Shown: piece by piece, positions 1 through 51,635 of the stretch
Position numbering within the stretch: the stretch's first letter is position 1
Layout: every line of letters begins with the position of its first letter
Assembly (NCBI GenBank): GCA_011389855.1
Contig: JAABTM010000004.1
Coordinates: 1-51,635, forward strand
Length of the DNA stretch: 51,635 nt
Direction of reading: 5' to 3'
Source: Desulfobacteraceae bacterium
GTDB taxonomy: Bacteria; Desulfobacterota; Desulfobacteria; Desulfobacterales; JAABSP01
The notes under the pieces: generated by a model
Seen by the model: the letters and a program-made list of their open reading frames with translations, nothing else
What the model was told of the DNA's origin: nothing
Databases searched by the model: none
Made by a program: the position numbers and the translations under genes

Positions 1-1
1 C

Positions 2-1561
2 GGCATCGGCAAACTGCTCGAGGACGATAGCGTTCCCCCCGCGCCCGAGGCTGATCAAGAAGAGGACATGATTACCCTCGACGAAGAGACCATAATGGAA
101 CAACCGGATCTCTACGAGCAGACCATCGGCATCGGCAAGCTTTTTGAAAACGAAGAAGATCGGGAGGATTTCGTCGATTTGGACGAAGAAACCATGATCG
201 CGCCGCCGGACGCCTTTGACGAAACCATGGGTCCCGGCGTGCTTTCCGAGGAGGATGAGGACTTTGATGCCGTTGTCGATCTCGATGCCGAAACCATCAT
301 ATCTTTCACTGAAACCGATGGGGAGGACATCGAGGCGCAGGGCCAGCCAGAAACCGATGAGGCCGAGGATTCGGAAGATGAGGTGATCGACCTCGAAGAC
401 GAGGGCATGATCTCCGATGCTGATGAGGGGGAAGAAGAGGAACCCGAGGATGGGGAGGACATCGAGGCGCAGGGCCAGCCAGAAACCGAGGAGGCCGAGG
501 ATTCGGAAGATGAGGTAATCGACCTCGAAGACGAGGGCATGATCTCCAATGCTGATGAGGGGGAAGCGGAAGAAATTGCCGAAGACGACGAGGCTGAAGA
601 CATCGATGCCTTATCCGGTGAAGAAATTTCAGACGAAGGCCCCTTCGATGAGGTAGACAACGGTGAAGACATCGATGCATCGCCGCTGGAAGATATGGAT
701 CTGGACGAGGAACACCTCGACAGCGACATCCCCATCGAATCTCTGGAAAAAATTCCCGAAGAAGACCAGATGACGGACCCGCTTTGGTTCCCCGAAGAAA
801 ACGAGAAAACCGAAACGAACGTCGCGGATGCGGCGAGCATCGAAGACGACGAAACGGAATCTCTGGATCTTGACGACATCATAGAAAAAACCACCATCGA
901 CAAGGAAGATATTTTCGATCTGGACGAGGCGTCGGCGCCGATCATCGAAAAGGAGGTCGAACTGTCTGAAATCGAAGAGGACACGGTCACGGGGTCCGAA
1001 TTGCTCTCGGACTTGGAATCTGAATCACCGGCGCCCGTACCCGATCTCCCGCTGGAAGCGCCCGCTGAACCGACCAAAACCGTGGAAGAAACAGACGCCC
1101 ACCTCGAACCCCCAATTTTCAACCCGCACGGCGGGGACCAACCTGAGATGGACCCCGAAAAAGAGAAGGATCTCCTGGATCTCCTCGATATGGACCTGGA
1201 AGGCAAGGCCGACGCGGCGGCTGATGTCGAAGGGGTTGATCTCATGACGGATGAGGTCGCCATGGACACGGAAATTTTCGACGACCTCGAACCCGAACCC
1301 CGTCCGGAGGCCTATCCGGAAGCTGGGCCCACCGGACCCCCGGAAATCGGAGCGACGCCCGCGGAAGCGGACGCCGACCTCGCCGCCGCTCTCGAAGGGA
1401 TCGCCCCCGAAGCCTTTGAAGCGGCCCTGGAGCGGGTCATCAGAAAAGTCTTCGAGGAAAAAATCGAATCCGTACTTTCCAAGGCCGTCGAAAAGGTCGT
1501 GTCCAGGGAGATCCAAAAGCTGAAAGATGTTCTGATTACAGATGCATCCATGGACGATTAG
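2..1561 (+). CDS. hyper-acidic repeat protein, 5' end outside the window
   Basis: The frame of ORF 68..1561 stays open back to nt 2. The upstream GIGKLLEDD repeats the IGIGKLFENEED motif found after M68, so the gene probably starts upstream of the window. The protein is D/E-rich throughout, with recurring (V/I)DLD(E/A)ET(I/M) motifs and a 44-aa tandem duplication. Only the C-terminal ~45 aa (AFEAALERVIRKVFEEKIESVLSKAVEKVV...) look like an ordinary amphipathic helix. No family recognised. Confidence 0.6.
   Translation, partial: GIGKLLEDDSVPPAPEADQEEDMITLDEETIMEQPDLYEQTIGIGKLFENEEDREDFVDLDEETMIAPPDAFDETMGPGVLSEEDEDFDAVVDLDAETIISFTETDGEDIEAQGQPETDEAEDSEDEVIDLEDEGMISDADEGEEEEPEDGEDIEAQGQPETEEAEDSEDEVIDLEDEGMISNADEGEAEEIAEDDEAEDIDALSGEEISDEGPFDEVDNGEDIDASPLEDMDLDEEHLDSDIPIESLEKIPEEDQMTDPLWFPEENEKTETNVADAASIEDDETESLDLDDIIEKTTIDKEDIFDLDEASAPIIEKEVELSEIEEDTVTGSELLSDLESESPAPVPDLPLEAPAEPTKTVEETDAHLEPPIFNPHGGDQPEMDPEKEKDLLDLLDMDLEGKADAAADVEGVDLMTDEVAMDTEIFDDLEPEPRPEAYPEAGPTGPPEIGATPAEADADLAAALEGIAPEAFEAALERVIRKVFEEKIESVLSKAVEKVVSREIQKLKDVLITDASMDD
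317..580 (+). repeat. in-frame tandem duplication with a 132-nt (44-aa) period inside the acidic protein gene
   Basis: gatggggaggacatcgaggcgcagggccagccagaaacc... starts at 317 and again at 449. The copies are near-identical out to about nt 434 and 566, with a few substitutions. They encode GEDIEAQGQPET(D/E)EAEDSEDEVIDLEDEGMIS(D/N)ADEGE twice. Confidence 0.9.
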
Positions 1562-1622
1562 CCGGATCGAATGAATCTCCGGGCGGCGGAGAATTTTTTA
1601 TTTTTCAAGGAGTGAACGTGTT

Positions 1623-4295
1623 ATGACCACCCATTTGCTTGACAAGGGATATGAACCCCGCGAGGTCGAAAAACGCTGGTATGCCTATTGGGAAGAGCAG
1701 AAACTTTTTTCAGCCGAAGAAAAGAGCGACCGAAAGAGCTATTCCATCGTCATCCCGCCGCCCAACGTCACGGGCGTCCTCCACATGGGACACGCCCTCA
1801 ACAACGTGCTCCAGGATGTGCTTTGCCGGTACCGGCGGACCCGGGGCGACAATGTACTCTGGATGCCGGGAACGGACCACGCCGGCATCGCCACCCAGAA
1901 CGTGGTGGAAAAGCATTTGGCAAGCGAAGGAAAAGACCGGCACCAGCTGGGACGGGAGCGGTTCATCGAAACCGTCTGGGAATGGCGGAAAAAATACGGC
2001 GGCGCCATCATCAACCAACTCAAGCGGCTGGGGGCCTCCTGCGACTGGGACCGCGAGCGGTTCACCATGGACGAGGGCCTGTCCCGGGCGGTTCGAAAGG
2101 TATTTGTCGATCTGTACAACCAGGGGCTGATCTACCAGGGTCATTACATCATCAACTGGTGCGTCCGGTGCCATACGGCCCTGGCGGACCTGGAGGTGGA
2201 ACACGAGGAACTCGACGGCCACCTTTATTATATTCTCTATCCGTTCCCGAACGGCGAGGGCGGCGTCACCGTGGCCACCACCCGGCCCGAGACCATGCTG
2301 GGGGACACCGCCGTGGCCATCCACCCGGAAGACGACCGGTATGCCGGCCTCGCCGCCGAAGCCGTCATTTTGCCCCTCATGGAAAAAGAGATCCCCATCA
2401 TCCGGGATCCCTATGTGGACACCTCCTTCGGCACCGGCGGATTAAAGGTCACGCCGGCCCACGACCCCAACGACTTCGAAATCGGCAACCGCCACGGCCT
2501 GCCCGCGGTCAAGGTGATCGGAGACGACGGCTCCATGACGGAAGCAGCCGGCCGGTTCGCCGGGCTGGAACGGTTCGAATGCCGAAAGGCGGTGGTGGAC
2601 GCCCTGGAGGCGGCGGGGCTGCTCCGGAAAATCGAAGACCATCCCCACGGCGTGGGTCACTGTTACCGGTGCAACACCGTGGTTGAGCCGAACCTGTCCG
2701 AACAGTGGTTCGTCAAAGCCAAACCCCTGGCGGACAAAGCCGCCGACGCCGTCCGGAAGGGCGAGACGAAAATCGTCCCGGAGGTCTGGGAGGCCACCTA
2801 TTTCGACTGGCTCGACAACATCCGCGACTGGTGCATCTCCCGTCAGATCTGGTGGGGCCATCAAATCCCGGCCTGGACCTGCGGCGGATGCGACGAGATG
2901 ACGGTCGCCATGGAGACCCCCGCCGTCTGCCCCAAGTGCGGGAGCAGCGATCTCGTCCAGGAGACCGACGTGCTCGACACCTGGTTTTCATCGGCCCTGT
3001 GGCCCTTTTCCACCATGGGATGGCCCGACGAGACCGACCTGCTCAAGACGTTCTATCCCACCTCCGTCCTGGTGACCGCATTCGACATCCTCTTTTTCTG
3101 GGTGGCCCGGATGATGATGATGGGCATCCATTTCATGGGAAAAATCCCCTTCGAGGACGTTTACATCCACGCCATCGTCAGGGACGAAGACGGCAAAAAA
3201 ATGAGCAAATCCAAGGGAAACGTTATCGATCCGCTCTCGGTGATGGACCGCTACGGCACCGATGCGTTTCGCTTCACCCTGGCCGCCTTCGCGGCCCAGG
3301 GCCGGGACATCAAGATGTCCGAACAGCGGGTGGAAGGATACCGTCATTTTATCAACAAGCTCTGGAACGCGGCCCGTTTCTCCCTCATGAACATGGAGGA
3401 CGCCGCGCCGACCGAAGCCGATCTGTCCGCAGCCCGTCTGTCCCTGCCCGACCGCTGGATTCTGTCCCGGCTCCACGGCGTCATGAAAACGGACGCCGGG
3501 GCCCTGGACGCCTACCGGTTCAACGAAGCGGCCAGCGCCCTCTACCAGTTCATCTGGCACGAGTTCTGCGACTGGTACCTGGAGGCCGTCAAGCCCACGC
3601 TGTACGAGGAAAAAGGCGCGGCGGAAAAAGCGACCACCCTCTTCGTCCTTTGGCGGACCCTGAAGGACGCCCTGATCCTGCTCCATCCCTTTATCCCCTT
3701 TGTCACCGAGGAGATCTGGCACAAACTGCCGGGCGTGGAGGGGTCCATCATGACGGCCCGTTTCCCGGCCGACGACCCGTCCCAGCCGGCGCTCCGGGAA
3801 GACCCGGAAGCCGAGGCCCACATGGCGCTGGTGATGGACGTCATCACCGGCATCCGGAACATCCGGGGCGAGATGAACATCGCCCCCTCGGTCAGCCTGG
3901 CGGCGACGGTCCAATCCCCGAACGAAGCGAAGCGGAAACTCCTGGCGGCGTATCGGGATCTCATCGTCAACCTGGCCCGGCTCTCCGAATTCGAGGTCGC
4001 GCCGCCCGGCGACCAGCCCCCGTCGGCGGCCGCGGCGGTCATCGAGGACGCCGCCCTCTTCGTCTCCCTGGAGGGGATCATCGATTTCGACAAGGAGATC
4101 CAACGACTGGAAAAAGAGACCGGCAAACTCCAGAAGGAACTGAAGGGGATCGCCAAAAAACTGAGCAACGAGGATTTTCTCGACAAGGCGCCGGAGGCCG
4201 TGATCCAGAAAACCCGGGACCGCCATGAATCCCTGTCAGAAAAACAGCAGAAGCTCCAGGAAAACCTGAACCGCATCCGCGCCATGGTCGCATAA
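1623..4295 (+). CDS. valS: valine--tRNA ligase
   Basis: 890 aa. Class I motifs HMGH (VLHMGHAL) and KMSKS (KKMSKSKGN), typical ValRS N-terminus ([17 protein letters not shown]) and a C-terminal coiled coil. Confidence 0.95.
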
Positions 4296-4334
4296 ACGGG
4301 ACCGGCCCATGCGCTTCGCCCGGCTTCCGGTCCC

Positions 4335-5351
4335 ATGATCCCGATCCACGATACGCTGCAGTCCAGGCGATATCCTGTTGTCAACTACGGGCTAATCCTC
4401 CTCAACGTCCTTTTCTTTCTGGTCCAGCTGTCCCAGGGACGATACCTCGACCAGTTCATCTACATTTACGGTCTGGCGCCGGCCCGGTACACCGTGCCCG
4501 AAATCGCGGCTTATTTTTCCTTTGGCCAGCAGATCTTTTCCTTCGTCTCGTTCATGTTCCTCCATGGCGGCGTGCTCCATCTTCTGGGGAACATGTGGTT
4601 TTTGTATGTGTTCGGCGACAATGTGGAGGATCACTTCGGCCCCTTCCGCTACCTGGTCTTCTACATCCTGTGCGGGATGACCTCGGGCATCGCCCATCTG
4701 TTCCTGAACGCCTATTCCAATGTACCCACCATCGGCGCCAGCGGGGCCATCGCCGGGGTCATGGGGGCCTATTTCATCCTCTATCCCACCGCTCGGGTTC
4801 TCACGCTGATCCCCATCATCTTTATCCCCTATTTTGTCGAAATCCCGGCGTTTTTTTTCCTGGCGCTCTGGTTTGTCCTCCAGTTTCTCAACGCCGCCGG
4901 GAGCCAAGCCGACATCAGCGGGGTGGCCTGGTGGGCCCATATCGGTGGGTTTGTCTTCGGCATTCTGATTTTGAAAGGATTCGACCGGCTGCCCGGTTGG
5001 GGCGCGACGGACCGGGTGCGCCCTTCCATAGAACGGAAGCGGACCCGGCGCATCCAGACCATCCGGACCACCGGCCGGGAAGGCGACCCCAACCTTTACG
5101 GGGTGATGCGGATATCCCCCTACGAATCGGTCGCCGGGAGCCGGAAACGGGTCAACATCCCCTGGTCGTTCCATAACCGGATGTACCGGATCGAAACGCC
5201 GCCCGGGGTCCGGGAGGGCAAAATCCTGCGGCTCAAGGGGATGGGAAAGGCCATCTCTCCGGGACAACAGGGGGATCTGATGCTGAAAGTGATTGTCGGG
5301 GACCGCGACGAAAACGGCGGGGAGGGAGGTTACCGGAGGGTCAGCCCGTAA
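4335..5351 (+). CDS. rhomboid-family intramembrane serine protease with a C-terminal DnaJ-CTD-like extension
   Basis: The rhomboid core has HGGVLHLLGNMWFL, the catalytic-Ser motif GASGAIAGVMGAY and the His motif WWAHIGGFVFG. After the last TM helix there is a ~120-aa soluble tail containing YRIETPPGVREGKILRLKGMGKAISPGQQGDLMLKVIVG. Confidence 0.85.
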   Translation: MIPIHDTLQSRRYPVVNYGLILLNVLFFLVQLSQGRYLDQFIYIYGLAPARYTVPEIAAYFSFGQQIFSFVSFMFLHGGVLHLLGNMWFLYVFGDNVEDHFGPFRYLVFYILCGMTSGIAHLFLNAYSNVPTIGASGAIAGVMGAYFILYPTARVLTLIPIIFIPYFVEIPAFFFLALWFVLQFLNAAGSQADISGVAWWAHIGGFVFGILILKGFDRLPGWGATDRVRPSIERKRTRRIQTIRTTGREGDPNLYGVMRISPYESVAGSRKRVNIPWSFHNRMYRIETPPGVREGKILRLKGMGKAISPGQQGDLMLKVIVGDRDENGGEGGYRRVSP

Positions 5352-6256
5352 GCAGGGACCATCCGGACCGGGTGATAGGATGCCTTGGCCCGGGCCAGCC
5401 GTTCCAGGTCCATGTCGCTTTCCTTGTTGATGTAGCGGTAGCCGTTGAAAAGGCGTCGGGCGCAGAGGCGGTCGAAATACTGATAGAGGCCCTTGATCCC
5501 GGAAAACGCCTTTTCGAAATGGAGCACCCCCATTTCCGGAGTCAGGCCGGATGCGATTCCGAAGGCGCTCACCTCGCCATCCACCCGCATCAACAGCCCG
5601 TTCATGTCCAGGACCGCCAGATGGGTCAGTGTGTTGACGACCGCCTGCTTTTCGCAGGCCAGATCCTCTTCGGGGCTGGCGTCGCAATCCCGCTCTTCGC
5701 ACCATTTTTCAAGAAAATCGAGGCACTCCGGAACCGTGTCGGCGGTAATGGGCGCGTCCTCGGCCCGGCCCCGCATGACATGGGACCGCTTGAACTGGTT
5801 GACCAGGTTCCGCTTCTTCACGTATTTTCTCCCCTTGAGGTCGGCCAGATCCGACGCGCGGTAGACGTAATCCGTCAGATGGGTCTGTTCGGACACCGTG
5901 AAAAGGTCGTCCACCCGATCCCGGCCGAAACCGTCTATATAGGCGCCGGGGATGAACCAGTAGCGGGAGAACCCCAGATCCACGGCCATCCGCGCCAGTT
6001 CTTCCGGCGTAAAGGTCCGGTGGGGCGACACGGGCAGGATCAGGTGACGATGGCTCTCGTAGAAGGGGGAGAACTCCACGCCGACGATGAGGGCCTCGCC
6101 GTCCACCACGGCGCCGTAGGGCTGGTAGATCTTGCTGCTCCAAACCAGGAGCGACGGCAGGGAATAGACGCAGAGGGGATGGGACTGGTTTTTGAAATAG
6201 GGCGCCAGGCGGTCATGGTCATCAGGGCCGATGGGCACAAAGGGGCTGTAGTTCAC
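5330..6256 (-). CDS. DUF2156-like protein (MprF C-terminal / aminoacyl-transferase-like fold)
   Basis: This is the track ORF 5330..6430 trimmed to the GTG at 6254..6256, which overlaps the TGA of the upstream GNAT gene (GTGA). The discarded N-terminal part is Arg/Gly/Pro-rich and overlaps the GNAT gene. Family assignment is from memory of the sequence pattern (VNYSPF...YFKNQSHPLCVYS...LNTLTHL) and is not computed. Confidence 0.6.
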   Translation of the reverse strand: MNYSPFVPIGPDDHDRLAPYFKNQSHPLCVYSLPSLLVWSSKIYQPYGAVVDGEALIVGVEFSPFYESHRHLILPVSPHRTFTPEELARMAVDLGFSRYWFIPGAYIDGFGRDRVDDLFTVSEQTHLTDYVYRASDLADLKGRKYVKKRNLVNQFKRSHVMRGRAEDAPITADTVPECLDFLEKWCEERDCDASPEEDLACEKQAVVNTLTHLAVLDMNGLLMRVDGEVSAFGIASGLTPEMGVLHFEKAFSGIKGLYQYFDRLCARRLFNGYRYINKESDMDLERLARAKASYHPVRMVPAYGLTLR

Positions 6257-6684
6257 GACGGGTTTTTCAGACGCATGGGAAGGGCGTCCGCCATGGTCTC
6301 GAACCCCATCCGCCGGTAAAACGGGTCCGACCCCCGTTCCGCGATGAGGCCGATCCAGTAAAGCCCGTCCCGGTGCAGGCGGTCCACCAGCCGCCGGATG
6401 ATCCCGGCGCCCACGCCCCGGCCCCGCCACGAGGGCGCCACCGTCACGTCCTGGATATAGGCGTCGCTGGCGCCGTCGGAGATGGCCCGGCCCATGGCGA
6501 TGACCGTCGGATCCTTTCCATCCGTCGTGACCAGCAGAAAGCAGTGGCTGCCCGCGACCATCCGGCGGACGAGATCGGGGTCATCGGGTTCCTCGCCCCA
6601 CCATCCTTCGTTTCGGTAAAGCCGGAGAATCCCCTCTGTCTGGTCGCGCGTCGGCCGTTTTAGGAATTCAAAGCGCGGCATCAT
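6253..6684 (-). CDS. GNAT family N-acetyltransferase
   Basis: 143 aa. Acetyl-CoA motif A, V..RGRGVGAGIIRRLVDRL. Confidence 0.8.
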   Translation of the reverse strand: MMPRFEFLKRPTRDQTEGILRLYRNEGWWGEEPDDPDLVRRMVAGSHCFLLVTTDGKDPTVIAMGRAISDGASDAYIQDVTVAPSWRGRGVGAGIIRRLVDRLHRDGLYWIGLIAERGSDPFYRRMGFETMADALPMRLKNPS

Positions 6685-7591
6685 CTTCTTGGGCGGGCGG
6701 CGGGCCGTCGTCGGAGCCGACGGCGGTGATCCGGTTGCGTCCCTGCTTTTTGGACAGAAAGAGGGCCTGGTCCGCCCGCTTGACGAAGTCCGTCACCTTT
6801 TCGCCCGGGACGTACTGGGTCACCCCGATGCTCACGGTGATGTGGGTGGGTTCCCCGCCTTCGGGGTACAGGGTCTTGGCGTCGATGGATTCCTTGATCC
6901 GCTCGGCGACGTTTTCGGCCTCGTCGCAGACCGTTTCGGGCAGGATCACCGTGAACTCCTCTCCGCCGTAGCGATAGGCCGAATCGGTTTTCCGGAGGGA
7001 CTGGGTGATGGCCTCTCCCAGCTTGGAGAGCACCTTGTCGCCCTCCAGATGCCCCCACCGGTCGTTGTACTGCTTGAAGAGATCTATGTCGAGGATCACT
7101 AAAGAGAGGGGATGGCTGTACCGCTGGGACCGCTCCAGCTCGAGTTCGAGTTCGTGGTAGAAATGGCGGGAATTGTAGAGCTTGGTGAGGCCGTCGGTTA
7201 TGGCGAGGTTATGGAGTTCCTTTTTGAGATGGCGCTCCCGGAGCACCCGCCGGAGCCGGAGCAGCAGCTCCTCGAACCGGATCGGCTTGAAGACGAAATC
7301 GCTGGCGCCCTTGTCGATGGCCTCTTCGTAGGAATAGTCACCGCTGTAGCCCGTCATCACGATGACCTCGGTGTCGTACCGGCCCTTGATGACCTCGGTC
7401 AGCTCCAGACCGTCCATGCCGGGCATCATGATGTCGGTGACCACCACCTCGAAGATGTCGGTGTCCAGCGCCTGGAGGGCCTCTTCCGCATTGGCGGCCG
7501 TAACGGTTTTGTATCCGACCGTCTCGATGAATTCCTTCATGAGATACCGGATGGTATCATCGTCGTCGACTATGAGGATGTTCGTGTGCAT
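6668..7591 (-). CDS. response regulator receiver + GGDEF diguanylate cyclase
   Basis: This is the track ORF 6668..7759 trimmed to the ATG at 7589..7591 (MHTNILIVDDDD...). REC domain (DDDD, DIMMPGMDG), then a GGDEF domain with an intact GGEEF (YRYGGEEFTVIL). Confidence 0.85.
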   Translation of the reverse strand: MHTNILIVDDDDTIRYLMKEFIETVGYKTVTAANAEEALQALDTDIFEVVVTDIMMPGMDGLELTEVIKGRYDTEVIVMTGYSGDYSYEEAIDKGASDFVFKPIRFEELLLRLRRVLRERHLKKELHNLAITDGLTKLYNSRHFYHELELELERSQRYSHPLSLVILDIDLFKQYNDRWGHLEGDKVLSKLGEAITQSLRKTDSAYRYGGEEFTVILPETVCDEAENVAERIKESIDAKTLYPEGGEPTHITVSIGVTQYVPGEKVTDFVKRADQALFLSKKQGRNRITAVGSDDGPPPAQEDDAAL

Positions 7592-7613
7592 GGGATGAAA
7601 TCCGGGATGATGT

Positions 7614-7643
7614 CCAACTGGATTATCCGCCAACTGGATTATC
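7614..7643. promoter_or_regulatory. 14-bp perfect direct repeat CCAACTGGATTATC x2 with a 16-bp period, 23-52 nt upstream of the RR-GGDEF start
   Basis: Copies at 7614..7627 and 7630..7643, read directly from the sequence. Any function as a regulator binding site is inferred. Confidence 0.4.
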
Positions 7644-7676
7644 TGAATGTTTCTTTGTAACGCCGTTGCATCGGGG

Positions 7677-7704
7677 TTGACATGCCGCCAATTGATAATA
7701 TAAA
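7677..7704 (+). promoter_or_regulatory. candidate sigma70 promoter for lepA
   Basis: TTGACA (7677..7682), a 16-nt spacer, then TATAAA (7699..7704). Confidence 0.3.
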
Positions 7705-7823
7705 ATGTCTTATTTTTTAAGAAATTTATACTTATATCGGGAAAGTTGACGAGTGTCAACTCACTTTTAGCTCAATAAAGAGGCCGGCCGCCGGGACGAA
7801 CCGGCGGCCGTTGTAAATGGATC

Positions 7824-9620
<1,797 letters not shown>

Positions 9621-9643
9621 GAGCCTACAAAGGAGAACAGCCC

Positions 9644-10903
9644 ATGGGAATGACCATCACCGAAAAGATCCTGGCGGCCCACGCCGGGAAGGACCGGGTG
9701 TCGCCGGGGGACCTCATCATGGCGGACGTGGATGTGGCCCTGGCCAACGACATTACCGCCCCCATCGCCATCGACCGGTTCCGGAAAAGCGGCGCCGGGA
9801 AGGTTTTCGACAAAAGCCGCGTCCTGCTGGTGCCAGACCATTTCGTGCCCAACAAGGACATCCAGTCGGCCATGCAGGTCAAGCTGCTGAGGGAATTCGC
9901 CCGGGAGCAGGAACTGACCTATTTTTTCGACGGGGGCGAATCGGGCGTGGAACACGCCCTGTTGCCTGAAAAAGGGCTGGCGCTTCCCGGCGATCTCATC
10001 GTCGGCGCCGACAGCCACACCTGCACCTACGGCGGGCTGGGGGCCTTCGCCACCGGCATGGGCAGCACGGACATCGCGGCGGCCATGGTCACCGGCCAGG
10101 TCTGGCTCAAGGTTCCGGAATCCATCCGTTTCATTTTCCGGGGCGACCTCAATCCCTGGGTGGAGGGAAAGGACCTGATCCTCTACGCCATCGGCGACAT
10201 AGGCGTGGACGGCGCCCTTTACCGGGCCATGGAGTTCACCGGCCCGACCATCGACGCCCTGCCCATGTCCGGACGCCTGACCATGGCCAACATGGCCATC
10301 GAAGCCGGGGCCAAAAACGGCGTCATCGCCCCGGACGGCATCACCGAAACCTATGTGGCGGACCGGGCTCTGCGGGAATACCGGTTTTACGCATCGGATC
10401 CCGACGCCCGGTACGCCGAGACCCGGGAATACGACGTCGCCAAAATCGAACCCCAGGTCGCCTTTCCCCACCTGCCTGAAAACACCCGGCCCATCAGCGA
10501 CGTGGGATCGGTCCCCATCGACCAGGTGGTCATCGGCTCCTGCACCAACGGCCGCATCGAGGACATGCGGTCGGCGGCGGCCGTCCTGAAGGGCAAAAAG
10601 GCGGCCGGCGGCACGCGGCTCATCGTCATCCCGGCCACCCCGTCCGTCTACCGGTCCGCCCTGGACGAAGGATTGTTCGACATCTTCCTGGACGCCGGGG
10701 CCATCATCAGCCCGCCCACCTGCGGACCCTGCCTCGGGGGCCATATGGGCATCCTGGCCAAGGGGGAGCGGGCAGTGGCCACCACAAACCGCAATTTCGT
10801 GGGCCGCATGGGCCATCCGGAAAGCGAGGTCTATCTGGCCAATCCGGCCGTGGCCGCGGCCTCCGCCGTCCTGGGCCGCATCGCGGGGCCGGACGCGCTG
10901 TAA
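9644..10903 (+). CDS. leuC: 3-isopropylmalate / homoaconitate-type dehydratase large subunit (short ~420-aa form)
   Basis: This is the track ORF 9482..10903 trimmed to the ATG at 9644, which follows aaaggagaacagccc. Aconitase-family motifs [15 protein letters not shown] and GSCTNGR. Confidence 0.9.
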
Positions 10904-10940
10904 AGGGATTCCAACATAAGAAGACACCTATAAAATACAT

Positions 10941-10964
10941 AGGGGCGAAACATATTTCGCCCCT
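10941..10964. repeat. perfect 10-bp hairpin AGGGGCGAAA-cata-TTTCGCCCCT between leuC and leuD
   Basis: Read directly. A near-identical element recurs at 11525..11546. Confidence 0.7.
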
Positions 10965-10980
10965 GAACGAGGAAATCGCC

Positions 10981-11481
10981 ATGAAACATACCGGCAAGGT
11001 CTGGAAATTCGGCAACGATGTGGACACCGACCTGATCATCCCGGCCCGATACCTGACAACCAGTGATCCCGAAGAACTGGCGGCGCACTGCATGGAGGAC
11101 GCAGACCCCGGATTCCCGCAAAAGGTCCGGCCGGGGGACATCATCGTCGGCGGAAAGAACTTCGGGTGCGGCTCGTCCCGGGAACACGCTCCCATCGCCA
11201 TCAAGGCGGCGGGCGTGGCCTGCGTGGTGGCCAGGAGTTTTGCGCGGATCTTTTACCGCAACGCCTTCAACATGGGGCTCCCGATCCTGGAGTGCGGCGC
11301 CGCCGACACCTTCGAAACCGGCCAATCCCTGTCGGTGGACTTAGACACCGGCGAAATAGTGGTGGCGGAAACCGGCGCGGCCCACGAGACCACGCCGATC
11401 CCGCCTTTTATGCAGGAACTGGTGGCCGCCGGGGGCCTGATGCCGTACATCCGGAAAAAAATGGACGCGACGTCGGGGTAG
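10981..11481 (+). CDS. leuD: 3-isopropylmalate dehydratase small subunit (short form)
   Basis: 166 aa. GKNFGCGSSREHA motif, adjacent to leuC. Confidence 0.9.
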   Translation: MKHTGKVWKFGNDVDTDLIIPARYLTTSDPEELAAHCMEDADPGFPQKVRPGDIIVGGKNFGCGSSREHAPIAIKAAGVACVVARSFARIFYRNAFNMGLPILECGAADTFETGQSLSVDLDTGEIVVAETGAAHETTPIPPFMQELVAAGGLMPYIRKKMDATSG

Positions 11482-11524
11482 GTCCGGAAAAGAAGGCGGA
11501 AAGCGCGAAGGACTGGGGGCGCGG

Positions 11525-11546
11525 GGGGCGAAAGATTTTTCGCCCC
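11525..11546. terminator. hairpin GGGGCGAAA-gatt-TTTCGCCCC between convergent leuD and the SLT gene
   Basis: 9-bp GC-rich stem. Its last base (11546) is the first base of the SLT stop codon (11546..11548). Same core as the 10941 element. Confidence 0.5.
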
Positions 11547-12172
11547 TACCGTAGCATTCGGTAGTAGTGGAGGACCCTGCGCACGTAGGTCTGGGTCTCC
11601 TGGAACGGGGGGATGCCGTTGTACTGGTCCACCCGGTGGGGACCGGCGTTGTAACCCGCCAGGGCCAGGCTCAGCTGGCCGTCGAAGCGGTTGAGGAGGG
11701 ATTTGAAAAACCGGGTCCCGCCCATGATGTTCTGGAAGGGGTCGAAGGGATCCTGGATTTTCAGCAAGCGGACATTGGCCGGCATGATCTGCATCAGCCC
11801 CAATGCCCCGGCCCTGGACACCGCCCGGGGATTGAAGGAGGATTCCGCCTGGATGATCGCCTTGATAAGGGGAAAAGAAACCCCGTATTTCCGGGCCGCC
11901 GCCCGGATGTAGGCATCATATTTGTCCGATACCCGGAAGGGGCCTTTGGGCGGAAAAAAATTGTCCCGGACATAGACCTGGTATTTCGACGACGTGGGCG
12001 CATTGGTAAAATGGATGATGCCGTTTTCGTCGACATACTTATAGATGTCCGCGGCGGCGGGCATTGCCAGCCACAGGGCGGCCAGCGTACACCATATCGT
12101 CTGTTCTATTCTCCGTCGATGGCTCTTCATCTCGTCCACCATATATACAAACCAAGGGAAAATCAAGGGCAA
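11546..12172 (-). CDS. lytic transglycosylase (SLT domain) with an N-terminal DUF4124-like beta domain
   Basis: SLT catalytic region AIIQAESSFNPRAVSRAGALGLMQIMP and GYNAGPHRV. N-terminal TM/signal segment and DIYKYVDENGIIHFTN. Confidence 0.85.
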   Translation of the reverse strand: MPLIFPWFVYMVDEMKSHRRRIEQTIWCTLAALWLAMPAAADIYKYVDENGIIHFTNAPTSSKYQVYVRDNFFPPKGPFRVSDKYDAYIRAAARKYGVSFPLIKAIIQAESSFNPRAVSRAGALGLMQIMPANVRLLKIQDPFDPFQNIMGGTRFFKSLLNRFDGQLSLALAGYNAGPHRVDQYNGIPPFQETQTYVRRVLHYYRMLR

Positions 12173-12537
12173 GTGATATTAAACAGGGATGTGCCTTAAT
12201 TGTCAACAGTGTGTGAAAAAGTGTCCGTTTTTCAATGGGAGGCCGTCCGGCTGTGTGGAACGTCTGTTTAACACACCTTTTTCAACAAAGGAACGAACAG
12301 AGCACTCCGGAAAATAGCGATATAAAATCGATACCTTGCCAAGTTCCGACAGTTCATGACAGCCTATTATTAAAATGAGTATTCTAAAAGAGAGATAAAA
12401 AAGAGAAGAAAGAAAAAGGAAAAATCGGAGGCAGGGGAAAGAGTTTGGGGAAACCCGCAAAAAGAACTTGTAACCTCCTTTAAAAAAAGGTATATATTTG
12501 GATTGTTTTTCGTAAGATAAACCCTTCTGGAGCGTTC

Positions 12538-13152
12538 ATGGGACTACTGTCGTCATCACTGGCCATCACCCGTTACCGCGTCGAGGGGGAGATCTCGTCT
12601 CCCCTCATGGATTCGGTCCGGGACGGCCTTCAAAAATACAGCATTCAGGACATCGACAACGACGCCCCCGACAAGGCCGTGGGGTGGACGGCCTGGGAAT
12701 CGCCGTTCTCGCCGGCCTTTGAAGGCGATTCCTTTATCGTCGGGCCCTATGTGGTCTTCTCCCTGCGCATCGACAAAAAGACGATTCCGCCGAAGATCAT
12801 CAAAAAGGAACAGGCAAAGGAGATGGCCCGTCGGCTGGCCGATACGGACCGGACCCATCTCTCCCGGAACGAAAAACGGGAAATCCGGGAGAACATCATC
12901 CAGGCCCTGAGCCTCCGGATTCCGGCCACGCCCAATGTTTACGAGCTGCTATGGCATCCCACCGACGGATGGCTCTGGTTTTTTTCGACGCAGAAAGCGG
13001 CTAACGAGGAGCTGGAGACCCTGTTTTCGAAATCCTTCAAGGCGACCCTGATTCGCCTCTTTCCCTACACCATCGCCGATCTGGCCTCGGGGCTGACCCC
13101 CGACGGCCGGGATCGTCTGGGCGGGCTGTCCCCGACCCGGTTCACGGAGTAA
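12538..13152 (+). CDS. RdgC-like protein, N-terminal/central part
   Basis: 204 aa. By eye it follows the E. coli RdgC N-terminal half (ITRYRV near the N-terminus, GW.., F.LRIDKKTIPPKIIKKE, L.R.EK.EIRE.I...L, then a W...G.L.F.ST segment). Not alignment-verified. Confidence 0.5.
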   Translation: MGLLSSSLAITRYRVEGEISSPLMDSVRDGLQKYSIQDIDNDAPDKAVGWTAWESPFSPAFEGDSFIVGPYVVFSLRIDKKTIPPKIIKKEQAKEMARRLADTDRTHLSRNEKREIRENIIQALSLRIPATPNVYELLWHPTDGWLWFFSTQKAANEELETLFSKSFKATLIRLFPYTIADLASGLTPDGRDRLGGLSPTRFTE

Positions 13153-13155
13153 GCC

Positions 13156-13683
13156 ATGCTCGACGTTTCCGTATCCTACGACCGGTATCGTTTCCTGGGA
13201 AACGAGTTTCTCACCTGGCTCTGGCACGCCATCGAAAACACGCCGGGCCTCCTGCCCACCATCGACCCGGAGCTGGCGGCCCTGGAGGTGGGCAACCGGA
13301 TGGTGCTGGAAAATCACGCCCACGAGGCCCCGGAGGTGGTGACCATCAAGGGGGACGACGCGGGATTGGAGGAAGCCATGATGGCTCTCCGGAAAGGGGC
13401 CATGGTGGCCGAGATGAACCTCCATTACCGGTCCGGAGACCACGAGTGGCGGTTCAACCTCAAGGGGGAGAGCCTTTCCCTCGCCGGCCTCAAACCGCCG
13501 GAGACCGGGGCGGTGGAATCCCAGGAAGAGATCGAGGGCGCGCTGCTGGAGCGGGTCTACCTCTGCGAAAAGGCGACCGGACTCGTGGACGCCCTCTACG
13601 GTCATTTCATCCATCTGAGGGTGTCGGATGGATGGAAAGAGGAGACGGTCCCGGCCATCAAAAAATGGATCCAATCGGCATGA
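13156..13683 (+). CDS. RdgC-like protein, C-terminal part
   Basis: 175 aa, starting 3 nt after the previous stop. The pattern FLTWLWH...VVTIKGDD...ALRKGAMVAEMNL...W.F.L....L.GLK resembles the C-terminal half of RdgC. Not alignment-verified. Confidence 0.45.
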   Translation: MLDVSVSYDRYRFLGNEFLTWLWHAIENTPGLLPTIDPELAALEVGNRMVLENHAHEAPEVVTIKGDDAGLEEAMMALRKGAMVAEMNLHYRSGDHEWRFNLKGESLSLAGLKPPETGAVESQEEIEGALLERVYLCEKATGLVDALYGHFIHLRVSDGWKEETVPAIKKWIQSA

Positions 13684-13693
13684 GGAATCCCCA

Positions 13694-17220
<3,527 letters not shown>

Positions 17221-17230
17221 TGTCTATGGA

Positions 17231-18088
17231 ATGGAGCGGATGATGCAGCCTAAGCCGGAGGCGGACGCCGTCAAATCCGAACCCGACGACAGGGAGACCC
17301 TGGCGGCGCGGCTCCGCGACCGGGACATGTGGAAAGCCGATCTCCGAAACGCGGTACTCAGCGGCGCGGATCTGGCGGAAGTCGATTTCCAGGAGGCCGA
17401 TCTCTCCCATGCCGTCCTCCACGGCGCGAATCTGTACAAAGCCGACTTCTGGCGCGCTGATCTGACCGGCGCGCTCCTCACCGAGGCCCGTCTTCAGCGG
17501 GCTGAGATGATGGAAGCCGTGCTGGCGGAGGCCAATCTGTCCGGGGCGGACCTCACCGGGGCCGTCCTCGCCAAGGCCAACCTCCAGGGGGCCGGCCTCC
17601 GTGGGGCGAAGCTGAAGGGAGCCAACCTCCAGGCGGCGGACATGGCCGGCGCCGACCTGGAAGGGGCCGATCTCCGGTCCGCCGATATCCAGCGGGCCGA
17701 CCTGAGCGGCGCCCGCCTGGTGGGGTGTCGATTGGCCGGGGCCGATCTCTGGCGGGCGGGTCTCGCGGACGCGGACCTTCAGTCCGCCGACCTGACCGAC
17801 GCGGACCTCATGGGGGCGGACCTCATGAGGGCCGTCCTGTGGCGGGCCTGCCTGCGAAACGCCGACCTAATGGTGGCGGATCTTCGGGACGCCGTTCTCC
17901 AGGACGCCGACCTCCGCGACGCCAGCCTCGTCGGCACGAGCCTCCGGTCCACCAACCTCCGGCGGGCCAGGGGTCTCACCGTCAAGCAACTGTCCGAAGC
18001 CAAGACCCTGCTGGGCGCCCTCCTCGATTTCGACACGGAACGGCGCATCCGGGTGCGCCATCCCCATCTCCTTAAACGGCGTGTTTAG
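17231..18088 (+). CDS. pentapeptide-repeat protein
   Basis: 285 aa. Almost the whole length is tandem A(D/N)LxX pentapeptides (ADLSGADLTGAVLAKANLQGAGLRGAKLKGANLQAADMAGADLEGADL...). Starts 10 nt after the gyrB stop. Confidence 0.85.
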   Translation: MERMMQPKPEADAVKSEPDDRETLAARLRDRDMWKADLRNAVLSGADLAEVDFQEADLSHAVLHGANLYKADFWRADLTGALLTEARLQRAEMMEAVLAEANLSGADLTGAVLAKANLQGAGLRGAKLKGANLQAADMAGADLEGADLRSADIQRADLSGARLVGCRLAGADLWRAGLADADLQSADLTDADLMGADLMRAVLWRACLRNADLMVADLRDAVLQDADLRDASLVGTSLRSTNLRRARGLTVKQLSEAKTLLGALLDFDTERRIRVRHPHLLKRRV

Positions 18089-18609
18089 GCGCGGTTGGCG
18101 CCATCCTGCAGCTGGAGATATTGCCGGTAGTATTTCATCACTTTCCGGATGTATAGCCGAGTTGCCTTGAAGGGCGGGATGCCGCCGTATTTTTTGACCT
18201 TGTACAGGCCGGCATTGTAGGCGGCCAGGGCCAGCCGAACCTCCCCGTCGCACTCGTCCAGCAGGAACCGGAAGTATTTGACGCCCCCATGGATGTTGTG
18301 TTCCGGGTTGAAGATGTCCCGAACCCCCAGGTCTTTGGCCGTGCCGGGCATGAGCTGCATCAGCCCCTTGGCGCCCTGCCGGGAGACGGCCCGGGGATTG
18401 TAGCTCGACTCGGCCATGATTATGGCCTTGATCAGGGCCGGTTCCACCTCGTGGCGCTGGCCGGCTTCGACGATAACCTCGTGGTAGGCATTTTCCCGTT
18501 TCTCGCTCCCCTGGGAGAGCGCGGGGAGGATCAGGAGTGCGAAAATCGACAATCCCGCCCATAAAGACCATTTCGCCATTGAATCCTTCATCTTTTCCTG
18601 GTACGACAT
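18085..18609 (-). CDS. lytic transglycosylase (SLT domain), secreted
   Basis: 174 aa. Signal/TM segment, AIIMAESSYNPRAVSRQGAKGLMQLMPGTA and AYNAGLYKV. Strong SD, aagaggagatt, before the ATG. Confidence 0.85.
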   Translation of the reverse strand: MSYQEKMKDSMAKWSLWAGLSIFALLILPALSQGSEKRENAYHEVIVEAGQRHEVEPALIKAIIMAESSYNPRAVSRQGAKGLMQLMPGTAKDLGVRDIFNPEHNIHGGVKYFRFLLDECDGEVRLALAAYNAGLYKVKKYGGIPPFKATRLYIRKVMKYYRQYLQLQDGANRA

Positions 18610-18629
18610 AATCTCCTCTTAAAATAGAA

Positions 18630-18660
18630 GGGGAAAGGCGGCTTCAGGCCGCCTTTCCCC
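18630..18660 (-). terminator. 13-bp perfect hairpin followed by a T-rich tract, ~20 nt upstream of the SLT ribosome-binding site (leader terminator/attenuator candidate)
   Basis: On the minus strand: GGGGAAAGGCGGC-cugaa-GCCGCCUUUCCCC, then UUCUAUUUUAAGAGGAGAUUAUG. Confidence 0.5.
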
Positions 18661-18730
18661 GATTCTTCCGCTCCTGTTTTCGAAAGCGTTCGCCATGCCC
18701 TGGGTTGATCAGGACACACAATCAAAGGTG

Positions 18731-18759
18731 TATTATTACCACTCCCCATTCTTTTTCAA
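18731..18759 (-). promoter_or_regulatory. candidate sigma70 promoter for the SLT leader
   Basis: On the minus strand: TTGAAA (18759..18754), a 17-nt spacer, then ATAATA (18736..18731). Confidence 0.35.
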
Positions 18760-18860
18760 CCCTTTTTGGGAAAAATGGGTTCAAAGCCGACCCATAATCA
18801 TGTAGGATGAGTCCGTTTGGATGACGAAAAGAGAGGGGATACGGGATAGTGCGGATCGAT

Positions 18861-19409
18861 ATGATGACGCGTTGGACAACAAAAACGGCGGCGATGCTGA
18901 TAGTGGCGGCGTTCGCGGCGCTCCTTTTTCCGCTGTCGGACGCCGCGGCCCAGACCGGGAACCCGCAAAAGCCTTCGGTCAAAACCGGGACGGATGCGGT
19001 GGATCCGGCCCTCCGGCGGCGGGCCGCGAGCAGCCTCTACCGACTCAAACGGGCCATGAAGCAGGACCGGTATCCGTCCGCGCTGGCGGCCCTGAACATG
19101 TGGCGTTCCGACGCCCTGGAGGCCCGTGAATTCGACGAGGCCCGGTACCGTGACTACAAGCGCGGCATCCTGGAAAAATCGGTGGCGAACATTGTAAAAT
19201 GGTTCGACGTATGTCTAAAAGAGAAGTGGATCCGGGAGGCCGGCTACTGCCGGAAAGTCTACCGTCTCCACGCCCGGGCCATCGATGCCTTCGATCCGGC
19301 GCGCTATGAGGAGATGGGCGAGCGGATCGAAAAGCGAAAAAAGGAGATCGAGGCCGAAAAACAGCGACATCAAACCGCGTCCAGCAACCCGAAAAGAGAT
19401 TCCGGCTGA
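18861..19409 (+). CDS. hypothetical secreted protein
   Basis: The ORF track starts at GTG 18849. The ATG at 18861 gives a clean signal peptide, MMTRWTTKTAAMLIVAAFAALLFPLSDAAAQ. No family recognised. Confidence 0.55.
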   Translation: MMTRWTTKTAAMLIVAAFAALLFPLSDAAAQTGNPQKPSVKTGTDAVDPALRRRAASSLYRLKRAMKQDRYPSALAALNMWRSDALEAREFDEARYRDYKRGILEKSVANIVKWFDVCLKEKWIREAGYCRKVYRLHARAIDAFDPARYEEMGERIEKRKKEIEAEKQRHQTASSNPKRDSG

Positions 19410-19437
19410 CCGTCAATAGGGAAAGGTTGAAGAGACA

Positions 19438-19677
19438 ATGAGAAAAAAATCCGCGGCAAACCGTTTACCTATCATCGAATGGATCGAGACCTTCTATTTA
19501 CCGGTATTTCTGGAGTGGCTGGCGGCCATGGGAACGGAAGATACGGCCCAACAGGAGGAATTGAAGGAAAAGCTGGTGGATCTTCGGAACCGCTTCCCCT
19601 ACTCGGGAGAGATCGGTTCGGCAAAAGGCGGGTTGCTGGACTGGTTCCGATCGATCCTCGGAAAGGGAGGGGACTGA
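19438..19677 (+). CDS. hypothetical small protein
   Basis: 79 aa with ordinary composition. Follows the previous gene by 28 nt. Overlaps the 3' end of the convergent 19599..20222 ORF by 79 nt. Confidence 0.4.
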   Translation: MRKKSAANRLPIIEWIETFYLPVFLEWLAAMGTEDTAQQEELKEKLVDLRNRFPYSGEIGSAKGGLLDWFRSILGKGGD

Positions 19678-20198
19678 CCAGCCCCGGGCAGGGTGAAGAT
19701 CCGCAGGGTCTTTTCCCCGAATTGTTCTTTCCCCAGACCGTTCATCTTCAGCACGACGTCCAGCACCTCGGTCCAGGGGACCGGCGATTCGATGGTCAGG
19801 GTCACGTTGCCGCTCACATCGGGATCGATGGCGAAGTTCATGCCGCTTACGTCCCTTAGCATGTTCAACACCTTCCGGACATCGGCGATGTAGAAATCAG
19901 GGGCGATGGTCGGCGCCGGGGGCGCTTCCGGGGTCGTGGCGATGTCCTCGGCGGGCGGCCGCTCCTGGTTTTTCTCCACCCGCAGAACGTCGGATTTGTC
20001 GTATCCGATGGTCGCCCCGAACAGGTTGGCCTTGATCTGGCCGCCTTCCTCCCAGGTCTTTTCGGCCCGGACCGTTTTGCCGCTTTTCAGATAGATGGTG
20101 TCGCCCGCGGCAGGGGCCGCCGCCAGGCAGAGGGCGATCCAGAGCATCAGGTTCCGGGCGGTCGTCGCCCGTCCGCTATATTCGGTCGCACCGGACAT
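19599..20198 (-). CDS. secreted protein with a secretin (PilQ-type) N0-like domain
   Basis: FYIADVRKVLNMLRDVSGMNFAIDPDVSGNVTLTIESPVPWTEVLDVVLKMNGLGKEQFGEKTLRIFT matches the pattern of the periplasmic domain that precedes secretin cores, but no secretin core follows. Signal peptide LMLWIALCLAAAPAAG. The start is uncertain: ATG 20198 or ATG 20222. Confidence 0.6.
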   Translation of the reverse strand: MSGATEYSGRATTARNLMLWIALCLAAAPAAGDTIYLKSGKTVRAEKTWEEGGQIKANLFGATIGYDKSDVLRVEKNQERPPAEDIATTPEAPPAPTIAPDFYIADVRKVLNMLRDVSGMNFAIDPDVSGNVTLTIESPVPWTEVLDVVLKMNGLGKEQFGEKTLRIFTLPGAGQSPPFPRIDRNQSSNPPFAEPISPE

Positions 20199-20358
20199 TG
20201 GCCAGTCGCTCCTCGAACTCATCGTCCATGGCTTCGGTGAAGTGTTCCATCGGGTAATCGCCGCCGCAGAACCCGCAGCGCAAATGGACGCGGCGTCAGG
20301 TGCGGCGAATCGTCAGGGCGCCGCCGCAGCGCGGGCACCCCAGGGGTCTCTCCGTCAT
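20176..20358 (-). CDS. small zinc-ribbon protein interrupted by an in-frame TGA (recoding or pseudogene)
   Basis: Not in the ORF track. AGGAG SD with a 9-nt spacer before the ATG (20358..20356). It reads MTERPLGCPRCGGALTIRRT-TGA(20298..20296)-RRVHLRCGFCGGDYPMEHFTEAMDDEFEERLANVRCDRI-TAG. The two CxxC knuckles lie on opposite sides of the TGA. Confidence 0.4.
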
Positions 20359-20481
20359 GTCTTTATTCTCCTGAAGGGTCTGCATTAGACAAAGCAGATT
20401 GACAGGATTCGACGCTTCTGTCAAATGAAAACAGGACGTTTAGATAAAGATATCCATCAACCCAGGAGCGGCGGGAAGAAA

Positions 20482-21669
20482 ATGAAAAATCGATTTTGCA
20501 CGGGTTTTACCGCCGGGGCCGCGGCCGCCGGTTTGAAAAAGAAAAAAGGGGCCAGGGATCTGGGGATCATCTACTCCGAGGTTCCGGCGACGGCGGCCGG
20601 CGTCTTCACCCGGAACCGGGTCCAGGCGGCGCCGGTGCGGCTGGACCGGGAACGGATCGCCGCCGGCGTCTGCCGGGCCATTATCGTCAACAGCGGCAAC
20701 GCCAATTGCTGCACGGGGTCCAAGGGCATGGCCGACGCCGTCGCCATGGGACGGTTCGCGGCGGATGCCCTTGGGGTGGCGGAAGAAACGGTGCTGGTGG
20801 CCTCCACCGGCGTCATCGGACAACCCCTGGACATCGAAAAAGTGGCGACGGCCATGCCGGATCTCGTGGCGTCCCTCCGCCCGGACGGCCTGGACGATGT
20901 GGCCGAGGCCATGATGACCACGGATCTGGCGCCGAAGGTCGTCTCCCGAACCGGGGAGATCGACGGCCATCCCTTCACCGTGGTGGGGGCGGCCAAGGGA
21001 TCTGGGATGATCAGGCCCGACATGGCCACCATGCTTTGTTTTGTCTGCACCGACGCCGGAGCGGCCGCGGAGACTCTCCAGACGTCGCTGTCCCGGTCCG
21101 TCGACCGGTCCTTCAACCGGATCACCGTGGACGGCGACACCTCCACCAACGACACCGTTCTGGTGATGGCCAACGGCCGGTCGTCCGCCGTTGTCGATTC
21201 TCCGGAACGGGAAGCGGTTTTCGGCGCGGTGCTGGACGAGGTCCTCATGGAACTGGCCCGGATGATCGTCCGGGACGGCGAAGGGGCCACCAAGCTGGTT
21301 GAAATCGCCGTTACCGGCGCCGAATCCGACGCGGCGGCCCGACTTGTGGCCGACACGGTGGCCCATTCCAATCTGGTCAAAACCGCCCTGTTCGGCGAAG
21401 ACGCCAACTGGGGCCGGATCATCGCCGCCGTGGGCCGGGCCGGAACGCCCATCGATCCGGATCGGATCGACATCCGGTTCGACGACGTCCTCATGGTGGA
21501 GGGCGGCATGGGGGGCGGCGAGGCGGCCGAAGTCCGGGCCACGCGGGTGCTGAAGACCCCCGAGTTCACCATCTCCATCGATTTGAACATGGGGGAAGGC
21601 GGGGCCTCGGCCCTGACCTGCGATTTCTCGCTGGAGTACGTCCGCATCAATGCCGATTACCGATCCTGA
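20482..21669 (+). CDS. argJ: bifunctional ornithine acetyltransferase / N-acetylglutamate synthase
   Basis: ArgJ self-cleavage site ATML (PDMATMLCFVCTDA), and the C-terminus ends ...INADYRS. The start is either ATG 20482 or ATG 20425. Confidence 0.9.
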   Translation: MKNRFCTGFTAGAAAAGLKKKKGARDLGIIYSEVPATAAGVFTRNRVQAAPVRLDRERIAAGVCRAIIVNSGNANCCTGSKGMADAVAMGRFAADALGVAEETVLVASTGVIGQPLDIEKVATAMPDLVASLRPDGLDDVAEAMMTTDLAPKVVSRTGEIDGHPFTVVGAAKGSGMIRPDMATMLCFVCTDAGAAAETLQTSLSRSVDRSFNRITVDGDTSTNDTVLVMANGRSSAVVDSPEREAVFGAVLDEVLMELARMIVRDGEGATKLVEIAVTGAESDAAARLVADTVAHSNLVKTALFGEDANWGRIIAAVGRAGTPIDPDRIDIRFDDVLMVEGGMGGGEAAEVRATRVLKTPEFTISIDLNMGEGGASALTCDFSLEYVRINADYRS

Positions 21670-22765
21670 AGGATCCCGGGATTCCATTCGGAAGATCATC
21701 CACATCGACATGGACGCCTTCTATGCGTCCGTGGAACAGCGGGACCGGCCGGAACTCCGGGGCAAACCGGTCATCGTGGGCGGCGACCCTGATCGGCGCG
21801 GAGTGGTGGCCGCCTGTTCCTATGAGGCCCGGCGGTACGGCATCCACTCCGCCATGGCCGCCGTCACGGCCCGGCGGCGATGCCCCGCCGCCGTCTTCCT
21901 CCGGCCCCGGTTCGAGGTCTATCGCAGCGTCTCCTGCCGGATCCGGGAGATCTTTATGCGGTACACCGATCTGGTGGAACCCCTCTCCCTGGACGAGGCA
22001 TTCCTCGACGTCACCCGGAATAAAAAAGAGATGGCGTCCGCCACCCTCATCGCAAGGGCCATCAAAGCGGAGATCCGGGAAGAGACGGGCCTGACCGCGT
22101 CGGCCGGCGTCTCCTTCAACAAGTTTCTGGCCAAGATCGCGTCGGATTTCAACAAGCCCGACGGGATCACCGTGGTCACCCCGGAGATGGCCGGGGACTT
22201 CATCGACCGGTTGCCCATCGGCAAATTTTTCGGCGTCGGCCGCTCCACCGAAGCCCGGATGCACGCCCTGGGGGTCCGGACGGGGGCGGATCTCCGGCAA
22301 TTGGAGATTTCGGACCTGCTCCGCCATTTCGGCAAAGCCGGCCGCTTTTTTTACGGGATCGCCCGGGGCCGGGACGACCGGCCGGTGACGCCGGACCGGA
22401 TACGCAAATCCCTGGGAAAAGAAACGACGCTTTCCGAGGACATCGACGACCCGGATCGGATGCTGGTCATCCTGGAGGAGATCGCCCACAAAATCGAGGA
22501 CTTGGTCCGGACCCACGAGATCCGGGCCCGGACCGTGGTATTGAAGGTAAAATACGCCGATTTCAGGACCGTCACCAGGAGCGCCACCCTCTCCGCCCCG
22601 GTGGAGAACGCGGACGTCATCATGACCCACATCGCCGATCTCCTTTCCAAGACAACGGACGGCCGTCAAAAGGTCCGGCTGCTGGGCATCACCCTCTCCA
22701 ATTTCGCCGGAGATGCCGAAGCGCCCCGGTGTCATCAACAACTCCCCCTTCCTTTGTTCATCTGA
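21650..22765 (+). CDS. dinB: DNA polymerase IV
   Basis: IIHIDMDAFYASVEQRD, SLDEAFLDVT and GVSFNKFLAKIASD. 371 aa. Confidence 0.92.
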   Translation: MPITDPEGSRDSIRKIIHIDMDAFYASVEQRDRPELRGKPVIVGGDPDRRGVVAACSYEARRYGIHSAMAAVTARRRCPAAVFLRPRFEVYRSVSCRIREIFMRYTDLVEPLSLDEAFLDVTRNKKEMASATLIARAIKAEIREETGLTASAGVSFNKFLAKIASDFNKPDGITVVTPEMAGDFIDRLPIGKFFGVGRSTEARMHALGVRTGADLRQLEISDLLRHFGKAGRFFYGIARGRDDRPVTPDRIRKSLGKETTLSEDIDDPDRMLVILEEIAHKIEDLVRTHEIRARTVVLKVKYADFRTVTRSATLSAPVENADVIMTHIADLLSKTTDGRQKVRLLGITLSNFAGDAEAPRCHQQLPLPLFI

Positions 22766-22963
22766 GAAACGCCGCTTTTCGCAGTTCTCTTTATTCCAGA
22801 TAACAAAATTGTACTGTATAAAAAATTATATAACAAAAATGTTCTTGATTTTGGCAATGAATCACGGAAATGGCGGGTATGGCCAAGTGATTGTTTAATG
22901 CGAAAATTTATATATAAATAATTAACAGGTAGTTATCGAGAAGTTCGGATTATTTTTCCTTCT

Positions 22964-22979
22964 TGGCGCCTCCATTGCA
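22964..22979 (+). promoter_or_regulatory. sigma54 (-24/-12) promoter upstream of amtB
   Basis: TGGCGC-ctcca-TTGCA has exact TGGCAC-N5-TTGCW spacing. It lies 67 nt before the amtB ATG and is preceded by an AT-rich tract. Confidence 0.65.
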
Positions 22980-23046
22980 TTCCTTGAAAGCAAAATGAGT
23001 TTTTCCCGAAATTTACCCCAACCGTAATCAAGGAGGAGAACGCATC

Positions 23047-24459
23047 ATGAAAAAAACACTCTTAACCCTGCTGTTCGCCCTGATCGGCGCCGCCGGCGCC
23101 TGGGCCGCGGACGAAGATCCGACGGTCCTGACCAACTCAGCCGCCATTGAACTGGTCCAGACCCACGCCAATTTTCTCTGGACTCTCATCGCAGCCGCCA
23201 TGGTCTTTTTTATGCAGGCGGGATTCGCCATGGTCGAGGCGGGATTCACCCGGGCGAAGAACGCCATCAACATTATGATGAAAAACCTCATGGACTTTTC
23301 CATGGGCTCGCTCTTTTACTGGGCCATCGGGTTCGGGCTCATGTTCGGCGCCTCCAAATCAGGATGGATAGGAACGTCGGGTTTTTTCCTGTCCGATTTC
23401 ACGCCGGGCGGCGATCCGTGGGTGCTGGCCTTCTGGATGTTCCAGGTGGTGTTCGCCGCAACGGCCGCGACCATCGTATCGGGCGCCATGGCGGAACGGA
23501 CCAAGTTCGTCGGCTACCTGTGCTACAGCGCCGTCCTCAGCGCGCTGATCTACCCCATTTTCGGGTCCTGGGCCTGGGGCAGCCTCTATAACGGTAGCGG
23601 CTGGCTGGAAGGGTTCGGCTTTATCGATTTCGCCGGCTCCACCGTGGTCCATTCCGTGGGCGGCTGGGCGGCCCTGGCCGGCGCCATCGTGCTGGGCCCC
23701 CGGATGGGCAAGTACGCCAAGGACGGTTCGGTCCGTCCGATCCTGGGCCACAACATGCCCCTGGCGGCTCTGGGCGTCTTCATCCTCTGGCTGGGATGGT
23801 TCGGATTCAACCCCGGCTCCACCACCACGGCGGACAAATCCATCGCCATGATCTTCGTCAACACCAATCTCGCGGCCGCCGCCGGCGCGGTCCTGGCCAT
23901 GATCACTTCCTGGATGAAATTCGGCAAACCGGAAGTCGGCATGAGCCTCAACGGGGCCCTGGCCGGACTGGTGGGCATCACGGCCGGCTGCGCCAACGTC
24001 ACTCCGTTAAGCGCGGTCCTCATTGGAGCCATCGCGGGCGTCCTCGTGGTTCTCTCGGTCCTTTTCTTCGACAGGATCAGGATCGATGACCCGGTTGGCG
24101 CCGTTTCGGTCCACGGCGTCTGCGGCGCCTGGGGCACCCTGGCGGCCGGCATCTTCAACATCGGCGGCACAAGCCTCCAAATCATCGGAGTGCAGCTGCT
24201 GGGCATCGCGGCCTGCTTTGTCTGGACCTTCTTGGCGGCCTTCGCCATGTTCAAGGCCATCGAAAAGACCGTCGGACTCCGGGTCTCCCCCGAAGAAGAG
24301 ATGGAAGGACTCGACTTCAGCGAGCACGGCGGCAACGCCTACCCGGACTTCGAGATCATGTCCCATGGCGGCATGGGAACGGTTTCCGGATTCGGCGGCG
24401 GCGCCGAGAAGGCCTCCGGCAAGCTGTCCCCGTTGGTCGCCGGCGAGGAGACCGGATAA
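23047..24459 (+). CDS. amtB: ammonium transporter
   Basis: 470 aa. Signal peptide, Amt signatures (FAATAATIVSGAMAER, VVHSVGGWAALAGAIVLGPR, WFGFNPGS, VHGVCGAWGT). Confidence 0.93.
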   Translation: MKKTLLTLLFALIGAAGAWAADEDPTVLTNSAAIELVQTHANFLWTLIAAAMVFFMQAGFAMVEAGFTRAKNAINIMMKNLMDFSMGSLFYWAIGFGLMFGASKSGWIGTSGFFLSDFTPGGDPWVLAFWMFQVVFAATAATIVSGAMAERTKFVGYLCYSAVLSALIYPIFGSWAWGSLYNGSGWLEGFGFIDFAGSTVVHSVGGWAALAGAIVLGPRMGKYAKDGSVRPILGHNMPLAALGVFILWLGWFGFNPGSTTTADKSIAMIFVNTNLAAAAGAVLAMITSWMKFGKPEVGMSLNGALAGLVGITAGCANVTPLSAVLIGAIAGVLVVLSVLFFDRIRIDDPVGAVSVHGVCGAWGTLAAGIFNIGGTSLQIIGVQLLGIAACFVWTFLAAFAMFKAIEKTVGLRVSPEEEMEGLDFSEHGGNAYPDFEIMSHGGMGTVSGFGGGAEKASGKLSPLVAGEETG

Positions 24460-24521
24460 TCATAAACATTCCCCTTTAGGGTGTACCTGCGAACGTCCTC
24501 ACTCCGTATCGTTCGCCTCCT

Positions 24522-24572
24522 GGCCGCGTCTGTCCCGGATTGCCTCCCCGGGCCGGACGCGGCCTCTTTATT
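24522..24572 (+). terminator. intrinsic terminator after amtB
   Basis: GGCCGCGTC...GACGCGGCC, with an inner CCCGG/CCGGG pairing, followed by TCTTTATT. Confidence 0.6.
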
Positions 24573-24688
24573 CGGGGCCTCAACCTTCCTGTTTTTAAAT
24601 TGCCGTTTTTATTTGACAGGTAAGCCGGTTTTCCGATATCTAATCGGGGTAACGGATCACAACAGGACCTTTTCCAAAGAGGTGACCG

Positions 24689-25906
24689 ATGCGCCAGGAT
24701 GCCCACCTTTCCAGCAACAAAATGGTGTCGATCCTCAAGACAATCGAGGAACTCAACCTTCTTAAGGATGTGGACACCATCCTCGATAAGACCCTTTACG
24801 AGGCGAGAAAACTCGCCAAAGCCGACGCCGGGTCGATCTTTTTGAAAGAAAAAGAGACGCTCCGCTTCTCCTACGTCCAAAACGACACGCTTTTCCGAAA
24901 GGACGAGGCCAACGTGGCCCTGTACGCCGATTTCCGGCTGCCCATCAGCGCCCGGTCCATCGTGGGGTACGCGGCCCTGACCGGGGAGACGGTGGTCATC
25001 GACGACGCCTATCGATTGGACGACAGCTTCCCCTATCGGTTCAATCCGGCCTACGACCGGAAATCCGGCTACAAAACCGTATCGGTGCTGGCCATTCCCC
25101 TGGGCTCTTTTTCGGAGCGGATGGTGGGCGTCATGCAGCTCATCAACGCCAAGGACGAAACCGGAAAACCGGTCCCGTTCTCCCAGGAGAGCCGGGACTA
25201 CATGCCGCTTTTCGCCAATCACGCCTCCCTGGCCCTCGAACGGGGCATCATGAACCGGGAACTGATCCTGCGGATGATGAAGATGGCCGAGCTGCGGGAT
25301 CCCCATGAAACCGGGGCCCACGTCCAGCGGGTGGGGGCGTACTCGGCGGAACTGTACCAGCAGTGGGCCCTAATCCAGGGGGTGGATCGGAACACGATCC
25401 GGCGGACCCGGGACGTGATCCGGCTCTCTTCCATGCTCCACGACGTGGGGAAGGTGGGCATCTCCGACGTGATCCTCAAAAAGCCCGGAAAGCTCGACGA
25501 GGACGAGTTCAGGACCATGCGGTGGCACACCGTTTTCGGAGCGAGGCTTTTTCTCCAGAACACCTCAAGCCTGGACGAGATGAGCTACGATATCGCTCTT
25601 AACCATCATGAGAAATGGAACGGGGCGGGCTACCCGGGCAACATCCCGGATATCCAGTCCGATTCGATCTCCATGTCCGCGCCCAAAAAAGGAGAAGAGA
25701 TTTCCATCTACGCCCGCATCACCGCCCTGGCCGACGTCTTCGACGCCCTCTCCTCCCGCCGGTCCTACAAGGAACCCTGGACCGACGAAAAAATTCTGGA
25801 AGTCATCGAACAGGATTCCGGCACGCATTTCGATCCGTCAATCGTGGAGATATTCTTCCAGATCTTCGACGTGATCAAGGCCATCCGGGAAAAGTACCGG
25901 GAGTAG
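24689..25906 (+). CDS. GAF domain + HD-GYP c-di-GMP phosphodiesterase
   Basis: N-terminal GAF-like region. HD-GYP motifs HDVGKVGI and HHEKWNGAGYPG. Confidence 0.85.
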   Translation: MRQDAHLSSNKMVSILKTIEELNLLKDVDTILDKTLYEARKLAKADAGSIFLKEKETLRFSYVQNDTLFRKDEANVALYADFRLPISARSIVGYAALTGETVVIDDAYRLDDSFPYRFNPAYDRKSGYKTVSVLAIPLGSFSERMVGVMQLINAKDETGKPVPFSQESRDYMPLFANHASLALERGIMNRELILRMMKMAELRDPHETGAHVQRVGAYSAELYQQWALIQGVDRNTIRRTRDVIRLSSMLHDVGKVGISDVILKKPGKLDEDEFRTMRWHTVFGARLFLQNTSSLDEMSYDIALNHHEKWNGAGYPGNIPDIQSDSISMSAPKKGEEISIYARITALADVFDALSSRRSYKEPWTDEKILEVIEQDSGTHFDPSIVEIFFQIFDVIKAIREKYRE

Positions 25907-25917
25907 GGCCGATTTTA

Positions 25918-26586
25918 ATGGACGGACAAACCCGGTGCCGCCGGTGCGGGACCTGCTGCAGGAAGGGGGGCCCGGCCCTCCACCGCGCTGATCGTTCCCT
26001 GGTCGAAGGGGGCGCGATTCCCCTGAAGCGCCTGTACACCCTCCGGAAGGGGGAACTGGCGTGGGAAAACGTCCGGGGCGGCGTGGTCCCCCTTACAGAG
26101 GAGATCATCAAGATCAAGGAGGCCGACGGCAAAACGGCCTGCCGGTTTTTCGACGACGCGGAAAGAGGGTGCGCCATCTACGAAAACCGGCCCCTGGAAT
26201 GCCGGGCGTTGAAGTGCTGGGACACCCGGGAGATCGAACAAATCTACCGGCGGGACCGTCTCTCCCGTCGGGACCTCCTGGAGACGGTTCCGGGGCTGTG
26301 GGATCTGGTGACGTCCCATGAAACGGAATGCGGACCTGACCGCGTCCGGGCGCTGAACGACCGGGATGCCGGGGACCGTCGGACCCTGGCCCGGATCACG
26401 GCCTATGATCGGGAGATGCGGCGGCTGGTGACGGAACGGTCCGGTCTCGACCCGGAAGTGCTTGATTTTCTCCTGGGCCGGCCTCTGTCCCGGGTAATCG
26501 CCGGGGAGCGATCCCGGCCCCGTTTCCACGTCCATGACCCAGGGGTTGGTGCGTTAAAAAAGCCGGCCGCCCTGTCGGGGCGTTGA
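25918..26586 (+). CDS. YkgJ-family (UPF0153) Zn/Fe-chelating CxxCxxCC protein
   Basis: This is the track ORF 25615..26586 trimmed to the ATG at 25918 (MDGQTRCRRCGTCCRKGGPAL...). A second Cys cluster, CAIYENRPLECRALKCW. Confidence 0.7.
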   Translation: MDGQTRCRRCGTCCRKGGPALHRADRSLVEGGAIPLKRLYTLRKGELAWENVRGGVVPLTEEIIKIKEADGKTACRFFDDAERGCAIYENRPLECRALKCWDTREIEQIYRRDRLSRRDLLETVPGLWDLVTSHETECGPDRVRALNDRDAGDRRTLARITAYDREMRRLVTERSGLDPEVLDFLLGRPLSRVIAGERSRPRFHVHDPGVGALKKPAALSGR

Positions 26587-26691
26587 CTTTTGGCGTGTTT
26601 TCATTTATAAGCTAAGGAACACTAAGATCAGCGCATTCGCAGCCCGTACGGAACCGTAACTTCAACCGCTAACAGAGACGGGAGCGTTCAT

Positions 26692-27261
26692 TTGGTTGAG
26701 CAGGCGAAGGTATCCCCCCAGAATCGATCCTTTCATCAAGGCGCGCCCACCGGCCCCGACGCCAGACTCCAAAAATCCCCCGCATCCTACATTCTCACGT
26801 TTGTCATTCTGTTCGGCATCTGGCTGCTCCTGTCGGGGCGGTTCGATCTCTTGCACCTCGGCCTCGGGCTCGCCTCCTGCCTGCTGGTGACGATTTTTTC
26901 CGCGGACCTGCTCCTGCCGGCCCCCAACACCCCGCGGCTGCCCGGCCTCTGGTTCCGCTTCATCAAATACATTCCGTGGCTCCTCTATCAGGTGCTGGTG
27001 GCCAACATTCACGTCATGTACCTTGTTTTCCATCCCCGGATGATGGACCTCATCGATCCCAGCATCATGGAGTTCGATTCCCGGTTGAAAAGCGATATGT
27101 CCCGGGTGACCCTGGCCAATTCCATCACCCTGACGCCCGGCACCATCACGGTTCATATATCCATTTACGGTCACATCACCTTCCATGTCATCGACATCGA
27201 GTCGGGGAAGACCCTTCCCTGGATCATGGAGGCGAGGATCGCGGACGTATTCGAAGAGTGA
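26692..27261 (+). CDS. mnhE: Mrp/Mnh antiporter subunit E
   Basis: TTG start as given by the track; the N-terminus is uncertain. MnhE-like core FVILFGIWLLLSGRFDLLHLGLG...ANSITLTPGT. Confidence 0.75.
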   Translation: MVEQAKVSPQNRSFHQGAPTGPDARLQKSPASYILTFVILFGIWLLLSGRFDLLHLGLGLASCLLVTIFSADLLLPAPNTPRLPGLWFRFIKYIPWLLYQVLVANIHVMYLVFHPRMMDLIDPSIMEFDSRLKSDMSRVTLANSITLTPGTITVHISIYGHITFHVIDIESGKTLPWIMEARIADVFEE

Positions 27262-27268
27262 CGACGCC

Positions 27269-27577
27269 ATGCATCTGTTTTTTCTGTTCGCCGCCGTTTT
27301 TCTGGCCCTGCTGATCATCCTCTCCCTCTACCGGGCGGTGATCGGCCCCACGGTGCTGGATCGGATGATCGGGGTCAACGCCGTCGGGAGCAAGACCACG
27401 GCCCTGTTGATCCTTATCGGACTTCTCTACCATCGGGTCGATATGTTCGTGGACATCGCCCTGGCCTATGCCATGCTCAATTTCATTGCCGTGCTCGCCG
27501 CATCCCGGTATTTCCAGAAGCGTAAAGGGCTTTTCGACGAGATCGAGCGGACCCCAAAGGAAGGAGACGCCAGTTGA
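27269..27577 (+). CDS. mnhF: Mrp/Mnh antiporter subunit F
   Basis: ATG at 27269 (MHLFFLFAAVFLALLIILSLYRAVIGPTVLDRMIGVNAVGSKT...). 102 aa, three TM helices. Confidence 0.8.
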   Translation: MHLFFLFAAVFLALLIILSLYRAVIGPTVLDRMIGVNAVGSKTTALLILIGLLYHRVDMFVDIALAYAMLNFIAVLAASRYFQKRKGLFDEIERTPKEGDAS

Positions 27578-27906
27578 TCAACCTCATCGCCGCCATGTTC
27601 ATCCTACTGGGCCTGGTCTTTTTCACGGGCGGGGCCGTGGGGATCATCCGGATGCCCGATTTCTATTCCCGCCTCCATCCGGCGGGCAAACTCGACACCA
27701 TGGGCCTGCTCATGTCCATGATCGGCATTGCCCTGTACAGCGTTCAGGGGTTCTCCCTGGGCGAGGTGCTGACGGGATTGAAGATCATCCTCATCGTGGT
27801 CTTCGTCTTCATCACCAGCCCCACGGCCACCCACGCCATCGTGGACGCGGGGGTCCGGGCGGGCCTGGAGCCCTGGACTCAGCAGCGACGCGGGGAGGAG
27901 TCATGA
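27574..27906 (+). CDS. mnhG: Mrp/Mnh antiporter subunit G
   Basis: TTG start after aaggaaggag. GAVGIIRMPDFYSRLHPAGK is the MnhG signature region. Confidence 0.85.
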   Translation: MINLIAAMFILLGLVFFTGGAVGIIRMPDFYSRLHPAGKLDTMGLLMSMIGIALYSVQGFSLGEVLTGLKIILIVVFVFITSPTATHAIVDAGVRAGLEPWTQQRRGEES

Positions 27907-28148
27907 GCGGGCAACTGGACATGATCATTCTGCTCTTCGTGATCATCAGCGGGATCGGCGCCATCACCGTGCGGGATCTGCTGGGCGCCGCCATCCTTTT
28001 CGGCGCCTACAGTTTTCTCATGTGTCTGCTGTGGGCCATCATGGGGGCCGTGGACGTGGCCTTTACCGAGGCTTCGGTGGGGGCCGGGGTCAGCACGGTC
28101 CTTTTTGTCGCCGCGGTATTCCGAACCACAAGGAGGACCAAAGATTGA
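27903..28148 (+). CDS. MnhB N-terminal-like (DUF4040 / MbhD-like) small membrane subunit
   Basis: The ATG at 27903 overlaps the mnhG stop (ATGA). 81 aa, with AVDVAFTEASVGAG as in DUF4040. Confidence 0.75.
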   Translation: MSGQLDMIILLFVIISGIGAITVRDLLGAAILFGAYSFLMCLLWAIMGAVDVAFTEASVGAGVSTVLFVAAVFRTTRRTKD

Positions 28149-28978
28149 AGCTCGTCGCCCTGGCTTCGGCGCTGTTGTGCGGGACGATCCTGCTTTTCGG
28201 GACCGCGGAGTTTCCCGATTTCGGCGATCCCGATTCTCCGGCCGCGTCCCATGTCTCCCCCCGTTACATCGAAGAGGCCATGGCGGAGACCTCGGCGCCC
28301 AACATCGTCACGGCGGTGCTGGCCGACTACCGCGGATTCGATACGCTCTTCGAGACAGCGGTGGTCTTCTCGGCGGCCATGGCCTGTTTCTTTCTGCTCC
28401 GGATCTTCGGCGAAGATGAGCGGCGGCCCTCGGAGAAGCTCTACCGCCACCTCCCGACGGGGATCACCCTGCGCATCGACCCCGGCGGGAAAGTGCCCGA
28501 TTCCCCCGAGTTCGAGCGGATCGACGGCATCTGGATCCCCCACGACGTGATCGTCAAGACCACCACCCGGCTCATCATCCCCTTTATCCAGCTTTTCGGC
28601 CTCTATGTCATCGCCCACGGCCACCACAGCCCGGGCGGCGGATTCCAGGGCGGGGTGATCCTGGGGGCCTCGGTGATCCTGTACGCCATCTCCCAGAACC
28701 TTCGTCAGGCGTTGGGCCGGATGGGGGAGGCGGTCAGCGCGGTCTTCTGCGCCGCCGGGGTCTTCATTTACGCCGGCGCCGGGGCCCTGTGTCTGCTGAT
28801 GGGGGCCAATTTCCTCGATTATTCGGGCCTGGCGCCCCTTTTCGGCGTGGATGCGATCCAGGCCCGGTCCCTGGGGATTCTGGTGGTGGAGATCGGCGTG
28901 GGTCTCGCCGTCATGTCGGCCATGGTCTGGATCTACTACAATCTCGCCTCGATGGGGCGCCACCAGGAAGGCCTCTAG
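28145..28978 (+). CDS. mnhB: Mrp/Mnh antiporter subunit B (MbhE+MbhF-like regions fused)
   Basis: The TTG at 28145 overlaps the previous stop. NIVTAVLADYRGFDTLFETAVVF and GHHSPGGGFQGGVILG. Confidence 0.8.
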   Translation: MKLVALASALLCGTILLFGTAEFPDFGDPDSPAASHVSPRYIEEAMAETSAPNIVTAVLADYRGFDTLFETAVVFSAAMACFFLLRIFGEDERRPSEKLYRHLPTGITLRIDPGGKVPDSPEFERIDGIWIPHDVIVKTTTRLIIPFIQLFGLYVIAHGHHSPGGGFQGGVILGASVILYAISQNLRQALGRMGEAVSAVFCAAGVFIYAGAGALCLLMGANFLDYSGLAPLFGVDAIQARSLGILVVEIGVGLAVMSAMVWIYYNLASMGRHQEGL

Positions 28979-28987
28979 CGGAGACGG

Positions 28988-29413
28988 ATGCCCATGAGCG
29001 AGTTCATCGATTTTTTCGTCGGCAAGTATAATTACTGGGCGTTCATCCTCCTGATGATGATCGGCCTTTACGCCATGATCGCCAAGAAGAACCTGGCCAA
29101 AAAGATCATCGGGATGAACATTTTCCAGACCGCCATCATCCTCTTTTACATCTCCACCGCGGCCAAAGGAGGGGGCGCCAGTATTCCCATCATCGCCCAC
29201 GGCCACGGCCATGGCTTGAGCGAACACGGCGCCCGGGCCGCCGACTACATCAATCCGCTCCCCCATGTGCTGATGCTCACCGCCATCGTGGTCTCGGTGG
29301 CCACCCTGGGGGTGGCCCTCACCCTGGCCGTCAAGGTCTACCACCAGTACGGCACCCTGGAGGAGGATGAGATCGCCGACCGCATCCGGGCCCAGACGGG
29401 CGGTGAACCATGA
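28988..29413 (+). CDS. mnhC: Mrp/Mnh antiporter subunit C (NuoK-like)
   Basis: 141 aa. The first and last TM helices are NuoK/MnhC-like, with an unusually long Gly/His-rich loop (GGGASIPIIAHGHGHGLSEHGARAADY). Confidence 0.75.
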   Translation: MPMSEFIDFFVGKYNYWAFILLMMIGLYAMIAKKNLAKKIIGMNIFQTAIILFYISTAAKGGGASIPIIAHGHGHGLSEHGARAADYINPLPHVLMLTAIVVSVATLGVALTLAVKVYHQYGTLEEDEIADRIRAQTGGEP

Positions 29414-30909
29414 GCCCACATCTGCCCGCCCTGCCGGTGGTTGTCCCGCTGCTCTCGGCGCTGTTGATTACCATCCTGGGATGGTCTAACCGACGACTCC
29501 CCTTTCCCATCGCCCTTGTGGCGCTGACAGCTGGTCTGCTGTCGGCCCTCGGACTAATGAAGGATGTGCTGGCCCGGGGGGTGATCGGCTACAACATGGG
29601 CGGATGGGACCCGCCCTGGGGCATCGCCTATCGGGTGGATCATCTCAATGCACTGGTGCTGGTGGTGGTGATGGCCGCGGCCCTCATCGGGCTCATCGCC
29701 ACGCGGGACCGGGTGAAAGCGGAGTTCGAGGATCGGATCGTCCCCTTCTACACGCTCTTCGTCCTCTTTGTCACGGGCCTGTCCGGCATTCTCCTGACCG
29801 GGGACGCCTTCAACCTCTATGTGCTGCTGGAGATCGCCTCCCTGACCGGCTACGCCCTCATCGGCCTGGGGGAGGGCCGGGCGCCCCTGGCCGGCCTCAA
29901 CTACATCCTCATGGGCACCATCGGCGCGTCCTTTTATCTGCTGGGCGTCGGCTACCTCTATCTCATGACCGGCACCCTCAACATGGTCGATCTGGCGGCC
30001 CGGCTGCCCGGTCTCTACGATTCCCATGTCGTGGCCCTGGCTTTTTTCATCTGCCTGACAGGGCTCTTCGTTAAAATGGCCTTTTTTCCGGTCCATGTCT
30101 GGCTGCCCAACGCCTATTCCAACGCGTCCTCCGCCGCCGGCATCCTCATCGCCCCGCTGACCACCAAGGTGATGATCTACGTGATGATCCGGATCACCCT
30201 GACCGTTTTCACCCCCGACTACGCCTTCGACGTTCTGGACATCGGCGACGCGGTCGTATGGCTGTCGGTGATCGCCATCGTCATGGGATCGGTTTTCGCC
30301 CTGGCCCAGAACCGGCTGAAACGGATCCTTTCCTACATCGTCGTGGCCGAAGTCGGATACATGGTGGGGGGATTCTGGCTGGGGAACCGGGCCGGCATCA
30401 CCGGGTCGATCCTTCACATCGTCAACGACGCCGCCATGACCCTTTGCGTCTTTCTGGCCGCGGGCGCGCTCCTGACCCGGGTCCCGGGCGACCGGCTGAT
30501 CCATCTCCAGGGGCTGTTCCGGAAGATGCCGGTTTCCATGGCGGCCCTGGTCGTCGGCGGGCTTTCCATCATCGGCGCGCCGCCCACCTGCGGGTTTTTC
30601 AGCAAATGGTATTTGATCTCCGGCGGCATCGACGCGGGCCATTACGGGTTCGTGGCGGCCCTGCTCTTTTCCAGCCTGGTCAACGTCGCGCTCTTTTTCC
30701 GGGTCTTCGAAATCGCCTACTATGAACCCTTTGGCGCCGATCACGGCCACGACCCCCGCGCCCACGGCGCTTCCGGACGGGAGGACGCCCCGGCGGCCAT
30801 GCTGGCGCCCCTTGTGGTGGTCGCGGTGCTGCTGGTGGCGCTGGGACTCTACAGCGGCGATCTGGTATCGGCCATCATCCAACACGCCATCCCCGCGCGG
30901 ATCATCTGA
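29410..30909 (+). CDS. mnhD: Mrp subunit D / NuoM-N-like antiporter subunit, copy 1
   Basis: 499 aa, Proton_antipo_M-type pattern (FPVHVWLPNAY..., GLSIIGAPPTCGFFSKW). Confidence 0.85.
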   Translation: MSPHLPALPVVVPLLSALLITILGWSNRRLPFPIALVALTAGLLSALGLMKDVLARGVIGYNMGGWDPPWGIAYRVDHLNALVLVVVMAAALIGLIATRDRVKAEFEDRIVPFYTLFVLFVTGLSGILLTGDAFNLYVLLEIASLTGYALIGLGEGRAPLAGLNYILMGTIGASFYLLGVGYLYLMTGTLNMVDLAARLPGLYDSHVVALAFFICLTGLFVKMAFFPVHVWLPNAYSNASSAAGILIAPLTTKVMIYVMIRITLTVFTPDYAFDVLDIGDAVVWLSVIAIVMGSVFALAQNRLKRILSYIVVAEVGYMVGGFWLGNRAGITGSILHIVNDAAMTLCVFLAAGALLTRVPGDRLIHLQGLFRKMPVSMAALVVGGLSIIGAPPTCGFFSKWYLISGGIDAGHYGFVAALLFSSLVNVALFFRVFEIAYYEPFGADHGHDPRAHGASGREDAPAAMLAPLVVVAVLLVALGLYSGDLVSAIIQHAIPARII

Positions 30910-30912
30910 TAC

Positions 30913-32397
30913 ATGGAATCCATCGTCTCCCTCAAGCCACTGGCGGCCGTCCTCGTTTCAATCCTCGTCGTCCCTCTGATCATCCGGAGCGGAAACCGGC
31001 CCAACCTGCGGGAGGGGTGGACCTTCGCCGCCGCCGGCATCAAATTCCTGATCGTGGCCTCCATGGTTCCGGCGGTCCTGGGCGGGGCGAAACTGGAGCT
31101 GACCATCGCCCAGGTGCTGCCGGGGGCGGCCATCGCCTTCCGGGTGGACGCCTTCGGGCTGCTCTTCGCCCTGGTCTCGTCGTCGCTCTGGATCGTGACC
31201 TCCGCCTATTCCATCGGCTATATGCGGGGGCTGGACGAACACAGCCAGACCCGGTATTTCTGCTTTTTCGCCCTCTCCCTGTCGGCGACCATCGGGGCGG
31301 CGTTCTCCGCGAACTTGCTGACGCTCTATCTCTTCTACGAGATGCTCTCCTTCGCCACCTATCCGCTGGTCACCCACCACCAGGATATGGAGGCCCGGAG
31401 TTCCGGGCGGAAATATTTATTCTACATCGTGGGGTCGTCCATCGGGCTGGCGCTCCCGGCCATGGTCTACATCTACACCGTCTCGGGGACCCTCGATTTC
31501 GCCGCCCAGGGGGTGATGCCGGCATCGGTCCCGCCGGCCGTGCTGACGGCGCTGGTGCTGATGCTCCTGTTCGGGTTCGCCAAGGCCGGGGTGATGCCGT
31601 TCCATTCGTGGCTTCCGGCGGCCATGGTGGCCCCCACGCCGGTCAGCGCGCTGCTCCATGCGGTGGCCGTGGTCAAGGTGGGCGCCTTCTGCGTCTTCCG
31701 GGTCCTGACCGGGGTGATGGGAGCGGACCTGCTCACCGGCGCGGGACTGGGGACCCTGGTCTGTTACATCGCGGCCTTCACCATCATTGTCTCGTCCCTC
31801 ATCGCGCTCTCCCAGGACGGGTTGAAGCGGCGGCTGGCCTTTTCCACCATCGGCCAGCTCTCCTACATCGTGCTGGGGGCGGCCCTGCTCACGCCCGACG
31901 GATTGACCGGGGGCATGCTCCACATCGCCATGCACGCCTTCGGCAAGATCACGCTTTTTTTCTGCGCCGGCGCCATCTTCGTGGCGACCGGCGTCAAGAA
32001 CATCAGCGACATGACGGGCATCGGCAAGCGGATGCCCATCACCATGACGGCCTTTTTCATCGGATCGTTGAGCGTCATCGGGCTCCCGCCCTGCGGCGGG
32101 TTCATCAGCAAATGGTTCCTGGTGATGGGAACCCTGGAAGCCCGGCAATATGCGATGCTGGTCGTCATCCTGACCAGTTCCCTGCTCAACGCGGCTTACT
32201 TTCTGCCCATCGTCTACCGGGCGTTTTTCTGCACGGAGGAAGAATCCAAATTCGACAACCGGATGGGGGAGGCCCCCCTGTGGTGCCTCGTTCCGTTAAA
32301 GCTGACGGCGTTTATATCGATCATTCTGTTTCTCTATCCTAAACCGTTTTTGGATTTGGCGAGGCTGGCGGTGGTACAGATTTTAGGAGGCCCATAG
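30913..32397 (+). CDS. mnhD: Mrp subunit D / NuoM-N-like antiporter subunit, copy 2
   Basis: 494 aa. MPFHSWLPAAMVAPTPVSALLHA and GLPPCGGFISKW. Confidence 0.85.
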   Translation: MESIVSLKPLAAVLVSILVVPLIIRSGNRPNLREGWTFAAAGIKFLIVASMVPAVLGGAKLELTIAQVLPGAAIAFRVDAFGLLFALVSSSLWIVTSAYSIGYMRGLDEHSQTRYFCFFALSLSATIGAAFSANLLTLYLFYEMLSFATYPLVTHHQDMEARSSGRKYLFYIVGSSIGLALPAMVYIYTVSGTLDFAAQGVMPASVPPAVLTALVLMLLFGFAKAGVMPFHSWLPAAMVAPTPVSALLHAVAVVKVGAFCVFRVLTGVMGADLLTGAGLGTLVCYIAAFTIIVSSLIALSQDGLKRRLAFSTIGQLSYIVLGAALLTPDGLTGGMLHIAMHAFGKITLFFCAGAIFVATGVKNISDMTGIGKRMPITMTAFFIGSLSVIGLPPCGGFISKWFLVMGTLEARQYAMLVVILTSSLLNAAYFLPIVYRAFFCTEEESKFDNRMGEAPLWCLVPLKLTAFISIILFLYPKPFLDLARLAVVQILGGP

Positions 32398-32523
32398 ATG
32401 AGCGAAGACGAAAAAATGATCCTGGCCCATGAGCCGGTTCCGGGCTATCCGAAGATATTCGCGTTTGTGCTGGTCATCGCCATAATTCATCTGGGATTCA
32501 TTTTTCTCAGGAGCCTTTTTTAA
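32398..32523 (+). CDS. 41-aa single-TM peptide within the Mrp operon
   Basis: Not in the ORF track. The ATG immediately follows the TAG of the previous gene. MSEDEKMILAHEPVPGYPKIFAFVLVIAIIHLGFIFLRSLF. Confidence 0.45.
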   Translation: MSEDEKMILAHEPVPGYPKIFAFVLVIAIIHLGFIFLRSLF

Positions 32524-32550
32524 GGAACACGGACCGGGAGCCGATTGCCC

Positions 32551-32808
32551 ATGAAACGGGAATTGAAGATTTTCGACAATCCGGACAACGTCAAACGGTT
32601 GCTTCGCGTATTCTACGCCTCGCTGGTGGTGCTGGTGCTGCTCGATTTCGTCATCCACAAGCACGCGGCGTTTCCCTGGGAGGGTCGGTTCGGGTTTTTC
32701 GCCACCTACGGGTTCGTCTCCTGCGTGGCCCTGATCTTTATCGCCAAAGGGCTGCGGCGGTTGATTCGAAGGGATGAAGACTACTACGACAGGCCGGAAG
32801 ACTCATGA
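32551..32808 (+). CDS. small two-TM membrane protein within the Mrp operon
   Basis: ATG at 32551 (the track uses TTG 32545). The stop overlaps the next start (ATGA at 32805). Confidence 0.55.
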   Translation: MKRELKIFDNPDNVKRLLRVFYASLVVLVLLDFVIHKHAAFPWEGRFGFFATYGFVSCVALIFIAKGLRRLIRRDEDYYDRPEDS

Positions 32809-34586
32809 ATTCCCTATCCTTCGGTACAGGCATGCCTCCGGCGCTGATTTTCATCATCGGCGCGCTGTTCATCCCCCTGCTCAGGGGCCGGGTCAAATCC
32901 GCCTTCATGCTGCTGCTTCCGTTGGCGGCTTTTTATGTGCTTCTGACGGTCCCGGAGGGGATGCACTGGCAGTTCCGGCTGCTCCACTACGATCTGACCC
33001 TCGGCCGGGTGGACCGGCTCAGCCGGGTCTTCGGGTACATCTTCACCCTCATCTCCTTCATTTCGCTGATCTACGCACTGAAAGTCGACGACGACCTGCA
33101 GTACGTCTCCGGCCTCTGCTATGCGGGCGGCGCCCTGGGCGTCACCTTTGCCGGGGATCTCTTTACGCTCTATATTTTCTGGGAAATCATGGCCGTGGCC
33201 TCCACGTTCCTGATCCTGGCCCGGCGGACAAAGGCCGCCCAGGGGGCGGCGTTTCGTTATATTCTCGTCCATATGTTGGGCGGTTTGTGCCTCCTGGCCG
33301 GCATCGTCCTCTATGTTCACCGGACCGGAACCATCGCGTTCGGCCACATGGCGCTGGCCGGGGCGGACACCTGGCTGATCTTCATCGGCATCGCCGTCAA
33401 CGCGGCCATCCCGCCCCTCCATCCATGGCTTCAGGACGCTTACCCCGAGGCCACGGTGGCGGGGGCGGTCTTTCTGAGCGCCTTCACCACCAAGAGCGCC
33501 GTCTACGTCATGGCCCGGACCTTCGCCGGCACGGAATTGCTGATCTGGCTGGGGGCGCTCATGACGGTGATCCCCATCTTCTACGCGGTGGTGGAAAACG
33601 ACATCCGGCGGGTGCTGGCCTACAGCCTCATCAACCAGGTGGGATTCATGATGTGCGGCATCGGCATCGGGACCCAACTGGCCATCAACGGCGCCGTGGC
33701 CCACGCCTTCTGTCACATTCTTTACAAGGCCCTGCTCTTTATGGCCGCCGGGTCGGTGCTCCAGATGACCGGCAAGATTCGATGCACCGAACTGGGCGGG
33801 CTTTACAAAACCATGCCGCTTACCTGCTTTTTTTGCATCATCGGGGCGGCCTCCATCGCGGCCTTTCCCTTTTTCAGCGGATTCGTGAGCAAGTCCATGA
33901 TCGTGAGCGCCGCGGCTTACGGCCATCTGGCCGTGGTCTGGCTGATGCTCCAGTTCGCATCGGCCGGTATCGTACCCTATGTGAAGGTCCCCTATTTTGC
34001 CTTTTTTGGCCATGATTCGGGCATTCGGGCGGAGGAACCGCCGTTTAACATGCTTGTCGCCATGGGCATGGCCGCTTTTTTGTGTGTGTTGATCGGCGCA
34101 TTCCCCCAGCCGCTCTATCATATCCTGCCATATCCGGTTGATTATGCGCCGTATACGGTTGTCCATGTGGTGGATAAGCTTCAATTGCTCATGTTCGGGC
34201 TGCTGGCATTCTGCCTGCTGATGCTGTCGGGCTGGTATCCCGCGGAAATGCGGTCCATCCATCTCGATGTGGATTGGTTCTACCGAAAAGGGGTACGGGT
34301 TCTCTACCGCCTGATAGATCAGGGATTGAACCGCCTCAATGCGGTTTGTGATGAACTCTTCGCCCGAAAGCTGCCCGGACTTCTGGCCTGGATCGCCAAG
34401 GACGGGCCGGCGCTGCTGATTGTTTTATTCGCTTCGCCGTTTAAAGCCATGAGCGGTGCGGGGGAAGAGGAGATGGATGACTATAAACGGAAGATCCATG
34501 CGACCTTCGATACGCTTTCCATTCCCATCGGTCTAGGGGCGGCCGCGGCGGCCTTGTTTGTGGTCTTGCTGGTCTGGGTCAACTGA
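32805..34586 (+). CDS. NuoL/MrpA-D-like antiporter subunit, copy 3
   Basis: 593 aa. PPLHPWLQDAYPEATVAGAVFLSAFTTKSAVY, FPFFSGFVSKS and an extra C-terminal extension. Confidence 0.85.
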   Translation: MNSLSFGTGMPPALIFIIGALFIPLLRGRVKSAFMLLLPLAAFYVLLTVPEGMHWQFRLLHYDLTLGRVDRLSRVFGYIFTLISFISLIYALKVDDDLQYVSGLCYAGGALGVTFAGDLFTLYIFWEIMAVASTFLILARRTKAAQGAAFRYILVHMLGGLCLLAGIVLYVHRTGTIAFGHMALAGADTWLIFIGIAVNAAIPPLHPWLQDAYPEATVAGAVFLSAFTTKSAVYVMARTFAGTELLIWLGALMTVIPIFYAVVENDIRRVLAYSLINQVGFMMCGIGIGTQLAINGAVAHAFCHILYKALLFMAAGSVLQMTGKIRCTELGGLYKTMPLTCFFCIIGAASIAAFPFFSGFVSKSMIVSAAAYGHLAVVWLMLQFASAGIVPYVKVPYFAFFGHDSGIRAEEPPFNMLVAMGMAAFLCVLIGAFPQPLYHILPYPVDYAPYTVVHVVDKLQLLMFGLLAFCLLMLSGWYPAEMRSIHLDVDWFYRKGVRVLYRLIDQGLNRLNAVCDELFARKLPGLLAWIAKDGPALLIVLFASPFKAMSGAGEEEMDDYKRKIHATFDTLSIPIGLGAAAAALFVVLLVWVN

Positions 34587-34621
34587 GAAGGCGCTGTCCC
34601 AAATGCCATAAAGGAGACAAT

Positions 34622-35104
34622 ATGATCAGCCGGGATGAACTCAAACGGATCGTTATGCTGGGCTATCTCAAGGATGAGATGCTGGATAAGCTTTGCCCTG
34701 TTGTGGATGTCCTTAATTTCAGCGAACGGGAATACGTATTCCGGCAGGGCGACGTGGCCGACCGGTTCTACATGCTGAGACGAGGGAAAATTCTGTTCGA
34801 GCAGCGGATATCCGATAAAATGACGTTGTCCATGGGCGGCGTCAAGCCGGGATATTCTTTTGGATGGTCCTCGATGCTGGATGTGCAATTTTATAGTACG
34901 GACGCCGTCAGCGCCGAGCCGAGCGAGGTTTTTTCCATCATTGGGCGAAAGCTCAAAAAACTGCTCGAAGAGGATCATCAGATGGGTCATATCTTTTCGC
35001 AAAGATTGCTGCGGGTCATGAAAAGCCGGTTGGATCATCGAACGGAGCAGTTTACGCGGGTGATTCGGAACCATCCCGATCTCCGGTCCCTTTTCGACGA
35101 GTGA
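34622..35104 (+). CDS. stand-alone cyclic-nucleotide-binding-domain protein
   Basis: 160 aa with a cNMP-binding fold pattern (F.EREYVFRQGDVADRFYMLRRGKILF). The phosphate-binding cassette looks degenerate (FGWSSML...YSTDAVSA rather than FGE...R(S/T)A). Confidence 0.65.
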   Translation: MISRDELKRIVMLGYLKDEMLDKLCPVVDVLNFSEREYVFRQGDVADRFYMLRRGKILFEQRISDKMTLSMGGVKPGYSFGWSSMLDVQFYSTDAVSAEPSEVFSIIGRKLKKLLEEDHQMGHIFSQRLLRVMKSRLDHRTEQFTRVIRNHPDLRSLFDE

Positions 35105-35187
35105 TGGGCGATTATCGGGGAATAGCCCAGCGGGAACCGGGAAGAAACGAGTGATGGGGCTGGAATGGAAAGTCGGGTTGACGCCCG

Positions 35188-35814
35188 TCATGCATTTTTA
35201 AACTTCAAATAGAACTTCACCATTTCAGAGGCCGTGTCGATATCGAGCTTGTTCATGTTGAAAACAAAATGGTAAAGGTTCGGATCGTCATAGTCTTCAC
35301 GCCCGAAACACCGATAAAGGTTTCTCCGGCGCTTGTCCTGCTTTTCCACCACCAGGGCGGCCTGCTTCCTGGAGAGGCCGTACTGTTTCTCCAGGAACGT
35401 GATTCGATGCGCCAAATCGGCCAGCATGAGAATGTGAACGGCATTTGGGTGGTCTTTGAGGATGTACTGGCCGCCTCGCCCGATGATCACCATGTCCCCG
35501 TCTTCAGCCATGCGTCCGATGATTTTATGGAGCAAGTTCACATAAATGCGTTCGTCGATATACCCTTTTCCGTGCTCTGAGATGCGATCCACGTAGTTTT
35601 TACGGAACGGTCCCATGCCGGAGATGTAGCGGAGAAGCGTCCCTCCCGCTTCGTTTTCGATGGATTTGACCCAGTTGGGCGAGACCCTCGCCTCATGCGC
35701 CACCCGCTCGATGATGTCCTCATCCACCAGGGTATAGCCCAGTTTTTCGCTGATCAAGTTGCCCAGGGTCCTTCCGCCGGCGCCGAACTGCCTTGAAATG
35801 GTGATGGTGGCCAT
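35188..35814 (-). CDS. cytidylate-kinase-like family protein
   Basis: 208 aa. P-loop-like ITISRQFGAGGRTLG. Confidence 0.7.
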   Translation of the reverse strand: MATITISRQFGAGGRTLGNLISEKLGYTLVDEDIIERVAHEARVSPNWVKSIENEAGGTLLRYISGMGPFRKNYVDRISEHGKGYIDERIYVNLLHKIIGRMAEDGDMVIIGRGGQYILKDHPNAVHILMLADLAHRITFLEKQYGLSRKQAALVVEKQDKRRRNLYRCFGREDYDDPNLYHFVFNMNKLDIDTASEMVKFYLKFKNA

Positions 35815-35913
35815 GGCGTCTCCTTTTTGTCAGGCGTTTTCAAAAGAGTAAACGGTGTACGCTAGGGATGAGTTTAAAATAGGTTCCGGGTTTGATCAAC
35901 CCGTTTTTTAAAC

Positions 35914-35952
35914 GAGAAGGCCGGCTTGAATAAAAATCAAGCCGGCCTTCTC
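35914..35952 (-). terminator. 16-bp perfect hairpin ending the Fo operon
   Basis: GAGAAGGCCGGCTTGA-ataaaaa-TCAAGCCGGCCTTCTC, 37 nt after the atpF stop. No long U-tract follows. Confidence 0.6.
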
Positions 35953-35988
35953 GATTAAGCGGGGTAGAAGAAGAGGGGAAGGATGAGG

Positions 35989-36567
35989 TTATTCCGGGGT
36001 CGTGGCCGTCAGGTACTGTTCGACGATTTTCCGGTCGTCCTCTTCGGTGATCTCTTTGGGCAGCCGCTCCATGGCCTTTTCGATGGCCGCGTCGATGAGT
36101 TCGGACCGGAACGTCGCCTTGGCCTGGACGATCCGGGTTTCGATCTTCTGTTTGGCGGTGTGCAGAATCAGCCGGCTTTGTTCCTGAGCGTCTTCGATGA
36201 TCTCCTGCTTCTTTTTCTCGCCCTGCTGTACGATCTTCTTTTTGAGCGCCTCGAAGCGGGCGTCGCTCTGGTCGAGGATGCGGTAAGTGTCGTTGATCTT
36301 GGCCATCACCGCTTTCTTCTTCTCCTCGATGTCGCCGATTTCACGGGCCAGTTCCGCTTTGCGGCCCGACAGAAAATCCTTGATGGGTTCTTTGCCGAAT
36401 TTCACGATAACAAAGGCCAGTATCCCGAAATTGACCCACATCATGATCAGGTCATAGGTCGAGCGCCAGTTTCCGGATGCTTCGGCGGCCAAGGCGTCGG
36501 TGCTTGTTATCAAAATTGGCAGCACCCAGGCGGTGGTCGTCAGGATAATCCGATGCCTTTTCTTCAT
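35989..36567 (-). CDS. atpF: F-type ATP synthase subunit b
   Basis: 192 aa. N-terminal TM segment and a long charged helix. Position in the operon supports the call. Confidence 0.8.
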   Translation of the reverse strand: MKKRHRIILTTTAWVLPILITSTDALAAEASGNWRSTYDLIMMWVNFGILAFVIVKFGKEPIKDFLSGRKAELAREIGDIEEKKKAVMAKINDTYRILDQSDARFEALKKKIVQQGEKKKQEIIEDAQEQSRLILHTAKQKIETRIVQAKATFRSELIDAAIEKAMERLPKEITEEDDRKIVEQYLTATTPE

Positions 36568-37025
36568 TTGCCGATCCTCCGGTCCAGGATTTTTTCCATG
36601 ATCCGCATCGACAGCTCTTCCGACTCCTTTTGAATGGATTTCCTTGCCTCGGCGAGCTGGCCCGCCACCTCTTCTTCGGCCTGATCCTTGAGTTCCGCCA
36701 CCTCTTTCCGAACGGCGGAGAATATCTCTCCGGCCCGATTGCCGCCGGCCTCCTCCACATCTTTCCGGAGAGCATGGGCCTGTTCGCGGGTGGCCGCTTC
36801 CTGACGATCAAGAAGTCGCGAGACTTTGTTCAATTCGCTTTCCGTTTCGATGATCTCGTTCTGAAGGGTATCGATGTATTCCGTTCTTTCCGCCATCACC
36901 CCCTCCAGGGGCCGAAACATCAACCGGTTGATCAGGAACAGAAAAATCAAAAAGGAGAGAAGCTGGACGATTAGCGTCTCATTGATACTGATCAGGGCTA
37001 TATTGCTGACGATTTCCATTGGCAA
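36564..37025 (-). CDS. F-type ATP synthase subunit b'
   Basis: 153 aa with the same architecture. The stop overlaps the atpF start. Confidence 0.75.
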   Translation of the reverse strand: MPMEIVSNIALISINETLIVQLLSFLIFLFLINRLMFRPLEGVMAERTEYIDTLQNEIIETESELNKVSRLLDRQEAATREQAHALRKDVEEAGGNRAGEIFSAVRKEVAELKDQAEEEVAGQLAEARKSIQKESEELSMRIMEKILDRRIGK

Positions 37026-37051
37026 AATATTCCCTTGTTATGGAGAGAGGA

Positions 37052-37300
37052 TCAAACGACGAAAAGCAACAACAGCGCAATAACCAGGGAATAGATGCCG
37101 GTGGACTCCGAAACCGCCTGTCCTACGAGCATGGTTCGGGTTAACAGGCCGGCTTCTCCCGGATTTTTGCCGATCGCTTCGCATGCTTTAGCGCCGACCA
37201 TTCCTTCACCAACCCCGGGGCCGATGGCGCCCAAACCCATTGCCAAACCCGCGCCAAGAAAAGAGGCCGCTTTGATCAGATCGATACCTTCGATTGCCAT
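37052..37300 (-). CDS. atpE: F-type ATP synthase subunit c (single hairpin)
   Basis: 82 aa. [18 protein letters not shown] ... [23 protein letters not shown]. Strong GGAGG SD. Confidence 0.93.
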
Positions 37301-37334
37301 GATTACCTCCAGATGATAAGGTTAAAATAAGGTT

Positions 37335-38309
37335 TTAAATTAAGAATATAAGCGCTAACGCTATGACCATGGCATAAATGGCCGTGGATTGTGAGACCGC
37401 TTGTCCGACGAGCATCGTTCGCATTAATACCGCTTCCTGCCTGACGTTTCGTGCAACCCACCCCACGGCGCTTTGGGCTGTCATGCCGTTGCCGACGCCG
37501 GGGCCGATACCGCCGAAACCGATGCAGAGGCCGGCCGATACCAGGGCAATGGATGCGGCCAGTGTTTCCGACGGCGCATAGGATTTGAACATCAGCACGA
37601 AGCTGATCAAGAGACCGAAAATCGAGGGCGTCTGGGCGACGGCTTGTCCGACCAGCATGATGATCGTGACATTGGCCGAGGTGAGCGGTTGCCTGGCCGA
37701 GCCCTGACAACTGGCCCCGGCGGCGAGTCCGCTGCCGAGCCCCGAGCCGATGGCGGCGAGGCCGGTGGCGAAACCCGCGCCGAGCAAAGCCGCCGACGTC
37801 GGATGCAGAGGCGCGCCGGAGTAGTTGATAAACATCAGCATAAACGACACGACCATGGCAAAAATGGCCGGCGTTTGACTGACGGCGGAGCCAATCAGCA
37901 TATTGGTCGTGAGATTGCCTTTCACGGCCGGCTGGCGCGACACGCCCTCGCATGCTTCACCTGCTGGAAAGCCCGACCCGACGCCGGATCCCATGGCGCC
38001 GAATCCCATGCAGATGCCCGCGCCCAACAATGCCGCGACGGAAATGGGCGCCGCCGCTGAAAAATTGGAAAACAGGAGTATCACGCCGATGACCAGCGCG
38101 AAGATCGCCGCGGTTTCGGCGACCGCCTGCCCCACGAGCATCAACTTGAAAATATCGCCGGAGGAATCGGGGCTCCTCGCAATGGCGTCATTGGCTTTGG
38201 CGGCGGCGAATCCTTCACCGATCGCGGCGCCGATGGCGCCGAGCCCCATAGACAGTCCGGCGCCGGCAAACGCCGCCACTTTTACCCAGGATTCAATATC
38301 GTTCAACAT
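37335..38309 (-). CDS. fused four-hairpin (about 8-TM) ATP synthase c subunit
   Basis: 324 aa uninterrupted. It consists of four tandem c-subunit hairpins: 38061..38309, 37821..38060, 37578..37820 and 37338..37577. Each has a Gly-rich helix 1, a polar loop (ARSPD, SRQPA, ARQPL, ARNVRQE) and helix 2 L(V/I)G(Q/S)AV(A/S)(E/Q)(T/S). Confidence 0.85.
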   Translation of the reverse strand: MLNDIESWVKVAAFAGAGLSMGLGAIGAAIGEGFAAAKANDAIARSPDSSGDIFKLMLVGQAVAETAAIFALVIGVILLFSNFSAAAPISVAALLGAGICMGFGAMGSGVGSGFPAGEACEGVSRQPAVKGNLTTNMLIGSAVSQTPAIFAMVVSFMLMFINYSGAPLHPTSAALLGAGFATGLAAIGSGLGSGLAAGASCQGSARQPLTSANVTIIMLVGQAVAQTPSIFGLLISFVLMFKSYAPSETLAASIALVSAGLCIGFGGIGPGVGNGMTAQSAVGWVARNVRQEAVLMRTMLVGQAVSQSTAIYAMVIALALIFLI

Positions 38310-38312
38310 AGT

Positions 38313-38987
38313 TCAATTTACCTGTACCGAAATGTAAACCAGGGTGAGCATCGTGAAAACAAACGCCTGTATTGCTCCGATGAATATGACGAAAAACGCG
38401 TTCAAAAAGGGCGGCAACACCAGGCTGAAAACCAGGTGGGAGACCACCAAAACGATGATGGAACCGCCCATGATGTTTCCGAACAAACGAAAGGAGATGG
38501 AGATGACTTTGGAGAGTTCGCCGATGATATTCAGGGGCGCCATAAAAAAGATCGGCTGGAAATAGGCTTTTGCGTACTCTTTGAATCCCTTTTGTTTAAT
38601 TCCCGCGTAGTGGGCGATGACAAACCCCATCAGGCCAAGGCTCAAGGGGGTGTTGAGATCTTTCGTGGGCTCATGCATATGAGGAAAAAGACCCATCCAG
38701 TTGCAAAACAAAAGGAACATGAAAAGGGCGCAGATAAGCGGTCGATACGCTTTTCCCCGTTCTTGATCGAGGGCGTCTTCCGTCAGCGCGTAGAGCTGGG
38801 ATACGAATAGTTCCCCGAGCACCTGGAAGGGTCCGGGCAGCCGGCTGCGATTCCGGGACGCCAGAAATCCGAAGACCAGCATTGCGGCTATGGCGATCCA
38901 TGTCATGACGATAACGTCCAGATTGAAGGTCAAATCGCGTCCCATAAACGGCACGATCAACTGGTGTATCCTTCCGAGGTCTTCCAT
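38313..38987 (-). CDS. atpB: F-type ATP synthase subunit a
   Basis: 224 aa. Conserved Arg region ISISFRLFGNIMGGSII. Confidence 0.9.
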   Translation of the reverse strand: MEDLGRIHQLIVPFMGRDLTFNLDVIVMTWIAIAAMLVFGFLASRNRSRLPGPFQVLGELFVSQLYALTEDALDQERGKAYRPLICALFMFLLFCNWMGLFPHMHEPTKDLNTPLSLGLMGFVIAHYAGIKQKGFKEYAKAYFQPIFFMAPLNIIGELSKVISISFRLFGNIMGGSIIVLVVSHLVFSLVLPPFLNAFFVIFIGAIQAFVFTMLTLVYISVQVN

Positions 38988-38999
38988 GATGCAGTTTTC

Positions 39000-39392
39000 C
39001 TAAACCTGTTTTTGGCCCGCGCGGGTCGGTAAGAGGATGGTTAATATGTGATCGCTGACAATAACGAAAGGGATTGAAAACAGACCAATGACGACGCCGA
39101 GGAGGTCAATGCCGGCCAGCTTGATGGAAGCCACGAGGGGAAGGGCCATCAACCCATAACGGAAAAAAATGGAGCCTATGGAGAAGAAAAACGTCTTTGC
39201 TTGTGAACGGTTCATCCGCATGGAAATCGACTGCGCCATGAGGATAAAATTGATGATACTGAACAGGGTCCCGAGGATCATGCCTTTGCCCATGGGCTTC
39301 AGGTCGGCAAGTATCAGAACACCGCCTGCGACGATAGCCAGCGTCAGGGCTGTGGAACAGTACCGCTTCTGTGTGCTTCTAATCGGCTCCAT
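39000..39392 (-). CDS. atpI: ATP synthase protein I-like membrane protein
   Basis: This is the track ORF trimmed to the ATG at 39392. Four TM segments, and its position upstream of atpB supports the call. Confidence 0.6.
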   Translation of the reverse strand: MEPIRSTQKRYCSTALTLAIVAGGVLILADLKPMGKGMILGTLFSIINFILMAQSISMRMNRSQAKTFFFSIGSIFFRYGLMALPLVASIKLAGIDLLGVVIGLFSIPFVIVSDHILTILLPTRAGQKQV

Positions 39393-39678
39393 TTTGCGAG
39401 GATGTGTCCTCCTCCTTTTCCTCGATGACCTCAAGAATCTGACGGTAGGAGACGTTGGCGCCGCCGATTACCCCCAAAATGATGGATATCGTCGTGAAGA
39501 CGCCCCGGGTCCCGGCCCATTTGTCGATGGTCCATCCGATAAAAAAGCAAAAGAGAATGGAACCTACCATGGTGAGGCCCAACTGCATGACGACGGACAG
39601 ATTTTCTGTCCAGGCGCGGTTCTTTTTATAATCGAAAATTATAGATCCCGTCTCCTTAATTATCTTACTGCCGGGCAT
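39379..39678 (-). CDS. AtpZ/AtpI-family small membrane protein
   Basis: This is the track ORF trimmed to the ATG at 39678. LGLTMVGSILFCFFIGWTIDKWAGTRGVFTTISIILGVIGG resembles the AtpZ family. Confidence 0.6.
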   Translation of the reverse strand: MPGSKIIKETGSIIFDYKKNRAWTENLSVVMQLGLTMVGSILFCFFIGWTIDKWAGTRGVFTTISIILGVIGGANVSYRQILEVIEEKEEDTSSQNGAD

Positions 39679-39859
39679 TAGGTAACAAAAGCGGCAAAGG
39701 TCTGTCAAGCAGATAATTGGCCTCCACCGAAGAGCGATGACCCGCCTTCCGCAAGGTACTGGGATAAATCCAGGCCTTTGCGGATGAAAAAGTGTTTGTA
39801 ATCCGAAGACATTCATTTTAAAATACCTTTTTGGTCAGATCAGGGAGGCGGGTGAATTC

Positions 39860-40864
39860 ATGAAGATTTCGGCAGCGGAGCGGCTTCGCCGTTTCTACGA
39901 ACAATTTTCGGGCACGGACCAGGTGCTGGTGATCGTCAACGCCGATCCGGACGCCATCGCCAGCGCCATGGCGGTCAAAAGGCTCCTGTGGCGAAAGGCG
40001 GCCGGGGTGACGCTGGCACATTTCAATCCCATCAAGCGGCCCGACAACATCGCCATGATCCGTTTGCTGGGGGTCCGCCTCCACTATTTAAAGGAGATCG
40101 GGAAAGACCGGTTCACCCGCTTCGTCGCCGTCGATTCACAGCCCTCCCACAACGAGGAATTCTCCGGGTTCAAGTTTCATGTGGTCATAGACCACCACCC
40201 GCGCACCGAGGTGGACGCCCCGTTCGTGGACATCCGGCCCGACTACGGGGCCACCGCCAGCATGATGACCGAGTATCTCCGGGCCGCCCGGATCAAGCCC
40301 TCGGGCAAGCTGGCCACCGGGCTTTTCATCGGCATCAAAACCGACACCCACGATTTCGAACGGCCGGCCTGCATCGAGGACGTCAAGGCTTTTCAGTTTC
40401 TCTTCCGCCACGCCAATATCCATCTGGCCCGAAAGATCGAGCAGTCCGACCTTCGCCTTGATTTCCTCAAATATTTCCGGTATGCCCTCCACCACCTCTG
40501 CATGAGGAAGGGGCGGGCCTTTGTCCATCTGGGCCCGGTGATGTCGCCGGACGTCTGCGTGGTCATCGCCGATTTTTTCATGCGGGTCAATCCGGTCAAA
40601 TGGAGCATCGTTTCGGGGATCCACGAGGACCGGCTCATCATCATCTTCAGAAACGACGGCATCCGGAAAAACGCCGGGCGGATCGCCAAATCGAGCTTCG
40701 AACACCTGGGGTCGGCCGGGGGGCACCGGAGCGTGGCAAGGGCCGAGCTGCCTCTGGAGAATCTCCGGTCCCTGGTGGCCGTTGCCGACGATAGAAAGGT
40801 GGCCCAGTGGGTCATCGACCGGGTCGAAAAAAAAACACAAAGGAGAAAAGACCGACTTCCATAA
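39860..40864 (+). CDS. DHH-family phosphoesterase (NrnA-like)
   Basis: DHH motifs NADPDAIAS, VDS, VIDHHP and GIKTDT. Confidence 0.75.
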   Translation: MKISAAERLRRFYEQFSGTDQVLVIVNADPDAIASAMAVKRLLWRKAAGVTLAHFNPIKRPDNIAMIRLLGVRLHYLKEIGKDRFTRFVAVDSQPSHNEEFSGFKFHVVIDHHPRTEVDAPFVDIRPDYGATASMMTEYLRAARIKPSGKLATGLFIGIKTDTHDFERPACIEDVKAFQFLFRHANIHLARKIEQSDLRLDFLKYFRYALHHLCMRKGRAFVHLGPVMSPDVCVVIADFFMRVNPVKWSIVSGIHEDRLIIIFRNDGIRKNAGRIAKSSFEHLGSAGGHRSVARAELPLENLRSLVAVADDRKVAQWVIDRVEKKTQRRKDRLP

Positions 40865-40885
40865 GGAGGCGGTCGGTCGACCGAA

Positions 40886-41689
40886 ATGACCGTATACAGA
40901 CAGAACGAAACGCGGCCGGAACGGATCGCCCTTACCATTGTAGGGTCGGGAACCTGTGTTCCCTCCCTGCGGCGCGGCGCCTGTTCGGTGCTGATGAGGA
41001 TCGCCGGGCGCTCGCTGTTGTTCGACTGCGGAGCCGGGACCATGCGCCGGCTCCTGGAGGCGGGGATCACGATCTTCGACATCGACGTCATCTTTTTCAG
41101 CCATCTCCATCCGGACCACAGCGGCGAACTCGCCGCCTTCTTGTTCGGCGCCAAATACGGCGGCGGACCGTCTCCGCGGCGGCCTCTCGCCCTGGTCGCC
41201 GGCAAGGGGTTTTCCGATTTCTTCGAGCGCTTGCGGGGGGTCTACGGCCAGTGGATCGATCCGGGCGAGGAAGGGTTGAAGATCGTCGAACTGGACGGCG
41301 GCCGGTCGGAAGAATTCCGGATCGACGACATCGTGGTCCGCTGCGCGCCAGCGGCCCATATCGATTCGAGCCTGGCCTACCGGGTCGCGGCGCCCGGCGG
41401 AGGGACGGCGGTCTATTCCGGCGATACGGACGTCAGCGACTCAGTGGTGGAACTGGCGAAGGGGGCCGATCTCTTCATCTGTGAATCGGCCCTGCCCGAC
41501 GAACACAAGGTCTCGGGCCACCTGACGCCCTCCCTGGCCGGGGAAATGGCGGCCAGAGCCGGTGTCGGGCGGCTGGTGCTTACCCATTTTTACCCCGAGT
41601 GCGACGCCGTGAACATCGCGGCACAGTGCCGGAAAACCTACGACGGTCCGCTGGTGCTGGCCGAAGACCTGCTGCGGTTGACGGTATGA
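40886..41689 (+). CDS. MBL-fold metallo-hydrolase
   Basis: HLHPDHSGEL (HxHxDH), then later GDTD and LTHF. Confidence 0.8.
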   Translation: MTVYRQNETRPERIALTIVGSGTCVPSLRRGACSVLMRIAGRSLLFDCGAGTMRRLLEAGITIFDIDVIFFSHLHPDHSGELAAFLFGAKYGGGPSPRRPLALVAGKGFSDFFERLRGVYGQWIDPGEEGLKIVELDGGRSEEFRIDDIVVRCAPAAHIDSSLAYRVAAPGGGTAVYSGDTDVSDSVVELAKGADLFICESALPDEHKVSGHLTPSLAGEMAARAGVGRLVLTHFYPECDAVNIAAQCRKTYDGPLVLAEDLLRLTV

Positions 41690-42378
41690 GCGGGACGCAT
41701 CGATATTACCCGGTCAACCTGGACATCCGGGACCGCCGGTGCCTGGTGGTGGGCGGCGGCGGCGTGGGGACCCGTAAAGTCGAAGGGCTGCGGGCCTGCG
41801 GCGCCCGGGTTACCCTGGTGAGCCCCCGGATATCGGACCGACTGCGGCCCCTGGCGGCGGACGGCCGGATCGAGTGGCGGGACCGGGACTACCAGACCGA
41901 TGATCTGGACGGCATGTTCCTGGTCATCGGCGCCACCGACGACGCGGATCTGAACCGCCGGATCCACGCCGACGCCGTGGACCGGAACATGCTCTGCAAC
42001 ATCGCGGACCGGCCCGAGGTCTGCAACTTCATCCTGCCGGCGGTGGTCCGGCGGGGAGATCTCATCCTGGCCGTCTCCACCTCGGGCCGGAGCCCGGCCT
42101 TCGCCAAAAAACTGCGGAAGGAGCTGGAGGCCCGGTTCGGCCCGGAATACGCCCTTTTCCTAAATCTCATGGGGGCCGTCCGGGCGAAGCTGCTGGCGGA
42201 GGCACATGCCCCCGAGGCCCACAAGCCCCTTTTCGAGGCCCTCATCGACCGGGATCTGCCGGGGCTGCTCAAGGCCGGGGAGATGCCGGCCGTGGACGCC
42301 GTCCTGTCCGATGTGCTGGGGCCGGGGTTCCGGTACGACGATCTCATGGACGACGGGCAACGGGGGGCGACCTCATGA
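41686..42378 (+). CDS. precorrin-2 dehydrogenase / sirohydrochlorin ferrochelatase (siroheme synthase N-terminal-domain type)
   Basis: The ATG at 41686 overlaps the previous stop (ATGA). YPVNLDIRDRRCLVVGGGGVGTRKVEGL Rossmann motif. 230 aa. Confidence 0.8.
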   Translation: MSGTHRYYPVNLDIRDRRCLVVGGGGVGTRKVEGLRACGARVTLVSPRISDRLRPLAADGRIEWRDRDYQTDDLDGMFLVIGATDDADLNRRIHADAVDRNMLCNIADRPEVCNFILPAVVRRGDLILAVSTSGRSPAFAKKLRKELEARFGPEYALFLNLMGAVRAKLLAEAHAPEAHKPLFEALIDRDLPGLLKAGEMPAVDAVLSDVLGPGFRYDDLMDDGQRGATS

Positions 42379-43199
42379 TGCAGCTGTTTTCCATGGCGGC
42401 CCTTTTCCTCTATCTGCTGAGCACGGCGGGGTACGTGAGCTACCTCTTTTTGCAAAAGGACGTCCTCCACCGGGCGGGATGGGGACTGCTGGGGGCGGGA
42501 TTTCTGGCCAACCTGGCCGCCATCCTCTATGAATTTATAGCCGCCGGACGGTTTCCGGTGGGAAATCTCCAGGAGACCCTCTCGGTGGCCGCCTGCACCC
42601 TGGCGGGCCTGTTCCTGGTGTTTCAGCACCGGTACCGGCTGCGGGTCCTGGGCGTCTACGCGGCGCCGCTGGCGGCCCTGATCATGTCGGTTTCGGTCCG
42701 GTTGCCCAAAGCGCCTTCCCAGATGGAGATCGTGTTCAACAACTTCTGGATCATCTTCCACGTGGTGGTGATCTTCATCGGCAACGCCGCCTTCGCCCTG
42801 GCCGCCGGGGCCGGCATCCTCTATCTTATGCAGGAAAGCGCCATCAAGGGCAAGAATCACGGTTTCTTCTTCCACCGGCTCCCCTCCCTCAACCTTCTGG
42901 ATACGGTGGGGTACGCCAGCATCGTGGTGGGCTTCACCATGTTCACCCTGGGCCTTATCACGGGGTTTCTGTACGCCAAGATGGTCTGGGGCCGGTTCTG
43001 GAGCTGGGACCCCAAGGAGGTCTGGTCCGGCGTCATGTGGCTCTTCTACGCCGCCCTGCTCCACGAGCGGCTGGCGACCGGCTGGCGGGGCCGGAAGGCC
43101 GCCATCATGTCCATTGTCGGATTCGGGGTGCTCCTGTTTACCTTTCTCGGCGTCAATTTTCTCCTGACCGGTCATCACGGCGCCTTTACCCGGTGGTAA
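42375..43199 (+). CDS. CcsA/HemX-like cytochrome c assembly family membrane protein
   Basis: 274 aa, polytopic. Trp-rich motif WGRFWSWDPKEVWS. Start overlaps the previous stop. Confidence 0.75.
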   Translation: MMQLFSMAALFLYLLSTAGYVSYLFLQKDVLHRAGWGLLGAGFLANLAAILYEFIAAGRFPVGNLQETLSVAACTLAGLFLVFQHRYRLRVLGVYAAPLAALIMSVSVRLPKAPSQMEIVFNNFWIIFHVVVIFIGNAAFALAAGAGILYLMQESAIKGKNHGFFFHRLPSLNLLDTVGYASIVVGFTMFTLGLITGFLYAKMVWGRFWSWDPKEVWSGVMWLFYAALLHERLATGWRGRKAAIMSIVGFGVLLFTFLGVNFLLTGHHGAFTRW

Positions 43200-43233
43200 G
43201 GCCGCCGCCGCAACCAAATACTGAACAGCAGTC

Positions 43234-44565
43234 ATGGATTACATCATTATATTGGGGTTGAACCACAAAACCGCTCCCGTGGAATTGCGGGAGTGCCTGG
43301 CCTTTTCCGGGGAAGAGACCGATGCGCTGCTCCGTTCTTTTTCGGAGCACGCCGCCATCAAGGAATCGATCCTGGTTTCCACCTGCAACCGGGTGGAGAT
43401 CCTTCTGACCTCGCCGGACAGCGACGCGGCCATCGGGGCCGCCAAACGGTTTATTTCGGAATACAAACGGATCCCCGTGTCCCGGTTCGAGGAGAGCCTC
43501 TACATCCACCAGGGCGACGACGCCATCCGCCACATCTTCCGGGTGGCCGCCAGCCTCGATTCCATGGTGGTGGGCGAGCCCCAGATCCTGGGGCAGATCA
43601 AGGAGGCCTACCGGACCGCCGCCCTGAAGCGGACCTCGGGGGTCATCCTCAACCGGCTGCTCCACAAGACCTTTTTCGTGGCCAAACGGGTCCGGAGCGA
43701 GACCGGCATCGGCGACCACGCGGTCTCCATCAGCTACGCGGCCATCGAACTGGGCCGGAAAATCTTCGGCAGCCTGGAGGGGATGCGGGTTCTGCTCATC
43801 GGCGCCGGGGAAATGGCCGAACTGGCGGTGGAACACCTCATCCGTCACCGGTCCGGGGATATCTTCGTGGCCAACCGGACCTTCGAACGGGGCATCGAGC
43901 TGGCCCGCCGCTTCCGGGGAACGGCCATCCGGTTCGAGGAGATCGGCGGCATGCTCCAGAAGGTGGACATCATAATCTCCTCCACCGGCTCGCCGGAGTA
44001 CGTCATCGACCGGAAAATGGTCAAGGCGGCAATGGGCGGCCGGAAGCACCGGCCCCTTTTTTTCATCGACATAGCCGTCCCCCGGGACATCGATCCGCGG
44101 ATCAACCGGATGGACAACGCCTATGTCTACGACATCGACGATCTCAAGGGGGTCATCGACGAGAACATCGAGGACCGGAACAGGGAGGCGGTGAAGGCGG
44201 AACGGATCATCGACGCCGCCGTGGTCAGCTTCCGAAAGTGGTACGAAAGTCTCGACGTGGTGCCGACCATCAAGGCCCTCCGGGGGAAGATGGCGGAGAT
44301 CGCCCGGTCCGAGGTGGAAAAGACCCTGGGGATCCTCCACCACCTGTCGGAGGCGGACGCCGAGGCCATCCACCGGATGACCGAGGCCCTGATCAATAAA
44401 ATGATGCATGATCCGACGATTTTTCTGAAAAACAACGGCTGCCTGCGGGACAAAGCCTACTATGTGGACATCACCCGAAGACTTTTCAACCTGGACCCGG
44501 CAGAGCTGTCCGGTTCGGGGGCCCGTCCAGGGGACAGCCAACATCGCACCGAGGAGGAACTGTGA
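43234..44565 (+). CDS. hemA: glutamyl-tRNA reductase
   Basis: GLNHKTAPVELRE, the catalytic-Cys region STCNRVEI and the NADPH site LLIGAGEMAEL. Confidence 0.95.
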   Translation: MDYIIILGLNHKTAPVELRECLAFSGEETDALLRSFSEHAAIKESILVSTCNRVEILLTSPDSDAAIGAAKRFISEYKRIPVSRFEESLYIHQGDDAIRHIFRVAASLDSMVVGEPQILGQIKEAYRTAALKRTSGVILNRLLHKTFFVAKRVRSETGIGDHAVSISYAAIELGRKIFGSLEGMRVLLIGAGEMAELAVEHLIRHRSGDIFVANRTFERGIELARRFRGTAIRFEEIGGMLQKVDIIISSTGSPEYVIDRKMVKAAMGGRKHRPLFFIDIAVPRDIDPRINRMDNAYVYDIDDLKGVIDENIEDRNREAVKAERIIDAAVVSFRKWYESLDVVPTIKALRGKMAEIARSEVEKTLGILHHLSEADAEAIHRMTEALINKMMHDPTIFLKNNGCLRDKAYYVDITRRLFNLDPAELSGSGARPGDSQHRTEEEL

Positions 44566-45500
44566 AGAAATGCGCCTTTCTGTTTCCCGGCCAGGGGTCT
44601 CAATCCGTGGGGATGGGCAAAGACGTTCATGACGCCGATCCGAAGGTCCGGGAGATATTCGACGCGGTCTGCGAGATCACCCAACAAGACATCCGGAAAC
44701 TCTGCTTCGAGGGCCCCATGGATGTATTGACCGAAACGGTCAATCTCCAGCCGGCCCTGACCGCGGTCAACCTCGGGTATCTGTCCGCCCTGACGGCGGG
44801 CGGCGCGTCGCCGGTGATTTCCGCCGGCCACAGCCTGGGGGAATACGCCGCCCTGTGCGCCGCCGGCGCGCTCTCGGTCCCCGACGCCCTGGGGGCGGTG
44901 TTCAAACGGGGATCACTGATGCACCGCGAATCCCGGAAACACCAGGGGGCCATGCAGGCCATCGTGGGACTGCCCATGGAGACGGTGTCGGTGCTGGTGG
45001 CCAATGCCTCGGCCCACGGGCCGGTGTCGGTGGCCAACCACAATTCCGAGACCCAGATCGTCATCACCGGCGCGCCCGAACCGGTGGAAAAGGCGGCCAT
45101 CGCGGCCCGGGAAAAGGGGGCCAGGGCCATCCCCCTCAAAGTGAGCGGCGCCTGGCACAGCGACCTGATGCGCGGCGCCGAAGCGGAGTTCGGCGAGTTT
45201 CTGTCGGGGCTGACCTTCGGGTCCCCCAAAAGCCCCGTCGTCTTCAATGTGACCGCGGAAGTGGAGACCGATCCGGATGCGATCCGGTCCCTGATGGCCC
45301 GGCAGCTCCGCAGCCCGGTTCGGTGGTACGACATCATGGTCCGGCTGATGGGGGAAGGGGTGGAGGTCTTTGCGGAAGTGGGGCCCGGCAAGGTCCTGAC
45401 CGGCCTGCTGAAAAAGACCCTGCCCAAAGGGCATCATTACGGCATCTACAACATCAACACCGTCAAAGGGGTCGAGGATTTTCTGGCCGAGGTGGTGTAG
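44562..45500 (+). CDS. fabD: malonyl CoA-ACP transacylase
   Basis: The GTG start overlaps the hemA TGA (GTGA) and follows gaggagg. FPGQGSQ and GHSLGEY. Confidence 0.92.
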   Translation: MKKCAFLFPGQGSQSVGMGKDVHDADPKVREIFDAVCEITQQDIRKLCFEGPMDVLTETVNLQPALTAVNLGYLSALTAGGASPVISAGHSLGEYAALCAAGALSVPDALGAVFKRGSLMHRESRKHQGAMQAIVGLPMETVSVLVANASAHGPVSVANHNSETQIVITGAPEPVEKAAIAAREKGARAIPLKVSGAWHSDLMRGAEAEFGEFLSGLTFGSPKSPVVFNVTAEVETDPDAIRSLMARQLRSPVRWYDIMVRLMGEGVEVFAEVGPGKVLTGLLKKTLPKGHHYGIYNINTVKGVEDFLAEVV

Positions 45501-45537
45501 CGGCGGGCAGGCGGGTCGTCCGGCCGAAGGGGCGTCT

Positions 45538-45963
45538 TCAGGCGTCGGGGTCGGGCGGCTTGGCGACGGGGAACTTGAAGAACTTGACCCCTTCTTCCTG
45601 GAGGGTCTTTTCCTCGGCATCGGTGCTGACCCCCCGGATGTTCCGGGGTTCTTCCGCGCCGTAATGGATCTTCAGGGCCTCCTTGGCGAAATCGCACCCC
45701 ACGTCATCGAAGTTGTTCTCCACAAAATGGGAAATTTCTTTGCCCAGGGCCTCGATCCGGGCCTTTTTCCCGGCGAGATCCGCGGCGCCGGGCCGGGGGG
45801 AGGATTTGATGGCGAAGGTCGACAGTTTCTTGGCGACGTCGGTGGTTTCGCAAAACGGGCAGGCGATGAGGGACCGCGCCTTCTGGTCCTCGTAGGCGCT
45901 GCTGTCCGCGAACCATCCTTCGAAAGTATGTCCGTTGGTACACTCCAGGTCGAATGCGATCAT
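45538..45963 (-). CDS. DUF1178-like zinc-ribbon protein
   Basis: This is the track ORF trimmed to the ATG at 45963. MIAFDLECTNGHTFEGWF...CPFCETTDV. Confidence 0.65.
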   Translation of the reverse strand: MIAFDLECTNGHTFEGWFADSSAYEDQKARSLIACPFCETTDVAKKLSTFAIKSSPRPGAADLAGKKARIEALGKEISHFVENNFDDVGCDFAKEALKIHYGAEEPRNIRGVSTDAEEKTLQEEGVKFFKFPVAKPPDPDA

Positions 45964-46218
45964 GGCGATGAGGGGTCTCCCTTTTATTCGGACACAATAG
46001 CATCTCTCATCCCCGGAGTAAAGCCCAAACGGCGGCTCGAACGGGTGCATCGTTAATCGGCCGCCAATGTGAATAAGTGGCTTGACAGAGGCGCTGATTT
46101 CAAAAAGAATGGCTGTTTTAAAGCGGGTCCGCGACGGAGACCGCATCGATCAACGTTTATAAGAGAACGAAACCGAAGGTGAAGGATGGATTCTGAAGAG
46201 AACAGGAGTAAACGGATC

Positions 46219-46857
46219 ATGAAGAGGATCGGAATCGCGGTGACGGCGGTGATGCTCCTCGCCGCCATGGCCCACGCCGAAACCAAATACGTCAACGACA
46301 TCATGAAGATCACCTTCCGGACGGGGCCGGGCATCGCGCACAAGGTGCTCGACGAGGTGCCGTCGGGGGAGCGGGTGGAGGTCCTGCGCGCCGAAAACAC
46401 CTGGAGCCAGGTCCGCCTGCCCGACGACCGGACCGGATGGGTTCTGAACCGTTTTTTGACCAGCGACCGGCCCAAAACCCTCCAGCTCAATCAGGCCAAG
46501 GAAAAGGCGGCCGAATTGACGGAGGAGATGACGGCATTGTCTTCCGAAAACGACCGGTTGAAGACCGAGAATCAGTCCCTCAAGGAGACGGTGGAAAAAA
46601 CCCGGGCGGACCTGGCGGAGGTCCGGCGATCCTATGAAAATCTGAAAGACAACAGCGGCGACTATCTCCAGATGAAAGAGGCGTATGAGACGACGGAAAA
46701 GTCCCTCTCGGAGCAGCGGAAACGGCTGGATGTGGTGGAAAAACGGCTCCGGGAGCGAAACATCTACCTGTTTCTGAGCGGGGCCGGGGTGCTGGTTCTG
46801 GGCTTTCTGGTGGGCCGCGGCGGCAGGAGCAGCCGACGGCGATCGCCGTATCTGTAG
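46219..46857 (+). CDS. SH3-domain protein with coiled coil and a C-terminal TM anchor
   Basis: Signal peptide MKRIGIAVTAVMLLAAMAHA, bacterial SH3 region (RTGPG..HKVLDEVPSGERVEVL...WSQVRL.DDRTGWV), a coiled coil and a C-terminal TM segment. The track start at 46186 is also possible. Confidence 0.75.
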   Translation: MKRIGIAVTAVMLLAAMAHAETKYVNDIMKITFRTGPGIAHKVLDEVPSGERVEVLRAENTWSQVRLPDDRTGWVLNRFLTSDRPKTLQLNQAKEKAAELTEEMTALSSENDRLKTENQSLKETVEKTRADLAEVRRSYENLKDNSGDYLQMKEAYETTEKSLSEQRKRLDVVEKRLRERNIYLFLSGAGVLVLGFLVGRGGRSSRRRSPYL

Positions 46858-47008
46858 GCGGGAAGCCGCGGCGGCATGGCCAAAGGCGTTGACAACCCGG
46901 ATTTCTGCATTAGTTTCTTGTCGTTTGGGAACAAGGATCCATTCCTATTTTCAAAAATCGTCGGCAAGACGTCAATTCAGGAGATGAACAGGATAATCAG
47001 GACATTCA

Positions 47009-48142
47009 ATGGCAGCTAAACGGGACTACTACGAGGTACTGGGGATCGCCAAAAGCGCCTCCAACGGTGAGATCAAGACGGCGTATCGAAAACTGGCGCT
47101 GAAATACCATCCGGATCGAAACCCCGGCGACAAGGAAGCGGAGGACAAATTCAAGGAGGCGGCCGAGGCCTACGAGGTGCTGCGGGACGACAAGAAACGG
47201 TCCCTCTACGATCAGTACGGTCATCAGGGCCTCGAAGGCGCCGGCTTCTCGGGATTCGGCGGATTCGACGACATCTTCTCCAGCTTCGGGGACATTTTCG
47301 AGGAGTTTTTCGGATTCCGGACGGGACGGCGATCCCAGAGCCGGGCGAGCCGGGGGAACGATCTCCGCTACGACATGACCCTCTCCTTTATGGAAGCGGC
47401 TTTTGGGAAAGAAACCGAGGTCACCGTCGAAAAGATGGTGGTCTGCCCGGAGTGCAACGGCAGCGCCTGCGCCCCAGGCACATACCCCGAAACCTGCCGC
47501 CAGTGCGGCGGCGCCGGCCAGGTGACCCGCACTCAGGGGTTTTTCACCGTCCGCACCGCCTGCCCCCAGTGCCGGGGCAACGGCCAGACCATCACCACCC
47601 CCTGCGAAAACTGCCGCGGCGCCGGCAAGGTGGAGGATGCCAAACGGGTGACGGTGAAGATCCCCGCCGGCGTGGACAACGGTTCCCGGCTGCGGCTCAC
47701 CGGAGAGGGCGAGCCCGGGTCCAACGGCGGACCTCCCGGCGACCTCTATGTGTTCATCTCGGTGCAGCCCCACGATTTCTTCGAGCGGGACGGCGTCAAC
47801 ATCATCTGCCAGATTTCCATTTCTTTCGTTCAGGCGGCCCTGGGCGACGATATCCCGGTCGAGACCCTCAACGGGGAAAAGAAGCTCAAGGTTACCAGGG
47901 GAACCCAGCCCGGGGAGATTCTCCGGTTCCGCGGCGAGGGCATCCCTTCTCTCCGGACCCGGGAGCGGGGCGACCAGATCATCCAGGTCATGGTCAAGAC
48001 CCCCACCAATCTGACCAAAAAGCAGGAGTCGCTGTTGAAGGAGTTCTCGAAGCTCGAATCCCAGAAGCTCTCCACCAGGTTCAAAAACATCTTCAAAGGG
48101 GATTCGGGCCGAAAAGAAGATTCGGCCCGGGCCGCCCGTTAG
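47009..48142 (+). CDS. dnaJ: molecular chaperone DnaJ
   Basis: J-domain with HPD ([10 protein letters not shown]), a G/F region and four CxxCxGxG repeats. Confidence 0.95.
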
Positions 48143-48170
48143 CGGCGACGCCCGGTAAAGGAGGAGCGCC

Positions 48171-48548
48171 TTGTCCCAGTTCGAGCTGAAAATCGTCACC
48201 CATTTCGCCGCCGCCCATCAACTCAAGATGGTCGCCCAAAAATGCGAAAACCTCCACGGCCACAACTGGAAAGTGGAGGTCCGGGTGGTCGGCGACAGAC
48301 TGGACGAGGCCGGCATCCTCATGGATTTCGGGGTTCTCAAAAAGCACGTGGCCGAGGTGATGGACACCCTCGACCACAAATTCTTAAACGAAACCGACCT
48401 CTTCAGCGACGCCTACCCCCCCTCCTCGGAGAACATCGCCCGATATGTCGCCCGATCTCTCGAAGACCGGCTCTCGGACACGCCGGCCCGGGTCAGCCGG
48501 GTCGGCGCGTGGGAGTCGGAGAATGCGTGTGCGACGTATATTCCCTAG
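48171..48548 (+). CDS. queD: 6-carboxy-5,6,7,8-tetrahydropterin synthase
   Basis: TTG start after aaaggagg. 125 aa, with CENLHGHNWKVEV and LDHKFLN. Confidence 0.85.
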   Translation: MSQFELKIVTHFAAAHQLKMVAQKCENLHGHNWKVEVRVVGDRLDEAGILMDFGVLKKHVAEVMDTLDHKFLNETDLFSDAYPPSSENIARYVARSLEDRLSDTPARVSRVGAWESENACATYIP

Positions 48549-48786
48549 TTAAAAAGCATTTCCAAATCCTAACGCAGCTAAACCATCTTCCAAACCACTC
48601 CGTTTTCCCTACGAATCCGATCAACACAAATACATGCATGTTCTTTTTCTATACGCAATAGACAAATCCCTCATGCCATGGTGGAGCGGACAGGCGGCGC
48701 CAAGAAAGCCTCTGTGCTCCGCATCAAGCCTTGATGATCGCTAAAAATTTAAAAAATGTTCAAAAAAGAATAGCAATAAGTGTATT

Positions 48787-48803
48787 ACAATGTTAATCAT
48801 TGT
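48787..48803. promoter_or_regulatory. inverted repeat ACAATG-ttaat-CATTGT upstream of the mini-HTH ORF
   Basis: Read directly. It ends 33 nt before the ATG at 48837. Any operator role is inferred. Confidence 0.3.
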
Positions 48804-48836
48804 TATGAGCAAAAATTTAAAATGTGATTTACCACG

Positions 48837-48938
48837 ATGAAATATACTCCTACACAAATTCGCTCCCTGGTTGATTTGCCTGAGCAGGCTTTTCGCCATT
48901 GGCGCAAAGTTTTGCTTTCGCAAAGGGATGCGGGATAA
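48837..48938 (+). CDS. 33-aa HTH-like mini-ORF (excisionase/AlpA/MerR-type helix-turn-helix pattern)
   Basis: Not in the ORF track. MKYTPTQIRSLVDLPEQAFRHWRKVLLSQRDAG. The segment T.QIRSLVDLPEQAFRHWRK resembles the s..evA.llgvs..TlyrWik pattern. The stop lies 4 nt before the methyltransferase ATG. Confidence 0.35.
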   Translation: MKYTPTQIRSLVDLPEQAFRHWRKVLLSQRDAG

Positions 48939-48942
48939 GCCA

Positions 48943-51635
48943 ATGAACGCCCAAGCGTTGATCCAAAAATTGGGCTATGAGGATTCCAGTGCTTTCCTGC
49001 AAGGTGCGGATTTGGACGGAATAAAAAATTATGCTCATATTTTCCGCAAGGCCAAAAAATTTTGCGGTCTGCAAGGCGTTTATACCCTCCACAACCAGGG
49101 CCAAAGCCCCATTCCACTGGTGTATGTTTGCGAAACAGCCAACGAAGAGGAGGCAGACGCCATTCATCGCCGGGTCTGGAATCAGGATATAGTTCCGTTT
49201 TTGTTACTGGTTTCGCCGTACAGCATCCGTTTATATTCTGGCTTCGAATATGCGGAGAGTACCGAAAAACGGATATTGGGTGTGGCCAGAAGCATCAATA
49301 ATGCGTTAGAAAAATTTCAAGCTTTCCAGGCGCAATCCATCGACAACGCCAGCATGTGGGAGTCTTGGGGGCATCACGTCAAACCCGAAAATCGGGTGGA
49401 CTGGAAATTGTTGGATGAATTGGAGAGTTTAGGACGATGGCTAATCGAGCGTGAACTCGATCACCACACGGCGAACGCCTTAGTGGGGAAATATGTCTTC
49501 CTTCGTTATCTGAAAGATCGAGACATTTTGTCGCCGCGCCGTTTGGCGGAATGGAACATAGCGGAGCATACGATTTTTGGAAGGGACGCCAATTTGGCAG
49601 GTTTCCAAGCCATAAACGAACATTTAAAAGTTTGGCTGAATGGCGATATTTTTAGCATCGACTCTTTTCGGGGCATTACCGATTTCCATATAAGCAAAAC
49701 CGCCGCCGTGTTCAGCGGGGATGAAGTCTCCGGACAAATGAACTTGGGATTCAAAGTCTACGATTTTTCCCATATCCCTTTGGAAACCCTGTCCGTGATT
49801 TACGAGCAGTTTCTTCATTCGGAGAGCCAAGGCAATGGCAAGAGCAAAGCTGAGGAAAAAGGTGCGTATTATACGCCGGTGCATCTGGTCAATTTTATGT
49901 TGGATGAGTTGGAGAGCCGTAAGCCGTTAGGGGCCGACGGCACAGTTCTGGATCCGGCCTGCGGCTCAGGTGCGTTCCTGGTGCAAGCTTATCGGCGGAT
50001 GATTGAACGCGCCCTATCCGAACAAGGGCAACTTCGCCCCGTTGAATTGCGCGATTTATTGACCCGCCGCGTCTTCGGCATTGACAAAGATCACGATGCT
50101 TGCCAGGTGGCTGGCCTAAGCTTAGCGCTTACGCTGCTGGATTACATCGACCCGCCGGATTTAGGTGGACGGTACAAAGGGTTTAAACTCCCTGAACTGC
50201 AAGGCAATAATATTCTGCATGGCGATTTTTTTGATCCAAATATTTTAACCAAGTCTAAACAATTCAATTGGATCGCCAGCAATCCACAGTGGGATGAGAC
50301 CACGCAGCCACTGGCTCTGGCTTGGATGAATGAAAATAAAAAAAAATATCCGGTAGGTCGAAAGCAAATTGCGGAAGCCTTTGCTTATAAAGTTTTGGAT
50401 AATGTCCAAACAGACGGCGCTGTGGGGATGTTGATGCCGGCGATGAGCTTGTTCAAATCCCCTTCTAAAAAATTTCGGCAAAGCTTTTTCAGCCAGACTG
50501 ACACTTGGGCGGTGGTCAATTTCGCCAACCTGTCTTCAGTACTGTTCGCAGGACGTGCTCAAGTTCCCGCCGCGAGTTTTTTTTACGCGCCGCTGAATGA
50601 GGAAGCGGATGAGATAATCACAGTATTTTCCCCATTCCGGATAACTCAGCCTGCTACTCGTGGTAGAGGTAATACAGAAAGTTGGAGCGTCACCGTAAAT
50701 GGCGCCGAATTACGCCGCGTACGTAAAAACGAAGCACTGCGGGGTGAGGCGTTGACCTGGAAACTGGCGTTATGGGGAACGCCGAAGGATGCTCGTTTGT
50801 TGGAAAGCGTCTCAGCACGTTTCCCTACCTTGGCCCAGTTTGCACAGATGCATGAACTGGCAATGCATGAAGGAGTTCAAATCCGATGTCAAAATGACAA
50901 GGACATAGTGCCAGTACCTGAATTAGTAGGCAAGAAGCGGCTTCTGATTAGAAGATTGCCCAAGGAAACCCGTTTGTATGCTTTTCCGCCTGAAGCATTT
51001 GAATCTATTTCTAAAAAAGAAGGATATGTACGCCGTAGGGCAGGGATAAAATCTGTGGAAGTGTGTCGTCCACCGCATGTTATTATCGATCAGGCGCGTC
51101 GATTTGCTGTATATAGTGATGAATTTATTGCCGTGCCCGCAAGGCAGATTGGAATTTCTGGAGCGCCTTCTAAACAATCTCTTTTAAAATCCCTATCGCT
51201 CTATCTATCTTCAGATTTTGCTCGGTATAGTGAGTTTTTTCAGTCTCCAATAATGGGAGTACAAGAGTCCATCAGCAATTTGGATACGCTTAAAACTCTG
51301 CCGATACCTGACTTTTCGGAAAAAGACCTAGGAATTTTAGCGCAACTTTATGAGCAACTTGCCGCTACGGAAGATTCATCTGCCAATTTTATAGATGTTT
51401 TAGACTTACAAAGCCAACGAGAGGAGTTAGAAAAACAGGCTAACAAATTGATTTATAATTGCCTTGGGCTGTCGGCCGAAGAACGCTTACTTGTACATGA
51501 CTTAATCTACGAACGGAGAAAAATGTTGCGTGGTAAAGTCTCCCAAGAGCTTATAAAAGCGCCGTCAAAGGCTGAAATTCGCGCCTACATAGAAGTGTTG
51601 AAAGGTCAGCTGGACGATTTTATAGATGTCGAAGA
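48943..51635 (+). CDS. large gamma-class N6-adenine DNA methyltransferase (type IIG / BREX-PglX-like architecture), 3' end outside the window
   Basis: Not in the ORF track because no stop is reached. I translated 897 codons by hand with no stop. Helical region ALVGKYVFLRYLKDRDIL and LSVIYEQFL. Motif X GAYYTP (49861..49878). Motif I VLDPACGSGAFLV (49945..49983). FGIDKD. Motif IV position SNPQW (50278..50292). A TaqI_C-like target-recognition region follows. Confidence 0.85.
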   Translation, partial: MNAQALIQKLGYEDSSAFLQGADLDGIKNYAHIFRKAKKFCGLQGVYTLHNQGQSPIPLVYVCETANEEEADAIHRRVWNQDIVPFLLLVSPYSIRLYSGFEYAESTEKRILGVARSINNALEKFQAFQAQSIDNASMWESWGHHVKPENRVDWKLLDELESLGRWLIERELDHHTANALVGKYVFLRYLKDRDILSPRRLAEWNIAEHTIFGRDANLAGFQAINEHLKVWLNGDIFSIDSFRGITDFHISKTAAVFSGDEVSGQMNLGFKVYDFSHIPLETLSVIYEQFLHSESQGNGKSKAEEKGAYYTPVHLVNFMLDELESRKPLGADGTVLDPACGSGAFLVQAYRRMIERALSEQGQLRPVELRDLLTRRVFGIDKDHDACQVAGLSLALTLLDYIDPPDLGGRYKGFKLPELQGNNILHGDFFDPNILTKSKQFNWIASNPQWDETTQPLALAWMNENKKKYPVGRKQIAEAFAYKVLDNVQTDGAVGMLMPAMSLFKSPSKKFRQSFFSQTDTWAVVNFANLSSVLFAGRAQVPAASFFYAPLNEEADEIITVFSPFRITQPATRGRGNTESWSVTVNGAELRRVRKNEALRGEALTWKLALWGTPKDARLLESVSARFPTLAQFAQMHELAMHEGVQIRCQNDKDIVPVPELVGKKRLLIRRLPKETRLYAFPPEAFESISKKEGYVRRRAGIKSVEVCRPPHVIIDQARRFAVYSDEFIAVPARQIGISGAPSKQSLLKSLSLYLSSDFARYSEFFQSPIMGVQESISNLDTLKTLPIPDFSEKDLGILAQLYEQLAATEDSSANFIDVLDLQSQREELEKQANKLIYNCLGLSAEERLLVHDLIYERRKMLRGKVSQELIKAPSKAEIRAYIEVLKGQLDDFIDVE

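Follow-up and report, generated by a model that had tools for sequence, protein, structure and literature searches.

The number of ions translocated per ATP sets the ATP gain per pumped ion in energy-starved anaerobes, and the range quoted for ATP synthases is 3–5. To our knowledge, ring size has so far been held to be the main source of variation in this ratio, and Acetobacterium woodii is the one exception that is well studied. Multiplied hairpins are familiar from V/A-type proteolipids, i.e., the eukaryotic c/c′/c″ subunits, E. hirae NtpK, and archaeal K subunits with 2, 3, or 13 hairpins. The A. woodii ring contains nine c2/3 subunits and one c1 (4BEM chain counts; also PMC9171764), and this enzyme, with one blank hairpin (Gln in place of Glu), synthesizes ATP and has already been made in E. 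coli from a plasmid (PMC9171764). In the engineered c10 ring of Bacillus PS3, one E56Q hairpin abolishes ATP synthesis; no inactive position is tolerated for synthesis in the engineered rings, and impaired sites are better tolerated if they are adjacent (PMC8809890). The c subunit of Fusobacterium nucleatum has a two-carboxylate Na+ motif (PMC3692424), and a neighbor rule for Na+ half-sites is given in the ProAD supplement. Sequence logos in the ProAD paper and supplement are confined to 1- and 2-hairpin subunits, and our full-text literature searches returned no account of an F-type c subunit beyond two hairpins; an earlier mention in Matthies et al. 2014 or Brandt & Müller 2015 (Biol Chem 396:1031) cannot be excluded.

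Results

The window that we analyzed, i.e., the whole stretch of 51,635 nt, carries a c subunit gene, here called c4, in a single open frame without interruption (Table 1). The preliminary description had read this 324-residue ORF as four tandem hairpins, and the profiles bear this out: Pfam ATP-synt_C matches c4 in four non-overlapping stretches, not fewer (E = 4.7e-56), the NCBIfam F0F1 subunit C models likewise give four stretches, and the HMM limits of the hairpins are residues 1–82, 88–162, 164–242, and 244–323. Each hairpin of an F-type c subunit is expected to have a helix-2 carboxylate (Glu or Asp), and this is met in only one of the four repeats. The carboxylates of c4 are confined to hairpin 1 (E32 and E65), and hairpins 2–4 have Gln in helix 2 (Q145, Q226, and Q307) and Ser, Ser, and Asn in helix 1 (S112, S193, and N274), exactly as had been claimed, with the codons named for E65 (GAA) and the three Gln residues (CAA, CAG, and CAA) all correct; the codon of E32 is GAA. 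Hairpin 4 retains S308-T309-x-x-Y312 (37374–37388). The polar loops of hairpins 1–4 are R-S-P, R-Q-P, R-Q-P, and R-N-V, respectively, and the AF2 model of c4 has eight TM helices (pLDDT 91, pTM 0.88).

Table 1. Coordinates of c4, its hairpins, and the neighboring Fo genes in the window
Feature	Position	Strand	Remarks
c4 (atpE-like, four-hairpin c subunit, 324 aa)	37335..38309	(-)	ORF; stop codon 37335–37337
Hairpin 1, class A, residues 1–82	38064..38309	(-)	E32 38214–38216, E65 38115–38117, T66, A67, F70
Hairpin 2, class B, residues 83–162	37824..38063	(-)	Blank: S112, Q145 37875–37877, T146, P147, F150
Hairpin 3, class C, residues 163–243	37581..37823	(-)	Blank: S193, Q226 37632–37634, T227, P228, F231
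Hairpin 4, class D, residues 244–324	37338..37580	(-)	Blank: N274, Q307 37389–37391
Single-hairpin c subunit, 82 aa	37052..37300	(-)	Full two-carboxylate Na+ motif E32, E65, S66, T67, Y70
GGAGG Shine-Dalgarno (SD) of monomer c gene	37306..37310	(-)	Sequence
atpB (Fo a subunit, 224 aa)	38313..38987	(-)	PF00119, E 2.2e-52
atpI	39000..39434	(-)	PF03899, E 3.7e-08
atpZ-like gene (ATPase_gene1)	39379..39816	(-)	PF09527, E 5.4e-13
Fo b′ subunit	36564..37025	(-)	PF00430, E 1.4e-14
Fo b subunit	35989..36567	(-)	PF00430, E 2.6e-13

Judged by profile and by its place in the operon between subunits a and b, c4 meets the description of an F-type subunit c. It scores 187 bits against PF00137 in four stretches (cut-off 24), 136 bits against TIGR01260 (cut-off 44), and 180–198 bits against the F-type models (cut-offs 116–124). 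We rejected a V/A-type proteolipid because the best V-type model, NF011483, reaches 95.6 bits, under its cut-off of 188, and the operon is F-type. We also rejected an N-ATPase subunit c because the monomer reaches only 66 with TIGR03322 (N-ATPase c; cut-off 130.85) and the gene order is atpZ-I-B-E-E-F′-F, not atpDCQRBEFAG; the score of 160 for c4 with this model is reached only through summing four repeats. Matches 2–40 of the c4 model in Foldseek are V/A-type proteolipids with a TMt of ~0.8 over two hairpins, and no solved chain spanning four hairpins was among the Foldseek matches (TMq <= 0.47).

The four hairpins of c4 share 35–52% pairwise identity as protein and 46–58% as DNA, and TRF detected no 243-nt repeat. 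The identical protein is found on contigs of two separate SRA runs, and versions with 85–97% identity are found in separate MAGs. A homologue with 71% identity (BBO76549.1) is present in the complete genome of Desulfosarcina widdelii (AP021875.1), a host that is cultured and fully sequenced. The dN/dS ratio (omega) is 0.05–0.17 per hairpin, which means that all four hairpins are under purifying selection. Going by sequence, we conclude that c4 is a real, conserved gene for a four-hairpin rotor subunit with one ion-binding site.

Although c4 had first appeared to be a singular oddity, it belongs to one large family, with 4-, 5-, and 6-hairpin homologues common in Desulfobacterales, including D. 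widdelii. The homologue search and synteny check that the preliminary description had proposed found relatives with a conserved gene order. The idea that multi-hairpin proteolipids are a V/A-type trait only has to be given up, as there are naturally fused F-like proteins of 5, 7, and 12 hairpins with all sites intact. In annotations, family members go under the plain label "ATP synthase F0 subunit C" or under "hypothetical protein."

We counted residues in 121 family proteins with 4, 5, or 6 hairpins, which have the architecture A-B(n)-C-D, with extra copies of the class B hairpin accounting for the 5- and 6-hairpin forms. The first hairpin has E65 in 120/121 proteins, E32 in 107/121, and F70 in all 121, and the middle hairpins have Q65 in 359 of 360 cases. 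In the last hairpin, S66, T67, and Y70 are invariant (121/121). Over the whole family, the loop residues of classes B and C are predominantly R45, Q46, and P47. Residues covary in the L012/L013 proteins, where E32/E65 reappear in the last hairpin and T67 and Y70 in the hairpin before it. In other phyla, we find 2–3-hairpin versions, some of them carboxylate-free, within complete atpI-a-c(n)-c-b′-b-alpha-beta F1Fo operons. The last hairpin of the carboxylate-free 3-hairpin relatives keeps Q-S-T-x-x-Y, and a Na+ monomer gene follows them.

The gene order in the window is atpZ-atpI-a-c4-c-b′-b, which is F-type, and c4 is flanked by atpB and the 82-residue c gene, as the preliminary description had placed it. 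The listed start of the atpZ-like gene is probably too far upstream, with the real start predicted downstream of it because the relatives are only 88–122 aa. The ATG of c4 is 3 nt from the atpB stop, and the contrast that had been drawn between a weak c4 SD and the GGAGG of the monomer is supported by predicted SD pairing energies of −4.7 and −10.6 kcal/mol, respectively. In all of ~21 loci, the multi-hairpin gene has a weak SD and abuts the atpB stop while the monomer gene has GGAGG. The operon atpZ-I-a-c(n)-c-b′-b is kept with the 4-, 5-, and 6-hairpin forms in 20+ loci; atpI and atpZ were always present upstream of the multi-hairpin gene in the loci examined, and the Na+ monomer c gene is directly 3′ of it in every intact locus examined. 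The L006/L007 relatives have two monomer c genes. A search for an internal promoter or terminator between c4 and the monomer c gene gave nothing beyond chance, and no F1 genes were found within the window.

Discussion

We think it likely that c4 is a rotor-ring subunit of a Na+-coupled F1Fo, forming a low-copy, "mostly blank" segment in a hetero-oligomeric ring that consists mostly of the 82-residue c. The best explanation of its mode of action is one like that of A. woodii c1, but independently evolved and more extreme. In such a ring, c4 would take four adjacent hairpin positions. The E32/E65 site of hairpin 1, the sole Na+ site of c4, would be completed by the S-T-x-x-Y of the preceding ring hairpin, whereas hairpins 2–4, with Gln for Glu, would bind no coupling ion. 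Because hairpin 4 keeps S308, T309, and Y312, it would complete the Na+ site of the monomer that is next in the ring. A ring with one c4 would therefore have three fewer sites than hairpins, with the blanks contiguous. The low copy number that we infer for c4 could come from weak initiation of its translation in coupling with the a subunit, which is single-copy, with the rest of the ring filled by the GGAGG-driven monomer. Na+ per ATP would then be lower than in a homomeric ring of equal size. If we assume 11 hairpins from the solved Na+ rings, a ring with c4 would have 8 sites and pass 2.7 Na+/ATP, and for the 5- and 6-hairpin relatives the figures would be 2.3 and 2.0 Na+/ATP, respectively. 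This lower ion/ATP ratio is an inference, as is the purpose that we propose by analogy with the argument made for A. woodii, namely that energy-limited anaerobes may gain more ATP per ion.

The anatomy of c4, its conservation, the half-site logic, the translation signals, and the setting in an F-type operon are established. The inference that c4 is incorporated in a mixed ring is strengthened by the invariant S-T-x-x-Y of the last hairpin, by the L012/L013 covariation, and by the carboxylate-free 3-hairpin relatives, which would be functional only beside monomers and therefore in mixed rings. We also count in favor of a mixed ring the R-Q-P loop kept in the blank hairpins of classes B and C, the purifying selection on each hairpin, the conservation of the operon, and the weak/strong SD contrast. 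By analogy, the A. woodii ring and the better tolerance of adjacent impaired sites (PMC8809890) may be added. Support for substoichiometric assembly with the single-hairpin c remains only indirect, however, as it comes from the half-sites, the carboxylate-free relatives, and the SD contrast, and biochemical evidence for the c4 protein, be it from proteomics, a ring mass, or a structure, is lacking. The loss of synthesis with a single E56Q in the PS3 c10 ring (PMC8809890) counts against it. The 3–5 consecutive blanks of the family would span 98–164 degrees of an 11-hairpin ring, which is mechanistically demanding and may not support synthesis. Furthermore, the half-site logic fits c4 beside another c4 equally well, the F1 genes are absent from the window, and for the ring size we rely on other Na+ rings by assumption.

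It is unlikely, but not to be ignored, that c4 is in the ring mainly for a role other than stoichiometry. The blank arc might park at subunit a as a latch or ratchet, blocking ion leak or wasteful hydrolysis at low sodium-motive force or favoring ATP-driven pumping, or c4 might serve as a template that nucleates the ring and fixes its size in AtpI-assisted assembly. The fusion guarantees contiguous blanks, the Gln in 359/360 blank hairpins suggests a specific interaction over simple loss, atpI and atpZ are always upstream, and one E-to-Q hairpin halts synthesis in the engineered enzyme (PMC8809890), all of which fit these roles. They are nevertheless wholly inferential, and a latch function is without known precedent. 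A. woodii makes ATP with one blank hairpin (PMC9171764), and small-genome lineages carry the multi-hairpin gene in a single complete F1Fo operon that presumably encodes the working synthase of the cell.

Rings made of c4 alone, e.g., three c4 with 12 hairpins and three sites, could be an alternative rotor isoform that replaces the monomer ring under particular conditions. This would make the ion/ATP ratio extremely low or else yield an enzyme that serves only to drive Na+ out with ATP. A second c4 could just as well have its hairpin 1 completed by the last-hairpin S-T-x-x-Y of the first, and the natural fused F-like proteins with 5, 7, and 12 intact-site hairpins make all-fused rings plausible. 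We consider such rings very unlikely because the strong-SD monomer gene is co-conserved just downstream in every intact locus, the carboxylate-free 3-hairpin relatives alone give no working ring, the 4-, 5-, and 6-hairpin forms would need differing copy numbers and ring sizes, and separate expression has no internal promoter or terminator to rely on. Finally, misassembly is common in tandem repeats and the catalytic residue is missing from hairpins 2–4, but the reading of c4 as an assembly artifact in which a repeated c gene was expanded, as a recent repeat expansion, or as a functionless fused pseudogene or decaying relic is refuted by the low DNA identity of the repeats and the TRF result, by the independent SRA assemblies and the D. 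widdelii genome, by the dN/dS of every hairpin, and by hundreds of homologues with class-specific residues conserved.

If c4 does form part of a mixed Na+ ring, the family would have a wider meaning, which we put forward only tentatively: it may represent a widespread F-type class whose rotor has one contiguous, fused, ion-free arc covering between a quarter and nearly half of its circumference, with synthesis still occurring at ~2–2.7 Na+/ATP. The arc would consist of 3–5 blank hairpins in Desulfobacterales and of a wholly blank 3-hairpin subunit in some other phyla. Such a ratio would be below the quoted range, and the rotor would pass ~100–160 degrees without ion-driven torque, which would challenge elastic-coupling pictures and the lethality of a single engineered E-to-Q change. 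Evolution would then tune the ion/ATP ratio through the count of blank hairpins, set by class B duplications. The family suggests a second evolutionary dial besides ring size, i.e., the number of fused blank hairpins, from 1 to 5, which would act in abundant marine sulfate reducers and several uncultured phyla. It is also a natural experiment on how long a run of inactive positions the rotary Fo motor can withstand. Because D. widdelii is a cultured and sequenced host and the A. woodii enzyme has been expressed from a plasmid (PMC9171764), the question of c4 is directly testable. Pipelines that predict ion specificity or stoichiometry from c subunits would miscount the sites of these proteins.

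Comparison with known systems

The preliminary description had named A. woodii c1 as the precedent for c4, and this is right for likeness but not for ancestry. The best sequence match of c4 is c1 of the F/V-hybrid Na+ rotor of A. woodii (4bem_J, E = 4.4e-27), with E aligned with E and Q with Q, and c1 is also the best structural match of the c4 model (TM (TMt) 0.82, rmsd 1.5 Å). The c1 hairpins, however, are 71–74% identical to A. woodii c2 and only 39–46% identical to classes A–D. These identities oppose orthology and point to independent duplications, with c1 the younger, although they are identities only and no full phylogeny.

In A. woodii and Clostridium aceticum, as at our locus, the multi-hairpin gene belongs to an F-type operon, directly after atpB and ahead of the single-hairpin c gene(s). 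The Na+ site of c1 is likewise on the first hairpin, with E replaced by Q on the later one, and position 70 is F in the first hairpin and Y in the last. The two monomer genes of the L006/L007 relatives resemble A. woodii c2/c3. In contrast to c1, which has two hairpins with one blank (four TM helices, a V-type-like size), c4 has four hairpins and three contiguous blanks, and among its relatives the numbers rise to as many as six hairpins with five blanks. Furthermore, c1 has Q32/E65 where the c4 family has the two-carboxylate E32/E65, and the F1 genes, unlike those of A. woodii, are outside the c4 operon.

The F. nucleatum c subunit (3ZK1; match at E = 4.5e-15) shares E32, E65, and S/T66 with both the monomer and hairpin 1, and T67 and Y70 with the 82-residue monomer as well, but it is a single hairpin in a homomeric c11 ring in which every site is active. 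V/A-type proteolipids are similar to c4 in that fused hairpins outnumber sites and Gln or another neutral residue takes the place of the lost carboxylate. They differ in that V/A-type models fall below the cut-off for c4 while F-type models are above it, in that the c4 operon (a, c, b′, b, and atpI) is F-type, and in that the blanks of V-type rings alternate with live sites, whereas those of c4 form a contiguous arc. The Bacillus PS3 single-chain rings (fused c2–c10; Mitome et al.) resemble c4 in having F-type hairpins joined by short periplasmic linkers and are functional rotors. They are artificial, however, and one E56Q is lethal to their synthesis, whereas 3–5 consecutive Gln hairpins are conserved in nature in the family of c4.

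A four-hairpin c subunit in an Fo operon

The ORF we call c4 (see table) runs for 324 aa without interruption. The preliminary description had expected four non-overlapping ATP-synt_C matches, and these were obtained (Pfam, E 4.7e-56); the codons it gave for E65, Q145, Q226 and Q307 were all correct on re-reading, and E32 is read from GAA. The NCBIfam F0F1 subunit C equivalog models also match c4 in four stretches above their cut-offs. A V/A-type assignment was rejected, with the V-type K models scoring under their own cut-offs (NCBIfam), and an N-type assignment was rejected by profile scores and operon order. A hairpin HMM built from c4's own sequence set the repeat borders at residues 1-82, 88-162, 164-242 and 244-323, and the helix-1 equivalents in hairpins 2-4 are S112, S193 and N274. 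The AlphaFold2 model of c4 (26-sequence alignment) has eight helices and is confident (pLDDT 91, pTM 0.88).

Coordinates of the features discussed (first in the window, then in homologous loci)
Feature	Position	Strand	Remark
Mrp-type cluster	27185-34586	+	
Proton_antipo_M proteins	29410-30909, 30913-32397, 32805-34586	+	small ORFs upstream
cNMP-binding protein	34622-35104	+	specific to window
Cytidylate-kinase-like gene	35188-35814	-	directly downstream of b
b	35989-36567	-	Fo operon
b'	36564-37025	-	Fo operon
82-aa c	37052-37300	-	Fo operon
c4	37335-38309	-	Fo operon
Q307 codon CAA	37389-37391	-	hairpin 4
Q226 codon CAG	37632-37634	-	hairpin 3
Q145 codon CAA	37875-37877	-	hairpin 2
E65 codon GAA	38115-38117	-	hairpin 1
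E32 codon GAA	38214-38216	-	hairpin 1
atpB (a subunit)	38313-38987	-	Fo operon
atpI	39000-39434	-	Fo operon
atpZ-like	39379-39816	-	Fo operon
Upstream block	40886-45500		
Tandem 82-aa c genes	L006:4233-4481, 4589-4837		after four-hairpin gene
Tandem 82-aa c genes	L007:7000-7248, 7356-7604		after four-hairpin gene
Four-hairpin variants	L012:1920-2888; L013:6001-6969		last hairpin E32/E65
Carboxylate-free c3	L017:5956-6708; L018:5974-6717; L019:5899-6642		
Carboxylate-free c3	L020:3192-3935; L021:5974-6720; L025:4006-4749		

No F1 genes lie within the 51,635-nt window. The atpZ-like ORF as listed has 145 aa and overlaps atpI by 56 nt, and its relatives are shorter (88-122 aa); because its PF09527 match spans residues 74-125, translation probably begins at a codon inside the ORF. 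A multisubunit cation/H+ antiporter cluster of Mrp type, convergent with the atp operon and not syntenic in Desulfosarcina widdelii, fits an energy economy based on Na+, with interconversion of Na+ and H+. The block upstream of the operon (metallo-beta-lactamase-fold protein, sirohaem-synthase-like protein, cytochrome c assembly protein, hemA, acyltransferase) is syntenic with D. widdelii, and the window is therefore placed in the Desulfobacterales (Desulfosarcina-like).

c4 is genuine

Collapse or expansion during assembly was ruled out, because identity among the four hairpins is only 35-52% at the protein level and 46-58% at the DNA level and Tandem Repeats Finder detected no 243-nt repeat in c4; from the same observations we infer an old duplication. 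The identical protein was called on contigs of two different sequencing runs, separate MAGs carry versions at 85-97% identity, and the complete genome of cultured D. widdelii encodes a 325-aa protein 71% identical to c4 (BBO76549.1/WP_231715501.1, originally deposited as "hypothetical protein"). Against four relatives, dN/dS is 0.05-0.15 overall and 0.03-0.18 per hairpin where dS is unsaturated; the carboxylate-free hairpins are as constrained as the carboxylate-bearing one.

A family of four-, five- and six-hairpin subunits

We searched 5.8 billion proteins for homologues of c4 and obtained 2268 matches at E <= 1e-10, the best 120 of which are all multi-hairpin. Together with c4 these form a set of 121, with four hairpins in 27, five in 70 and six in 24, from hosts that are mostly Desulfobacterales, including Desulfosarcina, Desulfosalsimonas, Desulfatirhabdium and Desulfarculaceae. 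Full-text searches turned up no account of an F-type c subunit that has three or more hairpins, an earlier mention in Brandt & Müller 2015 or the 4BEM paper not being excluded; the ProAD survey gives logos for one- and two-hairpin subunits only, and a 2026 Desulfatiglans paper mentions only "two to four atpE copies".

Ion-site residues in the family segregate by hairpin index. The first hairpin has E at position 32 (107/121) and 65 (120/121), followed by S/T66, A67 (102/121) and F70 (121/121). Middle hairpins have S/G/A32, Q65 (359/360) and T, P and F at 66, 67 and 70, and the last has N32, Q65 in 108 and E65 in 13 of 121, and always S66, T67 and Y70, the monomer's residues at those positions. 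Consensus comparisons across sizes give four orthologous classes, A-B(n)-C-D: A (hairpins 4.1, 5.1, 6.1; 67-85% identical), B (4.2; 5.2/5.3; 6.2/6.3/6.4; 71-90%), C (4.3, 5.4, 6.5; 88-90%) and D (4.4, 5.5, 6.6; 79-86%). Since the extra hairpins are all of class B, the five- and six-hairpin forms are inferred to have arisen by duplication of this blank hairpin, i.e., one without the ion-binding carboxylate. Blank hairpins of classes B and C retain the R-Q-P cytoplasmic loop, which in characterised c subunits (R41-Q42-P43 in E. coli) contacts the central stalk.

The order atpZ-atpI-a-c(n)-c(82 aa)-b'-b is common to all three sizes. Across about 21 loci, and without exception, c(n), the gene for the multi-hairpin subunit, starts 1-3 nt past the atpB stop or overlaps it, with weak predicted SD pairing (-3 to -9 kcal/mol), whereas the monomer gene has GGAGG (about -10 to -12 kcal/mol); between the two, no promoter or terminator signal rose above chance. 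Translational coupling to the single-copy a subunit versus a strong independent monomer start would agree with c(n) being made in low proportion to c, which is an inference.

The half-site rule and natural variants

In Na+ c-rings, [Q/E]32 and E65 of one hairpin bind the ion and helix 2 of the previous hairpin completes the site with [S/T]66, [S/T]67 and Y70, a rule given for multi-hairpin subunits in the ProAD supplement. It holds at each family position: the first hairpin, which precedes a blank, has lost T67 and Y70, the middle hairpins lack both, and the last always keeps S-T-x-x-Y though mostly without a site of its own, which is what the following ring hairpin needs. Two natural variants serve as controls. 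In two loci from Desulfatirhabdium/Thermodesulfobacteriota MAGs (L012, L013) E32/E65 have returned in the last hairpin, and T67 and Y70 in the third (E:ESA..F / S:QTP..F / G:QTT..Y / E:EST..Y), a covariation that supports provision of the half-site by the preceding hairpin.

Six species-level genomes of other lineages (MAGs that are unclassified or labelled 'Proteobacteria', among them the closed chromosomes CP070682.1 and CP070719.1, of 2.2-2.8 Mb) encode three-hairpin subunits with no carboxylate (S/T-P..F / QTP..F / QST..Y), ending in Q-S-T-x-x-Y. An 85-aa c gene with the Na+ motif follows each of them within a complete atpI-a-c3-c-b'-b-...alpha...beta F1Fo operon. This c3 is a wholly blank rotor subunit, able to function only when mixed with monomers.

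Proposed ring and ion/ATP ratio

We propose that c4 would fill four adjacent positions of a mixed Na+ ring, a composition that is inferred, with hairpin 1 as a live site, three contiguous blanks, and a C-terminal half-site that would preserve the adjoining monomer's site. Solved Na+ rings have 11 hairpins by chain counts (4BEM, nine c2 and one two-hairpin c1; 1YCE and 3ZK1, c11). If this size is assumed, c4 plus monomers would give 8 live sites, 2.7 Na+/ATP and a blank arc of about 98 degrees; c5, 7 sites, 2.3 and about 131 degrees; and c6, 6 sites, 2.0 and about 164 degrees. By comparison, PMC5662883 cites a range of 3-5 and puts A. woodii at 3.3. The fusion ensures that the blanks lie side by side, which matters because engineered PS3 c10 rings tolerate adjacent impaired sites better than dispersed ones (PMC8809890). 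In the same system one E56Q hairpin abolishes ATP synthesis (PMC8809890), which is the chief ground for caution about the mechanism and also the chief source of the family's interest.

Comparison with known c subunits

When 1.84 billion cluster representatives were searched exhaustively, 1833 related clusters emerged, and many further multi-hairpin forms are among the best 150. About 40 of these clusters hold four-hairpin F-like proteins (~312-323 aa, within P0199-P0270) with the pattern E|Q|E|D/E, i.e., three sites per four hairpins; they are only 25-33% identical to c4, and their top-scoring models are those for F0F1 subunit C. All-Glu fusions of F-type appearance by NCBIfam, all sites intact, have 5 (P0131), 7 (P0201) and 12 hairpins (P0161, 968 aa), the last of which may be an entire c12 ring in one polypeptide. 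There are also V/A-type giants of 8-15 hairpins, and further single-chain proteolipids with all sites intact are P0148 (1139 aa, 15 hairpins), P0192 (10), P0258 (12) and P0254 (8); the two giants scanned, P0148 and P0192, are both V/A-type K. The view that multi-hairpin proteolipids are otherwise a V/A trait thus fails against F-like forms of 4, 5, 7 and 12 hairpins, and multi-hairpin c subunits are not limited to V/A-type enzymes.

The top match of c4 in both sequence (E 4.4e-27, E pairing with E and Q with Q) and fold (TMt 0.82, rmsd 1.5 A, half of the query covered) is the two-hairpin c1 of A. woodii; the fold search found no PDB chain covering four hairpins (TMq at most 0.47). Like the A. 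woodii atpE2/atpE3 pair, two monomer genes follow the four-hairpin gene in L006 and L007. The c1 hairpins share 71-74% identity with the c2 of A. woodii itself but just 39-46% with any of classes A-D, and the likeness is therefore apparently functional and convergent: on sequence grounds c4 lies outside the c1 lineage, though it may work like c1. We regard the c4 family, its ring composition and size being inferred, as an extreme variation on the hybrid-rotor principle that evolved independently.
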